Shown here: piece by piece, positions 1 to 39,451 of the stretch
Position numbering within the stretch: the first letter of the stretch is position 1
How the letters are laid out: the number at the start of each line of letters is the position of its first letter
Sequence record: PZ445455.1
DNA: 39,451 bases
Reading direction: 5' to 3' (one strand)
From: a phage
Program-made: the position numbers and the translations under genes
The notes under the pieces: generated by a model
Database searches by the model: none
What the model saw: only the letters and a program-made list of their open reading frames with translations
Told to the model about the DNA's origin: nothing

Positions 1-1761
1 GTGTCTACTCAAGCCAATCGTAATGCGCTCGTAGTGGCGCAACTGAAAGGAGACTTCGTGGCGTTCCTGTTCGTCTTATGGAAGGCGTTAAACCTTCCGG
101 TGCCCACTAAGTGTCAGATTGACATGGCTAAGGTGCTGGCGAATGGAGACAACAAGAAGTTCATCCTACAGGCTTTCCGTGGTATCGGTAAGTCGTTCAT
201 CACATGTGCGTTCGTTGTGTGGTCCTTATGGAGAGACCCTCAGTTGAAGATACTTATCGTATCAGCCTCTAAGGAACGTGCAGACGCTAACTCCATCTTT
301 ATTAAGAACATCATTGACCTGCTGCCGTTCCTCGCTGAGTTAAAGCCAAGACCCGGACAGCGTGACTCTGTAATCAGCTTTGACGTTGGCCCAGCTAAGC
401 CTGACCACTCTCCTAGTGTGAAATCAGTAGGTATCACTGGTCAGTTAACTGGTAGCCGTGCTGACATTATCATTGCGGATGACGTTGAGATTCCGTCTAA
501 CAGTGCGACTATGGGTGCCCGTGAGAAGCTATGGACTCTCGTTCAGGAGTTCGCTGCGTTACTTAAACCGCTGCCTTCCTCTCGTGTTATCTACCTTGGA
601 ACACCTCAGACCGAGATGACTCTCTATAAGGAACTTGAGGATAACCGTGGGTACACAACCATTATCTGGCCCGCTCTGTACCCAAGGACGCGCGAAGAGA
701 ACCTCTATTACTCACAACGTCTTGCTCCTATGTTACGCGCTGAGTACGATGAGAACCCTGAGGTACTCGCTGGGACTCCGACAGACCCTGTACGCTTTGA
801 CCGTGATGACCTGCGTGAGCGTGAGCTGGAATACGGTAAGGCTGGCTTTACGCTACAGTTCATGCTTAACCCGAACCTGAGTGATGTCGAGAAGTACCCT
901 CTGAGGCTCCGTGACGCTATCGTAGCGGCCTTAGACTTAGAGAAGGCACCGATGCATTACCAGTGGCTTCCGAACCGTCAGAACATCATTGAGGACCTTC
1001 CTAACGTTGGCCTTAAGGGTGATGACCTGCATACCTACCATGATTGCTCCAACAACTCAGGTCAGTACCAACAGAAGATTCTGGTCATTGACCCAAGTGG
1101 TCGCGGTAAGGACGAAACAGGTTACGCTGTGCTGTACACATTGAACGGTTACATCTACCTTATGGAAGCTGGAGGTTTCCGTGATGGTTACTCCGATAAG
1201 ACCCTTGAGTTGCTCGCTAAGAAAGCCAAGCAATGGGGAGTCCAGACGGTCGTCTACGAGAGTAACTTCGGTGACGGTATGTTTGGTAAGGTATTCAGTC
1301 CTATCCTTCTTAAACACCACAACTGTGCAATGGAAGAGATTCGTGCTCGTGGTATGAAGGAGATGCGTATTTGCGATACCCTTGAGCCAGTCATGCAGAC
1401 TCACCGCCTTATCATTCGTGATGAGGTCATTAGGGCCGACTACCAGTCCGCTCGTGATGTAGACGGTAAGCATGACGTTAAGTATTCACTGTTCTACCAG
1501 ATGACCCGTATCACTCGTGAGAAAGGTGCTCTGGCTCATGATGACCGATTGGATGCCCTTGCGTTAGGTATTGAGTATCTCCGTGAGTCCATGCAGTTGG
1601 ATTCCGTTAAGGTCGAAGGTGAAGTGCTTGCTGACTTCCTTGAGGAACACATGATGCGTCCTACAGTGTCTGCTACCAACATCATTGAGATGTCTGTAGG
1701 AGGAGTTGATGTGTACTCTGAGGACGATGAGGGTTACGGTACGTCTTTCATTGAGTGGTGA
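1..1761 (+). CDS. 19: Terminase large subunit (DNA maturase B, gp19)
   Basis: 586 aa ORF, GTG start, near-identical to T7 gp19 as recalled; RBS ggagg is at the window's 3' end (wrap-around). Confidence 0.95.
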
Positions 1762-1854
1762 TTTATGCATTAGGACTGCATAGGGATTCATTATTGCCAA
1801 GGAAGGCACTTTTTGTACGATTCCTTTAGAATCAGTAAGTTAGACCCTCAAAAT

Positions 1855-1877
1855 TAATACGACTCACTATAGGGAGA
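1855..1877 (+). promoter_or_regulatory. Phage RNAP promoter phiOR (taatacgactcactatagggaga)
   Basis: Exact 23-bp T7 class III consensus, about 95 bp after gene 19. Confidence 0.9.
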
Positions 1878-2034
1878 GGAGGGACGAAAGGTTACTATAT
1901 AGATACTGAATGAATACTTATAGAGTGCATAAAGTATGCATAGTAGTGTACCTAAAGTGACCTCTAAGAATGGTGATTATATTGTATTAATATCACCTTA
2001 ACTTAAAGACCAACATAAAGGGAGGAGGAGACTC

Positions 2035-2184
2035 ATGTTCCGCTTATTGTTGAACCTACTGCGGCATAGAGTCACCTACCGATTTCTTATGGTACTTTGT
2101 GCTGCCCTTGGGTACGCATCTCTTACTGGAGACCTCAGTTCACTGGAGTCTACCGTTTGCTCTATACTCACTTGTAGCGATTAG
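2035..2184 (+). CDS. 19.5: gp19.5 small protein (49 aa)
   Basis: ATG with ggaggagg RBS; translation MFRLLLNLLRHRVTYRFLMVLCAALGYASLTGDLSSLESTVCSILTCSD matches T7 gene 19.5 from memory; too short for the supplied ORF track. Confidence 0.7.
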   Translation: MFRLLLNLLRHRVTYRFLMVLCAALGYASLTGDLSSLESTVCSILTCSD

Positions 2185-2424
2185 GGTCTTCCTGACCGAC
2201 TGATGGCTCACCGAGGGATTCAGCGGTATGATTGCATCACACCACTTCATCCCTATAGAGTCAAGTCCTAAGGTATACCCATAAAGAGCCTCTAATGGTC
2301 TATCCGTAAGGTCTATACCTAAAGATAGGCCATCCTATCGGTGTCACCTAAAGAGGGTCTCAGAGAGGGCCTGAGGAGTCCCTAGAGGGTCCTTTAAAAT
2401 ATACCATAAAAATCTGAGTGACTA

Positions 2425-2573
2425 TCTCACAGTGTACGGACCTAAAGTTCCCCCCCCATAGGGGCCCCTAAAGCCCAGCCAATCACCTTGAGCCAACCTT
2501 CGGTTGACCTTGATGGTCCCTAAGGGTTGGGGTTGGTCCCTTGGTGTTACCTTGAGTGTCTCTCTGTGTCCCT
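2425..2573. repeat. Terminal repeat (single collapsed copy; physical genome ends / concatemer junction)
   Basis: Begins tctcacagtgtacggacctaaag, the T7 left-end sequence as recalled; boundaries inferred by analogy to the T7 160-bp TR. Confidence 0.55.
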
Positions 2574-2579
2574 ATCTGT

Positions 2580-2752
2580 TACAGTCTCCTAAAGTATCCT
2601 CCTAAAGTCACCTCCTAAAGTCATTCCTACCGTCTACAGCCTAAAGACTACACTTAAAGACCCATTCAGTCAATCCCTATCTTAAAGATAATCCTAAAGA
2701 CCATCCTAAAGACCAGCCTAAAGACCATCATAAAGCCTATTCCTAAAGATGC
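2580..2752. repeat. Array of short CCTAAAG / TAAAG direct repeats adjacent to terminal repeat
   Basis: At least 12 spaced copies of cctaaag or related heptamers visible in sequence; corresponds to T7 left-end short repeats. Confidence 0.7.
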
Positions 2753-2794
2753 CTTGTTGTTATCTATAAAGAGATAATCTTCATCCATTGTCTT

Positions 2795-2817
2795 TAATAC
2801 GACTCACTATAGAGAGA
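2795..2817 (+). promoter_or_regulatory. Phage RNAP promoter phiOL (variant +1 region tatagagaga)
   Basis: taatacgactcactatagagaga; matches consensus at -17 to +1. Confidence 0.75.
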
Positions 2818-2873
2818 GACTACTTAAAGAGGCCTTAAAGATGGATTAATTTAAAGATTTATTAAAAAGAGTA

Positions 2874-2910
2874 TTGACTTAAAGTCTAACCTATAGGATA
2901 CTTACAGCCA
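2874..2910 (+). promoter_or_regulatory. Host sigma70 early promoter A1
   Basis: -35 ttgact and -10 gatact with 17-bp spacing; matches T7 A1 as recalled. Confidence 0.8.
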
Positions 2911-2999
2911 TCGAGAGGGACACGGCGAATAACCATCCAATCGATACCGGGGTCAACCGGATAAGTAGACAGCCTGATAAGTCGTATGAAAAACAGGTA

Positions 3000-3037
3000 T
3001 TGACAACATGAAGTAACAAGTAGTAAGATATACAGCG
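3000..3037 (+). promoter_or_regulatory. Host sigma70 early promoter A2
   Basis: -35 ttgaca, -10 taagat; aaaacaggtattgacaacatgaagtaaca as in T7 A2. Confidence 0.75.
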
Positions 3038-3105
3038 TCAACCACTGACACGGTGTCTTCTAGGTGACTTAAGCGCACCACGGCACATAAAGTGAAACAA
3101 AACGG

Positions 3106-3142
3106 TTGACAACATGAAGTAAACACGGTACGATGTACCACA
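3106..3142 (+). promoter_or_regulatory. Host sigma70 early promoter A3
   Basis: -35 ttgaca, -10 tacgat; aaacggttgacaacatgaagtaaacacggtacgatgtacca as in T7 A3. Confidence 0.8.
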
Positions 3143-3255
3143 CGAAATGACTGAACAGTGAGTCACCACACTGAAAGGTGATGCGGTCTAACGAAACCTG
3201 ACCAAAGACGCTCTTTAACAATCTGGTAAATAGCTCTTGAGTGCATGACTAGCGG

Positions 3256-3293
3256 ATAACTCAAGGGTATCGCAAGGTGCCCTTTATGATATT
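3256..3293 (+). promoter_or_regulatory. RNase III processing hairpin R0.3
   Basis: ctcaagg...ccctttatgat hairpin motif shared with the other R sites. Confidence 0.5.
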
Positions 3294-3323
3294 CACTAAC
3301 AACCACACATGAGGTAACACAAG

Positions 3324-3686
3324 ATGGCTATGTCTAACATGACTTATCACAACGTTTTCGATCACGCTTACGAAATGCTGAAAGAAAATATCCGTTATGA
3401 TGACATCCGTGACGCTGATGACCTGCACGACGCAGTGCACATGGCAGCCGATAACGCCGTTCCGCACTATTACAGTGACATTTTCAGTGTAATGGCAAGC
3501 GAGGGCATTGACCTTGAGTTCGAGGATTCTGGTCTGATGCCGGACACCAAGGACGTAATTCGCATCCTGCAAGCTCGCATCTATGAGCAACTCACAATCG
3601 ACCTCTGGGAAGATGCAGAAGACTTACTGAACGAGTATCTTGAGGAAGTCGAGGAAGATGAAGACTACGAAGAGGATGAAGAGTAA
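3324..3686 (+). CDS. ocr: Ocr (gp0.3) DNA-mimic anti-restriction protein
   Basis: 120 aa, highly acidic, near-identical to T7 Ocr; C-terminal acidic tail 3 aa longer. Confidence 0.95.
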
Positions 3687-3841
3687 TGGCTAACAACACC
3701 ACGCAATACGGTCTGACCGCTCAAACTGTACTGTTTTATAGTGACATGGTGCGCTGTGGCTTTAACTGGTCGCTCGCAATGGCACACCTTAAGGAACTGT
3801 ACGAGAACAACAAGGCAATAGCTTTGGAATCTGCTGAGTGA
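3686..3841 (+). CDS. 0.4: gp0.4 (51 aa; cell-division inhibitor in T7)
   Basis: ATG overlaps ocr stop (TAATG); translation [51 protein letters not shown] matches T7 gp0.4. Confidence 0.8.
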   Translation: MANNTTQYGLTAQTVLFYSDMVRCGFNWSLAMAHLKELYENNKAIALESAE

Positions 3842-3844
3842 TAG

Positions 3845-3880
3845 ACTCAAGGTCGCTCAATACGAGTGGCCTTTATGATT
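3845..3880 (+). promoter_or_regulatory. RNase III processing hairpin R0.5
   Basis: gactcaaggtcgctcaatacgagtggcctttatgatt. Confidence 0.6.
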
Positions 3881-3903
3881 ATCATTCTATGAGGGTTAAA
3901 CGC

Positions 3904-4074
3904 ATGACGACTGAAATCTTTATGGCAACCGTTGCAGTATTCGTAGCGATGGGATGGCGTAGCACCGCGTTGGAGCGCTCAAAGTTCCTTAAGCAACGTG
4001 ATGCACTACTCGAGAAGTTGGACGCTGAGGGGCGCGGTATGGAAGCTCTGGAGGCAATAAAGCACTATCGCTAA
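3904..4074 (+). CDS. Small hypothetical membrane-anchored protein occupying the gene 0.5 slot (56 aa); not the T7 gp0.5 sequence
   Basis: RBS gaggg 8 nt upstream; MTTEIFMATVAVFVAMGWRSTALERSKFLKQRDALLEKLDAEGRGMEALEAIKHYR; hydrophobic N-terminus then charged helix; in-frame upstream ATGs at 3838/3889 lack an RBS. Confidence 0.6.
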   Translation: MTTEIFMATVAVFVAMGWRSTALERSKFLKQRDALLEKLDAEGRGMEALEAIKHYR

Positions 4075-4114
4075 TTATCATCACCATCGGAATCATCAAA
4101 GGGGCACTACGCAA
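4075..4114 (+). pseudogene. Remnant of the 3' end of ancestral gene 0.5
   Basis: atcatcaccatcggaatcatcaaaggggcactacgcaaatga matches the end of T7 gene 0.5 (encoding ...IIGIIKGALRK*) but has no start codon. Confidence 0.5.
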
Positions 4115-4252
4115 ATGATGAAGCACTACGTTATGCCAATCCACACGTCCAACGGGGCAACCGTATGTACACCTGACGGGTTCGCAATGAAACAACGAAT
4201 CGAACGCCTTAAGCGTGAACTACGCATCAACCGCAAGATTAACAAAATCTAA
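4115..4252 (+). CDS. 0.6: gp0.6 (45 aa, C-terminally shorter than T7 0.6A)
   Basis: MMKHYVMPIHTSNGATVCTPDGFAMKQRIERLKRELRINRKINKI; matches T7 gp0.6 N-terminal 45 residues. Confidence 0.75.
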   Translation: MMKHYVMPIHTSNGATVCTPDGFAMKQRIERLKRELRINRKINKI

Positions 4253-4282
4253 TCACATTTAATTACTTGGAGAATACATAAA

Positions 4283-5362
4283 GTGAACATCACCGACATC
4301 ATGAACGCTATCGACGCAATCAAAGCACTGCCAATCTGTGAACTTGACAAACGTCAAGGTATGCTTATCGACTTGCTGGTAGAGATGGTCAATAGCGAGA
4401 CATGTGATGGAGAGATTACCGAACTGAATCATGCACTTGAGTATCAAGACTGGTGGACTACCTTGAAGTGTCTCACGACTGACGCAGGTTTCAAGATGCT
4501 CGGCAATGGTCACTTCTCGGCTGCTTATAGTCACCCGCTGCTGCCCAACAGAGTGATTAAGGTGGGCTTTAAGAAAGAGGACTCAGGCGCTGCGTATACC
4601 GCATTCTGCCGCATGTATCAGGGCCGTGCAGGTATCCCTAACGTCTATGATGTACAGCGCCACGCTGGATGTTATACGGTGGTACTCGATGCACTGAATG
4701 ATTGCGAGCGTTTCAACAACGATGAACATTATAAATACGCTGAGATTGCAAGTGACATCATTGACTGCAAATCAGATGCGCACGATGGGTTAACTGGATT
4801 GGATGGCGAGTTCGTCGAGACTTGCAAGTTAATCCGCAAGTTCTTTGAGGGCATCGCTTCGTTCGACATGCACAGCGGGAACATCATGTTCGACGATAAT
4901 GATGTACCATACATTACCGACCCGGTATCATTCTCACAGAAGAAAGACGGTGGCTCGTTCAGCATTGACCCTGAGGAACTCATCAAGGAAGTAGAGGAAG
5001 TAGCACGCCAGAAGGAAATTGACCGCGCTAAGGAACGCAAAGCACGCCATGTGGGGCGCTTAGAGGCACGCAGAATGAAACGCCGTAACCGTAAGGCACG
5101 TAAAGCACACCAAGCGAAGCACGAAAGAATGATTGCTCGGGGGAGTTGGGTTGAACGTCAAGCACGACGTAACCATGAGATAGCTGTAGACGTACTAGGA
5201 AGGACCAATAACGCTATGCTCTGGGTCAATATGTTAGCTACGGACTTTAAGGCACTTGAAGAACGAATCGCGATGAAATGGCGCAACGCTGACCGGATGG
5301 CTATCGCTAACGGTCTTCCGCTCAACATCGATAAGCAACTTTACGCAATGCTAATGGGCTGA
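4283..5362 (+). CDS. 0.7: gp0.7 Ser/Thr protein kinase / host transcription shut-off
   Basis: 359 aa, GTG start with ggag RBS; near-identical to T7 gp0.7. Confidence 0.93.
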
Positions 5363-5432
5363 TAGTCTTATCTTACAGGTCATCTGCGGGTGGCCTGAAT
5401 AGATACGATTTACTAACCGAAAGAGGCACTAA

Positions 5433-8084
5433 ATGAACACGATTAACATCGCTAAGAACGACTTCTCTGACATCGAACTGGCTGCTATCCCGTTCAATAC
5501 TCTGGCTGACCACTATGGTGAGCGTTTAGCTCGCGAACAGTTGGCCCTTGAGCATGAGTCTTACGAAATGGGTGAAGCACGCTTCCGCAAGATGTTTGAG
5601 CGTCAACTTAAAGCTGGTGAGGTTGCGGATAACGCTGCCGCTAAGCCTCTCATTACTACACTACTCCCTAAGATGATTGCACGCATTAACGATTGGTTTG
5701 AGGAAGTGAAAGCTAAGCGCGGCAAACGCCCGACAGCCTTCCAGTTCCTGCAAGAAATCAAGCCGGAAGCTGTAGCGTACATCACCATTAAGACCACTCT
5801 GGCTTGCCTCACTAGCGTAGACAATACAACCGTTCAGGCTGTAGCGAGTGCAATCGGTCGAGCCATTGAGGATGAGGCGCGCTTCGGTCGTATCCGTGAC
5901 CTTGAAGCGAAGCACTTCAAGAAAAACGTTGAGGAACAGCTCAACAAGCGCGTGGGGCACGTCTACAAGAAAGCATTCATGCAAGTTGTCGAGGCTGACA
6001 TGCTCTCTAAGGGTCTACTAGGTGGCGAGGCGTGGTCTTCGTGGCACAAAGAGGACTCCATTCACGTTGGGGTGCGCTGCATTGAGATGCTCATTGAGTC
6101 AACTGGAATGGTTAGCTTACACCGCCAAAACGCTGGCGTAGTCGGTCAGGACTCTGAGACTATCGAACTCGCACCGGAATACGCTGAGGCTATCGCAACC
6201 CGTGCGGGTGCACTTGCTGGTATCTCTCCGATGTTCCAACCTTGCGTAGTTCCTCCTAAGCCGTGGACTGGCATTACAGGTGGTGGCTATTGGGCTAACG
6301 GTCGTCGTCCTCTGGCGCTGGTGCGTACCCACAGCAAGAAAGCACTGATGCGCTACGAAGATGTTTACATGCCTGAGGTATACAAGGCGATTAACATTGC
6401 ACAAAACACCGCATGGAAAATCAACAAGAAAGTCCTAGCGGTCGCCAACGTGATAACCAAATGGAAGCACTGCCCTGTAGAGGATATACCAGCGATTGAA
6501 CGTGAAGAACTCCCGATGAAACCGGAAGACATCGACACGAATCCGGAGGCTCTCACCGCGTGGAAACGTGCCGCTGCCGCTGTGTACCGTAAGGACAAGG
6601 CTCGAAAGTCTCGCCGTATCAGTCTTGAGTTCATGCTTGAGCAAGCCAACAAGTTCGCTAACCATAAGGCCATCTGGTTCCCTTACAACATGGACTGGCG
6701 CGGTCGCGTTTACGCTGTGTCAATGTTCAACCCGCAAGGTAACGATATGACCAAGGGCCTGCTGACGCTGGCGAAAGGTAAACCAATCGGTAAGGAAGGT
6801 TACTACTGGCTGAAAATCCACGGTGCAAACTGTGCTGGTGTCGATAAGGTTCCGTTCCCTGAGCGCATCAAGTTCATTGAGGAAAACCACGAGAACATCC
6901 TAGCGTGCGCTAAGTCTCCACTGGAGAACACTTGGTGGGCTGAGCAAGATTCTCCGTTCTGCTTCCTTGCGTTCTGCTTTGAGTACGCTGGGGTACAGCA
7001 CCACGGCTTAAGCTACAACTGCTCTCTTCCGCTTGCGTTCGATGGGTCTTGCTCTGGCATTCAGCACTTCTCCGCGATGCTCCGTGATGAGGTAGGTGGT
7101 CGTGCGGTTAACTTGCTGCCTAGTGAAACCGTTCAGGACATCTACGGGATTGTCGCTAAGAAAGTCAACGAGATTCTACAAGCAGATGCAATCAACGGGA
7201 CCGACAACGAAGTGGTTACCGTGACCGATGAGAACACTGGCGAAATCTCTGAGAAAGTCAAGCTGGGCACCAAGGCGCTGGCTGGTCAATGGCTTGCTTA
7301 CGGTGTTACTCGCAGCGTGACTAAGCGTTCAGTCATGACGCTGGCTTACGGGTCCAAAGAGTTCGGCTTTCGTCAACAAGTGCTGGAAGATACCATTCAG
7401 CCAGCTATCGATTCCGGCAAGGGTCTGATGTTCACTCAACCGAATCAGGCTGCTGGATACATGGCTAAACTGATTTGGGAAGCTGTGAGCGTGACGGTGG
7501 TAGCCGCTGTGGAGGCAATGAACTGGCTTAAGTCTGCCGCTAAGCTGCTGGCTGCTGAGGTCAAAGATAGGAAGACTGGAGAGATTCTGCGCAAGCGTTG
7601 CGCTGTACATTGGGTGACTCCTGATTCCTTCCCAGTTTGGCAAGAATACAAGAAGCCAATTCAGACTCGCTTGAACCTGATGTTCCTCGGTCAGTTCCGC
7701 TTACAGCCGACCATTAACACCAACAAAGATAGCGAGATTGACGCACACAAGCAGGAGTCCGGTATAGCACCCAATTATATACACAGTATGGACGCAAACC
7801 ACCTGCGACAAACCGTGGTGTGGGCTCATGAGAAGTATGGCATCGAGTCCTTCGCACTGATTCACGACTCCTTTGGGACAATTCCTGCTGATGCTGCCAA
7901 CCTGTTCAAAGCTGTGCGCGAAACTATGGTTGACACCTATGAGTCCTGTGATGTACTGGCTGACTTCTATGACCAGTTCGCTGACCAGTTGCATGAGTCT
8001 CAATTGGATAAAATGCCAGAACTTCCTGCTAAAGGTAACTTGAACCTCCAAGACATCCTTAAGTCAGACTTCGCGTTTGCGTAA
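5433..8084 (+). CDS. 1: Single-subunit DNA-dependent RNA polymerase (gp1)
   Basis: 883 aa, near-identical to T7 RNAP including specificity loop; matches T7-type promoters in the genome. Confidence 0.98.
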   Translation: MNTINIAKNDFSDIELAAIPFNTLADHYGERLAREQLALEHESYEMGEARFRKMFERQLKAGEVADNAAAKPLITTLLPKMIARINDWFEEVKAKRGKRPTAFQFLQEIKPEAVAYITIKTTLACLTSVDNTTVQAVASAIGRAIEDEARFGRIRDLEAKHFKKNVEEQLNKRVGHVYKKAFMQVVEADMLSKGLLGGEAWSSWHKEDSIHVGVRCIEMLIESTGMVSLHRQNAGVVGQDSETIELAPEYAEAIATRAGALAGISPMFQPCVVPPKPWTGITGGGYWANGRRPLALVRTHSKKALMRYEDVYMPEVYKAINIAQNTAWKINKKVLAVANVITKWKHCPVEDIPAIEREELPMKPEDIDTNPEALTAWKRAAAAVYRKDKARKSRRISLEFMLEQANKFANHKAIWFPYNMDWRGRVYAVSMFNPQGNDMTKGLLTLAKGKPIGKEGYYWLKIHGANCAGVDKVPFPERIKFIEENHENILACAKSPLENTWWAEQDSPFCFLAFCFEYAGVQHHGLSYNCSLPLAFDGSCSGIQHFSAMLRDEVGGRAVNLLPSETVQDIYGIVAKKVNEILQADAINGTDNEVVTVTDENTGEISEKVKLGTKALAGQWLAYGVTRSVTKRSVMTLAYGSKEFGFRQQVLEDTIQPAIDSGKGLMFTQPNQAAGYMAKLIWEAVSVTVVAAVEAMNWLKSAAKLLAAEVKDRKTGEILRKRCAVHWVTPDSFPVWQEYKKPIQTRLNLMFLGQFRLQPTINTNKDSEIDAHKQESGIAPNYIHSMDANHLRQTVVWAHEKYGIESFALIHDSFGTIPADAANLFKAVRETMVDTYESCDVLADFYDQFADQLHESQLDKMPELPAKGNLNLQDILKSDFAFA

Positions 8085-8092
8085 CGTCAAAT

Positions 8093-8115
8093 TAATACGA
8101 CTCACTATATAGGGA
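8093..8115 (+). promoter_or_regulatory. Phage promoter phi1.1A
   Basis: taatacgactcactatatagggac. Confidence 0.8.
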
Positions 8116-8116
8116 C

Positions 8117-8152
8117 AAACTCAAGGTCACTTAATGAGTGGCCTTTATGATT
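8117..8152 (+). promoter_or_regulatory. RNase III hairpin R1.1
   Basis: aaactcaaggtcacttaatgagtggcctttatgatt. Confidence 0.6.
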
Positions 8153-8166
8153 GACCTTCTTCCGGT

Positions 8167-8189
8167 TAATACGACTCACTATAGGGGAA
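8167..8189 (+). promoter_or_regulatory. Phage promoter phi1.1B
   Basis: taatacgactcactataggggaa. Confidence 0.8.
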
Positions 8190-8265
8190 CCTTAAGGTTT
8201 AACTTTAAGACCCTTAAGTGTTAATTAAAGATTTAAATTAAAGAATTACTAAGAGAGAGGACTTT
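8190..8265. promoter_or_regulatory. AT-rich region of the primary replication origin (downstream of phi1.1A/phi1.1B)
   Basis: Very AT-rich tract ttaactttaagacccttaagtgttaattaaagatttaaattaaagaattac; position analogous to the T7 primary origin. Confidence 0.5.
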
Positions 8266-8269
8266 AAGT

Positions 8270-8398
8270 ATGCGTAACTTCGAAAAGATGACCAAACGTT
8301 CTAACCGTAACGCTCATGACTTCGAGGCAACTAAAGGTCGCAAGTTGAATAAGACTAAGCGTGACCGTTCCCATAAGCGTAGCTGGGAGGGTCAATAA
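8270..8398 (+). CDS. 1.1: gp1.1 (42 aa basic protein)
   Basis: MRNFEKMTKRSNRNAHDFEATKGRKLNKTKRDRSHKRSWEGQ; matches T7 gp1.1. Confidence 0.8.
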   Translation: MRNFEKMTKRSNRNAHDFEATKGRKLNKTKRDRSHKRSWEGQ

Positions 8399-8399
8399 G

Positions 8400-8657
8400 A
8401 TGGGACGTTTATACAGTGGGAACCTGAATGACTTCAAGGCTGCTTGCAACAGGCTCTACCAGTTAGACTTTGCTGTTATTTGTGATGAATGGTACGATGC
8501 TTACAAACGCCTTGCGTGTATGCGTCTACGTGTAGAGGACAGGGCTGGAAATCTTATTGATACCAATACGTTCTGTCACCACGATGAAGACGTCTTGTAC
8601 AATACGTGTACTGATTGGCTGAACCGGATGCACGACCAGTTGAAGGACTGGAAGTAA
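8400..8657 (+). CDS. 1.2: gp1.2 inhibitor of host dGTP triphosphohydrolase
   Basis: 85 aa starting MGRLYSGNL; matches T7 gp1.2; start chosen at internal ATG of the track ORF 8361..8657. Confidence 0.85.
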   Translation: MGRLYSGNLNDFKAACNRLYQLDFAVICDEWYDAYKRLACMRLRVEDRAGNLIDTNTFCHHDEDVLYNTCTDWLNRMHDQLKDWK

Positions 8658-8677
8658 TACGACTCAGTATAGGGACA
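8655..8677 (+). promoter_or_regulatory. Phage promoter phi1.3 (cagtata variant)
   Basis: taatacgactcagtatagggaca; TAA of gene 1.2 stop is part of the promoter. Confidence 0.85.
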
Positions 8678-8679
8678 AT

Positions 8680-8713
8680 GCTTAAGGTCGCTCTCTGAGT
8701 GGCCTTAGTCATT
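8680..8713 (+). promoter_or_regulatory. RNase III hairpin R1.3
   Basis: gcttaaggtcgctctctgagtggccttagtcatt. Confidence 0.6.
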
Positions 8714-8738
8714 CAACCAAAACATGGAGATAAACATT

Positions 8739-9755
8739 ATGATGAACATTAAGACCAACCCGTTTAAAGCAACGTCTTTCGTAGAGTCTGCCATTAAGAA
8801 GGCTCTTGATAACGCTGGGTATCTTATCGCCGACATTAAGTACGATGGTGTACGTGGGAACATCTGCGTAGACGATACTGCTAACAGTTGCTGGCTCTCT
8901 CGTGTATCTAAAACGATTCCGGCACTGGAGCACTTAAACGGATTCGATGTTCGCTGGAAGCGTCTGCTGAACGATGACCGTTGCTTCTACAAAGATGGCT
9001 TTATGCTCGATGGGGAACTCATGGTCAAGGGAGTAGACTTTAACACTGGGTCCGGCCTACTGCGTACCAAGTGGCTAAACAAGAAGAACTTTGAGTTCGA
9101 CGTTGGCGGTGTGCCACCACTTAAGGGGTCCAAGGTTGAGTTCGAGTTGGACACCAAACGTCTGAGTGTCCGACTGTACGCTATCCTCCCGCTTCACATC
9201 GTGGAGTCTGGGGAAGACCATGATGTCATGACGTTACTCATGCAGGAACACGTTAAGAACATGCTGCCTCTGCTACAGGAATACTTCCCTGAAATCGAAT
9301 GGCAAGCGGCTGAGTCTTACGAGGTTTACGACATGGTGGAACTACAGCAACTGTACGAGAAGAAGCGAGCGGAAGGCCATGAGGGTCTCATTGTGAAAGA
9401 CCCGATGTGCATCTACAAGCGCGGTAAGAAGTCCGGCTGGTTCAAGCTCAAGCCAGAGAACGAGGCTGATGGTATCATCCAAGGTGTGAATTGGGGTACA
9501 GAAGGTCTAGCCAACGAAGGTAAGGTAATAGGGTTCACGGTGCTTCTTGAGACAGGGCGTATTGTAGACGCTAACAATATCTCTCGCGCCTTAATGGACG
9601 AATTTACCGCCAACGTTAAGGAGCACGGGGAGGACTACTATAACGGATGGTCTTGCCAAGTAAATTATATGGAGGAAACAAAAGATGGAAGCCTTAGACA
9701 CCCTTCCTTCACCTGCTTCCGAGGGGTTGAGGGAAATCGTTGCGAAAAGATTTAA
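8739..9755 (+). CDS. 1.3: ATP-dependent DNA ligase (gp1.3)
   Basis: MMNIKTNPFKA...; contains KYDGVRG adenylation motif; 338 aa versus 359 in T7 (C-terminal region differs); start at ATG after ggag RBS, not the upstream in-frame ATG at 8724. Confidence 0.93.
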   Translation: MMNIKTNPFKATSFVESAIKKALDNAGYLIADIKYDGVRGNICVDDTANSCWLSRVSKTIPALEHLNGFDVRWKRLLNDDRCFYKDGFMLDGELMVKGVDFNTGSGLLRTKWLNKKNFEFDVGGVPPLKGSKVEFELDTKRLSVRLYAILPLHIVESGEDHDVMTLLMQEHVKNMLPLLQEYFPEIEWQAAESYEVYDMVELQQLYEKKRAEGHEGLIVKDPMCIYKRGKKSGWFKLKPENEADGIIQGVNWGTEGLANEGKVIGFTVLLETGRIVDANNISRALMDEFTANVKEHGEDYYNGWSCQVNYMEETKDGSLRHPSFTCFRGVEGNRCEKI

Positions 9756-10176
9756 GGTTAACAGGGAGGCTCCTAGCGGCCTCTCTCGCGTTAGCGGGAA
9801 ACCAGTCGGCTACAAGAAGTCTAGCGGATACTGGAATATCCACGTTTCCGTTAACAACAAGTCTCACCATCTACTTGCGCATAGGGTTATATGGGAACTC
9901 ACTTACGGAGAGATACCCTCTGGAATGCAGATAGACCACATTAATAGAGACAGGTCTGATAATCGCATAGAGAACCTTAGACTCGTTACTATGACAGAGA
10001 ATATGCACAATAAGGGAGACTACGTGACCAACACTACCGGTCATAAATACGTCATGTATCGTAAAGATAGGAATGCGTACATATTCAGAATAAAGCGATT
10101 TGGCAAACTACATACTTCATACCACAAGACTTTGGATGAGGCTGTGGAGGCCAAGCGGTTGTTCCTTAATCAGTAA
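9685..10176 (+). CDS. HNH endonuclease (putative homing endonuclease)
   Basis: 163 aa; HNH motif HHLLAHRVIWELTYGEIPSGMQIDHINRDRSDNRIENLRLVTMTENMHNK; ggagg RBS 9 nt upstream; overlaps ligase 3' end by 71 nt in another frame; stop abuts TE. Confidence 0.85.
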   Translation: MEALDTLPSPASEGLREIVAKRFKVNREAPSGLSRVSGKPVGYKKSSGYWNIHVSVNNKSHHLLAHRVIWELTYGEIPSGMQIDHINRDRSDNRIENLRLVTMTENMHNKGDYVTNTTGHKYVMYRKDRNAYIFRIKRFGKLHTSYHKTLDEAVEAKRLFLNQ

Positions 10177-10214
10177 CCACACTGGCTCACCTTCGGGTGG
10201 GCCTTTCTGCGTTT
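10177..10214 (+). terminator. Early terminator TE (host RNAP, rho-independent)
   Basis: ccacactggctcaccttcgggtgggcctttctgcgttt: GC stem-loop plus U-rich tract; same sequence as T7 TE. Confidence 0.85.
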
Positions 10215-10236
10215 AATACGACTCACTAAAGGAGGT
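10214..10236 (+). promoter_or_regulatory. Phage promoter phi1.5 (cactaaagg class II variant)
   Basis: taatacgactcactaaaggaggt. Confidence 0.85.
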
Positions 10237-10243
10237 ACACACC

Positions 10244-10333
10244 ATGATGTACTTAATGCCATTACTCATTGTCATCATAGGATGCCTTGCGCTCCACTAC
10301 AGCGATGACGATATGCCAGATGGTCACGCTTGA
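10244..10333 (+). CDS. 1.5: gp1.5 mini-protein (29 aa)
   Basis: MMYLMPLLIVIIGCLALHYSDDDMPDGHA; matches T7 gp1.5 with 2 substitutions. Confidence 0.75.
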   Translation: MMYLMPLLIVIIGCLALHYSDDDMPDGHA

Positions 10334-10357
10334 CAACACCCGCTAAGGAGACACCCT

Positions 10358-10474
10358 ATGATGTACTTAATGCCATTACTGATGCTATTCTTGGTGTCAT
10401 TACTCATTCTCATCCCTGTATATGCTGTACTACGTGATGATGACGATGATGACACACAAGATGACCATGCTTAA
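10358..10474 (+). CDS. Diverged tandem paralog of gp1.5 (38 aa, hydrophobic core + poly-Asp tail)
   Basis: MMYLMPLLMLFLVSLLILIPVYAVLRDDDDDDTQDDHA; first 23 nt identical to gene 1.5; own aaggagacac RBS; stop TAA inside phi1.6. Confidence 0.6.
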   Translation: MMYLMPLLMLFLVSLLILIPVYAVLRDDDDDDTQDDHA

Positions 10475-10494
10475 TACGACTCACTAAAGGAGAC
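10472..10494 (+). promoter_or_regulatory. Phage promoter phi1.6
   Basis: taatacgactcactaaaggagac. Confidence 0.85.
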
Positions 10495-10499
10495 ACTAT

Positions 10500-10760
10500 A
10501 TGTTTCGACTTCATTACAACAAAAGCATTAAGAATTTCACGGTTCGCCGTGCTGACCGTTCAATCGTATGTGCGAGCGAACGCCGAGCTAAATTACCTCT
10601 TATTGGTAACACAGTTCCTCTGGCACCGAGCGTCCACATCATTATCACCCGTGGTGACTTTGAGAAAGCAATAGACAAGAAACGTCCGGTTCTTAGTGTG
10701 GCAGTGACCCGCTTCCCGTTCGTCCGTCTGTTACTCAAACGTATCAAGGAGGTGTTCTGA
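10500..10760 (+). CDS. 1.6: gp1.6
   Basis: 86 aa [31 protein letters not shown]...; near-identical to T7 gp1.6. Confidence 0.9.
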
Positions 10761-11288
10761 TGGGATGCATAGCGTGCTTAGAGAAAGACGACCGTTATCC
10801 ACATACCTGTAATAAAGGAGCTAACGATATGACCGAACGTGAACAAGAGATGATCATTAAGTTGATAGACAATAACGAAGGTCGCCCAGATGATTTGAAT
10901 GGCTGCGGACTTCTCTGCTCTAATGTCCCTTGTCACCTCTGCCCCGCAAATAACGATCAAAAGATAACCCTAGGTGAAATCCGAGCGATGGACCCACGTA
11001 AGCCTAAACTGGAGAAACCTGAGGTAACTACTACAGATGACCAGCCTTCCGCTAAGTCAATCGAAGGTGTCACTAAGCCTTCCCACTACATGCTGTTTGA
11101 CGACATTGAGGCTATCGAAGTGATTGCTCGTTCAATGACTCGTGAGCAGTTCAAAGGTTATTGCTTTGGGAATATCTTAAAGTACAGACTACGTGCTGGT
11201 AAGAAGTCCGAACTAGCTTACTTAGAGAAAGACATGGCGAAAGCTGGGTTCTACGGTGAACTGTACGAGAAACATAAGGATAAGTGCT

Positions 11289-11299
<11 letters not shown>
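10760..11299 (+). CDS. 1.7: gp1.7 nucleotide kinase
   Basis: 179 aa; matches T7 gp1.7 from GCIACLEKDDRYPHTCNKG onward; about 17 aa shorter at N-terminus; ATGA overlap with 1.6 stop. Confidence 0.85.
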
Positions 11300-11604
<305 letters not shown>

Positions 11605-11607
<3 letters not shown>

Positions 11608-11627
11608 TACGACTCACTATTAGGGAA
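11605..11627 (+). promoter_or_regulatory. Phage promoter phi2.5
   Basis: taatacgactcactattagggaa. Confidence 0.85.
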
Positions 11628-11672
11628 GACTCCCTTTGAGAAACCAAATGAAACCTAAAGGAGATTAACATT

Positions 11673-12371
11673 ATGGCTAAGAAGATTTTCACCTCTGCGC
11701 TGGGTACTGCCGAACCTTACGCTTACATCGCTAAGCCGGACTACGGTAACGAAGAGCGTGGCTTTGGGAACCCTCGCGGTGTCTACAAAGTTGACCTGAC
11801 TATTCCCAACAAAGACCCGCGCTGCCAGCGTATGGTCGATGAAATCGTGAAGTGTCACGAAGAGGCTTATGCTGCTGCCGTTGAGGAATATGAAGCGAAC
11901 CCGCCTGCTGTAGCTCGTGGTAAGAAACCGCTGAAACCATACGAAGGCGACATGCCGTTCTTCGATAACGGTGACGGTACGACTACCTTTAAGTTCAAAT
12001 GCTACGCGTCTTTCCAAGACAAGAAGACCAAAGAGACCAAGCACATCAATCTGGTTGTGGTTGACTCCAAAGGTAAGAAGATGGAAGACGTTCCGATTAT
12101 CGGCGGAGGCTCTAAGCTGAAAGTCAAATACTCTCTGGTTCCGTACAAGTGGAACACTGCTGTAGGTGCGAGCGTTAAGCTGCAACTGGAATCCGTGATG
12201 CTGGTCGAACTGGCTACCTTTGGTGGTGGTGAAGACGATTGGGCTGACGAAGTTGAAGAGAACGGCTATGTTGCCTCTGGTTCTGCCAAAGCGAGCAAAC
12301 CACGCGACGAAGAAAGCTGGGACGAAGACGACGAAGGCTCTTACGAAGAAGACTCAGACGGAGATTTCTAA
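11673..12371 (+). CDS. 2.5: Single-stranded DNA-binding protein gp2.5
   Basis: 232 aa with acidic C-terminal tail ending DGDF; near-identical to T7 gp2.5. Confidence 0.95.
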   Translation: MAKKIFTSALGTAEPYAYIAKPDYGNEERGFGNPRGVYKVDLTIPNKDPRCQRMVDEIVKCHEEAYAAAVEEYEANPPAVARGKKPLKPYEGDMPFFDNGDGTTTFKFKCYASFQDKKTKETKHINLVVVDSKGKKMEDVPIIGGGSKLKVKYSLVPYKWNTAVGASVKLQLESVMLVELATFGGGEDDWADEVEENGYVASGSAKASKPRDEESWDEDDEGSYEEDSDGDF

Positions 12372-12827
12372 GTGGCTGGCGCATACGCTGCGCGTGGTAT
12401 CCGAAAGGTCGGGGCATTCCGTTCCGGCCTAGAAGATAAGGTCTCTAAGCAGCTAGAGAGTAAAGGTATACAGTTTGATTACGAGCAGTGGAAGATTCCC
12501 TACGTAGTCCCTGCGAGTAATCATACCTATTGCCCAGATTTTCTACTGCCCAATGGTATCTTCATCGAGACCAAAGGGCTATGGGAAAGTGATGACCGCA
12601 AGAAGCATCTCCTGATTCGCGAGCAGATGCCTGAGCTGGATATACGACTTGTGTTCTCAAGCTCCCGCACAAAACTCTACAAAGGGTCTCCAACGTCCTA
12701 TGCAGAATTTTGTGAAAAGCACGGCATCAAGTTTGCTGATAAGCTGATTCCAGTTGAGTGGCTCAAAGAGCCTAAACGGGAGGTGCCATTCGATAAGCTC
12801 AAACAGTCAAAAGGAGCTAAGAAGTGA
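12372..12827 (+). CDS. 3: Endonuclease I (Holliday junction resolvase, gp3)
   Basis: 151 aa, GTG start immediately after 2.5 stop; near-identical to T7 gp3. Confidence 0.92.
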   Translation: MAGAYAARGIRKVGAFRSGLEDKVSKQLESKGIQFDYEQWKIPYVVPASNHTYCPDFLLPNGIFIETKGLWESDDRKKHLLIREQMPELDIRLVFSSSRTKLYKGSPTSYAEFCEKHGIKFADKLIPVEWLKEPKREVPFDKLKQSKGAKK

Positions 12828-13282
12828 TTCATCCAAAACTCTTGATAGAGCCGACCGATTCCTGTATTGAATGGACAGGCGCGTTCCACAAGAACGGGTA
12901 CGGAGTAATCTCTTTGAATCGCAAAGTGGCTGCCGAGCTAGGAATACCTAGGGTGCAATTTGTACACAGGGCAAGCTACATGCAGCATAAAGGAACTATA
13001 GGTGATGGACTTGTTGTTCGTCACTTGTGTCACAACAGAAAGTGTTTCAACCCAGCTCACTTGGAAGTCGGCACTCAGTACGATAACTTCGAAGATAGTG
13101 TTAAGGTTGGGCGCAACAAACGTAAACTGCTTGATGAGGACGTTAAATCAATTAGAGAGTCCACAATGAGTAACCGCAAGTTAGCCAAGCTATACGGTGT
13201 TAGCTCTACAACGATCTTCCACATCAAGCACAACAACAAGTGGAGGAATTTAAATGGCACGAGTACAATTCAAACAGCGTGA
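12824..13282 (+). CDS. HNH endonuclease with C-terminal helix-turn-helix (putative homing endonuclease)
   Basis: 152 aa; GTG start overlapping gene 3 stop, aaggag RBS; HNH motif VRHLCHNRKCFNPAHLEVGTQYDN; C-terminal NRKLAKLYGVSSTTIFHIKHN HTH-like; overlaps gene 3.5 start by 29 nt. Confidence 0.8.
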   Translation: MIHPKLLIEPTDSCIEWTGAFHKNGYGVISLNRKVAAELGIPRVQFVHRASYMQHKGTIGDGLVVRHLCHNRKCFNPAHLEVGTQYDNFEDSVKVGRNKRKLLDEDVKSIRESTMSNRKLAKLYGVSSTTIFHIKHNNKWRNLNGTSTIQTA

Positions 13283-13709
13283 AAGCACCGATGCAATCTT
13301 CGTTCATTGCTCAGCAACAAAACCTAATATGAATTGGGGTGTACGTGAGATTCGCCAGTCGCATAAAGAGCGTGGATTCCTAGATGTGGGATACCACTTT
13401 ATCATCAAGCGTGATGGTACTGTAGAGACCGGTCGAGACGAGATGGCTGTAGGCTCTCACGCTAAGGGCTACAATCACAACTCTATTGGTGTCTGCCTTG
13501 TAGGTGGCATCGACGATAAAGGTAAGTTTGACGCTAACTTTACGCCAGCCCAAATGCAATCCCTCCGCTCGCTGCTTGTCACACTTCTGGCTAAGTACGA
13601 AGGCGCTGTGCTTCGCGCCCATCACGATGTGGCACCTAAGGCTTGCCCTTCGTTCGACCTTAAGCGTTGGTGGGAAACTAACGAACTGGTCACTTCTGAC
13701 CGTGGATAA
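13254..13709 (+). CDS. 3.5: Lysozyme / N-acetylmuramoyl-L-alanine amidase and RNAP inhibitor (gp3.5)
   Basis: 151 aa; near-identical to T7 lysozyme. Confidence 0.95.
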   Translation: MARVQFKQRESTDAIFVHCSATKPNMNWGVREIRQSHKERGFLDVGYHFIIKRDGTVETGRDEMAVGSHAKGYNHNSIGVCLVGGIDDKGKFDANFTPAQMQSLRSLLVTLLAKYEGAVLRAHHDVAPKACPSFDLKRWWETNELVTSDRG

Positions 13710-13710
13710 T

Positions 13711-13733
13711 TAATTGAACTCACTAAAGGGAGA
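13711..13733 (+). promoter_or_regulatory. Phage promoter phi3.8-type (taattgaactcactaaagggaga), here directly upstream of gene 4
   Basis: Sequence matches the T7 phi3.8 variant; no gene 3.8 ORF follows. Confidence 0.75.
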
Positions 13734-13765
13734 CCACAACGGTTTCCCTTTGTTCGCATTGTTGA

Positions 13766-15539
<1,774 letters not shown>

Positions 15540-15542
<3 letters not shown>

Positions 15543-15562
15543 TACGACTCACTAAAGGAGAC
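15540..15562 (+). promoter_or_regulatory. Phage promoter phi4.3
   Basis: taatacgactcactaaaggagac. Confidence 0.85.
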
Positions 15563-15566
15563 ACCC

Positions 15567-15779
15567 ATGTTCAAACTGATTAAGAAATTAGGCCAACTGC
15601 TGGTTCGTATGTACAACGTGGAAGCAAAACGTCTGAACGATGAGGCTCGTAAAGAGGCCACACAGTCACGCGCTCAGGCAATTCGCTCCAACGAACTGGC
15701 TGATAGTGCATCCACTAAAGTTACAGAAGCTGCCCGTGTAGCCAACCAAGCTCAACAGCTTTCCAAATTCTTTGAGTAA
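15567..15779 (+). CDS. 4.3: gp4.3
   Basis: 70 aa MFKLIKKLGQLLVRMYNVEAKRLNDEARKEATQSRAQAIRSNELADSASTKVTEAARVANQAQQLSKFFE; matches T7 gp4.3. Confidence 0.85.
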   Translation: MFKLIKKLGQLLVRMYNVEAKRLNDEARKEATQSRAQAIRSNELADSASTKVTEAARVANQAQQLSKFFE

Positions 15780-15798
15780 TCAAACAGGAGAAACCATT

Positions 15799-16068
15799 AT
15801 GTCTAACGTAGCTGAAACTATCCGTCTATCCGACACCGCTGACCAGTGGAACCGTCGAGTCCACATCAACGTGCGCAACGGTAAGGCGACTATGGTTTAC
15901 CGCTGGAAGGACTCTAAGTCCTCTAAGAATCACACTCAACGTATGACGTTGACCGATGAGCAAGCACTGCGTCTGGTAAATGCGCTTACCAAAGCTGCCG
16001 TGACAGCAATCCATGAAGCTGGTCGCGTCAATGAAGCTATGGCTATCCTAGACAAGATTGATAGCTAA
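15799..16068 (+). CDS. 4.5: gp4.5 (Lon protease inhibitor in T7)
   Basis: 89 aa from MSNVAETIRL with aggag RBS; near-identical to T7 gp4.5. Confidence 0.85.
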   Translation: MSNVAETIRLSDTADQWNRRVHINVRNGKATMVYRWKDSKSSKNHTQRMTLTDEQALRLVNALTKAAVTAIHEAGRVNEAMAILDKIDS

Positions 16069-16076
16069 AGAGTGGT

Positions 16077-16112
16077 ATACTCAAGGTCGCCCAAGTGGTG
16101 GCCTTCATGAAT
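16077..16112 (+). promoter_or_regulatory. RNase III hairpin R4.7
   Basis: atactcaaggtcgcccaagtggtggccttcatgaat. Confidence 0.6.
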
Positions 16113-16113
16113 A

Positions 16114-16136
16114 CTATTCGACTCACTATAGGAGAT
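16114..16136 (+). promoter_or_regulatory. Weak phage promoter phi4.7
   Basis: ctattcgactcactataggagat: consensus core with degenerate -17 to -12. Confidence 0.6.
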
Positions 16137-16142
16137 ATTATC

Positions 16143-16550
16143 ATGCGTGACCCTAAAGTTATCCAAGCAGAAATCGCTAAACTGGAAGCTGAACTTGAGG
16201 ACGTTAAGTACCATGAGGCCAAGACTCGCTCCGCTGTTCACATTTTGAAGAACTTAGGTTGGACTTGGACAAGACAGACTGGCTGGAAGAAGCCGGAAGT
16301 TTACAAGTTGAGCCACAAGGTGTTTGATAAGGACACTATGACCCACATCAAGGCTGGTGATTGGGTTAAGGTTGACATGGGAGTTGTTGGTGGATACGGC
16401 TATGTTCGCTCAGTGAGTGGCAAATACGCACAAGTATCGTACATCACTGGTGTCACTCCACGAGGTGCAATCGTAGCCGATAAGACCAACATGATCCACA
16501 CAGGATTCTTGACTGTTGTCTCGTATGAAGAGATTGTTAAGTCACGATAA
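16143..16550 (+). CDS. 4.7: gp4.7
   Basis: 135 aa from MRDPKVIQAEIAKLEAELED; matches T7 gp4.7. Confidence 0.85.
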   Translation: MRDPKVIQAEIAKLEAELEDVKYHEAKTRSAVHILKNLGWTWTRQTGWKKPEVYKLSHKVFDKDTMTHIKAGDWVKVDMGVVGGYGYVRSVSGKYAQVSYITGVTPRGAIVADKTNMIHTGFLTVVSYEEIVKSR

Positions 16551-16568
16551 TCAATAGGAGAAATCAAT

Positions 16569-18683
16569 ATGATCGTTTCTGACATCGAAGCTAACGCCCT
16601 CTTAGAGAGCGTCACTAAGTTCCACTGCGGGGTTATCTACGACTACTCCACCGCTGAGTACGTAAGCTACCGTCCGAGTGACTTCGGTGCGTATCTGGAT
16701 GCGCTGGAAGCCGAGGTTGCACGAGGCGGTCTTATTGTGTTCCACAACGGTCACAAGTATGACGTTCCTGCATTGACCAAACTGGCAAAGCTACAATTGA
16801 ACCGAGAGTTCCACATTCCTCGTGAGAACTGTATCGACACCCTTGTGTTGTCACGCTTGATTCATTCCAACCTCAAGGACACCGATATGGGTCTTCTGCG
16901 TTCCGGCAAGTTGCCCGGAAAACGCTTTGGGTCTCACGCTCTGGAGGCGTGGGGTTATCGCTTAGGCGAGATGAAGGGTGAATACAAAGATGACTTTAAG
17001 CGTATGCTTGAAGAGCAAGGTGAAGAATACGTTGACGGAATGGAGTGGTGGAACTTCAACGAAGAGATGATGGCCTATAACGTTCAGGACGTTGTGGTGA
17101 CTAAGGCTCTACTTGAGAAGTTAATCTCTGACAAACACTACTTCCCCGACCAAGGTATCGACTGGACTGACGTAGGTAACACATTCTGGCGTGAGTCTGT
17201 AGAGGCCGTCGAGCTAGAGCATAAAGCTGCGTGGCTGCTCGCTAAGCAGGAACGTAACGGCTTTCCATTCAATACCAAAGCTATCGAAGAGTTGTACGTA
17301 GAGTTGGCTGCCCGTCGCTCTGAGTTGCTCCGTAAGCTGACCGAAACGTTCGGCTCATGGTATCAACCTAAAGGTGGCACTGAGATGTTCTGCCATCCAC
17401 GGACAGGTAAGCCACTACCTAAATACCCTCGCATTAAGACACCTAAAGTTGGTGGCATCTTTAAGAAGCCTAAGAACAAGGCACAGCGTGAAGGCCGTGA
17501 GCCTTGCGAACTGGATACCCGCGAGTATGTTGCTGGTGCACCTTACACTCCAGTAGAGCACGTGGTGTTTAACCCTTCGTCTCGTGACCACATTCAGAAG
17601 AAACTCCAAGAGGCTGGATGGGTCCCGACCAAGTACACCGATAAGGGTGCTCCTGTGGTGGACGATGAGGTACTCGAAGGAGTGCGTGTAGATGACCCTG
17701 AGAAGCAGGCTGCAATCGACCTCATTAAAGAGTACCTGATGATTCAGAAGCGAATCGGACAGTCTGCTGAGGGAGACAAGGCATGGCTCCGTTACGTTGC
17801 CGAGGACGGTAAGATTCATGGTTCTGTTAATCCCAACGGCGCTGTTACTGGTCGTGCTACTCATGCTTTCCCTAACCTAGCACAGATACCCGGTGTCCGT
17901 TCTCCTTACGGGGAGCAGTGTCGCGCTGCTTTTGGCGCTGAGCACCATTTGGATGGGCTAACTGGTAAGCCTTGGGTTCAGGCAGGTATCGACGCATCCG
18001 GCCTTGAGTTGCGCTGCTTGGCCCACTTTATGGCTCGCTTTGATAACGGTGAGTACGCTCACGAGATTCTTAATGGCGACATCCATACTAAGAACCAGAT
18101 GGCTGCTGAATTGCCTACCCGTGATAACGCTAAGACGTTCATCTATGGGTTCCTCTATGGTGCTGGTGATGAGAAGATTGGGCAGATTGTTGGTGCTGGT
18201 AAAGAGCGCGGTAAGGAACTCAAGAAGAAATTCCTTGAGAACACCCCCGCGATTGCAGCACTCCGCGAGTCTATCCAACAGACACTTGTCGAGTCCTCTC
18301 AGTGGGTAGCAGGTGAACAGCAAGTCAAGTGGAAACGCCGCTGGATTAAAGGTCTGGATGGTCGTAAGGTACACGTCCGTAGTCCGCATGCTGCCTTGAA
18401 TACCCTACTGCAATCTGCTGGTGCTCTCATCTGCAAACTGTGGATTATCAAGACCGAAGAGATGCTCGTAGAGAAAGGCTTGAAGCATGGCTGGGATGGG
18501 GACTTTGCGTACATGGCATGGGTACACGATGAAATCCAAGTAGGTTGCCGTACCAAAGAGATTGCTCAGGTGGTTATTGATACCGCACAAGAGGCAATGC
18601 GCTGGGTTGGAGACCACTGGAACTTCCGGTGTCTTCTGGATACCGAAGGTAAGATGGGTCCTAACTGGGCCGTATGTCACTGA
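16569..18683 (+). CDS. 5: DNA polymerase (family A, gp5) with thioredoxin-binding insert
   Basis: 704 aa; near-identical to T7 DNA polymerase. Confidence 0.98.
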   Translation: MIVSDIEANALLESVTKFHCGVIYDYSTAEYVSYRPSDFGAYLDALEAEVARGGLIVFHNGHKYDVPALTKLAKLQLNREFHIPRENCIDTLVLSRLIHSNLKDTDMGLLRSGKLPGKRFGSHALEAWGYRLGEMKGEYKDDFKRMLEEQGEEYVDGMEWWNFNEEMMAYNVQDVVVTKALLEKLISDKHYFPDQGIDWTDVGNTFWRESVEAVELEHKAAWLLAKQERNGFPFNTKAIEELYVELAARRSELLRKLTETFGSWYQPKGGTEMFCHPRTGKPLPKYPRIKTPKVGGIFKKPKNKAQREGREPCELDTREYVAGAPYTPVEHVVFNPSSRDHIQKKLQEAGWVPTKYTDKGAPVVDDEVLEGVRVDDPEKQAAIDLIKEYLMIQKRIGQSAEGDKAWLRYVAEDGKIHGSVNPNGAVTGRATHAFPNLAQIPGVRSPYGEQCRAAFGAEHHLDGLTGKPWVQAGIDASGLELRCLAHFMARFDNGEYAHEILNGDIHTKNQMAAELPTRDNAKTFIYGFLYGAGDEKIGQIVGAGKERGKELKKKFLENTPAIAALRESIQQTLVESSQWVAGEQQVKWKRRWIKGLDGRKVHVRSPHAALNTLLQSAGALICKLWIIKTEEMLVEKGLKHGWDGDFAYMAWVHDEIQVGCRTKEIAQVVIDTAQEAMRWVGDHWNFRCLLDTEGKMGPNWAVCH

Positions 18684-18702
18684 TTCTATAGGAGAAATTA
18701 TT

Positions 18703-19005
18703 ATGGCTATGACCAAGAAATTTAAAGTATCATTCGACGTTACCGCTGTAATCACTAGCGAAGGTGAACGAAACATACAAGACTGCGTCATGCGAGTTGC
18801 CAAGGCAGTAGCCGCTGGTGAACAAGTTGACGACTTTAAGAAAGAGTTGCTTGTCCAAGCGTTGACGAATGGTCCTGAGGGCCTCGCTACGTTCCTGATT
18901 AAGCATGGACTTCGCTCATTCGTTAAGGATAGCTACAATGACCTGAGCGAGTCTGAGCGTAAACTGATTCGACTCTCTCCTGCAACTGTACGGGAGGTGT
19001 TCTGA
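18703..19005 (+). CDS. 5.5: gp5.5 (H-NS-binding protein in T7)
   Basis: 100 aa from MAMTKKFKVSFDVTA ... SPATVREVF; ggag RBS; only 19 bp after gene 5 (no gene 5.3). Confidence 0.8.
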   Translation: MAMTKKFKVSFDVTAVITSEGERNIQDCVMRVAKAVAAGEQVDDFKKELLVQALTNGPEGLATFLIKHGLRSFVKDSYNDLSESERKLIRLSPATVREVF

Positions 19006-19214
19006 TGTCTGACTATCTGAAAGTGCTGCAAGCAATCAAAGGTTGCCCTAAGACTTTCCAGTCCAACTATGTACGGAACAATGCGAGCCTCGTAGCTGAG
19101 GCCGCTTCCCGTGGTCACATCTCGTGTCTGACCACAAGTGGACGTAACGGTGGCGCTTGGGAAATTACCGCTTCTGGTACTCGATTTCTGAAACGAATGG
19201 GAGGTTGTGTCTAA
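19005..19214 (+). CDS. 5.7: gp5.7
   Basis: 69 aa MSDYLKVLQAIKGCPKTFQSNYVRNNASLVAEAASRGHISCLTTSGRNGGAWEITASGTRFLKRMGGCV; TGATG overlap; matches T7 gp5.7. Confidence 0.85.
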   Translation: MSDYLKVLQAIKGCPKTFQSNYVRNNASLVAEAASRGHISCLTTSGRNGGAWEITASGTRFLKRMGGCV

Positions 19215-19372
19215 TGTCTCGTGACCTTGTTACTATTCCCCGCGATGTGTGGAACGATATGCAGGGCTACATCGACTCTCTGGAACGTGAGAACGATAGC
19301 CTTAAGAATCAACTAATGGAAGCTGACGAATACGTAGCGGAACTAGAGGAGAAACTTAATGGCACTTCTTGA
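19214..19372 (+). CDS. 5.9: gp5.9 RecBCD inhibitor
   Basis: 52 aa acidic MSRDLVTIPRDVWNDMQGYIDSLERENDSLKNQLMEADEYVAELEEKLNGTS; matches T7 gp5.9. Confidence 0.85.
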   Translation: MSRDLVTIPRDVWNDMQGYIDSLERENDSLKNQLMEADEYVAELEEKLNGTS

Positions 19373-20261
19373 CCTTAAACAGTTCTACGAGTTACGGGAA
19401 GGCTGTAACGACAAAGGTATCCTTGTGATGGATGGCGACTGGCTGGTCTTCCAAGCGATGAGTGCTGCTGAGTTTGATGCCTCATGGGAGGAAGAGATTT
19501 GGCACCGCTGCTGTGACCACGCTAAGGCCCGTCAGATTCTTGAGGATTCCATCAAGTCCTACGAGACCCGCAAGAAGGCTTGGGTAGGTGCTCCGATTGT
19601 CCTTGCGTTCACCGATAGCGTTAACTGGCGTAAAGAACTGGTTGACCCGAACTACAAGGCTAACCGTAAGGCCACCAAGAAACCTGTAGGTTACTTTGAG
19701 TTCCTTGAGGCCCTCTTTGAGCGCGAAGAGTTCTATTGCATCCGTGAGCCTATGCTTGAAGGCGATGACGTTATGGGAGTTATTGCTTCCAATCCGTCTG
19801 CATTCGGTGCGCGTAAGGCTGTAATCATCTCGTGTGATAAGGACTTTAAGACCATCCCTAACTGTGACTTCCTGTGGTGTACTACTGGTAACATCCTGAC
19901 TCAGACAGAAGAGTCCGCTGACTGGTGGCACCTCTTCCAGACAATCAAGGGTGACATCACCGATGGTTACTCAGGGATTGCCGGATGGGGTGATACTGCT
20001 GAGGACTTCTTGAATAACCCGTTCATTACCGAGCCTAAAACGTCTGTGCTTAAGTCTGGGAAGAACAAAGGCCAAGAGGTTACTAAATGGGTTAAACGTG
20101 ACCCTGAGCCACATGAGACGCTTTGGGACTGCATTAAGTCCATTGGTGCTAAGGCTGGTATGACCGAAGAGGATGTTATCAAACAGGGCCAGATGGCTCG
20201 CATCCTACGGTTCAACGAGTACAACTTTATTGACAAGGAGATTTACCTGTGGAGACCGTAG
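19359..20261 (+). CDS. 6: 5'-3' exonuclease (gp6)
   Basis: 300 aa; near-identical to T7 gp6. Confidence 0.95.
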   Translation: MALLDLKQFYELREGCNDKGILVMDGDWLVFQAMSAAEFDASWEEEIWHRCCDHAKARQILEDSIKSYETRKKAWVGAPIVLAFTDSVNWRKELVDPNYKANRKATKKPVGYFEFLEALFEREEFYCIREPMLEGDDVMGVIASNPSAFGARKAVIISCDKDFKTIPNCDFLWCTTGNILTQTEESADWWHLFQTIKGDITDGYSGIAGWGDTAEDFLNNPFITEPKTSVLKSGKNKGQEVTKWVKRDPEPHETLWDCIKSIGAKAGMTEEDVIKQGQMARILRFNEYNFIDKEIYLWRP

Positions 20262-20362
20262 CGTATATCGGCATTGGTCTTTGTGGTCTCGGAGTGTGCC
20301 TCATTGCGTGGGGCATTTGGGACCTAGCCAGAATAATCAAGTTGATACACGACACTAAGTGA
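20249..20362 (+). CDS. 6.3: gp6.3 small hydrophobic protein (37 aa)
   Basis: GTG start with ggag RBS; VETVAYIGIGLCGLGVCLIAWGIWDLARIIKLIHDTK; position as T7 gene 6.3. Confidence 0.6.
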   Translation: METVAYIGIGLCGLGVCLIAWGIWDLARIIKLIHDTK

Positions 20363-20363
20363 T

Positions 20364-20422
20364 AAACTCAAGGTCCCTAAATTAATACGACTCACTATAG
20401 GGAGATAGGGGCCTTTATGATT
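20364..20422 (+). promoter_or_regulatory. RNase III hairpin R6.5 with embedded phi6.5 promoter
   Basis: aaactcaaggtccctaaattaatacgactcactatagggagataggggcctttatgatt. Confidence 0.6.
20383..20405 (+). promoter_or_regulatory. Phage promoter phi6.5
   Basis: taatacgactcactatagggaga. Confidence 0.9.
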
Positions 20423-20459
20423 ATTACTTTAAGATTTAACCCTAAGAGGAATCTTTATC

Positions 20460-20714
20460 ATGTTAACACCTATTAACCAATTACTTAAGAACCCTAACGA
20501 TATTCCAGATGTACCTCGTGCAACCGCTGAGTATCTACAGGTTCGATTCAACTACGCGTACCTCGAAGCGTCTGGTCATATAGGACTTATGCGTGCTAAT
20601 GGTTGTAGTGAAGCCCACATCTTGGGTTTCATTCAGGGCCTACAGTATGCCTCTAACGTCATTGACGAGATTGAGTTACGCAAGGAACAACTAATAGATG
20701 ATGGGGAGGATTGA
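20460..20714 (+). CDS. 6.5: gp6.5
   Basis: 84 aa; matches T7 gp6.5. Confidence 0.85.
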
Positions 20715-20718
20715 CCTT

Positions 20719-20985
20719 ATGTGTTTCTCACCGAAAGTTAAAGTTCCGAAGATGGATACCAATCAGATTCGAGCCGTTGAGCCAGCGCCACTGACCCAAG
20801 AAGTGTCTGGCGTAGAGTTCGGTGGGTCTTCTGATGAGACGGATACCGAAGGCACCGAAGTGTCTGGACGCAAAGACCTAAAGGTCGAACGCGATGATTC
20901 CGTAGCGAAGTCTAAAGCCAGTGGTACTGGTTCCGCCCGTATGAAATCTTCAATCCGTAAGTCCGCATTTGGAGGCAAGAAGTGA
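20719..20985 (+). CDS. 6.7: gp6.7 virion / ejected core-associated protein
   Basis: 88 aa from MCFSPKVKVPKMDTNQIRAVEP; ggagg RBS; matches T7 gp6.7. Confidence 0.85.
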   Translation: MCFSPKVKVPKMDTNQIRAVEPAPLTQEVSGVEFGGSSDETDTEGTEVSGRKDLKVERDDSVAKSKASGTGSARMKSSIRKSAFGGKK

Positions 20986-21386
20986 TGTCTGAGTTCACAT
21001 GTGTGGAAGCTGAGAGTCGCTTCCGTGCAATCCGGTGGACTGTAGAGCACCTTGGGTTGCCTAAAGGATTCGAAGGACACTTTGTGGGCTACAGCCTCTA
21101 CGTAGATGAAGTAATGGACATGTCCGGTTGTCGTGAAGAGTACATTCTGGACTCTACCGGAAAACATGTAGCGTACTTCGCGTGGTGCGTAAGCTGTGAT
21201 ATTCACCACAAGGGAGACATTCTGGATATAACGTCCGTTGTCATTAATCCTGAGGCAGACTCTAAGGGCTTACAGCGATTCCTAGCGAAACGCTTTAAGT
21301 ACCTTGCGGAACTCCACGATTGCGATTGGGTGTCTCGTTGTAAGCATGAAGGCGAGACAATGCGTGTATACTTTAAGGAGGTATAA
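20982..21386 (+). CDS. 7: gp7 host-range / virion protein
   Basis: 134 aa; matches T7 gp7. Confidence 0.85.
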   Translation: MMSEFTCVEAESRFRAIRWTVEHLGLPKGFEGHFVGYSLYVDEVMDMSGCREEYILDSTGKHVAYFAWCVSCDIHHKGDILDITSVVINPEADSKGLQRFLAKRFKYLAELHDCDWVSRCKHEGETMRVYFKEV

Positions 21387-21389
21387 GTT

Positions 21390-21692
21390 ATGGGTAAGAA
21401 AGTCAAGAAGGCCGTGAAGAAAGTCACTAAGTCCGTTAAGAAAGTCGTTAAGGAAGTGGCTCGTCCGGTTAAACAGATTGCTGGTGGTCTGGCTGGTGGC
21501 GCTGGTGAAGCACAGGTAGTTGAAGTTCCACAAGCTGCCGCAACTCCTGCTGCACAGATTGTTGACGTACCTGAGAAAGAGGTTTCCACTGAGGACGAAG
21601 CACAGACCGAAAGCGGACGTAAGAAAGCTCGCGCTGGTGGTAAGAAGTCCTTGAGTGTAGCCCGTAGCTCCGGTGGCGGCATCAATATTTAA
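21390..21692 (+). CDS. 7.3: gp7.3 tail-associated protein
   Basis: 100 aa, Lys/Ala/Gly-rich; matches T7 gp7.3. Confidence 0.85.
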   Translation: MGKKVKKAVKKVTKSVKKVVKEVARPVKQIAGGLAGGAGEAQVVEVPQAAATPAAQIVDVPEKEVSTEDEAQTESGRKKARAGGKKSLSVARSSGGGINI

Positions 21693-21706
21693 TCAGGAGG
21701 TGACAC

Positions 21707-23317
21707 ATGGCTGAGAAGCGTAAAGGTCTAGCCGAGGAAGGTGCAAAGTCGGTATATGAACGATTGAAGAACGACCGCGCTCCGTATGAGACTCGTGCTC
21801 AAAACTGCGCTCAGTACACCATTCCGTCCCTCTTCCCTAAGGATTCCGACAACTCATCCACAGACTACACAACTCCGTGGCAAGCTGTGGGTGCTCGCGG
21901 TCTCAATAACTTGGCCTCTAAGCTCATGCTGGCTCTCTTCCCGATGCAAACGTGGATGAAACTGACCATCTCTGAGTATGAGGCTAAACAGTTACTGAAT
22001 GACCCCGATGGACTCGCTAAGGTCGATGAGGGTCTCTCGATGGTAGAGCGTATCATCATGAACTACATTGAGTCTAACAGTTACCGAGTGACTCTCTTTG
22101 AGGCTCTCAAACAGTTAGTCGTAGCTGGTAACGTCCTGCTGTACCTACCGGAACCGGAAGGGTCAAACTATAATCCCATGAAGCTGTACCGATTGTCTTC
22201 TTATGTGGTCCAACGAGACGCATTTGGCAACGTTCTGCAAATGGTGACTCGTGACCAGATAGCTTTCGGTGCTCTCCCTGAGGACATCCGTAAGGCTGTA
22301 GAAGGCAAAGGTGGAGAGAAGAAAGCTGATGAGACAATCGATGTGTACACTCACATCTATCTGGACGAAGACTCTGGTGAGTATGTCCGATATGAAGAGG
22401 TAGAGGGCATGGAGGTTCAAGGCTCCGATGGGACTTACCCTAAAGAGGCTTGCCCATACATCCCGATTCGGATGGTTCGACTGGACGGAGAATCCTACGG
22501 TCGTTCGTACATTGAGGAGTACTTAGGTGACTTACGGTCCCTTGAGAACCTCCAAGAGGCTATCGTCAAGATGTCAATGATTAGCTCTAAGGTTATCGGC
22601 TTAGTGAATCCTGCTGGTATAACCCAGCCACGCCGACTGACCAAAGCTCAGACTGGTGACTTCGTTACTGGTCGTCCAGAAGACATCTCGTTCCTCCAAC
22701 TGGAGAAGCAAGCAGACTTTACTGTAGCTAAAGCCGTAAGTGACGCTATCGAGGCTCGCCTTTCGTTTGCCTTTATGTTGAACTCTGCTGTTCAGCGCAC
22801 AGGTGAACGTGTGACCGCCGAAGAGATTCGGTATGTCGCTTCTGAACTTGAAGATACTTTAGGTGGTGTCTACTCTATCCTTTCTCAAGAACTACAATTG
22901 CCTCTGGTACGAGTGCTCTTGAAGCAACTACAAGCCACGCAACAGATTCCTGAGTTACCTAAGGAAGCCGTAGAGCCAACCATTAGTACAGGTCTGGAAG
23001 CAATCGGTCGTGGTCAAGACCTTGATAAGCTGGAGCGTTGTGTCACTGCGTGGGCTGCTCTTGCTCCTATGCGTGATGACCCTGACATCAACCTTGCAAT
23101 GATTAAGCTGCGTATTGCCAACGCTATCGGCATTGACACTTCTGGCATTCTACTCACCGAAGAACAGAAGCAACAGAAGATGGTCCAACAGTCTACGCAA
23201 ATGGGTATGGATAACGGTGCTTCTGCGCTGGCTCAAGGCATGGCTGCACAGGCTACAGCCTCACCTGAGGCTATGGTTGCTGCCGCTGATTCCGTAGGTC
23301 TACAGCCGGGAATTTAA
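21707..23317 (+). CDS. 8: Head-tail connector (portal) protein gp8
   Basis: 536 aa; near-identical to T7 gp8. Confidence 0.97.
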   Translation: MAEKRKGLAEEGAKSVYERLKNDRAPYETRAQNCAQYTIPSLFPKDSDNSSTDYTTPWQAVGARGLNNLASKLMLALFPMQTWMKLTISEYEAKQLLNDPDGLAKVDEGLSMVERIIMNYIESNSYRVTLFEALKQLVVAGNVLLYLPEPEGSNYNPMKLYRLSSYVVQRDAFGNVLQMVTRDQIAFGALPEDIRKAVEGKGGEKKADETIDVYTHIYLDEDSGEYVRYEEVEGMEVQGSDGTYPKEACPYIPIRMVRLDGESYGRSYIEEYLGDLRSLENLQEAIVKMSMISSKVIGLVNPAGITQPRRLTKAQTGDFVTGRPEDISFLQLEKQADFTVAKAVSDAIEARLSFAFMLNSAVQRTGERVTAEEIRYVASELEDTLGGVYSILSQELQLPLVRVLLKQLQATQQIPELPKEAVEPTISTGLEAIGRGQDLDKLERCVTAWAALAPMRDDPDINLAMIKLRIANAIGIDTSGILLTEEQKQQKMVQQSTQMGMDNGASALAQGMAAQATASPEAMVAAADSVGLQPGI

Positions 23318-23337
23318 TACGACTCACTATAGGGAGA
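23315..23337 (+). promoter_or_regulatory. Phage promoter phi9
   Basis: taatacgactcactatagggaga; TAA stop of gene 8 is the first 3 nt. Confidence 0.9.
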
Positions 23338-23416
23338 CCTCATCTTTGAAATGAGCGATGACAAGAGGTTGGAGTCCTCGGTCTTCCTGTAGTTCAACTT
23401 TAAGGAGACAATAATA

Positions 23417-24340
23417 ATGGCTGAATCTAATGCAGACGTATATGCATCTTTTGGCGTGAACTCCGCTGTGATGTCTGGTGGTTCCGTTGAGGAACATGAA
23501 CAGAACATGCTGGCTCTTGATGTTGCTGCCCGTGATGGCGATGATGCAATCGAGTTAGCGTCCGACGAAGTGGAAACAGAACGTGACCTGTATGACAACT
23601 CTGACCCATTCGGTCAAGAGGACGATGAGGGCCGCATTCAGGTTCGTATTGGTGATGGCTCTGAGCCGACCGATGTGGACACTGGAGAAGAAGGCTTTGA
23701 GGGCACCGAAGGTTCCGAAGAATTTACCCCACTGGGCGAGACTCCAGAAGAACTGGTAGCTGCATCTGAGCAACTTGGCGAGCACGAAGAGGGCTTCCAA
23801 GAGATGATTAACATTGCTGCCGAGCGGGGCATGAGCGTCGAGACCATTGAGGCCATCCAGCGTGAGTACGAGGAGAACGAAGAGTTGTCCGCTGAGTCCT
23901 ACGCTAAGCTGTCTGAAATTGGCTACACGAAGGCTTTCATTGACTCGTATATCCGTGGTCAAGAAGCTCTGGTGGAGCAGTACGTAAACAGTGTCATTGA
24001 GTACGCTGGTGGTCGTGAACGTTTTGACGCACTGTATAATCACCTTGAGACGCACAACCCTGAGGCTGCACAGTCGCTGGACAATGCGTTGACCAATCGT
24101 GACTTAGCGACAGTTAAAGCCATCATCAACTTGGCTGGTGAGTCTCGCGCTAAGGCGTTCGGTCGTAAGCCAACTCGTAGTGTGACTAATCGTGCTATTC
24201 CGGCTAAACCTCAGGCTACCAAGCGTGAAGGCTTTGCGGACCGTAGCGAGATGATTAAAGCTATGAGTGACCCTCGGTATCGCACAGATGCCAACTATCG
24301 TCGTCAAGTCGAACAGAAAGTAATCGATTCGAACTTCTGA
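23417..24340 (+). CDS. 9: Capsid assembly (scaffolding) protein gp9
   Basis: 307 aa acidic; near-identical to T7 gp9. Confidence 0.95.
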   Translation: MAESNADVYASFGVNSAVMSGGSVEEHEQNMLALDVAARDGDDAIELASDEVETERDLYDNSDPFGQEDDEGRIQVRIGDGSEPTDVDTGEEGFEGTEGSEEFTPLGETPEELVAASEQLGEHEEGFQEMINIAAERGMSVETIEAIQREYEENEELSAESYAKLSEIGYTKAFIDSYIRGQEALVEQYVNSVIEYAGGRERFDALYNHLETHNPEAAQSLDNALTNRDLATVKAIINLAGESRAKAFGRKPTRSVTNRAIPAKPQATKREGFADRSEMIKAMSDPRYRTDANYRRQVEQKVIDSNF

Positions 24341-24353
24341 TAGACCCTGAAAT

Positions 24354-24376
24354 TAATACGACTCACTATAGGGAGA
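24354..24376 (+). promoter_or_regulatory. Phage promoter phi10 (strong late promoter)
   Basis: taatacgactcactatagggaga followed by the ...tttaactttcttaagaaggagacatacat ATG leader. Confidence 0.92.
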
Positions 24377-24438
24377 CCACAACGGTTTCCCTCTAGAAAT
24401 TATTCTTTGTTTAACTTTCTTAAGAAGGAGACATACAT

Positions 24439-25482
24439 ATGGCTAACATGACTGGTGGACAGCAAATGGGTACTAACCAAGGTAAAGGCGTAAGTACTGG
24501 TTCTGCCGATAAACTGGCGTTGTTCTTGAAGGTATTTGGCGGTGAAGTTCTGACTGCATTCGCTCGTACCTCTGTGACCACTTCTCGCCACATGGTCCGC
24601 TCCATCTCCAGCGGCAAATCTGCTCAGTTCCCTGTTCTGGGTCGCACTCAGGCAGCGTATCTGGCTCCGGGTGAGAACCTCGACGATAAACGTAAGGACA
24701 TCAAACACACCGAGAAGGTAATCACCATTGATGGTCTCCTGACGGCTGACGTTCTGATTTACGATATTGAGGACGCGATGAACCACTATGACGTTCGCTC
24801 TGAGTACACCTCTCAGTTAGGTGAATCTCTGGCGATGGCTGCGGACGGTGCTGTTCTGGCTGAGATTGCTGGTCTGTGTAACTTGACGAGCACCCATAAC
24901 GAGAACATTGAGGGCTTAGGTTCCGCAACTGTAATTTCAACCACTCAGAACAAGGCAGCACTTACCGACCAAGTTGCGCTGGGTAAGGAGATTATTGCAG
25001 CTCTGACGAAGGCTCGTGCGGCTCTGACTAAGAACTACGTTCCTACTGCTGACCGTGTGTTCTACTGCGACCCAGATAGCTACTCTGCGATTCTGGCAGC
25101 ACTGATGCCGAACGCTGCAAACTACGCTGCTCTGATTGACCCTGAGAAGGGTTCTATCCGAAACGTTATGGGCTTTGAGGTTGTAGAAGTTCCTCACCTC
25201 ACTGCTGGTGGCGCTGGTACTAAGCGTGATGGGACAAATGAAGGTCAGAAGCACTCTTTCCCAGCTGAATACGCGAGTGGTACCGCTGAGGTAGCTAAGG
25301 ACAACGTTATCGGCCTGTTCATGCATCGTTCTGCGGTTGGTACTGTGAAGCTGCGTGACTTGGCGCTGGAACGCGCTCGTCGAGCTAACTTCCAAGCTGA
25401 CCAAATCATCGCGAAGTACGCAATGGGTCACGGTGGCCTGCGCCCAGAAGCTGCTGGTGCTGTGGTTTTCGCACAAGCGTAA
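24439..25482 (+). CDS. 10: Major capsid protein gp10A
   Basis: 347 aa from MANMTGGQQMGTNQGKG; T7 capsid homolog with a few substituted patches. Confidence 0.97.
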   Translation: MANMTGGQQMGTNQGKGVSTGSADKLALFLKVFGGEVLTAFARTSVTTSRHMVRSISSGKSAQFPVLGRTQAAYLAPGENLDDKRKDIKHTEKVITIDGLLTADVLIYDIEDAMNHYDVRSEYTSQLGESLAMAADGAVLAEIAGLCNLTSTHNENIEGLGSATVISTTQNKAALTDQVALGKEIIAALTKARAALTKNYVPTADRVFYCDPDSYSAILAALMPNAANYAALIDPEKGSIRNVMGFEVVEVPHLTAGGAGTKRDGTNEGQKHSFPAEYASGTAEVAKDNVIGLFMHRSAVGTVKLRDLALERARRANFQADQIIAKYAMGHGGLRPEAAGAVVFAQA

Positions 25483-25637
25483 TGCAAGAAGTGACCTCAA
25501 CGGTCGCTGCTAGTACCGAAGAGGTAAGCATTACTGCCGAAGAGAGTCTAACGCCAGCACAGAAGGCTGCACGCACTCGCGCTGCTAACAAAGCCCGAAA
25601 GGAAGCTGAGTTGGCTGCTGCCACTGCTGAGCAATAA
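24439..25637 (+). CDS. 10: Minor capsid protein gp10B (predicted -1 frameshift extension of 10A)
   Basis: -1 frame continues from ggttttc (25464-25470) to TAA at 25635-25637, encoding ...TRAANKARKEAELAAATAEQ as in T7 10B. Confidence 0.6.
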
Positions 25638-25685
25638 CTAGCATACCCCCTTGGGGCCTCTAAACGGGTCTTGAGGGGTTTTTTG
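25638..25685 (+). terminator. Late terminator Tphi
   Basis: ctagcataccccttggggcctctaaacgggtcttgaggggttttttg: classic T7 terminator hairpin plus U-tract. Confidence 0.92.
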
Positions 25686-25702
25686 CTTAAAGGAGGAACT
25701 AT

Positions 25703-26293
25703 ATGCGCTCATACGATATGAACGTTGAGACTGCCGCTGAGTTATCCGCTGTGAACGACATTCTGGCATCTATCGGTGAACCTCCGGTATCAACGCTGGA
25801 AGGTGACGCTAACGCAGATGTAGCGAACGCTCGGCGTATTCTCAACAAGATTAACCGTCAGATTCAGTCTCGTGGCTGGACGTTCAACATTGAGGAAGGC
25901 ATAACGCTATTACCTGATGTTTACTCCAACCTGATTGTATACAGTGACGATTATCTGTCCCTAATGGCTACTTCCGGTCAATCAATCTACGTTAACCGAG
26001 GTGGCTATGTGTATGACCGAACGAGTCAATCAGACCGCTTTGACTCTGGTATTACTGTGAACATTATCCGTCTCCGAGACTACGATGAGATGCCTGAGTG
26101 TTTCCGTTACTGGATTGTCACTAAGGCTTCCCGTCAGTTCAACAACCGATTCTTTGGGGCACCGGAAGTAGAGGGTGTACTTCAAGAAGAGGAAGATGAG
26201 GCTCGACGTCTCTGCATGGAGTACGAAGTGGACTACGGTGGGTACAATATGCTGGATGGTGATGCGTTCACTTCTGGTCTACTGACTCGCTAA
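25703..26293 (+). CDS. 11: Tail tubular protein A (gp11)
   Basis: 196 aa; near-identical to T7 gp11. Confidence 0.95.
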
Positions 26294-26313
26294 TAATCAA
26301 TAAGGAGGCTCTA

Positions 26314-28698
26314 ATGGCACTCATTAGCCAATCAATCAAGAACTTGAAGGGTGGTATCAGCCAACAGCCTGACATCCTTCGTTATCCAGACCAAGGGTCA
26401 CGCCAAGTTAACGGTTGGTCTTCGGAGACCGAGGGCCTCCAAAAGCGTCCACCTCTGGTTTTCCTTAAGACACTGGGAGGTAGTGGCGACTTAGGACAAG
26501 CACCTTACATTCACCTGATTAACCGTGATGAGAACGAACAGTATTACGCTGTGTTCACTGGTACGGGAATCCGTGTGTTTGACCTTGCCGGTAACGAGAA
26601 GCAAGTTAGGTATCCTAACGGTTCCAACTACATCCAGACCGCTCAGCCGCGTAACGACCTGCGAATGGTCACTGTAGCAGACTATACGTTCATCGTTAAC
26701 CGTAACGTTGTTGTACAGAAGGACCCACTTTATATCAACTTACCGAATTATAACCCTAAGCAGGACGCTCTGATAAACGTTCGCGGTGGTCAGTATGGTC
26801 GTACCTTACAGATTATGATTAACGGTGGTACACAAGCCTCCTATCAGATTCCTGATGGTTCACAGCCAGCACACGTTAATAACACGGACGCTCAGTGGTT
26901 AGCAGAAGAGTTGGCTCGCCAGTGTAGAGCAAATGCTCCGGGATGGACCTTCAATGTTGGGCAGGGTTTTATCCACATCGTAGCACCTTCTGGTCAACAG
27001 ATTGATTCCCTGATGACTAAGGATGGCTATGCTGACCAATTGATTAACCCTGTTACCCACTACGCTCAGTCGTTCTCTAAGTTGCCACCTAATGCCCCTA
27101 ACGGCTACATGGTGAAAATCGTAGGGGACGCCTCTAAGTCTGCCGACCAGTATTACGTTAGGTATGACGCTGAGCGGAAAGTTTGGGCTGAGACTTTAGG
27201 TTGGAACACTGAGGACCAAGTTCTATGGAACACCATGCCACACGCTCTTGTGCGAGCCTCTGATGGTAATTTCGACTTCAAGTGGCTTGAGTGGTCTCCT
27301 AAGTCTTGTGGTGACGTTGATACTAACCCTTGGCCTTCTTTTGTTGGTTCAAGTATCAACGATGTGTTCTTCTTCCGTAACCGTTTAGGTTTCCTTAGTG
27401 GTGAGAATATCATCCTTAGTAGAACAGCTAAGTATTTTAACTTCTACCCAGCGTCAATCGCAAACTTGAGTGATGATGACCCAATCGACGTAGCTGTAAG
27501 TACCAACCGAATCGCAATCCTTAAGTATGCCGTTCCGTTCTCCGAAGAGTTACTCATCTGGTCAGACGAAGCGCAATTTGTCTTGACGGCATCTGGTACG
27601 CTTACTGCACGTTCCGTTGAGTTGAACCTAACGACTCAGTTTGACGTACAGGACCGAGCGAGACCTTTTGGGATTGGGCGTAATGTTTACTTTGCTAGTC
27701 CGAGGTCCAGCTTCACGTCCATCCACAGGTACTACGCTGTGCAGGATGTAAGCTCCGTTAAGAACGCTGAGGACATTACAGCACACGTTCCTAACTACAT
27801 CCCTAATGGTGTGTTCAGTATCTGCGGTAGCGGTACGGAAAACTTCTGTTCGGTATTATCTAACGGGGACCCAAGTAAAATCTTCATGTACAAATTCCTG
27901 TATCTGAACGAAGAGTTAAGGCAACAGTCGTGGTCTCATTGGGACTTTGGGGAAAACGTACAGGTTCTAGCGTGTCAGAGTATCGGCTCAGATATGTATG
28001 TTATTCTTCGCAATGAGTTCAATACGTTCCTAGCTAGAATCTCTTTCACTAAGAACGCCATTGACTTACGAGGCGAACCTTACCGTGCCTTTATGGACAT
28101 GAAGATTCGCTACACGATTCCGAGTGGAACATACAACGATGACACGTTCACTACCTCTATCCATATTCCAACCATTTATGGTGCAAACTTCGGGAGGGAC
28201 AAAATCACCGTATTGGAGCCTGATGGTAAGATAACCGTATGTGAGCAACCAACTGGTGGGTGGAACAGTGACCCTTGGCTGAGACTCAGCGGTAACTTAG
28301 AGGGACGTGAAGTGTTCATTGGGTTCAACATCCACTTCGTCTATGAGTTCTCTAAGTTCCTCATCAAGCAAACTGCCGACGATGGGTCTACCTCCACGGA
28401 AGACATTGGGCGATTACAGTTACGCCGAGCGTGGGTGAACTATGAGGATTCTGGAGCGTTCGACATTTATGTTGAGAACCAATCGTCCAACTGGAAGTAC
28501 ACAATGGCTGGTGCCCGCTTAGGCTCTAACAGTCTGAGGGCAGGTCGGCTGAACTTAGGGACCGGACAATACCGATTCCCTGTGGTGGGCAACGCTAAGT
28601 TCAATACCGTATACATCGTGTCAGATGCGACTACCCCTCTGAACATCATTGGGTGTGGCTGGGAAGGTAACTACTTACGGAGAAGTTCCGGTATTTAA
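26314..28698 (+). CDS. 12: Tail tubular protein B (gp12)
   Basis: 794 aa; near-identical to T7 gp12. Confidence 0.95.
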   Translation: MALISQSIKNLKGGISQQPDILRYPDQGSRQVNGWSSETEGLQKRPPLVFLKTLGGSGDLGQAPYIHLINRDENEQYYAVFTGTGIRVFDLAGNEKQVRYPNGSNYIQTAQPRNDLRMVTVADYTFIVNRNVVVQKDPLYINLPNYNPKQDALINVRGGQYGRTLQIMINGGTQASYQIPDGSQPAHVNNTDAQWLAEELARQCRANAPGWTFNVGQGFIHIVAPSGQQIDSLMTKDGYADQLINPVTHYAQSFSKLPPNAPNGYMVKIVGDASKSADQYYVRYDAERKVWAETLGWNTEDQVLWNTMPHALVRASDGNFDFKWLEWSPKSCGDVDTNPWPSFVGSSINDVFFFRNRLGFLSGENIILSRTAKYFNFYPASIANLSDDDPIDVAVSTNRIAILKYAVPFSEELLIWSDEAQFVLTASGTLTARSVELNLTTQFDVQDRARPFGIGRNVYFASPRSSFTSIHRYYAVQDVSSVKNAEDITAHVPNYIPNGVFSICGSGTENFCSVLSNGDPSKIFMYKFLYLNEELRQQSWSHWDFGENVQVLACQSIGSDMYVILRNEFNTFLARISFTKNAIDLRGEPYRAFMDMKIRYTIPSGTYNDDTFTTSIHIPTIYGANFGRDKITVLEPDGKITVCEQPTGGWNSDPWLRLSGNLEGREVFIGFNIHFVYEFSKFLIKQTADDGSTSTEDIGRLQLRRAWVNYEDSGAFDIYVENQSSNWKYTMAGARLGSNSLRAGRLNLGTGQYRFPVVGNAKFNTVYIVSDATTPLNIIGCGWEGNYLRRSSGI

Positions 28699-28728
28699 TT
28701 AAATGTTCTCCCTGTGGTGGCTCGAAAT

Positions 28729-28751
28729 TAATACGACTCACTATAGGGAGA
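28729..28751 (+). promoter_or_regulatory. Phage promoter phi13
   Basis: taatacgactcactatagggaga. Confidence 0.9.
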
Positions 28752-28778
28752 ACAATACGACTACGGGAGGGTTTTCTT

Positions 28779-29195
28779 ATGATGACTATAAGACCTACTA
28801 AAAGTAAAGACTTTGAGGTATTCACTCCGGCTCACCATGACATTCTTGAAGCTAAGGCTGCTGGTATTGAGCCGAGTTTCCCTGATGCTTCCGAGTGTGT
28901 CACGTTGAGCCTCTATGGATTCCCTCTAGCTATCGGTGGTAACTACGGGGACCAGTGCTGGTTCGTAACGAGCGACCAAGTGTGGAGACTTAGTGGAAAA
29001 GCTAAGCGAGAGTTCCGTAAGTTAATCATGGAGTATCGCGATAAGATGCTTGAGAAGTATGATACTCTTTGGAATTACGTATGGGTAGGCAATACGTCCC
29101 ACATTCGTTTCCTCAAGACTATCGGTGCGGTATTCCATGAAGAGTACACACGAGATGGTCAATTTCAATTATTCACAATAACGAAAGGAGGATAA
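28779..29195 (+). CDS. 13: gp13 virion protein
   Basis: 138 aa; matches T7 gp13. Confidence 0.9.
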   Translation: MMTIRPTKSKDFEVFTPAHHDILEAKAAGIEPSFPDASECVTLSLYGFPLAIGGNYGDQCWFVTSDQVWRLSGKAKREFRKLIMEYRDKMLEKYDTLWNYVWVGNTSHIRFLKTIGAVFHEEYTRDGQFQLFTITKGG

Positions 29196-29199
29196 CCAT

Positions 29200-29790
29200 A
29201 TGTGTTGGGCAGCCGCAATTCCTATCGCTATAGCTGGCGCTCAGGCTATCAGTGGTCAGAACGCTCAGGCAAAAATGATTGCCGCTCAGACCGCTGCTGG
29301 TCGTCGTCAAGCTATGGAAATCATGAGGCAGACGAACATCCAGAATGCTGACCTATCGTTGCAAGCTCGAAGTAAACTTGAGGAAGCGTCCTCTGAGTTG
29401 ACCTCACAGAACATGCAGAAGGTCCAAGCTATGGGGTCAATCCGAACGGCTATCGGAGAGAGTATGCTCGAAGGTGCCTCAATGGACCGCATTAAGCGAG
29501 TCACAGAAGGACAGTTCATTCGGGAGGCCAATATGGTAACTGAGAACTATCGCCGTGACTACCAAGCAATCTTCGCACAGCAACTTGGTGGCACTCAAAG
29601 TGCTGCAAGCCAGATTGACGAAATCTACAAGAGCGAGCAGAAACAGAAGAGTAAGCTACAGATGGTTCTGGACCCGCTGGCTGTCATGGGGTCTTCCGCT
29701 GCGAGTGCTTACGCATCCGGTGCGTTCGACTCTAAGTCCAAAACTAAGGCACCTATTGTTGCCGCTAAAGGAACCAAGACGGGGAGGTAA
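29200..29790 (+). CDS. 14: Internal core protein gp14
   Basis: 196 aa; matches T7 gp14. Confidence 0.93.
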   Translation: MCWAAAIPIAIAGAQAISGQNAQAKMIAAQTAAGRRQAMEIMRQTNIQNADLSLQARSKLEEASSELTSQNMQKVQAMGSIRTAIGESMLEGASMDRIKRVTEGQFIREANMVTENYRRDYQAIFAQQLGGTQSAASQIDEIYKSEQKQKSKLQMVLDPLAVMGSSAASAYASGAFDSKSKTKAPIVAAKGTKTGR

Positions 29791-29796
29791 TGAGCT

Positions 29797-32040
29797 ATGA
29801 GTAAAATTGAATCTGCCCTTCAAGCGGCACAACCTGGACTCTCTCGGTTACGTGGTGGGGCTGGCGGTATGGGCTATCGTGCAGCAACCACTCAAGCTGA
29901 ACAGCCAAAGTCCAGCCTATTGGACACCATTGGTCGGTTCGCTAAGGCTGGTGCCGATATGTATACCGCTAAGGAACAACGAGCGCGTGACCTAGCTGAT
30001 GAACGCTCTAACGAGATTATCCGTAAGTTGACCCCTGAGCAACGCCGAGAGGCTCTCAACAACGGGACCCTTCTGTATCAGGATGACCCATACGCTATGG
30101 AAGCACTACGAGTAAAGACTGGTCGTAACGCAGCGTACCTTGTGGACGATGACGTTATGCAGAAGGTCAAAGAGGGTGTCTTCCGTACTCGCGAAGAGAT
30201 GGAAGAGTATCGTCACAGTCGTCTTCAAGAGGGCGCTAAGGCATACGCTGAGCAGTTCGGTATTGACCCTGAGGACGTTGATTATCAGCGTGGTTTCAAC
30301 GGTGACATTACCGAGCGTAACATCTCACTGTATGGCGCACACGATAACTTCTTGAGCCAGCAAGCTCAGAAGGGTGCCATCATGAACAGCCGAGTGGAAC
30401 TCAACGGTGTCCTTCAAGACCCTGATATGCTGCGTCGTCCAGACTCTGCGGACTTCTTTGAGAAGTACATCGACAACGGTCTGGTTACTGGAGCAATCCC
30501 GTCTGACGCTCAGGCTACACAGCTTATAAGCCAAGCGTTCAGTGACGCTTCTAGCCGTGCTGGTGGTGCTGACTTCCTGATGCGAGTTGGTGACAAGAAG
30601 GTAACACTCAACGGAGCCACTACGACTTACCGAGAGTTGATGGGTGAGGAACAGTGGAATGCTCTAATGGTGACAGCACAACGCTCTCAGTTTGAGACTG
30701 ACGCTAAGCTGAACGAGCAGTATCGCTTGAAGATTAACTCTGCGCTGAACCAAGAGGACCCTCGTACTGCGTGGGAGATGCTTCAAGGTATCAAGGCTGA
30801 ACTAGATAAGGTCCAACCTGATGAGCAGATGACACCACAACGTGAGTGGCTAATCTCCGCACAGGAACAAGTTCAGAACCAGATGAACGCATGGACAAAA
30901 GCTCAGGCCAAGGCTCTGGACGACTCCATGAAGTCAATGAACAAACTTGACGTAATCGACAAGCAATTCCAGAAGCGAATCAACGGAGAGTGGGTCTCAA
31001 CGGACTTTAAGGATATGCCAGTCAACGAGAACACTGGTGAGTTTAAGCATAGCGATATGGTAAACTACGCCAATAAGAAACTCGCTGAGATTGACCGTAT
31101 GGACATTCCAGATGCTGCCAAGGACGCCATGAAGTTGAAGTACCTTCAAGCGGACTCTAAGGACGGTGCATTCCGTACAGCAATCGGGACTATGGTAACA
31201 GATGCTGGTCAAGAGTGGTCTGCCGCTGTGATTAACGGTAAGTTACCGGACAATACCCCAGCTTTGGATGCTCTACGCAGAATCCGCAATGCTGACCCTC
31301 AGTTGATTGCCGCTCTGTATCCTGACCAAGCTGAGTTATTCCTGACGATGGACATGATGGACAAGCAGGGTCTCGACCCTCAGCTTCTTCTTGACGCTGA
31401 CCGACTGACTGTTAAGCGGTCCAAAGAGCAACGCTTTGAGGACGATAAAGCATTCGAGTATGCACTGAATGCATCTAAGGCTCCTGAGATTGCCCGTATG
31501 CCAGCGTCACTGCGCGAATCTGCACGTAAGATTTACGACTCAGTTAAGTATCGCTCAGGGAACGAAAGTATGGCTATGGAGCAGATGACCAAGTTCCTTC
31601 AGGAATCTACCTACACGTTCACTGGTGATGATGTTGATGGTGATACCATTGGTGTGATTCCTAAGAATATGATGCAGGTTAACTCTGACCCGAAATCATG
31701 GGAGCAAGGTCGGGATATTCTGGAGGAAGCGCGTAAGGGAATCATTGCGAGCAACCAGTGGATAACCAATAAGCAACTGACCATGTATTCACAGGGTGAC
31801 TCCATTTACCTTATGGATACCACTGGTCAAGTCCGAGTCCGTTATGATAAAGAGTTACTCTCGAAGGTCTGGAGTGAGAACCAGAAGAAACTCGAAGAGA
31901 AAGCTCGTGAGAAGGCTCTGGCTGATGTGAACAAGCGAGCACCTATCGTTGCCGCAACGAAGGCCCGTGAAGCTGCTGCTAAACGAGTCAGAGAGAAACG
32001 TAAACAGACTCCGAAGTTCATTTACGGACGTAAGGAGTAA
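29797..32040 (+). CDS. 15: Internal core protein gp15
   Basis: 747 aa; matches T7 gp15. Confidence 0.95.
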   Translation: MSKIESALQAAQPGLSRLRGGAGGMGYRAATTQAEQPKSSLLDTIGRFAKAGADMYTAKEQRARDLADERSNEIIRKLTPEQRREALNNGTLLYQDDPYAMEALRVKTGRNAAYLVDDDVMQKVKEGVFRTREEMEEYRHSRLQEGAKAYAEQFGIDPEDVDYQRGFNGDITERNISLYGAHDNFLSQQAQKGAIMNSRVELNGVLQDPDMLRRPDSADFFEKYIDNGLVTGAIPSDAQATQLISQAFSDASSRAGGADFLMRVGDKKVTLNGATTTYRELMGEEQWNALMVTAQRSQFETDAKLNEQYRLKINSALNQEDPRTAWEMLQGIKAELDKVQPDEQMTPQREWLISAQEQVQNQMNAWTKAQAKALDDSMKSMNKLDVIDKQFQKRINGEWVSTDFKDMPVNENTGEFKHSDMVNYANKKLAEIDRMDIPDAAKDAMKLKYLQADSKDGAFRTAIGTMVTDAGQEWSAAVINGKLPDNTPALDALRRIRNADPQLIAALYPDQAELFLTMDMMDKQGLDPQLLLDADRLTVKRSKEQRFEDDKAFEYALNASKAPEIARMPASLRESARKIYDSVKYRSGNESMAMEQMTKFLQESTYTFTGDDVDGDTIGVIPKNMMQVNSDPKSWEQGRDILEEARKGIIASNQWITNKQLTMYSQGDSIYLMDTTGQVRVRYDKELLSKVWSENQKKLEEKAREKALADVNKRAPIVAATKAREAAAKRVREKRKQTPKFIYGRKE

Positions 32041-32066
32041 CTAAAGGCTACATAAGGAGGCCCTAA

Positions 32067-35000
32067 ATGGATAAGTACGATAAGAACGTACCAAGTGATT
32101 ATGATGGTCTGTTCCAAAAGGCGGCTGATGCCAACGGGGTCTCTTATGACCTTTTACGTAAAGTCGCTTGGACAGAATCACGATTTGTGCCTACAGCAAA
32201 ATCTAAGACTGGACCATTAGGCATGATGCAATTTACCAAGGCAACAGCTAAGGCCCTAGGTCTGAGAGTTACCGATGGTCCAGACGACGACCGACTGAAC
32301 CCTGAGTTAGCCATCAATGCTGCCGCTAAGCACCTTGCAGGTCTGGTGGGTAAATTCGATGGTGACGAACTCAAAGCTGCCCTTGCGTACAACCAAGGCG
32401 AGGGACGCTTGGGTAATCCACAACTTGAGGCGTACTCTAGGGGAGACTTCGCATCCATCTCTGAGGAGGGGCGTAACTACATGCGTAACCTTCTGGATGT
32501 TGCCAAGTCGCCTATGGCTGGACAGTTGGAAACTTTTGGTGGCATAACCCCAAAGGGTAAAGGTATTCCGGCTGAGGTAGGATTGGCTGGAATTGGTCAC
32601 AAGCAGAAAGTAACACAGGAACTTCCTGAGTCCACAAGTTTTGACGTCAAGGGTATCGAACAGGAGGCTCCGGCGAAACCATTCGCCAAGGACTTTTGGG
32701 AGACCCACGGAGAAACACTTGACGAGTACAACAGTCGTTCAACCTTCTTCGGATTCAAAGACGCTGCCGAAGCTGAACTCTCCAACTCAGTCGCTGGAAT
32801 GGCTTTCCGTGCTGGTCGTCTCGATAATGGTTTTGATGTGTTTAAAGACACCATTACGCCGACTCGCTGGAACTCTCACATCTGGACTCCAGAAGAGTTA
32901 GAGAAGATTCGAACCGAGGTTAAGAACCCTGCGTATATCAACGTGGTAACTGGTGGTTCCCCTGAGAATCTTGACGACCTCATTAAGCTGGCTAACGATA
33001 ACTTTGAGAATGACTCACGCGCTGCCGAAGCTGGACTTGGTGCCAAACTGAGTGCTGGCGTTATTGGTGCTGGTGTGGACCCACTCAGCTATGTTCCTAT
33101 GGTCGGTGTAACTGGTAAGGGCTTTAAGTTAATCAATAAGGCTCTTGTAGTTGGTGCCGAAAGTGCTGCTCTGAACGTTGCATCCGAAGGTCTCCGCACC
33201 TCCGTAGCTGGTGGTGACGCAGACTATGCTGGTGCGGCCTTAGGTGGCTTTTTGTTTGGCGCTGGTATGTCTGCAATCAGTGACGCTGTAGCTGCTGGTC
33301 TGAAACGTAGCAAACCAGAAGCTGAGTTCGATAATGAGTTCATTGGCCCTATGATGCGATTGGAAGCCCGTGAGACAGCGCGTAACGCCAACTCTGCGGA
33401 CCTCTCTCGTATGAACACTGAGAACATGAAGTTTGAAGGTGAACATAATGGTGTCCCTTATGAGGACTTACCAACAGAGAGAGGTGCCGTGGTGTTACAT
33501 GATGGCTCCGTTCTAAGTGCAAGCAACCCAATCAACCCTAAGACTCTCCAAGAGTTCTCCGAGGTTGACCCTGAGAAGGCCGCACGAGGAATAAAACTTG
33601 CTGGGTTCACCGAGATTGGCTTGAAGACCTTGGGGTCTGACGATGCTGACATCCGTAGAGTGGCTATCGACCTCGTTCGCTCTCCTACTGGTATGCAGTC
33701 TGGTGCCTCAGGTAAGTTCGGTGCAACAGCTTCTGACATCCATGAGAGACTTCGTGGTACCGACCAGCGTACTTACAATGACCTGTACAAAGCAATGTCT
33801 GACGCTATGAAAGACCCTGAGTTCTCTACTGGCGGCGCTAAGATGTCCCGTGAAGAAACTCGCTACACTATCTACCGTAGAGCGGCACTAGCTATTGAGC
33901 GTCCAGAACTACAGAAGGTACTCACTCCGTCTGAGAGAATCGTTATGGACATCATTAAGCGTCACTTTGACACCAAGCGTGAACTCATGGAGAACCCAGC
34001 AATCTTCGGTAATACGAAGGCTGTTAGTATCTTCCCTGAGAGTCGTCACAAGGGAACATACGTTCCTCATGTTTATGACCGCCATGCTAAGGCGTTGATG
34101 ATTCAACGGTATGGTGCCGAAGGTTTACAGGAGGCCATCAAGAAGTCATGGCTAGCAAGCTATGTGTCAAGACCTGAAGTCAAGGCACGAGTGGACGAGA
34201 TGCTGGCAGGGCAGTTACGGGCATCTCAACCAACAGGTAAGACTGCGGGTACTACACCTAATAAGCACTCTTCTGTCGACACAGCCCGTTACCAGATGAA
34301 ACTGGACGATGCAGCTACACAGGCAAGTGATAAGGTATCGGAACTAAAAGACGTCCTGACCAACGCTGAGAAGCGAGTTGCGGACCGTGAAAGGAAACTC
34401 CAGAACTCCAAGGACAGACTAGCTTCGCATGAGGCTAAGCTGAAGGAGTTGGAAGAAAAACTAGCTGCTAAACCTAATAGCAAAACCCTTCCTGTTAAGA
34501 TTGAGAGCCGGAAGCAGATGATTGAGACCCAGAAGTCTCACGTCCGTATTAACACAGAGCGTCTCGACTACATGAAAGGACAGGCTGCTAGGGTCCAAGA
34601 CAGAATCACCAAAGCCGCCGCCGAAGCTGAAGCAGCCGCCTCCGCTGCCAAAGGGCAGAAGACTACTGTTGGCGGTGAGGACACTACTGCTGGTGAGGCT
34701 ATATTAGGTAACGCACCTCAATCAGTACAAGAGGTGACTATGGACATGGTCGAGAAGTACGCTATGGACAAGGCATATGGTATCTCCCACTCTGACCAGT
34801 TCTCCAACAGCTCCGTAATTGAAGAGAACATTGAGGGCCTAGTAGGTATTGAGAACAACTCGTTCCTTGAAGCCCGTAACTTGTTTGATTCTGACATATC
34901 TATCACAATGCCGGACGGACAACAGTTTGCGGTGAACGACCTAAGGGACTTCGATATGTTCCGCATCATGCCAGCGTATGACCGCCGTATCAACGGCGAC

Positions 35001-36527
35001 ATCGCCATCATGGGGTCTACCGGTAAAACCACTAAGGAACTTAAGGATGAGATTTTGGCTCTCAAAGCGAAAGCTGAGGGAGACGGTAAGAAGACAGGCG
35101 AGGTCCATGCTCTCATGGATACCATTAAGATTCTTACTGGTCGTGCTCGACGCAATCAGGACACTGTGTGGGAAACCTCACTGCGTTCCATCAATGACCT
35201 AGGGTTCTTCGCTAAGAACGCCTATATGGGTGCTCAGAACCTTACGGAGATTGCTGGGATGATTGCCACGGGTAACGTGCGTGCTCTTGGTCACGGTATC
35301 CCAATTCTACGCGATACCCTCTACAAGTCTAAACCAGTTTCCGCTAAGGAACTCAAGGAACTCCATGCGTCTCTATTCGGGAAGGAGGTGGACCAGTTGA
35401 TTCGCCCTAAACGTGCTGACATTGTGCAGCGCCTAAGGGAAGCTACTGATACCGGACCTGCTGTGGCGAACATCGTAGGGACCTTGAAGTATTCCACACA
35501 GGAACTGGCTGCTCGCTCTCCGTGGACTAAGATGCTGAACGGAACCACTAACTACCTTCTTGATGCTGCGCGTCAAGGTATGCTTGGGGACGTTATCAGT
35601 GCCACCTTAACAGGTAAGACTACCCGTTGGGAGAAAGAGGGATTCCTTCGGGGTGCCTCTGTGACCCCTGAGCAGATGGCTGGCATCAAGTCTCTCATCA
35701 AGGAACACATGGTACGCGGTGAGGACGGTAAGTTTACCGTTAAGGACAAGCAAGCGTTCTCTATGGACCCTCGCGCTATGGACTTATGGCGACTTGCTGA
35801 CAAGGTAGCTGATGAGGCAATGCTGCGTCCGCATAAGGTGTCCTTACAGGATTCCCATGCGTTCGGGGCATTAGGGAAGATGGTCATGCAGTTTAAGTCC
35901 TTCACTATCAAATCCCTTAACTCTAAGTTCCTGCGAACCTTCTACGACGGGTACAAGAACAACCGAGCGATTGACGCTGCGCTGACTGGCATTATCTCTA
36001 TGGGTCTCGCTGGTGGTTACTACGCTATGGCTGCACACGTCAAAGCGTATGGAATGCCTAAGGAGAAACGTAAAGAATACTTGGAGCGTGCATTGGACCC
36101 AACCATGATTGCCCATGCTTCGTTGTCTCGTAGTTCTCAATTGGGCGCTCCTTTGGCTATGGCTGACCTAGTTGGCGGTGTCTTAGGGTTCGAGTCCTCC
36201 AAGATGGCTCGCTCTACGATTCTACCTAAGGACACCATGAAGGAACGTGACCCAAACAAACCGTACACCTCAAGAGAGGTAATGGGAGCTATGGGTTCGA
36301 ACCTTCTGGAGCAGATGCCTTCCGCTGGCTTTGTGGCTAACGTAGGGGCTACCTTAATGAATGCTGCTGGTGTGGTTAATTCACCTAACAAGGCAACCGA
36401 GCAGGACTTCATGACTGGCTTGATGAACTCTACCAAAGAGTTGGTCCCTAACGACCCTCTTACTCAACAGCTTGTTATGAAAATTTATGAGGCCAATGGT
36501 GTTAACTTGAGGGAGCGTCGGAAATAA
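32067..36527 (+). CDS. 16: Internal core / ejection protein gp16 with N-terminal lytic transglycosylase domain; contains about 175-aa insertion
   Basis: 1486 aa versus 1318 in T7; N-terminal transglycosylase region (TESRF...GPLGMMQFTKAT) and rest collinear with T7 gp16 except segment 34206-34730. Confidence 0.95.
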   Translation: MDKYDKNVPSDYDGLFQKAADANGVSYDLLRKVAWTESRFVPTAKSKTGPLGMMQFTKATAKALGLRVTDGPDDDRLNPELAINAAAKHLAGLVGKFDGDELKAALAYNQGEGRLGNPQLEAYSRGDFASISEEGRNYMRNLLDVAKSPMAGQLETFGGITPKGKGIPAEVGLAGIGHKQKVTQELPESTSFDVKGIEQEAPAKPFAKDFWETHGETLDEYNSRSTFFGFKDAAEAELSNSVAGMAFRAGRLDNGFDVFKDTITPTRWNSHIWTPEELEKIRTEVKNPAYINVVTGGSPENLDDLIKLANDNFENDSRAAEAGLGAKLSAGVIGAGVDPLSYVPMVGVTGKGFKLINKALVVGAESAALNVASEGLRTSVAGGDADYAGAALGGFLFGAGMSAISDAVAAGLKRSKPEAEFDNEFIGPMMRLEARETARNANSADLSRMNTENMKFEGEHNGVPYEDLPTERGAVVLHDGSVLSASNPINPKTLQEFSEVDPEKAARGIKLAGFTEIGLKTLGSDDADIRRVAIDLVRSPTGMQSGASGKFGATASDIHERLRGTDQRTYNDLYKAMSDAMKDPEFSTGGAKMSREETRYTIYRRAALAIERPELQKVLTPSERIVMDIIKRHFDTKRELMENPAIFGNTKAVSIFPESRHKGTYVPHVYDRHAKALMIQRYGAEGLQEAIKKSWLASYVSRPEVKARVDEMLAGQLRASQPTGKTAGTTPNKHSSVDTARYQMKLDDAATQASDKVSELKDVLTNAEKRVADRERKLQNSKDRLASHEAKLKELEEKLAAKPNSKTLPVKIESRKQMIETQKSHVRINTERLDYMKGQAARVQDRITKAAAEAEAAASAAKGQKTTVGGEDTTAGEAILGNAPQSVQEVTMDMVEKYAMDKAYGISHSDQFSNSSVIEENIEGLVGIENNSFLEARNLFDSDISITMPDGQQFAVNDLRDFDMFRIMPAYDRRINGDIAIMGSTGKTTKELKDEILALKAKAEGDGKKTGEVHALMDTIKILTGRARRNQDTVWETSLRSINDLGFFAKNAYMGAQNLTEIAGMIATGNVRALGHGIPILRDTLYKSKPVSAKELKELHASLFGKEVDQLIRPKRADIVQRLREATDTGPAVANIVGTLKYSTQELAARSPWTKMLNGTTNYLLDAARQGMLGDVISATLTGKTTRWEKEGFLRGASVTPEQMAGIKSLIKEHMVRGEDGKFTVKDKQAFSMDPRAMDLWRLADKVADEAMLRPHKVSLQDSHAFGALGKMVMQFKSFTIKSLNSKFLRTFYDGYKNNRAIDAALTGIISMGLAGGYYAMAAHVKAYGMPKEKRKEYLERALDPTMIAHASLSRSSQLGAPLAMADLVGGVLGFESSKMARSTILPKDTMKERDPNKPYTSREVMGAMGSNLLEQMPSAGFVANVGATLMNAAGVVNSPNKATEQDFMTGLMNSTKELVPNDPLTQQLVMKIYEANGVNLRERRK

Positions 36528-36547
36528 TACGACTCACTATAGGGAGA
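36525..36547 (+). promoter_or_regulatory. Phage promoter phi17
   Basis: taatacgactcactatagggaga; overlaps gene 16 stop. Confidence 0.9.
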
Positions 36548-36599
36548 GGTGAAAGAATCTTCTCCCTGTAGTCTCTTAGATTTACTTTAAGGAGGTCAA

Positions 36600-38399
36600 A
36601 TGGCTAACGTAATTAAAACCGTTTTGACTTACCAGTTAGATGGCTCCAATCGTGATTTTAATATCCCGTTTGAGTATCTAGCCCGTAAGTTCGTAGTGGT
36701 AACTCTTATTGGTGTAGACCGCAAGGTCCTTACGATTAATACAGACTACCGTTTTGCTACGCGTACTACCATCTCACTGACCAAGGCTTGGGGTCCGGCA
36801 GATGGCTACACTACCATCGAGTTACGTCGAGTAACCTCCACGACCGACCGCTTGGTTGACTTTACGGACGGCTCAATCCTCCGTGCGTATGACCTTAACG
36901 TTGCTCAGATTCAAACGATGCACGTAGCAGAAGAGGCCCGTGACCTAACTGCCGATACTATCGGTGTCAATAATGATGGTCACTTGGATGCGCGCGGTCG
37001 TCGAATTGTCAACCTAGCGAACGCCGTGGATGACCGTGATGCTGTTCCGTTTGGTCAACTTAAGACCATGAACCAGAACTCGTGGCAAGCACGTAATGAG
37101 GCCCTTCAGTTCCGTAATGAGGCTGAGACTTTCAGAAATCAAGCGGAGGGCTTTAAAACTGAGTCAGGTGCTAATGCTACTAATACGAAGCAGTGGCGTG
37201 ATGATGCTAAGGGGTTCCGAGATGAAGCCGAGCAGTTCAAGAATACGGCTGGTCAATATGCTACATCTGCTGGGAACTCTGCTACTGCTGCGCATCAATC
37301 TGAGGTAAACGCTGAGAACTCTGCCACAGCATCCGCTAACTCTGCCCATTCGGCAGAACAGCAAGCAGACCGCGCTAAGAGCGAGGCTGATAAGCTGGCG
37401 AATAATAATGCGTTCGCGGGGACGCTACACTCTATAACCCCAGATAACCCTGCTGTAATGGGCTCAGGTACTGTTACCTTCAAGTCGTCCTATGCGGTGA
37501 ATGCTCCAATACTTAGGGCGACAAAAGGTGGCATGTCTCTGGGGAGCGATAGAGTTGATGGAGATGGTACCTCCACGTTCATCAACTTCTACAAAGACTC
37601 TAGAAACACTGTAGGTAGTATTCAAGTAGGAGATGACGGCACATTCACCATAAATTCCAACGGCTGGACGAAACTCGCTGGCAGCGTCACACAGGTGAAC
37701 CAGCTGCGTTCTGGATACTCAGAGGTTACAGTAAACAACAACAATGTAGCCGTCCACGCCAGAGCAACAAATCTCAGTTGGGATGATGGTCAGACAAACG
37801 CAGTATATAACAGATACACGATTGCAGGACGAGGGTCTAGCGTCGAAGGGGTAGATGGAGCGATAATGGATTTTGGCATACGAGAGATAGTAGGTAACAG
37901 GTATGAGGCATATATGTGGGTAGCAGGCTTTGGTAGATCAGCTGTGTGGACATTTGGTCATACTGGCACGTTCACCAGCCCAGCCGATATAGTAGCCAAC
38001 GGGTCGTTAGTCGCTGGTAACAGTCTACGTATTGGGACATGTACCCACGCTTCCGATGGCAACATTTTTGGCTCTATCTGGGGTAACGATTGGTTAAGCA
38101 ATTACCTAAACAGGTCGTTTAAAAGGAAAACCAAAGAATGGACTTCGGTGTGGAATGGGAGAATAGGTGCTGGAGGTGTAGCATGGCTGACCCAAGATGT
38201 ACGTTTTAGAACCATTTGGATACGCACAGAGGCCCGGCCTTCTACGTGGACGCCAATTCAACTGGGCCCTGATGGGATGTACATGGCGCGACCTGACCCT
38301 GGCTGGATTCGGTTCACACTGGCTAACAATGGTACGTCCATAACCAACAACCAAGATGATAACTCTGTTCCTATCGAGATTGCCGTAGAGAATGAGTAA
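36600..38399 (+). CDS. 17: Tail fiber protein gp17 with divergent distal (receptor-binding) domain
   Basis: 599 aa; first about 260 aa near-identical to T7 gp17; remainder divergent but retains scattered gp17 tip motifs and C-terminal ...VENE. Confidence 0.93.
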   Translation: MANVIKTVLTYQLDGSNRDFNIPFEYLARKFVVVTLIGVDRKVLTINTDYRFATRTTISLTKAWGPADGYTTIELRRVTSTTDRLVDFTDGSILRAYDLNVAQIQTMHVAEEARDLTADTIGVNNDGHLDARGRRIVNLANAVDDRDAVPFGQLKTMNQNSWQARNEALQFRNEAETFRNQAEGFKTESGANATNTKQWRDDAKGFRDEAEQFKNTAGQYATSAGNSATAAHQSEVNAENSATASANSAHSAEQQADRAKSEADKLANNNAFAGTLHSITPDNPAVMGSGTVTFKSSYAVNAPILRATKGGMSLGSDRVDGDGTSTFINFYKDSRNTVGSIQVGDDGTFTINSNGWTKLAGSVTQVNQLRSGYSEVTVNNNNVAVHARATNLSWDDGQTNAVYNRYTIAGRGSSVEGVDGAIMDFGIREIVGNRYEAYMWVAGFGRSAVWTFGHTGTFTSPADIVANGSLVAGNSLRIGTCTHASDGNIFGSIWGNDWLSNYLNRSFKRKTKEWTSVWNGRIGAGGVAWLTQDVRFRTIWIRTEARPSTWTPIQLGPDGMYMARPDPGWIRFTLANNGTSITNNQDDNSVPIEIAVENE

Positions 38400-38427
38400 T
38401 CATTCACGTAAACCTTAGGAGGACAGT

Positions 38428-38631
38428 ATGTTAAGCCTAGACTTTAACAACGAAGTCATAAAGGCGGCTCCGATTGCGGGTACTGCGGTTACTGATGTGG
38501 CTACCCGCTACTTCTTCGGATTGTCGTTAAACGAATGGTTCTATGTTGCTGCTATCGCCTACACAGTAGTTCAGATTGGTGCTAAGGTAGTCGATAAAGT
38601 GATTGATTGGAAGAAAGCCAATAAGGAGTAG
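38428..38631 (+). CDS. 17.5: Holin (gp17.5)
   Basis: 67 aa MLSLDFNNEVIKAAPIAGTAVTDVATRYFFGLSLNEWFYVAAIAYTVVQIGAKVVDKVIDWKKANKE; matches T7 holin. Confidence 0.9.
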   Translation: MLSLDFNNEVIKAAPIAGTAVTDVATRYFFGLSLNEWFYVAAIAYTVVQIGAKVVDKVIDWKKANKE

Positions 38632-38634
38632 CAC

Positions 38635-38904
38635 ATGGATAAAGATAAGAGTCTCATTACGTTCCTAGAGATGTTGGACACTGCGATGGCTCAGCGAATG
38701 CTGGCAGACCTCTCGAATGAAGAGAAGCGTAGTCCTCAACTCTACAACGCTATTAACAAACTGTTAGACCGCCACAAGTTCCAAATCGGTAAGCTGCAAC
38801 CTGACGTCCACATTCTAGGTGGCCTCGCTGGTGCTCTTGAGGAGTACAAAGAGAAAGTCGGTGACAGTGGACTTACGGACGACGACTTGTACACGTTACA
38901 GTGA
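38635..38904 (+). CDS. 18: Terminase small subunit (gp18)
   Basis: 89 aa; matches T7 gp18. Confidence 0.92.
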   Translation: MDKDKSLITFLEMLDTAMAQRMLADLSNEEKRSPQLYNAINKLLDRHKFQIGKLQPDVHILGGLAGALEEYKEKVGDSGLTDDDLYTLQ

Positions 38905-38905
38905 C

Positions 38906-38940
38906 ATACTCAAGGTCCTACATATTGGGGCCTTTATGGA
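38906..38940 (+). promoter_or_regulatory. RNase III hairpin R18.5
   Basis: atactcaaggtcctacatattggggcctttatgga. Confidence 0.6.
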
Positions 38941-38998
38941 TGTCATTGTCTACACGAGATGCTCCTACCGTGAAATCTGAAAGTTAACGGGAGGCATT

Positions 38999-39442
38999 AT
39001 GCTAGAATTTTTACGTAAGCTAATCCCTTGGGTTCTCGCTGGGATGCTATTCGGATTAGGATGGCATCTAGGGTCATACTCAATGGACGCTAAATGGAAA
39101 CAGGAGGTACACAATGAGTACGTTAAGAGAGTTGAGGCTGCGAAGAGCACTCAAAGAGCAATCGATGCGGTATCGGCTAAGTATCAAGAAGACCTTGCCG
39201 CGCTGGAAGGGAGCACTGATAGGATTATTTCTGATTTGCGTAGCGACAATAAGCGGTTGCGCGTCAGAATCAAAACTACCGGAACCTCCGATGGTCAGTG
39301 TGGATTCGAGCCTGATGGTCGAGCCGAACTTGACGACCGAGATGCTAAGCGTATTCTCGCAGTGACCCAGAAGGGTGACGCATGGATTCGTGCGTTACAG
39401 GATACTATTCGTGAACTGCAACGTAAGCAGGAAATCAAGTAA
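38999..39442 (+). CDS. 18.5: i-spanin (Rz-like, gp18.5)
   Basis: 147 aa with N-terminal TM segment and coiled-coil periplasmic domain; matches T7 gp18.5. Confidence 0.9.
   Translation: MLEFLRKLIPWVLAGMLFGLGWHLGSYSMDAKWKQEVHNEYVKRVEAAKSTQRAIDAVSAKYQEDLAALEGSTDRIISDLRSDNKRLRVRIKTTGTSDGQCGFEPDGRAELDDRDAKRILAVTQKGDAWIRALQDTIRELQRKQEIK
39114..39365 (+). CDS. 18.7: o-spanin (Rz1-like lipoprotein, gp18.7) embedded in the +1 frame of gene 18.5
   Basis: 83 aa with lipobox-like LICVATISGC; near-identical to T7 gp18.7. Confidence 0.85.
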   Translation: MSTLRELRLRRALKEQSMRYRLSIKKTLPRWKGALIGLFLICVATISGCASESKLPEPPMVSVDSSLMVEPNLTTEMLSVFSQ

Positions 39443-39451
39443 GGAGGCAAC

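Follow-up and report, generated by a model that had tools for sequence, protein, structure and literature searches.

A conserved early gene of T7-like phages at a mosaic junction with a gene 0.5 remnant in Escherichia phage JacobBurckhardt

The early region of Escherichia phage JacobBurckhardt (Bas65 of the BASEL collection) raises the question of which gene stands between the R0.5 RNase III hairpin and gene 0.6A, and how the 3′ end of a T7 gene 0.5 came to lie behind it. A sequence-only reading of the locus had proposed that an unrelated, newly acquired gene for a small membrane protein had displaced gene 0.5 at this place, and had named it a plausible candidate for a host-interaction or anti-defence function. 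The window considered here is the whole stretch of DNA analysed (39,451 nucleotides; record PZ445455.1). The phage is T7-like; it has been described as a close relative of T7, the two have a gp1.2 allele in common, and it forms plaques poorly on E. coli B REL606 (PMC8594841). The gene order in its early region is that of T7, with ocr at 3324-3686 (120 aa), a gene 0.4 homologue at 3686-3841 (51 aa; near-identical to T7 gp0.4, with a PHROG 7202 match), the open reading frame in question, here called gene X, at 3904-4074, a T7-type gene 0.6A at 4115-4252, the gene 0.7 protein kinase, recognized by its annotated homologues, at 4283-5362, and the RNA polymerase gene at 5433-8084. Gene 0.4 is the upstream neighbour of X and gene 0.7 the downstream neighbour of the locus, and the genes, signals, and remnants described from one to the other are all on the plus strand. 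The record is circularly permuted and opens with the gene for the large terminase subunit (1-1761). Three strong sigma-70-like sites at 2874-3134 are the counterparts of the A1-A3 early promoters, which places the physical left end of the genome at roughly 2.0-2.8 kb. Ocr is 120 aa long here compared to 117 aa in T7 and differs in its acidic C-terminal tail, the length of which is highly variable across relatives (the Ocr of KKE5P reaches up to 134 aa).

The reading frame of X (3904-4074, 56 aa) was confirmed, with exactly the translation that had been quoted for it. Its ATG lies 8 nt downstream of a canonical Shine-Dalgarno sequence, GAGGG (3891-3895), which is the proper spacing. The annotated form of the protein, found in a protein search as 'hypothetical protein bas65_0009' at 100% identity, is 78 aa long; this deposited model starts at GTG 3838 and overlaps the stop codon of gene 0.4, and bas64_0010 of phage JeanTinguely is modelled likewise. 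We rejected the GTG-initiated product because its extension, 'MIDSRSL..GLYDYH', results from a frame that stays open across the RNase III hairpin and recurs 5′ of unrelated genes in T7, SH2, and KKE5P. ATG 3904 is almost certainly the true start of X, and the JeanTinguely gene model almost certainly needs a like correction. As to the ribosome-binding site, the sequence-only reading took GAGGG for a resident signal of gene 0.5 that the new gene had reused. The comparison with relatives does not support this point: the leader ATCATTCTATGAGGxTTAAACGCATG is common to all X-bearing Teseptimaviruses and unlike the leader of T7 gene 0.5 (ATCACTTTACTTATGAGGGAGTAATG), so the ribosome-binding site belongs to the X cassette. 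Within that leader, the Shine-Dalgarno sequence reads GAGGG in JacobBurckhardt, as in T7, and GAGGA in the other phages that carry X. A sigma-70 scan detected no promoter-like site within X, so the minor promoter B, which lies inside gene 0.5 in T7, has no counterpart here.

The position of X, in contrast to the origin of its leader, is as originally described. The sequence and the predicted fold of the hairpin place X directly after an R0.5-type RNase III hairpin (about 3836-3887; −25.1 kcal/mol, z = −2.8), which corresponds to the annotated RNase III site R0.5 of T3 and forms the conserved left boundary of the cassette slot. X is the first gene 3′ of this hairpin, as gp0.5 is in T7, although position alone is no proof of membership. 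In sequence the two products are unrelated, again in agreement with the original proposal: BLASTP of X against T7 gp0.5 returned no alignment even at E ≤ 100, the two proteins fall into different PHROGs (25811 and 16572, respectively), and X does not match PHROG 16572. By tblastn, the X family was found in 48 of 50,697 phage records, and gp0.5-type genes occur in 78 phage records. No accession was shared between the records listed for each (40 of the 48 with X and 60 of the 78 with gp0.5), which is consistent with two alternative occupants of one position; X and gp0.5 behave as alternative cassettes of a single slot. Four records (OP380607, MT681669, OM630586, and ON568193) match only residues 19-47 of T7 gp0.5, at 72-90% identity, suggesting that other T7-like genomes hold additional N-terminal variants of gene 0.5 or partial copies of it.

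The hairpin itself, ending in GGCCTTTATGATTATCA, stands in related phages before cassettes of the 0.45 type, of gene 0.5, and of X, each cassette having its own leader, and it looks like a portable recombination boundary for the shuffling of class I cassettes. Two near-identical copies of the hairpin are found in Bas103 (L005, at 559 and 865), KKE5P (L010, at 680 and 975), and YpYeO9 (L011, at 674 and 991), and each copy in these three phages stands before one small-gene cassette.

The proposal that X is a newly acquired gene did not survive the wider comparison. The profile search with the 56-aa protein, a step that the sequence-only reading had recommended, places X in PHROG 25811 (E = 7.1e-10; residues 5-54 against profile positions 3-51 of 52), and the T3-like homologue matches the same PHROG at E = 1.6e-39. 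X is thus a member of a family that has already been annotated, with copies in five other Teseptimaviruses, namely SYGE1, JeanTinguely/Bas64, Bas103, Bas104, and JB01, where it is 86-93% identical and sits in the same slot. The remaining 43 of the 48 records show less than 60% identity (about 40-46% among the matches listed) and belong to T3-like or other Studiervirinae, with hosts among Klebsiella, Citrobacter, Salmonella, Shigella, Serratia, Pantoea, Erwinia, and Yersinia. When 1.84 billion representative proteins were searched with a profile of 19 members, 11 matched; nine of these are proteins of 50-66 aa with a like design, and we regard the remaining two, which are long and repetitive, as spurious. 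In the alignment, members of the family are 50-59 aa long and share a hydrophobic N-terminal helix with GW at its end, a run of basic residues, and the motif QRDALLxxLDxEGRGxEALE. In all cases examined (six divergent clusters and the close relatives, in T7-like genomes), the gene is flanked by ocr, a SAM lyase, or gene 0.4 and, at its other end, by the 0.7 kinase, and X lies directly 3′ of a copy of the R0.5 hairpin in the Teseptimavirus, PGX1, and L012 copies.

X of JacobBurckhardt shares the profile match, the length and architecture, and the position between ocr/SAM lyase/0.4 and the 0.7 kinase with the other members of PHROG 25811, among them Citrobacter phage SH2 gp3, JeanTinguely bas64_0010, and an unannotated ORF of Salmonella phage phiSG-JL2, all of which resemble it in HMM match, length, architecture, and early position. 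It differs from them in the lineage-specific residues E4, M46, and H54, and it is the only copy of the family found with a gene 0.5 remnant and a T7-type 0.6A downstream. On these sequence comparisons, we assign X to a conserved, uncharacterised early-gene family that is limited to T7/T3-like phages. In the literature, bas65_0009, bas64_0010, and phrog_25811 are mentioned in no paper.

Since the gene is so short, we considered whether X could be an open frame in spacer DNA that was picked up by gene callers and has no function. PHROG 25811 is listed as function unknown, and among close alleles the ratio of non-synonymous to synonymous change is not clearly below 1: Nei-Gojobori counts for eight close alleles gave dN/dS values of 0.15-3.3 on 0.5-13 substitutions, which are noisy and too few to inform, so that purifying selection on X is not demonstrated by them. 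Such a view is nevertheless extremely improbable. The length of 50-59 aa, the N-terminal hydrophobic helix, and the LDxEGRGxEA motif are kept down to about 30-40% identity across at least nine 50%-identity clusters, the Shine-Dalgarno sequence is canonical and properly spaced, and the next gene is often coupled to X through overlapping start and stop codons. The case for X as a coding gene rests on the deep conservation of its length, hydrophobic N terminus, and motif. Compared to its closest alleles (SYGE1, Bas103, and Bas104), X shows 5.5-7 non-synonymous and 0.5-1 synonymous differences (E4, L39, M46, and H54), counts that are too small for calling positive selection or relaxation.

The DNA behind X contains, as had been proposed, a 3′ piece of T7 gene 0.5. 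Positions 4079-4118 agree at 38 of 40 positions with the last 40 nt of the T7 gene, that is, its last ~12 codons and the TGA, which overlaps the ATG of gene 0.6. The remnant had initially been placed at 4075-4114; its existence stands, and the shift of about 4 nt at either end makes no difference. Homology to T7 breaks off at 3884 and is found again at 4079-4248, with 96.5% identity over 170 nt (E = 2e-78), and because the 38/40 match lies inside this block and is contiguous with 0.6A, it represents homologous DNA and no chance match. Translation of the remnant was rejected, since its frame (ending in ALSLIIITIGIIKGALRK before the stop) offers no start codon (ATG, GTG, or TTG) downstream of the preceding TGA and corresponds to no listed ORF.

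Why an untranslatable fragment should be kept may be explained by the signal that it contains. The sequence AGGGG at 4100-4104, the probable Shine-Dalgarno sequence of 0.6A as read from the sequence, lies within the remnant, 10 nt before the first of two 0.6A ATGs (4115) and 13 nt before the second (4118). In T7, the same stretch is the ribosome-binding region of gene 0.6, embedded in the end of gene 0.5. The presence of this site in the fragment would explain why the remnant was retained, and an exchange that imported a working 0.6A would tend to carry the 0.5 tail along with it. The 0.6A gene itself (4115-4252; PHROG 8393, E = 1.7e-29) is of the short form, encoding 45 aa that end in INRKINKI, and does not have the T7-specific C-terminal extension and the 0.6B frameshift region. 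A short 0.6A is also present in PGX1, KKE5P, and YpYeO9, and the long 0.6A/0.6B arrangement was seen in none of these three.

To locate the borders of the T7-type DNA, we aligned the locus to T7-group genomes, another step recommended at the outset, and both breakpoints were mapped. Homology of the JeanTinguely type extends over 3301-4084 and from 4265 onward, and homology to T7 over 3308-3884, 4079-4248, and from 4284 onward. The seven close relatives examined all have a 65-aa gene of the T3 gene 0.6 type (PHROG 2385) that overlaps the 3′ end of X and has its GTG start within X codons 53-54. The seven relatives read ATTATCATCAC and then, past the junction, TGGTTACGC into the 65-aa gene, where JacobBurckhardt has CATCGGAATC into the 0.5 tail; the window is identical to the relatives up to 4084 and then continues with CATCGGAATCATCAAAGG, which is the tail of T7 gene 0.5. 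Alignment of the 3′ ends of X shows that about eight codons from the start of the T3-0.6-type gene survive here as a vestige at 4062-4084. Its GTG start has been destroyed (TGC to CAC), and residue 54 of X is altered too. The JeanTinguely-type and T7-type ranges have six bases in common, CATCA(C/T) at 4079-4084, which points to a left crossover through 5-6 nt of microhomology.

On the right-hand side, the end of 0.6A reads TAATCAC, as JeanTinguely and SYGE1 do after the 65-aa gene, whereas PGX1, KKE5P, and YpYeO9, in which a short 0.6A lies next to 0.7, have TAACTT at that position. The right junction and the spacer between 0.6A and 0.7 (4250-4282) are thus of the JeanTinguely/SYGE1 type after the TAA, and with JeanTinguely-type sequence on both sides the T7-type block at 4079-4252 forms an island of about 170 nt. 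The spacer also contains, at 4250-4270, a small imperfect duplication (TAATCACATT and TAATTAC) that JeanTinguely and SYGE1 do not have and that the right-hand crossover may have left behind.

We propose that the ancestor of this phage would have carried X together with the overlapping T3-0.6-type gene, and that a T7-type segment (4079-4252), consisting of the 0.5 tail and the short 0.6A, would have replaced the latter from about its eighth codon to its stop. Two crossovers in all would be required, one in the CATCA microhomology on the left and one at the TAA stop on the right, and the 0.5 fragment is most likely donor DNA that arrived with 0.6A. The gene displaced at this locus is more likely the T3-0.6-type gene than gene 0.5, given that the former overlaps X in all close relatives. 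While the breakpoints are seen in the alignments, it is from the distribution of the flanking sequence types that we infer the direction of the replacement, which was probably opposite to the one suggested by the sequence-only reading.

According to that original scenario, an incoming X overwrote gene 0.5, from its ribosome-binding site to about 12 codons before its stop, in an ancestor with the T7-type 0.5-0.6A arrangement. Such an event would leave the remnant and 0.6A as contiguous T7-type DNA, as is found; JacobBurckhardt is a close relative of T7 that shares its gp1.2 allele (PMC8594841), the R0.5 hairpin would offer a ready left crossover site, and GAGGG, as in T7, replaces the GAGGA of other X-bearers. 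However, the JeanTinguely/SYGE1-type spacer after 0.6A would demand at least one extra crossover, X is accompanied by about eight T3-0.6-type codons whose start codon has since been mutated, and the leader 5′ of GAGGG is of the X type. We consider this order of events unlikely, although worth keeping in mind. The identity of the flanks (ocr, 0.4, and 0.7) is 88-94% to every candidate parent and does not discriminate between the two directions, and a T7-type recipient with additional crossovers is possible. The exact 26-mer spanning the junction was absent from IMG/VR and a 24-mer was absent from JGI metagenome contigs, and among phage records none covers more than 68% of the segment 3686-4300. 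The junction appears to be unique to this phage so far.

Replacement of the T3-0.6-type gene by a T7-type patch, the reading that we prefer, separates X from its usual overlapping downstream partner: of the T3 gene 0.6 family (PHROG 2385) only the ~8 codons at 4062-4084 survive, the gene itself is absent, and a T7-type 0.6A is in its place. If X worked only as a membrane module together with the T3-0.6-type protein, the copy in JacobBurckhardt would be an orphaned, decaying half of that module. The overlap, and with it probable translational coupling, is found in most carriers, and the lineage-specific non-synonymous changes in X (5.5-7 compared to 0.5-1 synonymous changes against the closest relatives) could be seen in the same light, but these counts are too small to show decay. 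Several other phages also speak against such a dependence. X is intact without the partner in PGX1, where the next gene is a T7-type 0.6, and in L016 and L017, where it is a PF26851 gene (also given as T7-type 0.6); L012 and L018 have an intact X and no small gene before the kinase; and T3 carries the 65-aa gene without X. We therefore judge an obligate pairing very unlikely, and the occurrence of intact X beside other genes or alone indicates, at the level of sequence, that X is independent of the T3-0.6-type partner. L016 and L017, which derive from metagenomic T7-like phage, also encode a SAM lyase at the 0.3 position. A 69-aa ORF that matches ocr (PF08684) lies between their 0.6 and kinase genes (1384-1593 in L016 and 1130-1339 in L017), a possible double anti-restriction arrangement.

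The description of the X product as membrane-anchored in appearance was supported by its hydropathy and by structure prediction. Residues 1-18 have a mean Kyte-Doolittle hydropathy of about +1.75, and residues 19-35 contain five K/R compared to two D/E. The AF2 model obtained with the family alignment has helices at residues 3-18, 22-41, and 45-55, at moderate confidence (pLDDT 67.5). With about 16 residues, the hydrophobic stretch of this allele is short, and helix 3-18 has a pLDDT of about 66. By the positive-inside rule, a hydrophobic helix followed by this excess of basic residues predicts an anchor with the N terminus out and the C terminus in, followed by a cytoplasmic helical hairpin. 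A cleavable signal peptide is unlikely, since X has neither a basic n-region nor an AXA-like site. Searches for a known domain gave only a sub-threshold match to DUF3287 in Pfam (E = 0.054) and no match in NCBIfam. A profile search of the PDB aligned residues 35-54 with a designed TPR helix pair at a marginal E = 0.004, with no stretch passing alone, which we take as a generic helix-turn-helix resemblance, and Foldseek found no match to the AF2 model in BFVD at E ≤ 0.001.

The position of X suggests when it would act. X comes first behind the R0.5 processing site in a pre-early operon that the host polymerase transcribes, and it has a good Shine-Dalgarno sequence; its product therefore probably appears in the opening minutes of infection, translated from the first cistron of an mRNA that would start at the R0.5 RNase III site. 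The protein would then sit in the inner membrane, N terminus out and C terminus in, through an anchor at about residues 3-18, and its ~37-aa cytoplasmic helix-turn-helix hairpin, which carries QRDALLxxLDxEGRGxEALE, would be presented by the anchor to a protein on the cytoplasmic side of the membrane. The neighbours of X are Ocr, gp0.4, gp0.6, and the gp0.7 kinase, all known host-takeover factors, and several uncharacterised pre-early genes, X among them, adjoin these. T7 gp0.4 is an inhibitor of FtsZ and gp0.6 an inhibitor of MreB (PMC5624674); like X, these class I proteins are small (45-56 aa), pre-early, and encoded in the same operon, and they are non-essential, as X probably is (PMC5624674). 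Unlike the predicted product of X, they are soluble, and they have no homology to it; the analogy is drawn from context only. By this analogy, X is most likely a dispensable host-takeover or anti-defence factor acting at the cytoplasmic face of the membrane. Taken jointly, we hold it to be quite likely that X is a family member in the R0.5 slot, that a T7-type patch replaced the T3-0.6-type gene behind it, and that X is a membrane-anchored host-takeover or anti-defence factor.

Finally, we asked how far the likeness between X and gp0.5 goes. T7 gp0.5 (PHROG 16572), which has been described as uncharacterised, resembles X in occupying the slot after R0.5, in being the first cistron of the early mRNA, and in encoding a small hydrophobic or membrane-associated protein (PMC12798971). 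The two differ in design: gp0.5 has 47 aa, is glycine-rich, and is almost wholly hydrophobic, whereas X combines one N-terminal hydrophobic helix with a charged helical hairpin. A speculative view, which we put forward as doubtful, is that X and gp0.5 are interchangeable alleles of one functional slot, both being membrane-targeted pre-early effectors that disable a target associated with the host inner membrane. Such a target could be an abortive-infection or exclusion system bound to the membrane, or could belong to the divisome or elongasome.

These results indicate that the finding at this locus is real but routine, a catalogued and previously annotated T7-group gene at a mosaic junction, and that ordinary mosaic recombination produced the 0.5 remnant as a side effect. 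Their practical yield is the correction of the gene-model starts of bas65_0009 and bas64_0010. The locus illustrates how class I genes are shuffled in T7-like phages, with R0.5 hairpins bounding the cassettes (0.45-type, 0.5, and X) and very short microhomologies able to join them. The interest that remains lies in the function of the X/gp0.5 slot, and the pair, being mutually exclusive in the records listed, is a reasonable subject for study in the tractable BASEL phages. If the two were indeed alleles of one slot, the X family would represent a new class of membrane-tethered helical-hairpin proteins for host takeover or anti-defence, and would offer a handle on the role of T7 gp0.5.

Follow-up and report, generated by a model that had tools for sequence, protein, structure and literature searches.

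A probable free-standing HNH_3 homing endonuclease gene of the gene 1.45 lineage between DNA ligase and terminator TE of a T7-like phage

Introduction

In the T7 annotation, DNA ligase gene 1.3 is followed by the early terminator TE and then by gene 1.4, the order given for T7 in a first-pass annotation of the phage sequence analyzed here (record PZ445455.1; the whole 39,451-nt stretch is referred to below as the window). In the window, a further open reading frame (ORF) stands between ligase and TE. What does this ORF encode, from where were its start signals obtained, and has it travelled with its neighbors or apart from them? HNH homing-endonuclease genes that follow the ligase in T7-like phages are commonly regarded as variable mobile elements. 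Nor is the arrangement new, having long carried the name gene 1.45 in the annotation of phiYeO3-12; elements of this kind are annotated at the same spot in many related phages, and the window gene is an ordinary though divergent example. A literature search covering gene 1.45 and ligase-associated homing endonucleases of T7-like phages returned no experimental study of cleavage, target site or biased inheritance.

Results

Reading frame and recruited start signals

All features described are on the plus strand. The predicted HNH_3/AP2-like free-standing homing endonuclease ORF occupies 9685..10176, with an ATG start and a TAA stop (10174-10176), and encodes 163 aa. DNA ligase gene 1.3 (8739..9755; protein beginning MMNIKTNPF; TAA at 9753-9755) was matched to Pfam DNA_ligase_A_M (1e-32) and DNA_ligase_C (4e-38); its start at 8739 was chosen on the basis of T7 gp1.3, which begins MMNIK. 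The 3' end of the ligase gene is overlapped by the HNH ORF, which begins 71 nt before the ligase stop in another frame, exactly as the first-pass annotation had it. Within this dual-coding overlap (9685..9755), leader residues 1-23 of the HNH protein are specified by the ligase tail read in the alternate frame.

A GGAGG Shine-Dalgarno sequence (9671..9675) lies 9 nt 5' of the HNH ATG. It had been described as the ORF's own ribosome-binding site, a description that had to be given up: the motif is real, but it consists of ligase codons (Met-Glu-Glu) that T7, without the insert, has as well. By sequence alignment, the HNH ATG corresponds to ligase codons D-G, and the same ATG was found in insert-less T7. 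Since both GGAGG and ATG are ligase codons found in a phage without the insert, they were recruited and are not the element's own. The 22-residue leader likewise consists of recruited ligase codons; its counterpart is present in T7, where a TAA shuts the frame, and the same alternate-frame peptide (..SEELRT.LKRK..) is encoded in the ligase tail of each of the insert-less phages T3, T7 and phiA1122. The leader was disordered or of low confidence in an AF2 model, and a sister group of HNH proteins located at a second genomic site (below) was alignable to the window protein only from residue 14-18 on. ATG 9685 is the sole in-frame start that retains the whole domain, and a GTG occupies the same position in Escherichia phage pO111. 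TTG 9727 was considered as an alternative start and rejected because it lacks a spaced Shine-Dalgarno sequence and because the position of the ATG/GTG start (9685) is conserved.

Ligase 3' end, insertion and empty sites

The ligase gene was collinear with T7 ligase (85%) up to 9607; from about 9608, blastn aligned its 3' end to neither T7 nor Bas103. This HNH-associated 3' block (9608..9755; KEHGEDYYNGW...FTCFRGVEGNRCEKI) is common to pO111, P1338 and JeanT. Within it, window codons ACC TGC (T-C) replace T7 GTA ATG, whose TAA shuts the HNH frame; the frame is open in the window only because the ligase tail F-T-C-F has replaced F-V-M-F, removing that stop. Among 63 ligase loci surveyed, the tail was F[T/S]CF at every HNH-bearing locus, in place of FVMF, FEKF or FDKW. 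The first-pass annotation had taken the departure of the ligase C-terminus from T7 as consistent with an insertion footprint. A specific difference was indeed found, but HNH-less phiA1122 also carries an FTCF tail, so the tail alone is no proof of co-conversion, and its use as a homing footprint by itself was downgraded. An intron- or intein-encoded origin was rejected on the continuity of the ligase ORF, which runs without interruption to its own stop and in collinearity with the ligases of T7 and pO111; the HNH body follows the stop.

The insertion was defined relative to a precise empty site in phiA1122 (ligase TAA, then CACACTGGCTCACC... TE) and comprises 421 bp (9756..10176); the phiA1122 site equals the window minus 9756-10176. 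The insert is likewise missing from T7 and Bas103, whose ligase tails differ from that of the window. Alignment to T7-group genomes thus yielded insert-less alleles, and the family is found at this site in many T7-like phages but in a patchy manner. GC content was 44.7% in the insertion and 42.1% in the HNH body (genome, 48.7%).

A search for loci with the HNH protein gave only 3 loci, and distribution was instead taken from 63 IMG/VR ligase loci. Intact HNH copies were present at six and remnants at four, so that 57/63 were without an intact copy. The remnants comprised internal deletions (L026, L029), a microhomology deletion in PP74 (L038) and a further remnant (L014); three deletion remnants at the site are independent. 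The site was in three different states among Teseptimaviruses that share about 92-93% identity with the first 25 kb of the window. Homologues of the HNH protein were found in at least 2656 phage records. The lineage at this site, which received its first annotation as gene 1.45 of phiYeO3-12, also occurs in KP32 and JeanTinguely and in no fewer than 40 of the phage records listed. The second site, beside an Rz-like spanin gene, holds the sister group mentioned above (CR44b, CR8 and several Salmonella phages).

Nuclease identity and predicted fold

The ORF product was matched to Pfam HNH_3 (PF13392; E=2.2e-23; 82 bits against a curated cut-off of 24.8 bits; residues 64-107), which bears out the family assignment that had been proposed as a check, and to PHROG 99 'HNH endonuclease' (3e-45), matches well outside what chance would give. 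H66, R67, W70, D84, H85, N93, N97, R99 and N109 were invariant across 60 homologues, and N106 was conserved in at least 90% of them. The motif previously called canonical HNH is intact as an HNH nuclease motif, its form being the D-H...N...N (H-N-N) typical of HNH_3 and I-HmuI. All invariant family residues are present in the window protein, so the core is not degenerate.

The only PDB sequence match was I-HmuI (E=0.18, 19% identity), with D84, H85, N97 and N106 of the window protein aligned to I-HmuI D74, H75, N87 and N96. In the AF2 model (pLDDT 81.5), a beta-beta-alpha core is followed by a three-strand-plus-helix C-terminal domain. The core is predicted to adopt a beta-beta-alpha-metal fold (strands 81-85 and 98-102; helix 103-109), and the best PDB match of the model by Foldseek was again I-HmuI (PDB 1U3E; Bacillus phage SPO1; E 1.4e-4, probability 1.0), with I-PpoI also appearing. 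I-HmuI is a homing-promoting enzyme that nicks a single strand. It is encoded inside a group I intron of a DNA polymerase gene and has a helix-turn-helix C-terminal domain, whereas the window gene is free-standing behind ligase and its product is predicted to carry an AP2-like C-terminal domain.

The modeled C-terminal domain (strands 123-126, 131-138 and 141-147; helix 150-162; pLDDT 90-96) was matched by Foldseek to AP2 structures 3igm, 6sy0 and 7et4 (probability 0.94-0.98; TM about 0.5 on target). The PF00847 AP2 profile gave no match at E up to 10, either with the whole protein or with residues 101-163 alone; many homologues carry PF00847. The AP2-like call was therefore made from the fold prediction and the domain content of homologues, and by the model this C-terminal DNA-binding domain is AP2-like.

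Promoters, terminator and hairpins

A phage-RNAP promoter of T7 consensus type (TAATACGACTCAGTATAGGGACA; 8655..8677) lies upstream of ligase and was assigned by consensus and by its position, which is that of T7 phi1.3; the T7 record annotates phi1.3 immediately 5' of gene 1.3. This promoter would be expected to drive phage-RNAP transcription through ligase and HNH.

The early terminator TE (10184..10215) consists of stem GGCUCACC, loop UUCG and stem GGUGGGCC, followed by the tail UUUCUGCGUUU. Its hairpin (10184-10203; 8-bp GC stem, UUCG loop; dG -16.5 kcal/mol, z -2.4) is identical to the TE annotated in T7 V01146, an experimentally known terminator, and homology to the T7 TE segment picks up again at 10173 (43 nt at 97.7%). 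A simple terminator scan of 8200-10800 returned no site. The scan misses TE because the T-run is interrupted, and the identical T7 hairpin would fail the same T-run rule; TE was therefore called from hairpin identity with the annotated T7 terminator and not from the scan. The HNH ORF had been said to end exactly where the TE hairpin begins; it ends just upstream of TE, with its stop 7 nt before the hairpin. Promoter phi1.5 (TAATACGACTCACTAAAGGAGGT; 10214..10236) is fused directly to TE, an abutment explained by the absence of T7 gene 1.4 from the window. Because the HNH gene stands between the phi1.3-type promoter and TE, it would be transcribed both early by host RNAP and by phage RNAP.

Within the HNH ORF, an internal 9-bp hairpin (AGGGAGGCU/GGCCUCUCU; 9763..9786) encodes ..EAPSG.. 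and is without a U-tract. It is homologous to the putative TE annotated inside phiYeO3-12 gene 1.45.

Relation to gene 1.45 and closest relatives

Gene 1.45 of phiYeO3-12 (AJ251805, 'homologous to HNH endonuclease') belongs to the same family (48% aa identity, E 2e-36), and its homologues include KP32 gp9 and JeanTinguely bas64_0017 ('putative homing endonuclease'). As in the window, genes of the gene 1.45 type overlap the ligase 3' end by 71 nt from their start, have an alternate-frame leader and are accompanied by the F-T-C-F tail; the hairpin inside gene 1.45 (..APSG..) is homologous to the internal hairpin of the window. The gene 1.45 type forms a separate clade with 41-48% identity to the window protein. 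Its only terminator-like hairpin lies inside the ORF, whose 3' end overlaps the phi1.5 promoter, whereas in the window a T7-type TE stands apart from the ORF, past the HNH stop, and the internal hairpin has no U-tract. Loss of the U-tract from the internal hairpin, together with the T7-type TE 3' of the ORF, places the window HNH gene fully inside the early transcription unit. The occurrence of the gene 1.45 lineage at one site in several genera, with divergence to about 40% identity, could also reflect long vertical residence of some use to the phage.

The closest relatives, at 53-62% aa identity, are unannotated or 'hypothetical' HNH ORFs of Escherichia phages pO111, vB_EcoS_P1338 and P483 and of Edwardsiella phage PVN09; the homologous ORFs were left unannotated in the pO111 and P1338 GenBank records. 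In pO111, P1338 and P483, the architecture is like that of the window: ligase tail, internal hairpin, HNH, TE-type hairpin and phi1.5.

Separate histories of the HNH gene and its flanks

Identity matrices for ligase and HNH were discordant between phage pairs. The window and pO111 were 94% identical in ligase and 55% in HNH, whereas pO111 and P1338 were 74% identical in ligase and 86% in HNH. In a sliding identity profile of window and pO111 DNA, the flanks were 92-100% identical and the HNH body 52-66%. The window allele itself was found elsewhere only in one Logan contig (L074), and no deposited phage exceeded 62% aa identity to it. Over ligase tail, HNH and TE hairpin, the two sequences had 3 differences in 768 nt, followed by 15% divergence right downstream; the allele is 99.6% identical to the L074 copy, and similarity stops at TE. 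To the left, the near-identical tract reaches through the ligase tail, its left end lying near the contig end. By these alignments, the HNH gene is shown to have a history separate from that of its flanks, and the L074 tract argues for recent spread or transfer of the window allele. Mobility is further supported by the patchy occurrence among close relatives, the three independent deletion remnants, the sister group at the second site and the low GC content.

These comparisons bear on whether the gene might instead be a domesticated nuclease, kept for phage benefit without self-copying, that excludes or damages co-infecting relatives or helps to degrade host DNA. The same lineage at the same site in several Studiervirinae genera fits such a role, as does a place in the early operon upstream of TE from which the enzyme could act first in a mixed infection, and the 47 synonymous versus 25 non-synonymous codon changes between the pO111 and P1338 HNH genes suggest constraint on the protein. 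However, 57 of the 63 ligase loci are without an intact copy and three independent remnants exist, which marks the gene as dispensable; the conflict between HNH and ligase trees and the near-identical copy in a different background indicate that it moves. A role in interfering with competitors is no alternative to homing, with which it is compatible. Domestication without homing was judged unlikely.

Slightly less probable still is a fixed, inactive relic, in which the ORF would be intact by chance or recent arrival, its enzyme without a target and the gene heading for loss. Remnants left at this position in other phages show decay to be common, and no target site could be pinned down. Both differences between the window and L074 HNH copies are non-synonymous, and two differences are too few for purifying selection on the window allele to be demonstrable. 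Against a relic stand the complete set of invariant catalytic and structural residues, the full-length ORF with its conserved start and the confident model, and 99.6% allele identity in two backgrounds that diverge sharply beyond TE argues for recent transfer. A chance ORF or artefact of annotation, read in the alternate frame across ligase and TE, for which only the two GenBank records lacking the annotation could be cited, was ruled out by the domain and homology results (Pfam E=2e-23, homologues in at least 2656 phage records, a confident I-HmuI-like model and a 421-bp block missing from empty-site relatives) and retains a negligible probability.

Discussion

The ORF is probably a homing endonuclease gene, free-standing and of the HNH_3 type (I-HmuI-like His-Me finger), with an AP2-like domain, belonging to the gene 1.45 lineage. 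The original reading of the locus, a free-standing HNH homing-endonuclease insertion between ligase and TE in the early region transcribed by host RNAP, agrees with all tests made at the level of sequence.

The T4 seg and mob genes are intergenic selfish nucleases that cut a neighboring conserved gene in relatives without them and spread by recombinational repair, co-converting flanking markers; cleavage and marker exclusion have been proven experimentally in that system. The seg products are GIY-YIG enzymes and the mob products HNH enzymes. By analogy, the mechanism proposed for the window HNH gene would be the same, although the mob HNH is unrelated in detail. Expression would start from ATG 9685, and initiation within the translated ligase ORF probably keeps its level low. 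In a mixed infection, the enzyme would nick or cut the ligase-TE region of a co-infecting relative without the allele. The break would be repaired by the T7 recombination machinery with the HNH-bearing genome as template, and repair would carry the neighboring ligase tail along with the HNH gene (co-conversion). The insertion and the altered ligase tail would protect the carrier's own site.

A more speculative extension of the homing reading, which is judged unlikely, is that divergent HNH alleles compete for the site, nuclease versus nuclease, and that placement before TE is a first-strike adaptation of the window's clade when compared with the gene 1.45 clade. The idea is based on the near-identical flanks of the window and pO111 around HNH proteins of 55% identity, a divergence that includes the AP2-like recognition domain. 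If it were true, alleles with shifted specificity would displace each other instead of only invading empty sites, and the pre-TE placement would permit expression by host RNAP within the first minutes.

One small region here displays a whole selfish-gene cycle, with empty sites, occupied sites, allele replacement and deletion remnants. The locus is also a clear case in which a conserved host gene, read in its alternate frame, supplies a mobile gene with start codon, ribosome-binding site and leader. Elements of this sort are markers of recombination boundaries and are relevant both to phage phylogeny and to the engineering of T7-like therapeutic phages.

Genome organization

The 39,451-bp window was a complete, circularly permuted T7-like genome (Teseptimavirus). 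It started at gene 19 (T7 37370) and was thus permuted relative to T7, with which it was collinear except for a handful of block differences; over its first 25 kb it shared ~93% identity with T7 and with Bas103, Bas104 and JeanTinguely of the BASEL collection. Positions 2425-2573 matched T7 at its right end and again at its left end (within segments 1-2573 and 2425-3884), so the terminal repeat is present once. The 3' part of tail-fibre gene 17 (37411-38437) had no nucleotide match to T7, which is the usual receptor-binding-domain swap. Gene 16 (internal virion protein; 32067-36527, 1486 aa) carried an in-frame block of ~168 aa at 34205-34742 without T7 counterpart, whose sole domain match was a weak coiled-coil (Tropomyosin). 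Because this block recurs in several other T7-like phages (96.7% identity to phage NC-A), it is a mosaic gp16 segment, not a mobile gene.

Insertion site and terminators

The HNH ORF occupied exactly 9685-10176 (+ strand, 163 aa) and overlapped the ligase gene 1.3 (TAA at 9753-9755) by 71 nt in a different frame, as placed by the first-pass annotation. Alignment to relatives lacking the insert, also suggested there, gave an empty site in Yersinia phage phiA1122 (ligase ...TAA, one base, CACACTGGCTCACCTTAGGGTGGGCCTTTCTGCGTTT, phi1.5 promoter AATACGACTCACTAAAGG). The window minus 9756-10176 has this arrangement, which makes the element an insertion of 421 bp with the ligase stop on one side and TE on the other. 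Gene 1.4 of T7 was missing from the window and phiA1122, and TE was joined directly to the phi1.5 promoter. The unalignable block was larger against T7 and Bas103 (~9608-9620 to 10172), the final ~45 codons of the ligase being of a different allele type. GC content was 42.1% in the HNH body vs 48.7% in the genome.

The HNH stop codon fell at 10174-10176, and T7 similarity restarted at 10173 (43 nt, 97.7%). The hairpin at 10184-10203, an 8-bp GC stem closed by a UUCG loop, was identical to the annotated TE of T7. A generic terminator scan reported no site, because of the break in the T-run of TE; T7's identical hairpin would likewise be missed, and the scan was not counted against TE. In the window, as in pO111, P1338 and P483, this T7-type TE followed the HNH stop codon, besides a stable 9-bp hairpin inside the coding sequence (about 9763-9786, coding ..EAPSG.., without a U-tract). 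The internal hairpin was homologous to one (GGCTCC TTCG GGAGTC GTTTCC) annotated as putative TE within the HNH ORF of phiYeO3-12 (Yersinia phage, AJ251805; gene 1.45, first annotated member of the lineage) and JeanTinguely, where the T7/T3-type TE was missing and the 3' end of the ORF reached into the phi1.5 promoter. Judged by position, window-type copies would lie wholly within the early, host-RNAP-transcribed unit and phage RNAP starting at the phi1.3-type promoter (8655-8677) would transcribe them too; for gene 1.45-type copies, phage RNAP may be the main polymerase.

Two small ORFs resembling gene 1.5, each beginning MMYLMPLL, lay in tandem at 10245-10334 and 10358-10474. The sequence ahead of the second (10330-10357; TTGACAACACCCGCTAAGGAGA) resembled a decayed T7 promoter. 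This layout was common to the window, Bas103 and JeanTinguely, and was not found in T7, pO111 or the Logan contig L074 (SRR14663239).

Translation signals and leader

The GGAGG at 9671-9675 (9 nt upstream of the HNH ATG) had been read as the gene's own ribosome-binding site, and proved to be borrowed: it is made by ligase codons Met-Glu-Glu, and the ATG at 9685 by Asp-Gly (GAT GGA). Both sit in a highly conserved ligase stretch (...YMEET.DGSLRHPSF...) and are present in insert-less T7. The alternate frame stops after nine codons in T7 and Bas103, at a TAA within GTA ATG (ligase F-V-M-F); the window has ACC TGC (F-T-C-F) there and the frame is open. Among 63 IMG/VR ligase loci and the reference phages, HNH-bearing loci were all F[T/S]CF, and no FVMF, FEKF or FDKW ligase carried the gene.

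Read in the alternate frame, the ligase tails of T3, T7 and phiA1122 already encode ...SEELRT.LKRK..., a gp1.45-type leader. Because this peptide pre-exists there, residues 1-22 are recruited host sequence and not element-borne. In agreement, the leader was disordered or of low confidence in the AlphaFold model, the family-wide N-terminal motif (F.Y..G.L.W) began at F23, whose codon ends on the first base of the ligase stop, and sister nucleases at another genomic site aligned only from residue 14-18 on. pO111 had GTG at the same start position, and no other in-frame start in the window ORF kept the domain intact.

HNH protein

Residues 64-107 matched Pfam HNH_3 (E=2.2e-23, 82 bits, cut-off 24.8), the family named in the first-pass annotation, and the protein matched PHROG 99 'HNH endonuclease' (3e-45). 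Alignment of 60 database homologues gave invariant H66, R67, W70, D84, H85, N93, N97, R99 and N109, with N106 conserved in ≥90%; the window protein has them all. D84/H85/N97/N106 aligned to I-HmuI D74/H75/N87/N96; the motif, called canonical in the first-pass annotation, is of the H-N-N variant form. The AlphaFold model (mean pLDDT 81.5) comprised a beta-hairpin (50-64), a helix (65-74), a beta-beta-alpha core (81-109) and a C-terminal domain of a three-stranded sheet plus helix (123-162, pLDDT 90-96). The top PDB fold match was I-HmuI (E 1.4e-4, probability 1.0). The C-terminal domain matched the fold of AP2 DNA-binding domains (probability 0.94-0.98); the Pfam AP2 profile had no match in the window protein and was found in many homologues. 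The element is an intact HNH_3/AP2-like nuclease gene inserted at a defined site with recruited translation signals. A chance ORF is excluded.

Relatives and lineage

Homologues were found by tblastn in at least 2656 phage records, 125 of them at E<=1e-20. The best 60 all lay over the ligase gene 3' end. Of 60 records sampled across the E<=1e-20 ranking, about two thirds overlapped a ligase gene, in phages of Escherichia, Klebsiella, Yersinia, Shigella, Erwinia, Edwardsiella and other hosts. The closest relatives outside the ligase site adjoined the Rz-like spanin gene 18.5 in CR44b (HG818823; annotated '3.8A predicted homing endonuclease'), CR8 (NC_023548) and several Salmonella phages including ST56; this neighbourhood is a second insertion site of the lineage.

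The earliest record seen was phiYeO3-12 gene 1.45 ('homologous to HNH endonuclease'), which starts 71 nt inside gene 1.3, and the JeanTinguely copy is annotated 'putative homing endonuclease'; the kind, site and ligase overlap of the window gene are already annotated in public records. Identity of the window protein was 62% to P1338 (best among deposited phages), 58% to P483, 55% to pO111, 53% to PVN09 and 41-48% to the gene 1.45 clade. With its TE-downstream layout, the window copy represents a third, divergent clade. A 5.8-billion-protein collection held one 99%-identical cluster, from Logan assemblies only (next best 59%). The homologous ORFs of pO111 (locus L002, 1546-2043) and P1338 (locus L003, 1501-1995) are unannotated in GenBank; the pO111 record lists a 46-aa opposite-strand 'hypothetical protein' instead, and P1338 nothing between ligase and the next gene. 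A literature search turned up no experiments on the gene 1.45 lineage.

Mobility and proposed mechanism

The proposed mechanism follows the known behaviour of I-HmuI and other HNH homing endonucleases, and of T4's free-standing seg and mob genes. Patchy presence, discordant histories, mosaic identity, repeated loss and signs of recent spread all counted as evidence of mobility. An intact copy was present in 6 of the 63 IMG/VR ligase loci. Among phages ~92-93% identical to the window over the first 25 kb, Bas103 had none, JeanTinguely a gene 1.45-type copy and the window its own type. Ligase and HNH identities disagreed (window vs pO111, 94% and 55%; pO111 vs P1338, 74% and 86%; JeanTinguely vs KP32, 75% and 78%), which indicates separate histories. 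In 90-nt bins, window and pO111 were 92-100% identical over 9270-9720 and again from 10170, and only 52-66% across 9810-10170. The HNH gene has a history independent of its flanks.

Loss was repeated. T3 lacked the gene altogether, survey loci L026 and L029 had a clean internal deletion (~412 nt relative to KP32), and locus L014 retained both ends of a gene 1.45-type copy and nothing else. Pectobacterium phage PP74 (L038, ~3023-3220) had, relative to P483 (L046), lost the HNH body by deletion between two copies of GGCTGGC, one in the 5' region of the HNH gene and the other in the TE 3' arm; what remains is a stub ORF of 88 aa and a terminator-like hybrid sequence.

Contig L074 had the same arrangement as the window, with 3/768 differences over 9426-10193 and 15% of positions differing in 10214-10360, where its gene content differed too. 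The near-identical tract thus stops at TE, which points to recent spread.

Taken as a whole, the gene is probably a mobile member of the gene 1.45 lineage of HNH homing-endonuclease genes; the window copy is somewhat more likely than not to be active today. Retention of a domesticated nuclease for phage benefit is improbable, being hard to reconcile with frequent absence and deletions; slightly less probable still is an inactive relic, since the invariant residues are intact and there is a sign of recent transfer. As a homing endonuclease, the enzyme would nick or cut the ligase-TE region of co-infecting relatives without the window allele, T7-type recombination would repair the break off the carrier genome, and repair would copy the nuclease gene and adjacent ligase tail. 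Candidate targets are the ligase-stop/TE junction, split by the insertion, and the conserved ligase tail, where carriers have a different sequence.

Other selfish nuclease genes

Published descriptions of T7-like phages routinely treat homing endonucleases as variable mobile elements (PMC4925675; PMC8594841), and T7 gp3.8 and phiYeO3-12 gp5.3 are termed HNH or homing endonucleases (PMC4925675). A second free-standing HNH ORF (12824-13282, + strand, 152 aa; Pfam HNH_3 1.8e-10, zf-His_Me_endon, HTH) lay between the endonuclease I gene 3 (12372-12827) and the lysozyme gene 3.5 (13254-13709), overlapping both. It was 96.7% identical to phiA1122 'protein 3.3' at the same position and 99.3% to PGX1 and ESh2; T7 has no gene there. 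The T7 (L073) segments with genes 2.8, 3.8, 5.3 and 7.7 (compared at window sites 12375-12396, 13761-13796, 18684-18976 and 21701-21707) and with gene 1.4 had no window counterpart. The window's set of selfish nuclease genes therefore differs from that of T7.

Follow-up and report, generated by a model that had tools for sequence, protein, structure and literature searches.

A free-standing HNH endonuclease gene most likely starting inside the DNA ligase gene of a T7-like phage, beside a ligase of the common short-loop form

The window analysed here, the whole 39,451-nucleotide stretch of phage DNA in record PZ445455.1, very probably combines an ordinary mosaic DNA ligase bearing a common 12-aa loop with a free-standing HNH_3 endonuclease gene, which most likely starts at an ATG inside the ligase gene (position 9685) and would spread by homing. 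The features that bear on this reading are collected in Table 1. The window is a T7-like (Teseptimavirus-type) phage genome, as indicated by an 883-aa T7-type RNA polymerase at 5433-8084 and by recognisable T7 class II promoters and TE terminator. The HNH gene sits between the ligase gene and the early terminator TE. TE was assigned by its homology to T7 (97.7% identity to the T7 stretch with the annotated TE), because a simple terminator and promoter scan of positions 8500-10600 flagged no terminator, TE included.

Table 1. Features of the ligase/HNH region (positions in the window)
Feature	Position	Strand	Basis
Gene 1.3, ATP-dependent DNA ligase, 338 aa	8739..9755	+	ORF, Pfam, 1A0I and T7 gp1.3 match
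Ligase mid-protein variable segment, residues 113-145, 2 aa shorter than in T7	9075..9173	+	BLASTP gap, DNA identity
Ligase OB-domain variable loop, A291-N302, 12 aa (T7: 31 aa)	9609..9644	+	103-locus length census
GGAGG, Shine-Dalgarno-like, for HNH gene	9671..9675	+	read from sequence
HNH_3 endonuclease gene, 163 aa, phiYeO3-12 gene 1.45 / KP32 gp9 type	9685..10176	+	Pfam, PHROG
71-nt dual-coding overlap of ligase and HNH genes	9685..9755	+	ORFs; comparison across HNH-carrying loci
Segment without counterpart in SYGE1	9725..10172	+	blastn
Early terminator TE hairpin (ccacactggctcaccttcgggtgggcctttctgcgttt)	10177..10213	+	homology to T7
T7-type class II promoter (TAATACGACTCACTAAAGGAGG), phi1.5 equivalent	10214..10235	+	aligns to T7 phi1.5 region

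The ligase reading frame begins MMNIK at the start annotated in T7. An in-frame ATG at 8724 would give an alternative product of 343 aa, and the JeanTinguely ligase is annotated from the equivalent ATG; the ATG at 8739 is preceded by GGAG 7 nt upstream and agrees with the T7 annotation. The protein matches PF01068 (DNA_ligase_A_M; 113.8 bits, cut-off 26.2), PF17879 (T7-type DNA_ligase_C, the OB domain; 130.4 bits, cut-off 25), phrog_114 (E=1e-90) and the T7 ligase structure 1A0I (E=1.1e-180, in two stretches that flank the loop), and BLASTP aligns it to T7 gp1.3 over its full length with 79% identity and 21 gap positions. K34-Y-D-G and S318-LRHPSF both lie in invariant columns of a 15-sequence alignment, and every residue invariant in that alignment, KYDG and LRHP included, is kept in the window ligase. 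We take KYDG to contain the motif I lysine (K-x-D-G) and LRHP to be motif VI, following the naming used for the nucleotidyltransferase superfamily. With T7 gp1.3 (1A0I) the window enzyme thus has in common the gene position, the layout of adenylation and OB domains, the KYDG site and motif VI, whereas it lacks 19 aa of the T7 OB-domain loop and 2 aa of the mid-protein segment, has a diverged segment at residues 113-145 and ends in nine different residues. Judged by its sequence, it is a regular member of the gp1.3 family, a mosaic allele that is apparently functional.

The initial annotation had described this ligase as about 21 aa shorter than that of T7, with a C-terminal segment rewritten next to the HNH insertion. 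The lengths themselves, 338 aa against 359 aa in T7 (V01146), were confirmed by BLASTP, but the alignment does not support a single C-terminal change: two of the 21 missing residues fall within residues 113-145, with the gap at residue 121, and the other 19 are missing from an OB-domain loop, at the H296/G297 junction (nt ~9627) in the stretch flanked by ..ALMDEFT and GW(A/S)CQ..YMEET. The HMMER match to 1A0I splits at the same loop and leaves chain residues 298-320 without an equivalent in the window ligase. As had been noticed, window and T7 are not alike ahead of YMEET.DGSLRHPSF (..VKEH-GEDYYNGWSCQ.. in the window, ..VKEATLSQWGFFSPYGIGDNDACTINPYDGWACQ.. in T7), but the window stretch has not been replaced or rewritten; the two forms differ in loop length, and it is T7 that holds the extra residues. 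Over the mid-protein segment, DNA identity to T7 drops to 53-66%, compared with 90-100% in the flanks, and the window version of this segment is also found in JeanTinguely, pO111, SYGE1 and EmilieLinder. An AF2 model built from the 15-sequence alignment places a helix at residues 283-296, a loop at 297-304 and a strand at 305-309, so that the variable stretch spans the end of the helix and the loop; the mean pLDDT of this model was 44, with 68-89 in the loop region, and only the OB secondary structure around the loop was used. From this partial model and the homology to 1A0I, a surface location of the loop can be proposed with moderate confidence.

To place the loop within the group, its length was compared among related ligases. 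Among the 120 protein clusters most similar to the window ligase, about 100 have VKEHGEDYYNGW or a near variant of it, and only 6 have the T7-type insert ATLSQWGFFSPYGIGDNDACTINP. Because this sample is skewed toward the query ligase, we gathered an independent one, in which 80 IMG/VR loci found by loop-independent patterns (GFMLDGE, LMVKGVD) together with GenBank loci gave 103 distinct Studiervirinae loci. Among these, the distance from EFT to GW ranges from 11 to 42 aa, the 42-aa form being Cys-rich; 12 aa is the commonest length (38 of 103), and the 31 aa of T7 occur in four loci. The ligases of T3-like phages, phiA1122, Vi06, KP32, SYGE1, pO111 and JeanTinguely have the same 12-aa loop as the window (VKEHGEDYYNGW or a near variant), from which the window ligase differs by minor substitutions only. 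The census thus shows the short C terminus, which the initial annotation had singled out, to be the modal form among T7-group ligases, and on these comparisons the window loop is best described as the common short form and T7 as the outlier in an indel-prone, hypervariable loop. For the biology of the ligase this has little consequence, since the window enzyme is typical and the textbook T7 enzyme atypical in this loop; it does caution against taking a difference in length from T7 gp1.3 as a derived feature.

The small gene that follows encodes an HNH_3 protein (PF13392; E=2e-23, 82 bits, cut-off 24.8, residues 64-107) that also matches phrog_99 (E=3e-45). Its DH...N...N/H motif (DHINRDRSDNRIENLRLVTMTENMHN) is intact, and the DH(85)..N(97)..N/H columns are invariant in a 3-sequence alignment. 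A sequence search of the PDB gave no match at E<=0.1, and an open-access literature search found no paper on gp1.45. Since a word-indexed protein search returned two clusters only, we judged the size of the family by tblastn instead. Of 50,697 phage records, 1,677 matched the 163-aa protein, and the best ~60 of these 1,677 all lie at a ligase 3' end and are annotated as HNH endonuclease and DNA ligase. The matches include gene 1.45 of phiYeO3-12 (48% identity over residues 1-162, E=2e-36) and gene 9 of KP32, both of which, like the window gene, encode HNH_3 proteins of 153-165 aa directly after gene 1.3, from the same in-ligase ATG and with the same 71-nt overlap. The window protein is only 43-48% identical to these two. 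The position of TE also differs: the phiYeO3-12 annotation puts a putative TE within gene 1.45, just past the stop of the ligase, but the T7-type TE of the window comes after the HNH gene.

We assembled 27 distinct loci that carry the HNH gene, the window and 26 others, from Teseptimavirus, Teetrevirus, Przondovirus, Kayfunavirus, Ningirsuvirus and unclassified phages. All 27 have an intact HNH ORF of 153-165 aa, and HNH proteins among them are 43-62% identical to that of the window. The window protein is 99% identical to one Logan cluster and at most 62% identical to anything else found. In the corresponding 1-kb Logan contig the 163-aa protein is called from the same ATG and the ligase has the same tail as in the window, and the two HNH copies differ only by conservative amino-acid changes. 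On these sequence relationships, the window HNH gene is a divergent allele of a known and widespread mobile gene family rather than a new kind of system.

That the end of the ligase gene is dual-coding was borne out, with an overlap of 71 nt (the ligase stop included) in place of the 70 first reported. It encodes D316 to I338 and the stop of the ligase, motif VI (SLRHPSF) among them, and, in the +1 frame, residues 1-24 of the HNH protein. In each of the 27 HNH-carrying loci the overlap is exactly 71 nt long, and the HNH start lies at the same position in the ligase gene (ATG in 25 loci, GTG in pO111 and in a Logan contig). The ATG at 9685 and the GGAGG 9 nt upstream of it both arise from ligase codons, the former from Asp-Gly (GAT-GG) in ..ET(K/P)DGSLRHPSF and the latter from Met-Glu in YMEET. 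This GGAGG is found in all 24 HNH-carrying loci compared and in 66 of 76 HNH-less loci, and therefore largely pre-exists in the ligase gene. A start codon at the position of ATG 9685 is present in 24/24 HNH-carrying against 37/76 HNH-less loci (Fisher p=1.2e-6, a value that overstates the evidence, since these tests treat phylogenetically related loci as independent), and three further HNH-carrying loci keep it as well, which gives 27/27. The HNH-less loci divide into 37 with GAT and 39 with GAC as the Asp codon, so that 49% have the ATG, and both signals together, Shine-Dalgarno sequence and ATG, are already in place in about half of the HNH-less phages. The ATG of the HNH-carrying loci could have been inherited with one cassette.

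When the HNH-carrying loci were compared, no other conserved in-frame start codon was found for the HNH gene. The HNH frame is free of stops from position -71 in all of them; T7-type HNH-less loci have a stop nine codons in. Translation of the HNH gene most likely starts at ATG 9685, as far as such comparisons can indicate. The gene would then use a pre-existing Shine-Dalgarno sequence and ATG within the most conserved motif of the ligase. The match to the PHROG profile begins at HNH residue 25, the part conserved in the family begins at about residue 23-25, and HNH homologues found away from a ligase gene begin at a Met of their own, at positions equal to window residues ~8-19. The HNH core would accordingly abut the ligase stop, preceded by a leader of ~16-22 residues that the ligase 3' end would encode in its +1 frame.

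The earlier proposal that dual coding constrains both proteins stands for the HNH start codon, which is kept, and for the last ligase residue; it does not extend to wobble diversity, which is not reduced. Of the 27 HNH-carrying loci, 26 have a ligase ending in I or V, whereas 69 of the 76 HNH-less loci have one ending in M (p=6e-17). The codon of HNH residue 23 (in the window F23, TTT, 9751-9753) reaches from the last ligase codon into the stop TAA, of which it takes in the T; 26/27 HNH-carrying loci have F or Y at this residue, which requires xTT or xTA as the last ligase codon. In the lone HNH-carrying locus with a ligase ending in M, HNH position 23 is Cys. Third codon positions of the ligase are second positions of the HNH frame in the overlap, and codon-position analysis across the related loci found no reduction of ligase third-position diversity there (pi 0.44 in HNH-carrying and 0.45 in HNH-less loci, with controls at 0.39-0.52), so a suppression of synonymous change by dual coding was rejected. 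Thus the mutual constraint appears to be light: it comes mainly from the ligase, motif VI included, and the leader seems able to vary almost freely. Dual coding is, by these comparisons, real, with an effect that is small but detectable; the leader peptide is under little selection and might be dispensable.

The limits of the element were placed against SYGE1, the closest HNH-less relative. In the blastn alignment, homology reaches 9724 and sets in again at 10173, the base just ahead of the HNH stop TAA (10174-10176), which itself aligns with the ligase stop of SYGE1 and of T7. A 448-nt segment therefore stands where an HNH-less ligase has its last 27 nt, and supplies a new nine-codon tail together with the body of the HNH gene. 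Only these last nine codons, VEGNRCEKI (9726-9752), which the initial annotation had not singled out, are the cassette-specific part of the ligase, and the exact tail ..GNRCEKI is common only to the window and the 1-kb Logan contig. The 1A0I chain ends at ..FVMFR, and the replaced residues lie beyond it, so that the stretch of ligase for which the element would substitute its own nine-codon tail is one that the T7 crystal-structure chain does not include.

Several observations point to repeated movement at this site. The HNH gene is present in pO111, JeanTinguely, PVN09 and the P0002/P0003 contigs and absent from SYGE1, EmilieLinder and T7. Between the window and pO111, which also have the tail FTCFRGVEGNRSEKI in common, the ligase 3' half and the region past TE are 88-100% identical in DNA, and positions 9780-10200, the HNH body, only 53-68%; with near-identical flanks and a divergent body, the two therefore carry different HNH alleles. 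In three further loci, L020 and L022 (KP32-like) and L040, the ligase tail and 37-48 codons from the start of the HNH gene are preserved, with internal deletions of 293-367 nt in the HNH core, and the tail of phiA1122, read in the HNH frame, is chimeric, HNH-type up to PSPAS and T7-type thereafter. The element thus appears to be gained, swapped and lost frequently, the pattern expected of a free-standing homing endonuclease gene. Such genes, among them the HNH genes 3.8 and 5.3 of T7 and the seg and mob genes of T4, are small, intergenic and patchily distributed, and lie beside conserved genes of DNA metabolism. Signs of gain, allele swap and deletion are common to those of the T-even and T7 groups and to the loci of the window type, but the window HNH gene differs from them in having no intergenic start of its own: it would initiate inside a motif of its neighbour, whose last codons it rewrites. 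Homing would proceed by cleavage of HNH-less ligase alleles and copying of the element during repair, as its family and distribution suggest.

A more far-reaching version of this scheme can be put forward only tentatively. Genes of the 1.45 type may possess no translation signals of their own, drawing instead on the Shine-Dalgarno sequence and ATG in ligase YMEET and motif VI that pre-exist in about half of the element-free phages, with the core inserted at the ligase stop; the ligase 3' end might then also be the cleavage target, the nine-codon tail could confer immunity on the carrier, and the tail alleles (I/V against M, and the chimeric phiA1122) could be footprints of co-conversion. The locus is in any case a compact natural example of a mobile nuclease that would initiate in its neighbour's motif and dictate its neighbour's last codon, and it could serve as a simple model for the evolution of overlaps and for homing in T7-group phages.

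Three other explanations of the locus were weighed against a free-standing homing gene that starts within an ordinary ligase gene. The initial annotation had favoured a recent gain of the HNH gene that damaged or constrained the ligase C terminus, after which the ligase shortened and rewrote the segment before YMEET in compensation. The ligase is indeed shorter than that of T7 and differs from it just upstream of the overlap, and the 12-aa loop is enriched in HNH-carrying loci (19/27 against 19/76 HNH-less loci, Fisher p=5e-5; loops of 11-12 aa in 25/27 HNH-carrying loci). The enrichment is, however, confounded by lineage: the long-loop loci are mostly from one clade (ligase tail FDKWRG), many of them from a single metagenome, and the ligases of HNH-carrying Kayfunavirus differ from that FDKW clade across the whole OB domain. 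Exceptions also run in both directions, in that the short loop is present in the HNH-less SYGE1, phiA1122, Vi06 and T3-like loci and the HNH-carrying P483 and P1338 have loops of 23 and 17 aa, and a co-conversion of the short loop with the HNH gene was rejected on both grounds despite its p value. Occurring with and without the HNH gene, the short form is therefore neither a rewrite nor a compensation. Nor is a recent acquisition supported, as the identical 71-nt overlap extends over at least five genera and over HNH identities down to 43%, and the cassette-specific part of the ligase is confined to its last nine codons. We regard this explanation as very improbable. It is harder still to credit that the HNH ORF is a decaying, non-functional selfish remnant whose imposed ligase tail is neutral baggage. 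Homing-endonuclease genes do pass through cycles of gain, decay and loss, deletion remnants exist in the three loci described above, and the window allele is rare; but the window ORF is of full length (163 aa), keeps DHINRDRSDNRIENLRLVTMTENMHN intact and exceeds the Pfam cut-off by a wide margin, another sample yielded a 99% identical copy whose only amino-acid differences are conservative, and none of the 27 HNH-carrying loci has a broken ORF.

A downstream start of the HNH gene, at TTG 9727 or past the ligase stop, would make the overlap a functionless extension of the ORF and remove the dual coding. This is unlikely, if less so than the two explanations above. It would account for the family profile matching only from residue 25, for free-standing homologues that have no leader, for the poorly conserved amino-acid sequence of the leader and the unconstrained wobble sites of the ligase, and for several GenBank annotations that use later starts, and TTG 9727 does exist in the window. 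Against it, no in-frame ATG, GTG or TTG is conserved downstream; the Leu codon aligned with TTG 9727 (L of E-x-L-R) is preceded by A or G in most HNH-carrying loci (e.g., ACT GAG in the frame of the ligase, which gives CTG) and so is not TTG there; and starts past the stop would lose the conserved N-terminal motif F/Y-x-Y/V-N..PSG. The ATG or GTG at -71, found in 27/27 HNH-carrying loci against 49% of the HNH-less ones, and the stop-free frame of the former further argue for initiation at ATG 9685.

The GenBank entries for this gene are uneven. Its start is placed at -71 in phiYeO3-12, JeanTinguely and ViciousJeremy, at -35 in PVN09, and downstream in CLB_P1, RDN8.1, Rambo and PE3-1; the product is shortened to ~80-120 aa in RDN8.1, Rambo, PE3-1, CQ615, KKP 3708 and CLB_P1, and the gene is omitted altogether in pO111, P1338, phiHAO1-1, W2B, EFA-1 and Zappy. 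HNH genes of the 1.45 type are thus systematically missed or truncated in GenBank, because gene callers avoid the 71-nt overlap.

Some loci that were counted as lacking the HNH gene retain part of it. The KP32-like IMG/VR contigs L020 and L022, together with L040/L126, keep the HNH leader and the first 37-48 HNH codons, and the nuclease core has been removed by clean internal deletions of 293-367 nt. Because the leader and first codons are kept and the core is cleanly deleted, these loci are remnants of element loss. In the Yersinia phage phiA1122, the 3' end of the ligase gene read in the +1 frame encodes a chimeric tail that is of HNH type (METLDIPPSPAS) as far as PSPAS and of T7 type (..PRTTLKRRC) thereafter. 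This tail is consistent with a past boundary of recombination or co-conversion within the overlap.

The HNH gene overlapping the ligase is unannotated or shortened (to ~80-120 aa) in many GenBank records (L002 (pO111), L141 (P1338), L149, L150, L153 and L154; L144, L146-L148, L151 and L156). The full HNH ORF of 153-165 aa, starting from an ATG or GTG within the ligase gene, is intact in all analysed loci among these records, a result that excludes EFA-1 (L153) and Zappy (L154), both of which were missed by the ORF script. The 71-nt overlap seems to be shunned by gene callers. As for the ligase itself, its gene in the window has two in-frame ATGs (MEINIMMNIK...). The upstream one is used in the JeanTinguely record, giving a protein of 343 aa, whereas the ligases of T7, pO111 and SYGE1 start at the equivalent of the downstream ATG, which is preceded 7 nt upstream by GGAG.

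The position of the early terminator TE may also vary. The annotation of phiYeO3-12 places a "putative early terminator TE" within gene 1.45, just 3' of the ligase stop codon, whereas in the window a T7-type TE hairpin lies 3' of the HNH gene; HNH expression relative to TE may therefore differ among phages. The window has no counterpart of T7 gene 1.4, which in T7 separates TE from promoter phi1.5 by ~167 nt, and its phi1.5-type promoter directly follows TE, an order shared with SYGE1. Further downstream is a tandem pair of small gene-1.5-like ORFs, both beginning MMYLMPLL; JeanTinguely and EmilieLinder likewise have two small ORFs at this position.

Coordinates of features in the window and of the segments compared with them
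Feature	Window	Other phage	Detail
Upstream ligase ATG	8724
Downstream ligase ATG	8739
OB-domain variable loop of ligase	9609-9644		12 aa
Segment compared with annotated TE	9768-9783	phiYeO3-12 (L142) 1284-1299
Segment compared with gene 1.4	10177-10243	T7 (L003) 1558-1724
TE hairpin	10177-10213
phi1.5-type promoter	10214-10235
First gene-1.5-like ORF	10244-10333		29 aa, MMYLMPLLIVIIGCLALHYSDDDMPDGHA
Second gene-1.5-like ORF	10358-10474		38 aa, Asp-rich tail

The ligase variable loop carries inserts at the equivalent position in some IMG/VR loci (L038, L049, L056, L067, L074, L077 and L081). Some ligases have a Cys- and His-rich insert of 42 aa with a CX3C...CX3C pattern (e.g., HTMCDNGCQMSKDVGMDNHSCAGKCAYDQHPSNNP), and others a 24-aa insert with two Cys; these inserts may be metal-binding modules.

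Follow-up and report, generated by a model that had tools for sequence, protein, structure and literature searches.

The window, a stretch of 39,451 nucleotides of phage DNA (PZ445455.1), contains two small open reading frames between intact phi1.5 and phi1.6 promoters, where T7 carries a single gene 1.5. We propose that a cassette composed of a promoter and gene 1.5 was, with high probability, duplicated in tandem and that its second copy then diverged, the first frame (ORF-A) remaining conventional and the second (ORF-B) being remodelled. ORF-B most likely encodes a co-transcribed and translated single-pass membrane micro-protein, its translation, membrane insertion and activity being predicted from the arguments developed below. 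For this account as a whole, which combines the duplication origin with ORF-B as a translated membrane micro-protein, we estimate a probability of about 0.55. The locus comprises the following features:

9685..10176, + strand: HNH_3 homing-endonuclease ORF of 163 aa (Pfam HNH_3, E 2e-23)
10184..10213, + strand: early terminator TE of host RNA polymerase, stem GGCTCACC/GGTGGGCC followed by a T-rich tail
10214..10236, + strand: T7 promoter phi1.5, TAATACGACTCACTAAAGGAGGT, with an exact promoter core
10244..10333, + strand: ORF-A, 29 aa, encoding MMYLMPLLIVIIGCLALHYSDDDMPDGHA, stop codon TGA
10331..10353, + strand: decayed promoter copy, TGACAACACCCGCTAAGGAGACA, aligned with the T7 phi1.6 junction
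10358..10474, + strand: ORF-B, 38 aa, encoding MMYLMPLLMLFLVSLLILIPVYAVLRDDDDDDTQDDHA
10358..10381, + strand: ORF-B codons 1-8 (MMYLMPLL), 23/24 nt the same as ORF-A codons 1-8
10382..10405, + strand: ORF-B codons 9-16 (MLFLVSLL), in-frame tandem copy of codons 1-8
10406..10435, + strand: ORF-B codons 17-26 (ILIPVYAVLR), diverged counterpart of ORF-A codons 9-18 (IVIIGCLALH)
10436..10453, + strand: poly-Asp tract, the 9-nt unit GATGATGAC twice and perfect (DDD twice)
10454..10474, + strand: ORF-B tail TQDDHA and stop, the TAA being the first three bases of phi1.6
10472..10494, + strand: T7 promoter phi1.6, TAATACGACTCACTAAAGGAGAC, with an exact core; gene 1.6 comes next
10500-10760: gene 1.6, BC10 family, directly after phi1.6

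A preliminary description of this DNA had reported frames of 29 and 38 aa with the same 23-nt start, and their coordinates and content were confirmed. The common 5' end is exact (10244-10266 and 10358-10380); by chance alone, 39 kb would be expected to contain about 1e-5 exact 23-mer repeats. Both frames display the acidic ..D.HA end noticed earlier, as PDGHA in ORF-A and TQDDHA in ORF-B. The former keeps the phi1.5 junction and the latter the phi1.6 junction, as had also been claimed, with exact promoter cores at 10214 and 10472 that are spaced by 258 nt and have an exact 22-nt repeat in common. The phi1.5 sequence is that annotated as phi1.5 in both T7 and 13a; its transcription starts at G 10231 and a GGAGG within the transcript doubles as the Shine-Dalgarno sequence of ORF-A. 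Further upstream, TE is in base-for-base alignment with the segment labelled TE in T7 and received no call in a simple terminator scan. Pieces of at least 150 nt from 9608-10443 had no match in T7. The statement that T7 possesses a single gene 1.5, with gene 1.4 upstream, proved accurate (V01146 / NC_001604, gene 1.5 at 7791-7880), and since T7 has only one copy, the same two frames are not a feature of T7. Gene 1.4, located after TE in T7, is absent from the window as stated: gp1.4 had no match there by tblastn.

ORF-A is, judged by its sequence, an orthodox gp1.5 micro-protein. It matches phrog_12128 (E 6.8e-22), is 93% identical to T7 gp1.5 and consists of a 17-residue hydrophobic N-terminus followed by the acidic tail DDDMPDGHA. 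Orthologues of gp1.5 (down to 81% nucleotide identity) have pN/pS values of 0.05-0.26, and in T7-like phages purifying selection on the family is strong. A single-copy positional equivalent is present in seven Studiervirinae genera, one small ORF occupying the gene 1.5 slot in T3, Serratia phage 2050H2, 285P, Yersinia phage AKS2022, fPS-54-ocr, K5-4 and PP81. In all sampled genera these equivalents are short-anchored peptides of 25-29 aa encoded by one ORF between the first post-TE phage promoter and gene 1.6 (in T3 and 2050H2, MWLILFAIVATLGLMVADDNIWPDC), with 16-20 hydrophobic residues from residue 1, then D/N-D/E and x-P-x. The latter motif, x-Pro-(Asp/Asn/Lys/Ser), lies near the C-terminus after the acidic stretch in T7, T3, 285P, fPS-54-ocr, K5-4 and PP81.

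The pN/pS values of the orthologues, together with published mutants and expression effects, show gp1.5 to be a real peptide. The literature ties it to ligase dependence and to stringent-response physiology. In T3 and T7 from which ligase had been deleted, selection favoured loss of gene 1.5, through a nonsense mutation and through deletions (PMC2696425). Expression of gp1.5 inhibits growth in minimal medium, an inhibition relieved by stringent-like RNA polymerase alleles, and two-hybrid assays of T7 gp1.5 with RelA, SpoT and RpoZ revealed no consistent interaction (PMC13483052). A search of the literature for ribosome-profiling or proteomic data on the ORF-A and ORF-B peptides was negative, and Pfam has no family for either. 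A lipoprotein reading of ORF-A, suggested by I-I-G-C at residues 11-14, was rejected: the cysteine is replaced by tyrosine in two orthologues and absent from T3-type peptides, the N-region is not basic, and ORF-B has no cysteine.

The comparison of profiles and the collinearity of the nucleotide sequences identify ORF-B as a probable diverged paralogue of gp1.5. An hhalign alignment of the ORF-B profile with the gp1.5 profile reached a probability of 96.8% (E 2e-10) and placed an 8-residue gap just after MMYLMPLL. The two units, whose starts are 114 nt apart, follow one order: promoter or remnant, Shine-Dalgarno, 23-nt start, hydrophobic body, Asp run and a ..D.HA-stop running into a promoter. 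The tandem duplication with a diverged second copy put forward in the preliminary description is borne out by these results, as is the longer hydrophobic peptide with its poly-Asp tail, given an uncharged run of 25 residues versus 17 and a doubled DDD unit.

Nested repeats occur inside the second copy. Codons 9-16 of ORF-B match its own codons 1-8 at 17/24 nt and those of ORF-A at 18/24 nt, when the maximum among 99 hydrophobic octapeptide-coding windows of this genome, used as a null for a 24-nt repeat, was 14. In a repeat search they came out as copy three of family D1, at a spacing of 24. With respect to gp1.5 they constitute an 8-codon insert by which the hydrophobic run passes from 17 to 25 residues. 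Codons 17-26 agree with ORF-A codons 9-18 at 16/30 nt without gaps (null maximum 15, 87 windows), with pS 0.60 and pN 0.42; an example of the ORF-B core sequence is TTGGTGTCATTACTCATTCTCATCC. In the poly-Asp tract, Tandem Repeats Finder recovered two copies of the 9-nt unit at 100%; ORF-A has one DDD unit, and the tract of Bas104 has one more GATGAT.

T7 gp1.5 and ORF-B are alike in their first eight residues, their ..D.HA end, a stop inside phi1.6 as is usual for single-copy gene 1.5, their genomic slot and a common plan of an N-terminal hydrophobic helix then an acidic tail. The tail TQDGHA of PDP351P2 matches the PDGHA of ORF-A. ORF-B differs from T7 gp1.5 in length (38 vs 29 aa), in its hydrophobic run, in six to eight consecutive Asp and in lacking the M/W-P-D motif and the Gly-Cys pair; its acidic tail DDDDDDTQDDHA has no proline, so that the family Pro motif is lost. 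The other Studiervirinae equivalents are, unlike ORF-B, always single copy, with a shorter helix and no poly-Asp run. ORF-B itself had no match to phrog_12128 at E <= 1, and its weak matches to phrog_7843 and phrog_30457, two families of unknown function, were taken as compositional.

Between the two frames, every ungapped 23-mer differs from the T7 promoter consensus at more than 6 positions. The promoter-like remnant that had been proposed there was nevertheless recognised by alignment with the T7 phi1.6 junction: the stretch keeps CTAAGGAGACAC, its polymerase-binding half is destroyed, and the Shine-Dalgarno AAGGAG survives at 10345-10350, 7 nt ahead of the ORF-B ATG. This leader spacing is that found at phi1.6, versus 9 nt at phi1.5. 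CTAAGGAGA is invariant in 7/7 genomes carrying the pair, the upstream part of the remnant varies, and remnants in sister genomes are nearer to a promoter sequence (TGACGACACCACTAAGGAG). As far as can be read from these letters, the middle promoter is inactivated and its ribosome-binding site retained. The same pattern is seen upstream of gp1.4, where a promoter-like sequence has its core deleted and its Shine-Dalgarno kept (TTTA joined to TAAGGAGACACTTTATG). T7 gp1.4 (51 aa, DUF5464) is likewise a small hydrophobic ORF of this intergenic array and is variably present, being found in T7, Bas103, Bas104 and 04922B and missing from the window and 13a. Unlike ORF-B it has a net charge of +3, two hydrophobic stretches and no acidic tail; a kinship between the two was rejected on their opposite charge, their different plan and the lack of resemblance by eye.

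The pair could have arisen as follows. A cassette of about 115 bp, composed of a class II promoter with its Shine-Dalgarno sequence and gene 1.5, would have been duplicated head to tail, most likely by unequal recombination between the near-identical promoter/leader repeats of phi1.5 and phi1.6. Four changes would then have affected the new unit: loss of the middle promoter through small deletions and substitutions with its ribosome-binding site kept, an in-frame 24-nt tandem copy of the first eight codons, doubling of the 9-nt Asp-Asp-Asp unit, and many substitutions with loss of the conserved x-Pro-Asp motif. The promoter repeat stands at both outer ends (10214 and 10472, 22 nt exact) with a degenerate third copy at the junction (10331-10353), which is the structure expected of unequal exchange between repeated promoters. 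Lines of experimentally evolved T7 readily duplicate promoter-containing segments (PMC6171733) and also delete gene 1.5 (PMC2696425). The situation differs from evolved T7 in that the duplicated segment carries coding sequence that has since diverged, and in that the redundant promoter was lost and not exploited. The same decayed junction is found in every carrier, which points to a single old event.

A simple recent duplication in situ does not explain the pair, because the two bodies have diverged as far as is seen across the genus and the first 24 nt are near-identical. The synonymous divergence of the bodies, measured on about 8 synonymous sites, is about 0.60, and that of the most distant Teseptimavirus gp1.5 orthologues 0.5-0.66. 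Such a contrast between the body on one side and the 5' end and promoter-linked 3' end on the other would be natural if a mixed infection had joined two already diverged alleles of gene 1.5 from different T7-like phages, phi1.6 of one genome recombining with phi1.5 of the other, ORF-B being an old allele from an unsampled lineage. Among 174 records there is no young intermediate with an intact middle promoter or a lightly diverged second copy, which fits this origin, and the interspersion of carriers with single-copy phages in a gene 1.6 tree, poorly resolved as to carrier monophyly, suggests that the module moves by recombination. However, no phage with ORF-B alone was encountered among GenBank phages (blastn at 'distant' sensitivity), in IMG/VR or in JGI metagenomes, nor was a sole ORF-B found in a collection of 5.8 billion proteins or among 1.84 billion cluster representatives. 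The short-anchored peptides of all sampled genera offer no such allele either, internal repeats of gp1.5-type sequence account for the most divergent features of ORF-B, and the divergence estimates come from those few synonymous sites. We consider such an import unlikely; it bears on origin only and is compatible with a functional ORF-B.

The pair of ORF-A and ORF-B also exists in Bas64, Bas103, Bas104, SYGE1, PDP351P2 and one Logan contig. With five GenBank phage records and this contig, six public sequences besides the window possess it, making it a lineage trait and no peculiarity of this window. The carriers were isolated in Switzerland, China and elsewhere; Bas64, Bas103 and Bas104 are members of the BASEL phage collection. 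Annotated coding sequences of the pair are labelled "hypothetical protein", and no description of a duplicated gene 1.5 was found in a literature search. The 174 Teseptimavirus records that matched a gene 1.5 query each have one gene 1.5-like place, and only five of them carry ORF-B as well. A profile of six ORF-B sequences retrieved from the 5.8-billion-protein collection one 37-aa protein, that of the Logan contig, and a HMMER scan of the 1.84 billion cluster representatives again returned only this protein. Patterns specific for ORF-B had no match in IMG/VR or JGI metagenomes, nor did a degenerate one in IMG/VR. A tblastn search of the phage collection with the 38-aa peptide was equally empty, probably an effect of low-complexity filtering.

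This rarity (5/174 GenBank Teseptimavirus records, the window and one Logan contig), together with the failure of exact patterns in the metagenomes, is compatible with ORF-B being a decaying and functionless by-product of the duplication, small and nearly neutral, whether translated or not. The acidic tail indeed looks loosely constrained, the seven genomes showing five non-synonymous events (R26C, D30Y, D32G, Q34stop, D36G) and a +DD insertion; Q34stop cuts the frame short in SYGE1, and L7P affects the helix in PDP351P2. Having neither the gp1.5 HMM match nor the Pro motif, ORF-B may have lost the ancestral function and gained none. Tests for purifying selection on ORF-B are only marginally significant. 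In the core, 4 synonymous and 3 non-synonymous events compare with a neutral ratio of 1:3.2 (one-sided p = 0.06), and over the whole frame 8 non-synonymous and about 6.5 synonymous events compare with a neutral 3.7:1 (p about 0.03-0.06, from only 14-15 events).

Against decay, the few changes in the hydrophobic core leave codons 11-23 untouched in the seven genomes, codon 10 having a single synonymous change, when these genomes differ by 5-8% elsewhere. Neither the Shine-Dalgarno sequence nor the start codon varies, beside a promoter that has decayed. After much change ORF-B is still a clean helix with an acidic tail and not a remnant riddled with frameshifts or stops: the frame is open in 7/7 genomes and its sole indel is in frame. 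Exact direct repeats of 21-26 nt moreover lie on either side of the segment, those at the ORF 5' ends being mostly 18-23 nt. T7 readily deletes across direct repeats of such length, and a neutral insert should quickly disappear from so streamlined and highly recombinogenic a phage. The invariant AAGGAG, the open frame, the unchanged codons 11-23 and persistence despite the flanking repeats lead us to favour an ORF-B that is probably expressed and kept. We put the odds of a translated and selected peptide at even or marginally better, and view simple decay as a tentative alternative, on the improbable side.

A role at the DNA or RNA level without any peptide, through promoter spacing, RNA structure in the phi1.5 transcript or read-through from ORF-A into ORF-B, appears highly improbable. 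Compared with shuffled controls, the window's phi1.5 transcript shows somewhat better folding (z = -2.3), and pairing is possible between the start region of ORF-B and codons 10-14 of ORF-A. Yet none of 85 predicted pairs shows a compensatory change in the seven genomes, the consensus fold is unlike that of the window, and gp1.5 orthologues share almost no structure (alifold -3.3 kcal/mol). An RNA element was ruled out on this lack of covariation and of any Rfam match. As for read-through, the ORF-A stop lies in a leaky UGA-C context in 7/7 genomes, and in the window and SYGE1 the two frames are in phase with no intervening stop; ORF-B is out of the ORF-A frame in 5/7 genomes, however, so that a fusion is not conserved, and it was ruled out with only 2/7 in frame. 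The substitutions in gp1.5 are overwhelmingly synonymous, which fits a peptide and not a spacer.

If ORF-B is a translated membrane micro-protein, as we prefer, T7 RNA polymerase would transcribe both frames, starting at phi1.5 and at class II promoters that lie upstream of it, and they would form the first two cistrons of a transcript running on into genes 1.6 and 1.7, each served by what appears to be a strong Shine-Dalgarno of its own. ORF-A would yield the usual short-anchored gp1.5 with its 17 hydrophobic residues, and ORF-B a full-length transmembrane helix of 25 residues with a strongly acidic tail of net charge -7. The best 19-mer has a summed apparent insertion energy of about -3.1 kcal/mol in ORF-B and +1.2 in ORF-A, and AlphaFold2 models ORF-B as one helix over residues 4-29 (mean pLDDT 79). 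Such a peptide might act, as other small membrane proteins do, as a single-pass inner-membrane micro-protein that touches a membrane protein of the host or the phage through helix-helix contact. MgtS, AcrZ and CydX are small single-pass bacterial membrane proteins that modulate larger membrane proteins. The predicted ORF-B product resembles them in size (about 30-50 aa), in its one transmembrane helix and in its short charged tail; they have no sequence relationship, and the likeness would be one of mechanism, by analogy only.

A more specific role, with ORF-B neofunctionalised as partner or antagonist of gp1.5 within a two-component membrane module, is speculative and quite unlikely. Were it correct, the short-anchored original and the full-span poly-Asp helix would together tune the host-directed activity of gp1.5, the very activity that ligase-deficient T7 and T3 gain from losing and whose toxic effect stringent-like RNA polymerase alleles alleviate, and the naturally duplicated phages would give a ready genetic handle on the Studiervirinae-wide gp1.5 family. 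In any case, a lineage holding both original and remodelled copy provides matched natural variants for testing the role of gp1.5. The locus is also a compact example of micro-protein gene birth, through a promoter-bounded duplication and promoter decay with the ribosome-binding site retained, followed by remodelling in which an 8-codon internal repeat lengthened the helix and slippage of a triplet unit extended the tail. The arrangement was already in public genomes, though undescribed; its practical weight is limited and it may be seen as a modest evolutionary curiosity.

The space upstream of TE is filled by the HNH_3 homing-endonuclease ORF, which overlaps the ligase gene (8724-9755) at the latter's 3' end and lies outside the duplication as part of its genomic context. 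It is 46% identical to the HNH protein encoded at the same site in Bas64.

The window is the genome of a T7-like phage (Teseptimavirus) and, over 25 kb, shares about 92-93% identity with T7, Bas103, Bas104 and Bas64. It is circularly permuted, with its first base inside gene 19 and positions 1-2573 corresponding to T7 37370-39937. Two small ORFs are located between the ligase region and gene 1.6: ORF-A, an orthodox gp1.5 (the product of T7 gene 1.5), and ORF-B, its diverged second copy. They are bracketed by the T7 RNA polymerase promoters phi1.5 and phi1.6.

Map of the locus (window coordinates)
9685-10176: HNH homing-endonuclease ORF
about 10184-10213: early terminator TE, for host RNA polymerase
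10214-10236: promoter phi1.5
10244-10333: ORF-A, 29 aa
24 nt: spacer between ORF-A and ORF-B
10358-10474: ORF-B, 38 aa
10472-10494: promoter phi1.6
10500-10760: gene 1.6

An exact 23-nt repeat opens both ORFs and the two promoters have an exact 22-nt repeat in common, 258 nt apart. These repeats and the coordinates confirm the preliminary description of two ORFs (29 and 38 aa) with the same 23-nt start between phi1.5 and phi1.6. The order in T7 is TE, gene 1.4, phi1.5, one gene 1.5, phi1.6 and gene 1.6; the T7 reference has no second ORF, in agreement with the single gene 1.5 of the preliminary description. Gene 1.4, described as missing from the window, was indeed found there neither by alignment nor by tblastn with a gp1.4 query. 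Its presence is variable among close relatives.

The two-ORF arrangement, junction sequence included, is common to seven genomes: the window, Bas64 (JeanTinguely), Bas103, Bas104, SYGE1, PDP351P2 and a 39.7-kb Logan contig (run ERR9710127). The pair is already public; both ORFs are annotated as hypothetical proteins in Bas64, Bas103 and Bas104, SYGE1 lists ORF-B only and the PDP351P2 record is unannotated. All 174 phage records matching gene 1.5 carry a single gp1.5-like place, and only 5/174 also carry ORF-B. In IMG/VR, eight contigs contain the gene 1.5 pattern, once each, and at least seven of these contigs are T7-like phages in which gene 1.5 is single. A pattern specific to ORF-B had no match in IMG/VR or JGI metagenomes. 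A literature search, including the gp1.5 papers PMC2696425 and PMC13483052, found no mention of a duplicated gene 1.5.

ORF-A is a real gene. It matches PHROG 12128 (E 6.8e-22), and gp1.5 orthologues down to 81% nucleotide identity show pN/pS of 0.05-0.26, with changes overwhelmingly synonymous or conservative. A single 25-29 aa ORF of like plan occupies the same slot in further genera, as surveyed in T3 and Serratia phage 2050H2 (Teetrevirus), 285P (Berlinvirus), Yersinia phage AKS2022, fPS-54-ocr (Helsettvirus), K5-4 (Przondovirus) and PP81 (Pektosvirus). The shared plan is a hydrophobic stretch of 16-20 residues beginning at residue 1, followed by D/N-D/E and an x-Pro-x motif. Neither an RNA structure in the alignment nor an Rfam family accounting for gp1.5 conservation was found. 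When ligase-deleted T7 and T3 were adapted to a host deficient in ligase, gene 1.5 was knocked out repeatedly, a recurrent loss read by the authors as the sign of a conserved function tied to DNA metabolism (PMC2696425); the nonsense mutation among the knock-outs implies that the phage produces the peptide itself and that this peptide is of consequence. In a 53-gene T7 screen, gp1.5 expression inhibited growth in minimal medium, and stringent-like RNA polymerase alleles relieved the toxicity of four proteins, gp1.5 among them; two-hybrid assays against RelA, SpoT and RpoZ gave no consistent interaction (PMC13483052).

Anatomy of ORF-B against ORF-A
codons 1-8: MMYLMPLL in ORF-A; MMYLMPLL in ORF-B
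inserted unit: absent from ORF-A; MLFLVSLL in ORF-B
body: IVIIGCLALH in ORF-A; ILIPVYAVLR in ORF-B
two residues: YS in ORF-A; absent from ORF-B
Asp unit: DDD in ORF-A; DDD DDD in ORF-B
tail: MPDGHA in ORF-A; TQDDHA in ORF-B

The eight extra codons of ORF-B (10382-10405) are an in-frame tandem copy of its codons 1-8, with 17/24 nt identical to these and 18/24 to ORF-A codons 1-8; among 99 other windows of this genome that code for hydrophobic octapeptides, the best reached 14. The ten codons after the insert match ORF-A codons 9-18 at 16/30 nt, ungapped (null maximum 15 among 87 windows). ORF-B has no match to the gp1.5 HMM and has lost the proline motif of the family, while profile-profile comparison with gp1.5 orthologues gave a probability of 96.8% (E 2e-10), with an 8-residue gap exactly at the insert. 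Two perfect copies of the 9-nt unit GATGATGAC make up the poly-Asp tract, to which Bas104 adds GATGAT. ORF-B has an uninterrupted hydrophobic run of 25 residues against 17 in ORF-A, and a net charge of -7 against -4; the second copy is, as first described, longer and hydrophobic with a poly-Asp tail (DDD DDD). AlphaFold2 models ORF-B as one helix (residues 4-29, mean pLDDT 79).

Past gene 1.5, single-copy phages read CACGCT-TAATACGACTCACTAAAGGAGACAC, the TAA stop being the start of phi1.6. Past ORF-A, the sequence is CACGCT-TGACGACACC(A)ACTAAGGAGATAC in the six sister genomes and CACGCT-TGACAACACCCGCTAAGGAGACAC in the window. Judged by its sequence, this junction is a recognisable promoter with the AT-rich and specificity-loop contact regions destroyed; it contains no ungapped 23-mer within six mismatches of the promoter consensus. 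An AAGGAG ribosome-binding site stands 7 nt before the ORF-B ATG, invariant in 7/7 genomes. The promoter-like remnant noticed earlier is this decayed promoter with its AAGGAG kept. Such a structure agrees with unequal exchange at the promoter/leader repeats of phi1.5 and phi1.6 and later loss of the redundant promoter; given the phi1.6-type 7-nt spacing of the ORF-B leader, the crossover is placed only approximately. T7 populations under selection duplicate promoter-bearing segments (PMC6171733).

We consider ORF-B a paralogue born of promoter-bounded tandem duplication (probability about 0.9). The duplication is real, and its history is legible in a detail unusual for a gene of this size. A rival that concerns origin only, the import of an allele that had diverged beforehand, through recombination between phages at the promoters, is unlikely: body synonymous divergence is saturated (pS about 0.6) and intermediates are lacking, as import would have it, but ORF-B as sole copy was not found in any search made.

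The T7 gene 1.4 leader (T7 7588-7630; GCGTTTA-TAAGGAGACACTTTATGTTT) resembles a promoter and leader of the phi1.6 type from which the core ATACGACTCAC is missing; like the ORF-B leader (window 10331-10360), it looks like a dead promoter with its ribosome-binding site kept. This pattern before both genes suggests that small ORFs in this array are joined by recombination at class II promoter/leader cassettes.

On indirect evidence, ORF-B has an even or slightly better chance of being a translated and selected peptide. It keeps its Shine-Dalgarno sequence and start codon next to the decayed promoter, is open in 7/7 genomes with a sole, in-frame indel, and shows zero change in codons 11-23. Its hydrophobic core accumulated four synonymous and three non-synonymous events, its tail about 2.5 and five, including a premature stop in SYGE1 (one-sided p against neutrality 0.06 for the core, 0.03-0.06 overall). 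The variable tail and the rarity of ORF-B would suit a functionless, decaying copy; this is rather doubtful given the conserved Shine-Dalgarno sequence and core, and the persistence of ORF-B between deletion-prone exact repeats of 21-26 nt. As a selected paralogue, ORF-B would share the phi1.5 transcript with ORF-A and rely on a ribosome-binding site of its own for translation into a predicted single-pass inner-membrane micro-protein, whose lengthened helix and poly-Asp tail would set its properties apart from those of the short-anchored gp1.5. An interaction of the two peptides as a membrane pair is a long shot which, if true, could unlock gp1.5 function.

A role of the segment at the DNA or RNA level, or as a read-through fusion, is very improbable, with no covariation and the ORFs in frame in only 2/7 genomes. 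In 7/7 duplicated genomes, ORF-A ends in UGA with a C after it, a context in which termination is weak; in the window (10331-10357) and SYGE1, both ORFs share a frame with no stop between, so that read-through would fuse them, and frames differ in the other five. In the hydrophobic cores, the Ile/Val/Leu codons (GTCATCAT...) nearly match the reverse complement of the tail Asp codons (ATGATGAC...), pairing 10266-10278 with 10437-10449 and, inside ORF-B, 10391-10415 with 10436-10460; the resulting long potential hairpins within and between the ORFs, in which no covariation was seen, probably arise as a by-product of codon complementarity.

Elsewhere, the HNH_3 homing-endonuclease ORF (163 aa, 9685-10176) is inserted at the 3' end of the DNA ligase gene (8724-9755), overlapping it by about 70 nt, and alters the ligase C-terminus as compared with T7. 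In Bas64 this site is occupied by an HNH gene of 46% identity, with no TE behind it. A 152-aa ORF with HNH-like sequence and no T7 match lies at 12824-13282, between gene 3 (endonuclease I) and gene 3.5 (lysozyme). Nothing in T7 matches the distal tail-fibre region (37411-38437), as would fit a different receptor-binding domain. The gp16 homologue (32067-36527) has 1486 aa against about 1318 in T7, which lacks its ~540-nt insert (about 34205-34742) encoding a Lys/Ala/Glu-rich, coiled-coil-looking segment.

Follow-up and report, generated by a model that had tools for sequence, protein, structure and literature searches.

Phage T7 carries three HNH genes, 2.8, 3.8 and 7.7, which are treated as its three homing endonucleases (bioRxiv 10.1101/2025.09.07.674715). 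Genes 2.8 and 7.7 are short reading frames squeezed in between essential genes, with which they overlap, the former at the 2.5/3 junction and the latter at 7.3/8. In Yersinia phage phiA1122 a gene for a 152-aa protein, gene 3.3 (AAP20512 / NP_848276), occupies the slot between genes 3 and 3.5, with a GTGA start overlap on its left and a 29-nt overlap with gene 3.5 on its right. Copies of gene 3.3 are also present in Y. pestis phages R, Y, YpP-R, YpP-Y and YpsP-G, in E. coli phage PGX1 and in Shigella phage ESh2, and the databases name the gene variously 'protein 3.3' (GenBank AY247822), 'HNH endonuclease' (RefSeq) and 'putative homing endonuclease' (PGX1). Our literature search found no published cleavage activity, target site or homing for gene 3.3 or any orthologue, and the cleavage site of a gp3.3-type enzyme has seemingly never been mapped. 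In Hafnia phage Ca (Kayfunavirus) a GTG-started HNH homing endonuclease ORF overlaps both of its neighbours between genes 18.5 and 19, and its 397-bp presence/absence polymorphism was reported to be linked to plaque size (PMC8861465). Free-standing HNH homing endonuclease genes are a well known gene type in T7-like phages, and a further one carries little weight as a discovery.

The window analysed here, the whole 39,451 nucleotides of phage sequence record PZ445455.1, is a Teseptimavirus genome and shares about 92-93% identity with T7-group phages, among them Bas103, which was the closest whole-genome relative found. It starts inside the large terminase gene (gene 19, positions 1-1761), followed by a consensus T7 promoter at 1855-1877; the record thus presents a linear T7-like genome in circularly permuted form, beginning elsewhere than at its natural left end. 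The features of the 3/3.5 region are the following.

11605-11629, plus strand: phi2.5-type T7 promoter (TAATACGACTCACTATTAGGGAAGA), the nearest upstream phage promoter, identified by sequence.
12372-12827, plus strand: gene 3 (endonuclease I, Holliday-junction resolvase), the upstream neighbour (Pfam Phage_endo_I, E 1e-81).
12811-12816, plus strand: Shine-Dalgarno sequence AAGGAG, 7 nt upstream of the GTG, read from the sequence.
12824-13282, plus strand: gene 3.3-type HNH ORF, very probably a homing endonuclease gene, 152 aa with GTG start and TGA stop (ORF list and sequence).
12824-13252, plus strand: inserted segment relative to insert-free relatives, 429 nt replacing 2 nt (net +427).
12863-12865, plus strand: codon of Cys14, upstream of the nuclease core, invariant in a 27-sequence alignment.
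12959-13087, plus strand: predicted His-Me finger (HNH_3) nuclease core, residues 46-88 (Pfam, phmmer, alignment, fold matches), including the predicted zinc ligands Cys69, Cys74 and His79 (aligned with I-PpoI; invariant).
13022-13024, plus strand: codon of the predicted catalytic His67 (aligned with I-PpoI; invariant column).
13085-13087, plus strand: codon of the predicted metal ligand Asn88 (spacing relative to I-PpoI; invariant column).
13133-13228, plus strand: predicted C-terminal three-helix helix-turn-helix (HTH) DNA-binding domain, residues 104-135.
13242-13246, plus strand: replacement Shine-Dalgarno sequence GGAGG for gene 3.5, contained in codons Trp140-Arg141 near the 3' end of the endonuclease ORF.
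13254-13282, plus strand: 29 nt by which the endonuclease frame runs on into gene 3.5, encoding a disordered, dispensable tail judging by pLDDT and by overlap lengths in orthologues.
13254-13709, plus strand: gene 3.5 (amidase / T7 lysozyme), the intact downstream neighbour (Pfam Amidase_2, E 1.7e-17).
13711-13733, plus strand: phi3.8-type promoter, lying in the 71 nt that separate gene 3.5 from gene 4; T7 has gene 3.8 there.

An earlier note on this DNA, made from the letters alone, had described a 152-aa ORF with a GTG start overlapping the gene 3 stop and an end 29 nt inside gene 3.5, and the sequence reads exactly so: the GTG (12824-12826) shares bases with the gene 3 stop TGA (12825-12827) as GTGA, and the ORF stop (13280-13282) lies 29 nt within gene 3.5, whose ATG is at 13254. 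The note had also regarded the ORF as inserted between two genes that abut in T7, and had proposed a comparative alignment of the junction. The alignments bear this out, with genes 3 and 3.5 abutting not only in T7 but in most relatives. When genes 3 to 3.5 were compared by blastn with the insert-free LNA7 and T7, the match stopped at 12823 and restarted at 13253, the segment 12824-13252 being absent from both phages. The empty junction is uniform (...AAAGGAGGAAAGAAATAATGGC...), with the gene 3 TAA overlapping the gene 3.5 ATG as TAATG, and reads AAATAATGGC in insert-free phages; the window has ...AAAGGAGCTAAGAAGTGATT...[insert]...TGGAGGAATTTAAATGGC... in its place. A net insertion of 427 nt is thereby placed exactly at the TAATG stop/start overlap of the two genes. 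Exactly 426 nt separate the gene 3 stop from the gene 3.5 ATG in each of the eight carriers compared (the window, ESh2, PGX1, phiA1122, Cedecea phage Yanou, Yersinia phage Rambo, Aeromonas phage KFSA9 and Klebsiella Przondovirus PRA33). Both neighbouring genes remain full length with full-length Pfam matches, the gene 3.5 product has 94-97% amino acid identity to T7-group lysozymes, and the endonuclease ORF has its own start and stop. Junction alignments with insert-free relatives require no intron-like features to restore either gene. The endonuclease gene is free-standing and lies between genes, with its neighbours intact.

The translation signals at the two edges complement each other. In insert-free phages the counterpart of the AAGGAG at 12811-12816 serves gene 3.5. 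As read from these signals, the insert adopts this old ribosome-binding site for its own GTG and is translationally coupled to gene 3 through the GTGA. Gene 3.5 receives in exchange a new GGAGG, contained in the last codons of the endonuclease ORF and 7 nt before the ATG, so that neither neighbour is damaged, and this replacement is kept as (T)GGAGG or (T)GGAGA in carriers. The 29-nt overlap with gene 3.5 is the endonuclease frame continuing to the first stop; in orthologues the corresponding overlaps range from 8 to 38 nt. The phi2.5-type promoter drives genes 2.5, 3, 3.3 and 3.5; our scan found no T7-type promoter between 11629 and 13711, and sigma-70 promoter and terminator scans gave hits at chance level only. 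We therefore ruled out a promoter or terminator belonging to the endonuclease gene, which, lacking a promoter of its own, belongs to the class II transcription unit and is expressed together with its DNA-metabolism genes. The locus may serve as a worked example of an insertion in a stop/start overlap that spares both neighbours, reusing the resident ribosome-binding site and supplying a replacement.

The ORF is intact at all eight orthologous loci examined, with a dN/dS of 0.04-0.10, and is therefore not a chance reading frame; an overprinted frame was ruled out on the same grounds. Its dN/dS is as low as that of genes 3 and 3.5, which indicates that the gene is maintained and not decaying.

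The earlier note had seen an HNH motif and an HTH-like C-terminal segment in the protein and had suggested a domain search for HNH_3 plus HTH. Both assignments agree with our searches. The motif, VRHLCHNRKCFNPAHLEVG, spans residues 65-83, and Pfam HNH_3 (PF13392) matches residues 46-88 well above cut-off (E 1.8e-10, 40.7 bits vs 24.8), with a marginal match to zf-His_Me_endon (PF05551; 2.9e-6, 28.0 bits vs 27). The HTH_psq, HTH_23 and HTH_7 profiles match residues 101-137, all sub-threshold, and the model described below has three helices there. PHROG 59 'HNH endonuclease' also matches the ORF (E 2e-30). One large protein database search returned 33 homologues, 27 of which were aligned, down to 31% identity. 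Invariant in these 27 are Cys14, Tyr26, His48, His67, Cys69, Cys74, Asn76, Pro77, His79, Leu80, Gly83 and Asn88; absence of the HNH catalytic residues, which would have spoken against the note's reading, is contradicted by His67 and Asn88 in this list. By phmmer, His67 aligns with the catalytic His98 of I-PpoI, and Cys69, Cys74 and His79 with its zinc ligands Cys100, Cys105 and His110 (I-PpoI residues 91-116), while Asn88 falls on the I-PpoI metal ligand Asn119 by spacing. The predicted roles are those of a general base for His67, a metal ligand for Asn88 and zinc ligands for Cys14, Cys69, Cys74 and His79.

In a search of PDB sequences the matches to I-PpoI were only marginal (E 0.06), so that a comparison of folds was needed. 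An AlphaFold model built on the homologue alignment (mean pLDDT 84.8) has a beta-beta-alpha core (strands 64-67 and 80-83, then helix 85-94), a C-terminal group of three helices spanning 104-135, and a disordered stretch at residues 142-152 (pLDDT below 50). The model matches both I-HmuI and I-PpoI, and its C-terminal half matches HTH DNA-binding domains, not I-PpoI. By profile, and by a conserved general-base His and metal-binding Asn in the modelled beta-beta-alpha fold, the protein is classified as a predicted HNH / His-Me finger nuclease. The order of domains, a zinc-stabilised beta-beta-alpha-metal nuclease, a linker and a C-terminal helix-turn-helix, is that of I-HmuI, and the two-domain build with an N-terminal nuclease and a C-terminal HTH in one monomer is I-HmuI-like. 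I-HmuI (PDB 1U3E), an intron-encoded HNH nicking endonuclease of Bacillus phage SPO1, has only 18-20% identity to the window protein and lacks its I-PpoI-like Cys/His zinc loop, and unlike I-HmuI the window gene is free-standing. The alignment with I-PpoI, a His-Cys box enzyme, is limited to the common core (query residues 60-85), and the HTH at the C-terminus of the window protein has no match in I-PpoI. The I-PpoI structure has a second zinc site and is a domain-swapped dimer on a palindromic site. Membership in the His-Cys box family was rejected, the core being common and the full architecture differing.

Among T7 proteins, gp7.7 (40% identity, E 3e-32, full length) and gp2.8 (39% identity, E 3e-23, essentially full length) are paralogues of the window endonuclease. 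They have a common build with it, consisting of a Cys-x-x-W-x-G N-terminus, an HNH_3 domain with zinc loop and a C-terminal 'YGVS..TI' HTH, and all three genes are wedged between essential genes in the same overlapping manner. The insertion sites differ, both T7 slots being empty in the window, and T7 gene 2.8 adjoins gene 3 on the side opposite to gene 3.3 of the window. T7 gp3.8 belongs to another HNH_3 subfamily. The statement that the window carries its HNH genes at loci other than those of T7 proved right, as no homologue was found in the window in T7 slots 2.8, 3.8, 5.3 and 7.7; phiA1122 differs in having retained gene 3.8. The T7 comparison in the earlier note was sound as to the empty 3.8 and 5.3 slots and mistaken as to gp5.3, which is a PD-(D/E)XK protein (PDDEXK_5) and not an HNH protein. 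The corrected T7 list (2.8, 3.8 and 7.7 as HNH, 5.3 as PD-(D/E)XK) should be useful for annotation. The note had called the gene at 3/3.5 the second HNH gene of this DNA, and there is indeed another HNH_3 gene at window 9685-10176 on the plus strand (163 aa, E 2e-23), which is of the T7 gp3.8-like subfamily and related to gp3.8 itself (E 5e-13). This other gene lies directly after the ligase gene, overlapping its 3' end by about 70 nt; the region is unmatched in ESh2, PGX1 and Bas103, and the gene is therefore a sporadic insert as well. In Bas103 (PQ850602.1, 17649-20364) the annotation assembles the DNA polymerase gene from two parts and places an HNH endonuclease ORF within it, an intron-type insert, whereas gene 5 of the window (16569-18683) is uninterrupted.

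The gene at 3/3.5 is an orthologue of phiA1122 gene 3.3, and is an intact copy of a catalogued selfish nuclease gene. The novelty implied by the earlier note does not hold, since the gene had already been deposited and named. Apart from the start codon, its product has 100% amino acid identity to the ESh2 and PGX1 products, and it has about 97% identity to phiA1122 gp3.3. A megablast search with positions 12300-13800 returned 224 related phage records, of which only about 15 covered the whole query; the others gave two-piece matches that skip the ORF. Likewise, 22 of 23 gene 3-gene 3.5 junctions in IMG/VR were empty and one had an insert. The IMG/VR protein scan gave phiA1122 as its sole match, and the carriers were therefore drawn from the GenBank phage collection. 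A tblastn search found orthologues (at least 68% amino acid identity) at the 3/3.5 slot in about 57 records, some 40 of them Klebsiella phages; homologues of any kind numbered roughly 840 phage records. Carriers come from two genera, Teseptimavirus and Przondovirus; in Bas103 genes 3 and 3.5 abut with no insert. The presence of gene 3.3 is sporadic, at one precise site among close relatives, and this distribution contradicts an ancestral gene present throughout the group, the other finding that would have counted against the note.

The insert is 99% identical to ESh2 and PGX1, compared with about 93-95% typically elsewhere in the genome, and is among the best-conserved stretches; dS relative to ESh2 is 0.046 for the insert, 0.13 for gene 3 and 0.30 for gene 3.5. 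Relative to phiA1122, dS is 0.33 for the endonuclease gene and 1.7 for gene 3, whose allele to the left of the insert differs (80% nucleotide identity), pointing to an exchanged left flank. The gene 3 block 12447-12830 is a divergent allele relative to phiA1122 and Yanou, with 10-20 mismatches per 60 nt, and its right end is the left edge of the insert; an exchange boundary therefore coincides with the element. Relative to the distant carriers KFSA9 and PRA33, however, the endonuclease gene has diverged as much as its flanks or more, and its deep history may have been one of prolonged vertical inheritance with losses. This gene 3 allele has 97% identity to ESh2/PGX1, about 80% to phiA1122/Yanou, 78-79% to Bas103 and 73% to T7. 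The flanking gene 2.5 is 95-98% identical to that of all of ESh2, PGX1, phiA1122, Yanou, Bas103 and T7. Nine synonymous differences after the gene 3.5 ATG are common to the window, ESh2, PGX1 and phiA1122. Yanou is a carrier and yet has the insert-free type of gene 3.5 flank, so that this block reflects linkage and not immunity, and we rejected it as a protected target site. No strictly carrier-specific substitutions were found in the last 150 nt of gene 3 or the first 150 nt of gene 3.5, and the target is therefore not locatable from the sequence.

Taken together, the ORF is very probably a free-standing HNH (His-Me finger) homing endonuclease gene and the orthologue of phiA1122 gene 3.3. We infer homing from the conserved domain and residues, the sporadic distribution at an exact site, the empty junction of Bas103, the high similarity of the insert, the breakpoint at its left edge and the low dN/dS. 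Its paralogues T7 gp2.8 and gp7.7 (together with gp3.8), which are treated as homing endonucleases, speak for it as well, as does the analogous indel-polymorphic Hafnia HNH gene, which is at another locus and of another subfamily. When a cell is infected by both a carrier and an insert-free relative, the monomer would use its HTH and nuclease domains to bind an extended asymmetric site, located in or close to the empty 3/3.5 junction, and would nick or cut it. The T7 recombination machinery (gp6, gp2.5 and gp3) would mend the break from the insert-bearing genome, and the recipient would thereby acquire the endonuclease gene along with flanking DNA of variable length. In the simplest model, a carrier would be protected because the insertion itself splits the putative recognition site.

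Purifying selection on the gene is as strong as on its essential neighbours, and a purely selfish element would not require so much. The likeliest alternative, which we consider rather improbable, is a domesticated nuclease or DNA-binding protein retained for phage benefit and not for homing. Such a protein might cut co-infecting relatives, in the manner of interference competition or marker exclusion, or might blunt a DNA-end-sensing host defence by binding without catalysis. Besides the dN/dS, the invariance of the catalytic and zinc residues would fit this explanation. Both an I-HmuI-like phage HNH protein (bas24_0090) and a T7 gp3.8 deprived of catalysis are reported to weaken the GAPS4 defence, and the same preprint describes infections in which wild-type T7 competes with a mutant that lacks 2.8, 3.8 and 7.7 (10.1101/2025.09.07.674715). 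However, these anti-defence data come from other subfamilies than the gp3.3/7.7/2.8 type, and the gene is absent from more than 90% of close relatives. Domestication and homing are compatible and can both hold. More speculatively, the whole gp3.3/2.8/7.7 subfamily might be kept in T7-like phages for phage benefit, either excluding co-infecting relatives or masking DNA ends from break-sensing defences independently of catalysis, as is reported for other phage HNH homing endonucleases. Since the subfamily flanks gene 3 on either side in different phages (2.8 in T7, 3.3 here) and a breakpoint lies at the insert edge, the resolvase gene may mark a preferred exchange boundary. We offer these proposals tentatively and think them unlikely.

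Still less probable is an ancestral resident of the Studiervirinae 3/3.5 junction, inherited vertically, deleted many times and no longer mobile. The identical insertion point and 426-nt gap in carriers from both genera would be expected of such a gene. So would the situation in KFSA9 and PRA33, since divergence that roughly tracks the flanks is as compatible with prolonged vertical inheritance and losses as with repeated homing. Against an ancestral resident, the empty junctions are a uniform, seamless TAATG with no deletion scars, the gene is far more similar to ESh2/PGX1 than the surrounding genome, a recombination breakpoint lies at its edge, and a decaying relic would hardly combine an intact catalytic site with strong purifying selection. 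A packaging-associated HNH protein, that is a terminase cofactor like HK97 gp74, is suggested only by the status of the product as a small phage HNH protein, an idea raised for T7-like phages (PMC8861465), and was rejected as extremely improbable on position and distribution, the gene lying among the DNA-metabolism genes at a great distance from genes 18 and 19, being absent from most T7-group phages and having an I-HmuI-like architecture with a sequence-reading HTH.

Comparison with the same phages brought up further differences outside the 3/3.5 region. The gene 16 ORF (window 32067-36527) encodes 1486 aa, compared with 1318 aa in Bas103. Its extra in-frame segment of about 170 aa (~34200-34650) is unmatched in ESh2, PGX1 and Bas103 and gave no Pfam domain; phage NC-A has it in its gp16 (96%), as do several Klebsiella and Enterobacter phages. 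PGX1 (OQ703770.1) is missing nearly all of its RNA polymerase gene: nothing in it matches window 5600-7800, and the sole 'RNA polymerase' CDS in its annotation is 90 nt long. Its lysozyme gene is also truncated. This is odd for a viable T7-like phage unless the host supplies T7 RNA polymerase or the assembly is defective. The distal tail fibre of the window (~37200-38400; ORF 36600-38399) is without detectable nucleotide similarity to ESh2, PGX1 and Bas103, which suggests a swapped receptor-binding module.

Follow-up and report, generated by a model that had tools for sequence, protein, structure and literature searches.

A predicted coiled-coil hairpin carried as a laterally exchanged cassette in the ejection protein gp16 of a T7-like phage

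Introduction

The phage sequence record PZ445455.1 (39,451 nucleotides, analysed as a whole and referred to here as the window) encodes a gp16 of 1486 aa, whereas gp16 of T7 has 1318 aa. This difference, reported in an initial annotation, was borne out by the open reading frame and by the T7 annotation, and it raises the question of what the additional residues are, how they came to lie in an ejection protein and what they may do. Among the parts of the T7 ejectosome, gp16-C is to our knowledge the one understood least, and we know of no high-resolution view of it after ejection. Residues 1-228 of T7 gp16 (gp16-N) have been mapped to the periplasmic tunnel, residues 243-410 and 1119-1290 to putative membrane regions, and residues 411-1118 (gp16-C) to a cytoplasmic DNA-binding toroid (PMC8954989). 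This cytoplasmic position of gp16-C is modelled in the literature from genetics and tomography at low resolution rather than seen in a structure. In addition, the T7 substitutions G737D, I754T and E761K release a DNA-entry clamp and let the whole genome enter independently of transcription (PMC8954989); the clamp segment comprises 127 residues, with exact bounds that are second-hand.

Results

The gene containing the extra sequence (gene 16; 32067..36527, plus strand) was compared with known ejection proteins. HMMER/phmmer searches against the PDB matched the T7 gp16 chains 7eyb, 7k5c and 6yt5 collinearly over the full length with 2837 bits, and PHROG 342 matched aa 1-1483 with 1333.8 bits. 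The Pfam SLT domain was found at aa 15-127 (105.7 bits; cutoff 21.3), and the segment VAWTESRF with E37 was identical in T7 and the window; Glu37 is the catalytic residue of the gp16 SLT lytic transglycosylase domain (bioRxiv 10.1101/2021.01.04.424714). Moreover, the basic C-terminal pentapeptide RERRK was the same in both proteins, and identity with T7 reached 97% when the insert block was left out. The order gene 15, gene 16 and tail-fibre gene 17 was that of T7, and gene 16 was followed by a phi17 promoter with the exact T7 promoter consensus (36525..36547). Judged by sequence, the protein is thus a T7-type gp16, or internal virion protein D (PHROG 342).

In the HMMER alignment, window residues 1-714 corresponded to T7 1-714, and window residues 886-1486 corresponded to T7 718-1318. 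Because the two proteins are collinear on both sides, the extra sequence is a single contiguous block of 171 aa (aa 715-885; 34209..34721, plus strand, 513 nt), which takes the place of T7 residues E715-H717 and gives a net gain of 168 aa. The same block was obtained with MAFFT from protein and from DNA alignments. The initial annotation had put an insertion at 34206-34730 (aa 714-888) in the middle of gp16, which was essentially right, and the collinear flanks it quoted (VKARVDEML before, VTMDMVEKYAMDKAYGISHSDQF after) were correct; the alignment it proposed for pinning the breakpoints placed the extra residues neither elsewhere nor in many small indels.

The block has a tripartite organization. 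Just before the insertion point ends a conserved helix, the upstream anchor RPEVKARVDEML (aa 702-713; 34170..34205, plus strand), which is almost invariant between genera and is helical in the AlphaFold2 (AF2) model. It is followed by an N-linker of the alpha type, GQLRASQPTGKTAGTTPNKHSSV (aa 715-737; 34209..34277, plus strand), consisting of 74% A/G/S/T/P/Q/N and predicted to be disordered, with pLDDT below 50 at aa 718-734. The helical core cassette (aa 738-854; 34278..34628, plus strand) comprises 117 aa or 351 nt and behaves as a separable, laterally exchanged unit. Its composition includes 13.7% Ala, 13.7% Lys and 9.4% Glu, with a net charge of +6; the helices are 39% charged. In the alpha-type C-linker, EAAASAAKGQKTTVGGEDTTAGEAILGNAPQ (aa 855-885; 34629..34721, plus strand), the first approximately 10 residues complete the second helix and the remainder is predicted to be disordered (71% A/G/S/T/P/Q/N; pLDDT below 50 at aa 867-891). 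An imperfect 9-nt direct repeat, with 7 of 9 bases alike in its two copies, lies at the core edges on the plus strand: GACACAGCC (34278..34286) at the 5' edge and GAAGCAGCC (34629..34637) directly after the 3' edge. This repeat is weak evidence and could be due to chance.

The insertion site (T7 714-718) falls inside gp16-C. Downstream of the insertion point, T7 G737 follows after 19 residues, and I754 and E761 come soon after. The corresponding residues G905, I922 and E929 are contained in the downstream conserved segment MDMVEKYAMDKAYGISHSDQFSNSSVIEENIEGLVGIE (aa 892-929; 34740..34853, plus strand) and are invariant in the alignment.

The insert was also searched for other genetic elements. 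It contained no T7 promoter and no excess of promoters or terminators; alternative-frame ORFs in or overlapping it were short (38-64 aa), and a minus-strand ORF of 145 aa (34718..35155) overlapped just its last 4 nt. When scanned with Pfam and PHROGs, the insert matched only tropomyosin- or filament-type coiled coils, and these sub-threshold matches were taken as compositional. An intein was rejected: the insert begins with GQL after EMLA and ends NAPQ|SVQE, with neither an N-terminal Cys/Ser nor a C-terminal His-Asn, and it is all-helical in prediction. A group I or group II intron or other RNA element was likewise rejected, the reading frame being unbroken and no Rfam match being found at E <= 1 in 33900..35000. 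A homing-endonuclease cassette was rejected as well, as no gene separates genes 15 and 16 in the window and the insert has no endonuclease ORF.

AF2 predicted two helices with pLDDT above 90, and the same helices were obtained in a second, larger construct. Helix 1 (aa 734-801, 68 residues; 34266..34469, plus strand) and helix 2 (aa 808-865, 58 residues; 34488..34661, plus strand) are joined by a non-helical tip loop, KPNSKT (aa 802-807; 34470..34487, plus strand), in which 5 of 6 positions were invariant among 12 copies. Altogether, 117 residues of the insert had a pLDDT of at least 90, and the flanking linkers were below 50. The top hydrophobic period was 3.5 residues in both helices, and the a/d positions were hydrophobic at fractions of 0.68 and 0.76 against backgrounds of 0.35 and 0.40. 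Composition, periodicity and the AF2 hairpin therefore agree with the earlier description of a Lys/Glu/Ala-rich, heptad-patterned coiled coil. That the insert is helical was also upheld; the term low-complexity suits the two linkers but not the core.

In Foldseek searches, all neighbours among the 50 matches listed were antiparallel coiled-coil hairpins, at sequence identities of 8-17%, and no match was found at E <= 1e-3; the best of those listed was YscO (TM 0.57/0.70, rmsd 2.9 A). As a model prediction, the insert core is a two-helix antiparallel coiled-coil hairpin on disordered linkers, and helices of 68 and 58 residues should give it a length of about 9-10 nm. When the whole of gp16-C was modelled with the insert, the hairpin alone was confident; the host domain was modelled poorly (mean pLDDT 40.5, pTM 0.28), which is explained by a usable alignment that was 94-97% identical. 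For this reason, surface exposure of the loop is deduced from the tolerance of the site for 0 to approximately 330 extra residues. Since coiled-coil hairpins are generic, the fold tells little of function. A hairpin resembling GreA or DksA in the RNA polymerase secondary channel was considered because most T7 genome entry depends on transcription. Factors of that type have acidic tips, the tip KPNSKT is basic, and none of them was among the 50 listed fold matches; this candidate was rejected as unsupported.

Of the 1266 phage records in which a gp16-C homologue was present, 19 (1.5%) carried the segment, and among the 120 closest gp16 clusters, 117 had a length of 1317-1318 aa. The survey used tblastn on phages, IMG/VR and a longer gp16-C query. 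The survey of other gp16 proteins proposed at the outset thus found the segment to be not common, though not unique. Searches of large protein databases with the insert alone or with 60-aa flanks returned only the fragments P0001, P0122 and P0123 and missed known full-length carriers. An exhaustive HMMER search of 1.84 billion representatives for a donor outside gp16 yielded nothing apart from one fragment of gp16 and P0124, a coiled-coil protein of generic type. No match to the insert was found in 5,426 complete E. coli genomes or in plasmids. As to the suggested comparison of hosts, the carriers, rare as they are, infect heterogeneous hosts with widely differing envelopes, and no host or defence correlate of the cassette emerged among them.

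At synonymous sites, the core was 0.8-0.99 identical to copies from Berlinvirus, Przondovirus and Kayfunavirus, compared with about 0.5 in the gp16 flanks. Identity to the window at 4-fold sites was 0.98 in the core versus 0.45 in the flanks for P483, 0.94 versus 0.45 for PZJ0206 and A7, and 0.82 versus 0.37 for a Klebsiella phage; over 63 inter-genus pairs, the mean was 0.79 in the core and 0.51 in the flanks, and Fisher tests gave p values from 3e-16 to 9e-6. The core appeared as a sharp island of 0.9-1.0 nucleotide identity with phages of other genera, within flanks only about 52-68% identical between the exchanging genera, and the edges of the island varied by phage. The flank figures are from aligned analyses, which were used in place of ungapped flank dN/dS values (flank300) because the latter were probably out of register where the pairs were more distant. 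Furthermore, the closest whole-genome relatives of the window (Bas103, Bas104 and JeanTinguely) were not among the insert-bearing records. These comparisons showed, by sequence identity, that the core has been exchanged laterally as a cassette. The transfer was recent, involved Teseptimavirus, Berlinvirus, Przondovirus and Kayfunavirus, and had differing breakpoints.

Comparison of the core copies gave dS values up to 1.27 with a dN/dS of approximately 0.09-0.10, falling to approximately 0.05 in the distal hairpin. The distal part (aa 761-833) was about 80% invariant among 12 copies, compared with 0.29-0.48 at the hairpin base, and its b/c/f surface positions were as invariant as its a/d positions (0.79 each). 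As estimated from these copies, the core has been shown to be old and constrained by long-term purifying selection, which acts most strongly on the distal two-thirds of the hairpin, a net-basic region, and includes solvent-facing positions.

Several alleles were found at the same gp16 site: no insert, linkers only, the helical core, a GNAT-like domain, or core and GNAT-like domain in tandem. In the linker-only allele (L017/P0003/P0004), both alpha linkers are kept and the core is precisely missing (1486-117=1369 aa). A beta linker, unrelated to the alpha N-linker, was present in P483, A7 and Yep_9; flanking homology between beta and alpha contexts was poor, though the core occurs in both. The GNAT module was found alone in pO103, FOPMU1, PP74, EcpYZU01 and the metagenomic L054, and in tandem with the hairpin in A7. 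It matched Pfam Acetyltransf_1 (PF00583) with 24.8 bits (cutoff 20.7; E 2.9e-5), and its RRKGIA fits acetyl-CoA motif A (R/Q-x-x-G-x-G/A). This alternative module of pO103, A7, FOPMU1, PP74 and others, which is absent from the window, is accordingly classed as GNAT acetyltransferase-like, with a predicted activity. A7 gp16 (1644 aa) was recovered from purified virions as the top gel band, with 111 unique peptides and 72.9% coverage (PMC8427288), and its full predicted size there means that inserted modules remain in the virion protein. The site has the look of a slot for accessory modules, which would travel into the host cell together with the phage DNA.

Discussion

In this study, the additional residues of gp16 were traced to an accessory, horizontally exchanged hairpin cassette in what is probably a surface loop of gp16-C, and the reading we favour on balance is that it serves as an optional binding arm acting after ejection. 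The ejected gp16-C would reach the cytoplasm, and the hairpin would swing out from the ring beside the DNA-clamp region. There it may serve as an arm that specifically binds the incoming DNA or a host factor, and it would act at the very start of infection, ahead of phage gene expression. The cassette would thereby be an optional, selectable module of host adaptation or counter-defence and no part of the conduit. Packaging of insert-bearing gp16 is based on gp16 identity and on A7 virion proteomics, and ejection and cytoplasmic exposure follow the literature model. The insert showed no homology to characterised effectors in Pfam, PHROGs or the exhaustive HMMER search. Since it encodes no mobility function itself, the cassette probably spreads by recombination of co-infecting T7-like phages, followed by selection.

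A broader proposal, which we advance tentatively as something possible rather than probable, is that the T7 714-718 loop is a dedicated cargo slot. Interchangeable effector modules (the basic coiled-coil arm, the GNAT domain or both) would be displayed by the ejectosome on its cytoplasmic side, arrive with the leading genome end, act before phage expression and be traded between genera under arms-race selection. Such modules might neutralise a defence system or modify a host factor where the DNA enters. A GNAT-like domain would need acetyl-CoA, which fits the cytoplasmic exposure of the site.

A role inside the virion, in which the hairpin points from the gp16 tetramer into the packaged DNA and affects core assembly, spooling, head stability or ejection timing, seems unlikely to us. 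It would suit the place of gp16 as the top ring of the internal core with the genome around it (PMC8954989, PMC11784390), the net basic charge of the hairpin core and the packaging of the insert-bearing protein. However, such a role predicts co-evolution with the core, the portal and genome length, whereas the cassette passes freely from genus to genus; a GNAT-like domain in this position has no obvious job in a DNA-filled capsid, and disordered tethers speak against fixed architecture. Less likely again is that the hairpin, with no external partner, modulates the adjacent gp16-C clamp and hence the amount or speed of pre-transcription DNA entry. The short distance to the invariant clamp residues is in its favour, but it leaves unexplained both the GNAT-like domain as an equivalent occupant and the flexible linkers of 20-30 residues between hairpin and clamp helices, and most T7-like phages work without the cassette.

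The initial annotation had proposed that the helical segment lengthens the trans-envelope channel or changes envelope spanning, as would be conceivable for a long helical insert in a protein of the ejectosome. We now consider this very improbable. The site is in the cytoplasmic gp16-C, outside gp16-N and the putative membrane regions, and the channel wall is made of gp15 (bioRxiv 10.1101/2021.01.04.424714). An antiparallel hairpin between flexible linkers returns to its loop and therefore projects sideways, with no gain of in-line length; its helices are too charged to be membrane-like, and the hosts of carriers differ greatly in envelope. We give as little credence to the notion that the cassette is a functionless passenger, an in-frame remnant of an intron, intein or homing cassette in a permissive loop. 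Its patchy distribution, lateral transfer and dispensability in most relatives agree with this notion, as do the imperfect repeat at the core edges and the HNH endonuclease genes between genes 15 and 16, which were found in two carriers only and approximately 2 kb from the insert. Against it stand strong purifying selection (dN/dS 0.05-0.10 over dS above 1), conserved surface residues, an all-helical predicted fold with no Rfam family, intein termini or endonuclease gene, and the tandem-module A7 gp16 found at full predicted size in virions.

The window protein resembles T7 gp16 (7EYB, 7K5C, 6YT5) in collinearity, in identity outside the insert and in its SLT domain, clamp residues and basic C-terminus, but T7 and approximately 98% of gp16 homologues have no tethered coiled-coil hairpin. 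Mosaicism of podovirus ejection proteins, with lateral exchange and variable gp16 domain content, is established (PMC8954989, PMC11680406). Known cases are whole-gene or terminal-domain swaps, such as a lysozyme domain on gp15 or on gp16 (PMC8954989), and exchange of a gp15-gp17 module in T3/Sxt1 (PMC11680406). The present case differs in being a sub-genic cassette of 351 nt in an internal loop, with alternative occupants and a linker-only "empty" allele, and no description of such a gp16 loop cassette was found in the searchable literature. Inteins and group I introns of T7-like phages are likewise patchy, laterally spreading insertions in essential genes; unlike them, the insert is translated and has no splicing signatures, Rfam match or endonuclease. 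The resemblance to YscO of the type III secretion system, the iSH2 region of PI3K p85, the colicin E3 stalk and SMC/EnvC arms concerns a generic hairpin architecture of similar length, and is one of shape, not homology.

DarA, DarB and Hdf of P1, IPI* of T4 and the virion RNA polymerase of N4 are packaged in the head, delivered together with the DNA and active before phage expression. The hairpin cassette and the GNAT module would travel likewise, as parts of gp16. The P1, T4 and N4 effectors, however, are separate proteins with demonstrated activities, whereas those described here are putative modules in a loop of an essential ejection protein.

In conclusion, a natural permissive loop beside the clamp residues that tolerates an enzyme-like domain argues independently for exposure of this gp16 face to solvent and cytoplasm, and it may be a ready site for engineered tags or cargo in T7-like phages. 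The hairpin and the GNAT domain are candidate effectors that would precede phage gene expression, and recent spread over four genera, combined with purifying selection over the long term, is the pattern one would expect of modules for host range or counter-defence. Should the cargo-slot proposal be true, small podoviruses would have a new way of delivering accessory functions that needs no extra genes; should it be wrong, the cassette remains a useful marker of sub-genic recombination among therapeutic T7-like phages.

Results

In the window, gene 16 (32067..36527) encodes an ejection protein, gp16, of 1486 aa, versus 1318 aa in T7. A HMMER comparison with the solved T7 gp16 chains aligned residues 1-714 with T7 1-714 and residues 886-1486 with T7 718-1318, and MAFFT alignments of protein and DNA agreed with this placement. 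The extra sequence formed one block, aa 715-885 (34209..34721), in place of three T7 residues; outside it the protein was 97% identical to T7, and it belongs unambiguously to the T7 gp16 family. These alignments confirmed the insert position in the initial annotation (aa 714-888), which had also described the flanking sequences and insert composition correctly. The phage belongs to the Teseptimavirus genus and uses exact T7 promoters. Whole-genome comparison found no near-identical deposit; the best relatives, Bas103, Bas104 and JeanTinguely, were ~92-93% identical, and none was among the insert-bearing records. The tail-fibre gene 17 (36600..38399, 599 aa) was mosaic: only phage LNA7 matched it over the full length (94.9%). 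Matches to T7, T3, 13a and others were confined to the N-terminal ~45%, and the receptor-binding C-terminal half is therefore different from T7's.

The insert was divided, with verified coordinates, into an N-linker (34209..34277, 23 aa), a core (34278..34628, 117 aa) and a C-linker (34629..34721, 31 aa). AlphaFold2 on aa 700-900 predicted helices at aa 734-801 and 808-865 with the loop KPNSKT between them, and pLDDT of at least 90 at 117 residues and below 50 in both linkers. The same hairpin was predicted again in an 876-aa construct, the rest of which was not confidently modeled (mean pLDDT 40.5). A hydrophobic period of 3.5 residues dominated both helices, with hydrophobic a/d positions; the core was 39% charged (net charge +6), and the linkers consisted of 71-74% A/G/S/T/P/Q/N. 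The listed Foldseek matches to the hairpin were all antiparallel coiled-coil hairpins (YscO, p85 iSH2, colicin E3, SMC, EnvC), none significant, and Pfam and PHROGs gave only sub-threshold coiled-coil matches. The insert DNA matched no Rfam family and lacked a T7 promoter; promoter- and terminator-like sites were not in excess, and the alternative-frame ORFs were all short (38-64 aa). The insert is confidently modeled as a coiled-coil hairpin on disordered tethers.

Megablast and tblastn located the insert in 19 phage records (~14 distinct phages), a prevalence of 1.5% among 1266 records with a homologue of gp16-C (T7 residues 411-1118); gp16 was 1317-1318 aa long in 117 of the 120 closest gp16 clusters. 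The carriers were NC-A and Yep_9 (Teseptimavirus); P483, A7, PZJ0206 and Carena (Berlinvirus); ST31, PH1061 and Kc166A (Kayfunavirus); Klebsiella phage VIPKPNMC04 (Przondovirus); the Klebsiella phages phi1_146025 and phi1_146017, and ZH4 and CY1, all listed here without a genus; and Bas105, whose taxonomy line ends at Caudoviricetes and whose gp16 is Kayfunavirus-like. Their hosts were E. coli, Shigella, Klebsiella, Enterobacter, Kosakonia and Yersinia. IMG/VR yielded no further carriers, and searches of 1.84 billion representative proteins, of complete E. coli genomes and of plasmids found no relatives outside gp16. HNH homing-endonuclease genes lay between genes 15 and 16 in two carriers, VIPKPNMC04 (record L006:971-1378) and PH1061 (L007:1006-1455), and none in the window.

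Codon-aware comparison of the window with other phages showed that four-fold degenerate site identity in the core versus the gp16 flanks was 0.98 versus 0.45 for P483, 0.94 versus 0.45 for PZJ0206 and A7, 0.82 versus 0.37 for the Klebsiella phage and 0.83 versus 0.41 for Yep_9. Over 63 inter-genus pairs, mean synonymous third-position identity was 0.79 for the core against 0.51 for the flanks. Fisher tests gave p values from 3e-16 to 9e-6. A 45-nt sliding window revealed a sharp identity island whose edges varied by phage, covering the core only in P483 and Yep_9, the N-linker and core in Carena, and both linkers, the core and ~45 nt further in PZJ0206, the Klebsiella phage and ST31. Protein-level selection cannot conserve synonymous sites, and an overlapping nucleic-acid constraint would not account for the copy-specific divergence (dS 0.026 to 1.27). 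Because neither explains the synonymous identity, the core is, judged by its sequence, a laterally exchanged cassette that has undergone repeated recent recombination between genera. Within Kayfunavirus, the core diverged in step with the flanks (ST31-PH1061, 0.89/0.89; ST31-Bas105, core dS 1.16 versus flank dS 1.20), which suggests that it has long resided in this genus and was exported to the others later.

Three other alleles occupied this gp16 site. The linkers-only allele (P0003 and P0004, 1369-1370 aa, two T7-like protein clusters; L017:1501-5610, Logan SRR32236143 contig) retained both linkers and lacked exactly aa 738-854; it represents either an unoccupied landing pad or the product of a clean deletion. 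At the core edges lay an imperfect direct repeat of 9 nt (GACACAGCC and GAAGCAGCC). In the GNAT-only allele, a ~150-aa globular acetyltransferase-like module replaced the hairpin in Berlinvirus pO103 (L021:1391-5902) and PP74, Przondovirus FOPMU1, Kayfunavirus EcpYZU01, Yersinia phage WX2 and metagenomic contig L054. The module, found in 14 records (T7-like phages from several genera, about 12 of them distinct; including L023, L024, L025 and L026), matched Pfam PF00583 at 24.8 bits versus a curated cutoff of 20.7 and carried the RRKGIA acetyl-CoA motif. Shigella phage A7 (L010:1290-6224) combined the hairpin and the GNAT module in tandem in a gp16 of 1644 aa; phages with no module had a loop of 20-24 aa. 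The linkers fell into two families, alpha and beta, in mosaic combination with the modules, and the beta linker had an ENFLR(S/G)xE junction. As (T/A)ENFLR(S/G)xE, this junction lay upstream of the helical core in P483, A7 and Yep_9 and of the GNAT module in A7, pO103, PP74 and FOPMU1 (L003, L010, L011, L021, L023, L024), and may be a recombination or structural adaptor between modules. Taken together, these alleles identify the gp16 site as a slot with alternative modules. In A7 virions, proteomics detected the 1644-aa gp16 in the top gel band with 111 unique peptides and 72.9% coverage (PMC8427288); therefore, inserted modules are retained in the packaged protein.

Other features of gp16 records were also observed. 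In Kayfunavirus gp16 (L004:1437-5822 of ST31, L007, L009, L012), an unrelated N-terminus (MATRGIRNNNPGNIR...) stands where T7 gp16 has its initial ~150 residues (SLT domain region), which makes a second mosaic point in the protein. The Carena gp16 of 1430 aa (L008:1534-5826) appears truncated at its annotated start, MQFTKATGQA; sister Berlinvirus proteins start ~55 residues upstream at GTG (VDKYNPNEPH), and the short start is probably an annotation artefact. The T7-type gp16 proteins P0049, P0072 and P0122 are publicly labelled Staphylococcus hyicus, Enterococcus phage EFA-2 and Xylella fastidiosa, most likely through T7-like phage contamination of assemblies.

Discussion

The insertion is single and lies within an inter-helix loop of gp16-C. 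In T7, gp16 residues 1-228 are periplasmic (transglycosylase and 'molecular tape'), residues 243-410 and 1119-1290 are putative membrane regions, and gp16-C is a DNA-binding toroid seen by tomography in the cytoplasm; the gp16-C missense changes G737D, I754T and E761K allow whole-genome entry without transcription (PMC8954989). T7 G737 lies 19 residues downstream of the insertion point, and the clamp equivalents G905, I922 and E929 are invariant. The initial annotation proposed that the insert alters channel length or envelope spanning. This idea is disfavoured because the site is in gp16-C and an antiparallel hairpin brings the chain back to its starting loop; the channel wall, according to the literature, is built by gp15.

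A functionless passenger is likewise disfavoured, in this case by dN/dS, which in old pairs (dS about 1.0-1.3) was 0.09-0.10 over the core as a whole and about 0.05 in the distal part, and which marks the core as being under ancient purifying selection. In 12 copies, aa 761-833 (distal two-thirds and tip) were about 80% invariant, versus 0.29-0.48 at the hairpin base, and the distal half had a net charge of about +7 by residue count. Were the hairpin only a spacer, its surface would drift, yet solvent-facing b/c/f positions in the distal part were as invariant as a/d positions (0.79 each), which indicates that the distal half bears a specific interaction surface. We infer that the hairpin would be an accessory binding arm on the cytoplasmic hub of ejected gp16, beside the DNA clamp, and would act on incoming DNA or a host factor in the earliest moments of infection. 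Cytoplasmic exposure agrees with the presence of a GNAT-like domain at this site, since such a domain would need acetyl-CoA. Rival explanations are that the hairpin is a structural element inside the capsid or an intrinsic tuner of the gp16 DNA clamp. Because no mobility gene is present, the cassette probably spread by recombination during co-infection, followed by selection.

P1 Dar and T4 IPI* are virion-packaged, co-injected effectors, and they offer the closest functional analogy for the gp16 modules, whose effector role is putative. Ejection proteins are already known to be mosaic at the level of whole genes and of terminal domains (PMC8954989, PMC11680406), and Hardies et al. noted only a separate protein, IVP-A (gp13), as acetyltransferase-like; in our literature search, neither an internal cassette slot, nor this hairpin, nor a GNAT domain within gp16 was described. 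The hairpin alone is a modest finding. The noteworthy part is the slot of interchangeable modules adjoining the clamp, with its arms-race-like dynamics, which makes it worth experiment.

Follow-up and report, generated by a model that had tools for sequence, protein, structure and literature searches.

Does the 83-amino-acid open reading frame (ORF) that lies inside the 18.5-like gene of this phage encode a genuine protein, and do the two overlapping genes together specify a spanin? The window, that is, the whole stretch of 39,451 nt analyzed here (record PZ445455.1), is a complete Teseptimavirus genome with about 92–93% DNA identity to T7 and the Basel T7-like phages. The initial annotation had described the locus as a conserved pair of embedded two-component spanin genes and had used the T7 names 18.5 and 18.7. 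The evidence assembled below supports that the locus is an embedded two-component spanin orthologous to T7 genes 18.5 and 18.7, with a probability of about 0.96. Identity to the T7 proteins is 99% for the i-spanin (gp18.5) and 98% for the o-spanin (gp18.7); both genes are also annotated at the equivalent positions in the T7 record, and the ‘T7’ family of embedded two-component spanins in SpaninDB includes the pairs of phages 13a and phiA1122. These identities, along with the T7 gene order and matches to PF03245, PF17531, and PHROGs 1327 and 4306, justify the T7 names. The feature is real, was correctly interpreted, and was known beforehand rather than discovered here. The definition of an embedded two-component spanin used here is that of Summer 2007 (as cited in PMC8365609, PMC6139136) and Kongari 2018. 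The two coding sequences and their ribosome-binding sites are located as follows.

38999..39442, + strand: i-spanin gene (T7 gene 18.5 orthologue), ATG start, 147 aa

38989..38994, + strand: Shine–Dalgarno sequence GGGAGG, 4 nt upstream of the 18.5 ATG, identical in T7 and JB01

39114..39365, + strand: o-spanin gene (T7 gene 18.7 orthologue), ATG start, 83-aa precursor

39102..39108, + strand: Shine–Dalgarno sequence AGGAGGT, 5 nt upstream of the 18.7 ATG, within the 18.5 coding sequence

The start of the inner gene is 115 nt downstream of that of 18.5, an offset that puts it in the +1 frame, and 77 nt of 18.5 remain beyond its end. The inner gene is fully nested (39114..39365 within 38999..39442), and the initial annotation had likewise placed it wholly inside 18.5 in the +1 frame. 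An o-spanin gene lying wholly within the i-spanin gene in another reading frame is the arrangement of an embedded spanin. The i-spanin C-terminus reads ...RKQEIK (39428–39442), and the 18.5 stop codon, TAA, belongs to the Shine–Dalgarno sequence of gene 19 (TAAGGAGG) in the last bases of the window.

Two elements of the outer gene bear on its identity as an i-spanin.

39020..39076, + strand: i-spanin codons 8–26 (LIPWVLAGMLFGLGWHLGS), predicted inner-membrane anchor, from hydropathy

39299..39301, + strand: codon of i-spanin Cys101, in the linker at about residues 94–112

A basic N-terminus (MLEFLRK) precedes the Gly/Trp-rich hydrophobic stretch at residues 8–26. By definition, an i-spanin is a type II inner-membrane protein (N-in, C-out) with a single transmembrane domain at its N-terminus. 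The top 19-residue Kyte–Doolittle mean here, 1.35, is moderate and below the usual threshold of 1.6; the structural model is helical in this region, and in SpaninDB the membrane domains of 13a and phiA1122 are assigned to the equivalent segment. The single-sequence AlphaFold model, which serves only as a guide to secondary structure given its modest confidence (mean pLDDT 66.7, pTM 0.25), contains a helix at residues 2–93, a low-confidence coil at 94–112, and a helix at 113–146. The periplasmic part is therefore predicted, at modest confidence, to be mainly α-helical, with two helices joined by a flexible linker. Codon 27 (39077–39079) encodes Tyr (TAC) here and Asp (GAC) in all 24 relatives examined; D27Y is located where the predicted membrane anchor meets the periplasm, and either a real variant or a sequencing error could explain it.

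Two-component spanins require at least one periplasmic cysteine (PMC6139136). Cys101 is the single cysteine of the i-spanin and, apart from the lipid-modified Cys49 of the o-spanin, the sole periplasmic cysteine of the pair; a cysteine in the linker is kept in 24 of 24 relatives. Cys101 is thus a candidate for a homotypic intermolecular disulfide. At the family level, residues 34–118 of the i-spanin score 29.4 bits with PF03245 (Phage_lysis, the lambda Rz family; cut-off 25.4, E 1e-6), and the protein matches PHROG 1327 (‘Rz-like spanin’) with an E of 3e-64. At E values up to 1, no PDB chain matched the i-spanin sequence, and the search thus gave no structural anchor.

These matches also bear on an older view of such proteins, in which gp18.5 would be a murein endopeptidase that acts enzymatically on cell-wall or outer-membrane links, and not a membrane-fusion subunit. 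The database names of homologues include ‘endopeptidase Rz’ and ‘endopeptidase’, and the view is repeated in PMC3276506. However, only the Rz lysis family and the Rz-like spanin PHROGs match and no catalytic domain is found, the model is helix–linker–helix without a globular fold, no solved structure is related by sequence, and the current literature assigns spanin-mediated membrane fusion to Rz-type proteins (PMC6139136). An enzymatic role for gp18.5 is therefore highly unlikely, and the protein is treated below as the inner-membrane subunit of a spanin.

The inner gene encodes a protein with the anatomy of a lipoprotein precursor: a basic n-region (residues 1–33), a 12-residue h-region (34–45) with Kyte–Doolittle values up to 3.0, a lipobox (46–49), and a mature part of 35 residues.

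39249..39260, + strand: lipobox ISGC, with the Cys49 codon at 39258–39260

The sequence LICVATISGC, which had been picked out as lipobox-like, is present at residues 40–49. ISGC fits both the lipobox consensus [LVI][ASTVI][GAS]C and the PROSITE-type lipoprotein pattern, so that, by pattern, the protein carries a lipobox cysteine in a signal for signal peptidase II. The initial annotation had named the lack of such a cysteine on careful inspection as grounds for giving up the claim; Cys49 is found in ISG|C, and the claim stands. Cys42 was considered as an alternative lipidation site and rejected, as the residue at its −1 position is Ile. The mature protein (CASESKLPEPPMVSVDSSLMVEPNLTTEMLSVFSQ) is acidic and has no cysteine other than that of the lipobox, and no hydrophobic window occurs outside residues 31–51 of the 83-aa protein. 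Prolines account for 5 of the 83 residues of the ORF and for 4 of the 35 (11%) of the mature part, which includes a PEPP motif.

In lipoprotein sorting by the Lol system, Asp at position +2 after the lipid-modified cysteine causes retention in the inner membrane, and lipoproteins that lack it go to the outer membrane. The mature o-spanin begins Cys-Ala-Ser, with Ala at +2, Ser at +3, and no Asp retention signal, and is accordingly predicted to be sorted to the outer membrane. PF17531 (O_Spanin_T7) matches residues 25–83 over its full profile (1–59) and scores 136.6 bits (cut-off 25; E 2.7e-40), and PHROG 4306 (‘Rz-like spanin’) matches with an E of 7.5e-40. The DNA of the mature o-spanin also encodes i-spanin residues 88–122, which are largely the disordered linker.

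The simplest alternative to a second gene is that the 83-aa ORF is a chance open frame within a real 18.5, from which no protein is made. ORF length gives some room for this: when the codons of 18.5 are shuffled synonymously, a +1 ORF of at least 83 aa arises in 307 of 20,000 trials (1.5%), and length alone is weak to modest evidence for 18.7. In addition, 18.7 or an Rz1-like feature is annotated in only 3 of the 25 T7-like records listed. The comparative data point the other way. The relatives compared (n = 24) are T7, JB01, and 22 viral contigs that code for proteins related to the i-spanin, with identities as low as 53%. All 24 contain a +1 ORF of 83–85 aa from the conserved start, with a lipobox and GGAGG, and ISGC is invariant in 23 of them and replaced by TAAC in the most distant one. 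The GGAGG before Met1 of 18.7 is kept in all relatives, even where the 18.5 protein differs at that place (KQEV vs. KEVV/KEVN). The claim that the pair is conserved thus holds for the embedded ORF, the lipobox, and the Shine–Dalgarno sequence alike, down to 53% i-spanin identity.

Variation in the outer gene is the second line of evidence against a chance frame. Third codon positions of 18.5 coincide with second codon positions of 18.7, so that suppressed variation at these sites is the pattern expected of two protein-coding frames. Among the 17 gap-free relatives, from which the counts inside and outside the overlap were taken, 13 of 84 third positions of 18.5 are variable inside the overlap and 27 of 54 outside it (Fisher p 1.9e-5), and third-position variation is 3–4 times lower inside than outside. 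Over 18.7 residues 34–83, 6 of 50 third positions are variable, compared with 18 of 31 outside (p 1.6e-5), and over the h-region and lipobox of 18.7, none of 16 second and none of 16 third positions of 18.5 vary. The reduction in synonymous variation of 18.5 falls exactly over the overlap, and both frames are conserved and under purifying selection.

The +2 frame of 18.5 behaves differently from the +1 frame, as it holds no ORF longer than 21 aa here. A 29-aa +2 ORF found in some relatives is interrupted in this phage and has no signal, and was rejected as a chance frame. Conservation of the ORF, lipobox, and Shine–Dalgarno sequence, together with suppressed third-position variation, rules out chance as the source of the +1 ORF, and the Pfam and PHROG matches (E about 1e-40) also speak against it. 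On these comparisons, a fortuitous frame has next to no probability and appears effectively refuted, which also bears out the suggestion that overlapping ORFs in this genome can be real. The 83-aa frame is accordingly treated below as the o-spanin gene.

Where translation of 18.7 begins is a separate question, on which public resources differ: the T7 record starts the o-spanin at Met1 (83 aa), and SpaninDB starts the 13a orthologue at Met18 (66 aa). In the standard lipoprotein signature, the lipobox cysteine falls within positions 15–35. Counted from Met1, the cysteine is at position 49 and lies beyond this range. If translation instead began at Met18 (39165), the 66-aa precursor would have a conventional 31-residue signal peptide with the lipobox cysteine at position 32 and a normal, short basic n-region, and the 83-aa ORF would over-extend the real gene at its 5′ end; use of both starts belongs to the same alternative. 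In agreement with a Met18 start, the PF17531 match leaves out the first 24 residues of the 83-aa ORF, and SpaninDB gives the 66-aa form for 13a.

Several observations weigh against Met18. A strong AGGAGGT lies 5 nt upstream of Met1, whereas codon 18 is preceded only by a weak AAGAG, and the Shine–Dalgarno sequence quoted by SpaninDB is itself the one that precedes Met1. Every relative retains Met1 (GTG in one case) together with GGAGG; by contrast, three of the four relatives furthest removed have ATA, ACG, or TCA at codon 18. Third positions of 18.5 over 18.7 codons 1–17 also vary less than those outside the overlap (4 of 17 vs. 18 of 31, p 0.034), and the PHROG 4306 alignment covers residues 1–83. 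Initiation at Met18, alone or alongside Met1, is therefore unlikely; most likely, the o-spanin is translated from Met1 (39114) with an unusually long basic n-region of 33 residues.

These 33 N-terminal residues include 11 Lys/Arg and 2 Asp/Glu, and their length and charge are conserved in all relatives examined. It is doubtful that this extension of the signal peptide is a functional element in its own right and not a by-product of the overlap, as its basic composition could equally stem from the Glu/Lys-rich coiled-coil codons of 18.5 read in the +1 frame. If it were functional, the extension could delay or meter export of the lipoprotein or, in combination with Met18, permit two precursor forms.

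The position of the pair in the genome is that of T7. The neighboring lysis and packaging genes, the promoters, and a hairpin that bear on its expression are listed below.

36525..36547, + strand: phi17-equivalent T7 RNA polymerase promoter, 0 mismatches to the consensus, 0 chance matches expected

38428..38631, + strand: holin gene (T7 gene 17.5 orthologue), PF10746 E 2.2e-33, PHROG 920 holin

38635..38904: gene 18, small terminase

38900..38947, + strand: RNA hairpin in the 18/18.5 intergenic region, fold shared with T7

13254..13709, + strand: endolysin gene (T7 gene 3.5 type N-acetylmuramoyl-L-alanine amidase), PF01510 E 1.7e-17

1855–1877: phiOR-equivalent promoter, a match to the T7 promoter consensus

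The gene order 17, 17.5 (holin), 18, 18.5/18.7, 19 is that of T7. The holin gene lies 368 nt upstream of the spanin pair with gene 18 between them, which links the pair to another lysis gene; the endolysin gene is distant from the spanin genes, as it is in T7. In this lysis pathway the holin acts first and the endolysin second. All identified genes of the genome are on the + strand, and the minus-strand ORFs over the locus are 38965..39150 (61 aa) and 39295..39450 (51 aa). The record is rotated: its position 1 is the first base of the GTG start codon of gene 19 (large terminase, 1–1761). The genome ends and the terminal repeat must therefore be internal to the window and lie downstream of the phiOR equivalent at 1855.

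The genome contains 10 matches to the T7 promoter consensus, 6 of them perfect, and the phi17 equivalent is the closest late promoter upstream of the unit 17, 17.5, 18, 18.5/18.7, 19. In a scan of 38300–39451, no terminator-like sites above chance were found between this promoter and the spanin genes, and counts of sigma-70 promoters and intrinsic terminators did not exceed those of shuffled sequences; an internal promoter for 18.7 is therefore unsupported. The intergenic hairpin has a folding energy of −30.4 kcal/mol here and −28.5 kcal/mol in T7 (z about −2.2), and the same fold is retained despite several base changes in the stem, where the substitutions relative to T7 look compensatory. 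The hairpin occupies what we take, from the T7 map, to be the position of the RNase III site R18.5, and is likely a processing site that makes the 5′ end of the spanin mRNA. A scan of the entire window against Rfam at gathering thresholds gave 0 matches, and the hairpin belongs to no Rfam family.

Two other regions of the genome differ from T7. An ORF for a 152-aa HNH endonuclease (12824–13282, + strand; PF13392, E 1.8e-10) is located between gene 3 (endonuclease I) and gene 3.5 (amidase) and shares 29 nt with the start of the latter. No gene occupies this position in T7, and DNA of this ORF occurs in only 15 of 50,697 phage records, among them phiA1122 (‘protein 3.3’) at 94% and both ESh2 and PGX1 at 99%; the product is likely a mobile homing endonuclease. 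The tail fiber gene 17 (36600–38399, + strand) encodes 599 aa, compared with 553 aa in T7 (34624–36285 in the T7 record). Its C-terminal part of about 1.1 kb (especially 37300–38420) matches one phage record only, vB_EcoP_LNA7, at 95%. T7 and 13a match only the first approximately 100 nt, and similarity to T7 resumes at about 38438. In sequence comparison, gp17 looks like a protein with a swapped receptor-binding domain, with a mosaic joint just before the holin gene.

A mechanism for the pair can be outlined from the Rz/Rz1 model (PMC6139136, PMC5295617) and from homology to T7. Its o-spanin part is carried over by analogy of architecture, because no lambda Rz1 model matches the o-spanin, and its i-spanin part through weak homology to Rz. 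Both proteins would be made late in infection from the phi17 late transcript. The gp18.5 protein would insert into the inner membrane with its N-terminus inside and its C-terminus outside, while gp18.7 would be exported, lipidated on Cys49, and cut by signal peptidase II and, with Ala and not Asp at residue +2, would then pass to the outer membrane. The C-termini of the two proteins would bind across the periplasm, with gp18.5 dimerized via Cys101. Once the holin gp17.5 and the amidase gp3.5 destroy the murein meshwork, the complexes would be freed, and would collapse and fuse the inner and outer membranes, removing the last barrier to phage release. Under the definition of such spanins, loss of either subunit would give a lysis defect that depends on divalent cations. 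In T7, binding has been reported between a 10-residue stretch at the C-terminus of gp18.7 and the final 50 residues of gp18.5 (cited in PMC3276506). Viable T7 mutants with 18.5 and 18.7 deleted or disrupted have been described, and both genes are thus dispensable in the laboratory (PMC9825161).

The current understanding of spanins is unchanged by this locus. The spanin pair is useful as an internal positive control, in that a fully nested, frame-shifted gene is real in this genome. Simple comparative statistics, namely suppressed synonymous variation and a conserved internal ribosome-binding site, detect the nested gene and are applicable to less certain overlapping ORFs. Just three of the 25 records listed for the closest phages annotate the inner gene. 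In most T7-like genomes on deposit, the outer gene alone is annotated, often as ‘endopeptidase Rz’, and the o-spanin ORF is intact in them; one example in which it is left unannotated is MW074885 (JB01; L002, 1278–1529).

Among known spanins, one comparison is with the unimolecular type, as in gp11 of phage T1. Both kinds disrupt the outer membrane and need an outer-membrane lipoprotein signal. However, T1 gp11 is one protein that carries both a lipobox and a C-terminal membrane helix, whereas two proteins are encoded here. A unimolecular spanin was accordingly rejected for this locus, given that the only hydrophobic segment of the lipoprotein lies in its signal peptide.

The likeness to lambda Rz/Rz1 lies mainly in architecture. 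In both phages the gene for the membrane protein fully encloses that for the lipoprotein, which is read in the +1 frame. The i-spanin resembles Rz in its predicted N-terminal anchor, in two predicted helical segments joined by a linker, and in passing the PF03245 model, and the mature o-spanin resembles Rz1 in being short and containing proline (35 aa here, 40 aa in lambda). The mature o-spanin has 4 prolines in 35 residues, compared with 10 in 40 for lambda Rz1 (PMC6139136), so that the description of the lipoprotein as Pro-rich, offered in the initial annotation, holds only mildly. Lambda Rz1 has a periplasmic Cys29, whereas the mature o-spanin here has none, and the i-spanin has one cysteine where lambda Rz has two (PMC6139136). 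Unlike the contiguous lysis cassette of lambda, the pair here lies apart from the endolysin gene, between the two terminase genes. In a Pfam scan at E up to 0.01, the 83-aa protein matched PF17531 only and no Rz1 family. The view of the locus as a classic embedded Rz/Rz1 pair therefore stands for the architecture and for the i-spanin, which passes the Rz model, and does not extend to the o-spanin, which matches no Rz1 model. As judged from family models, the o-spanin appears to share the architecture and putative role of Rz1 without demonstrable Rz1 ancestry.

The closest known system is the 18.5/18.7 pair of T7, with its orthologues in T3, 13a, and phiA1122. The +1 nesting and the 115 nt offset are the same, as are the Shine–Dalgarno sequences, the ISGC lipobox, the linker cysteine, and the neighbors (holin 17.5, gene 18, and gene 19). 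The o-spanin differs from that of T7 by L21R and N79S, both of which occur in other relatives. N79S falls in the C-terminal segment reported to bind gp18.5; Ser is present at position 79 in JB01 and in the relatives L003, L007, L013, L014, and L020, and Asn is present in T7 and several others. The i-spanin differs from that of T7 by V91I and by D27Y, the latter unique with respect to the 24 relatives. The i-spanin is 147 aa long here and in T3, 13a, and JB01, and 143 aa long in T7, which has TAG at codon 144 where this phage, the T3-like phages, and most other relatives have CAG, leading to four extra residues (QEIK) here. In i-spanin length, T7 is thus the exception among its relatives.
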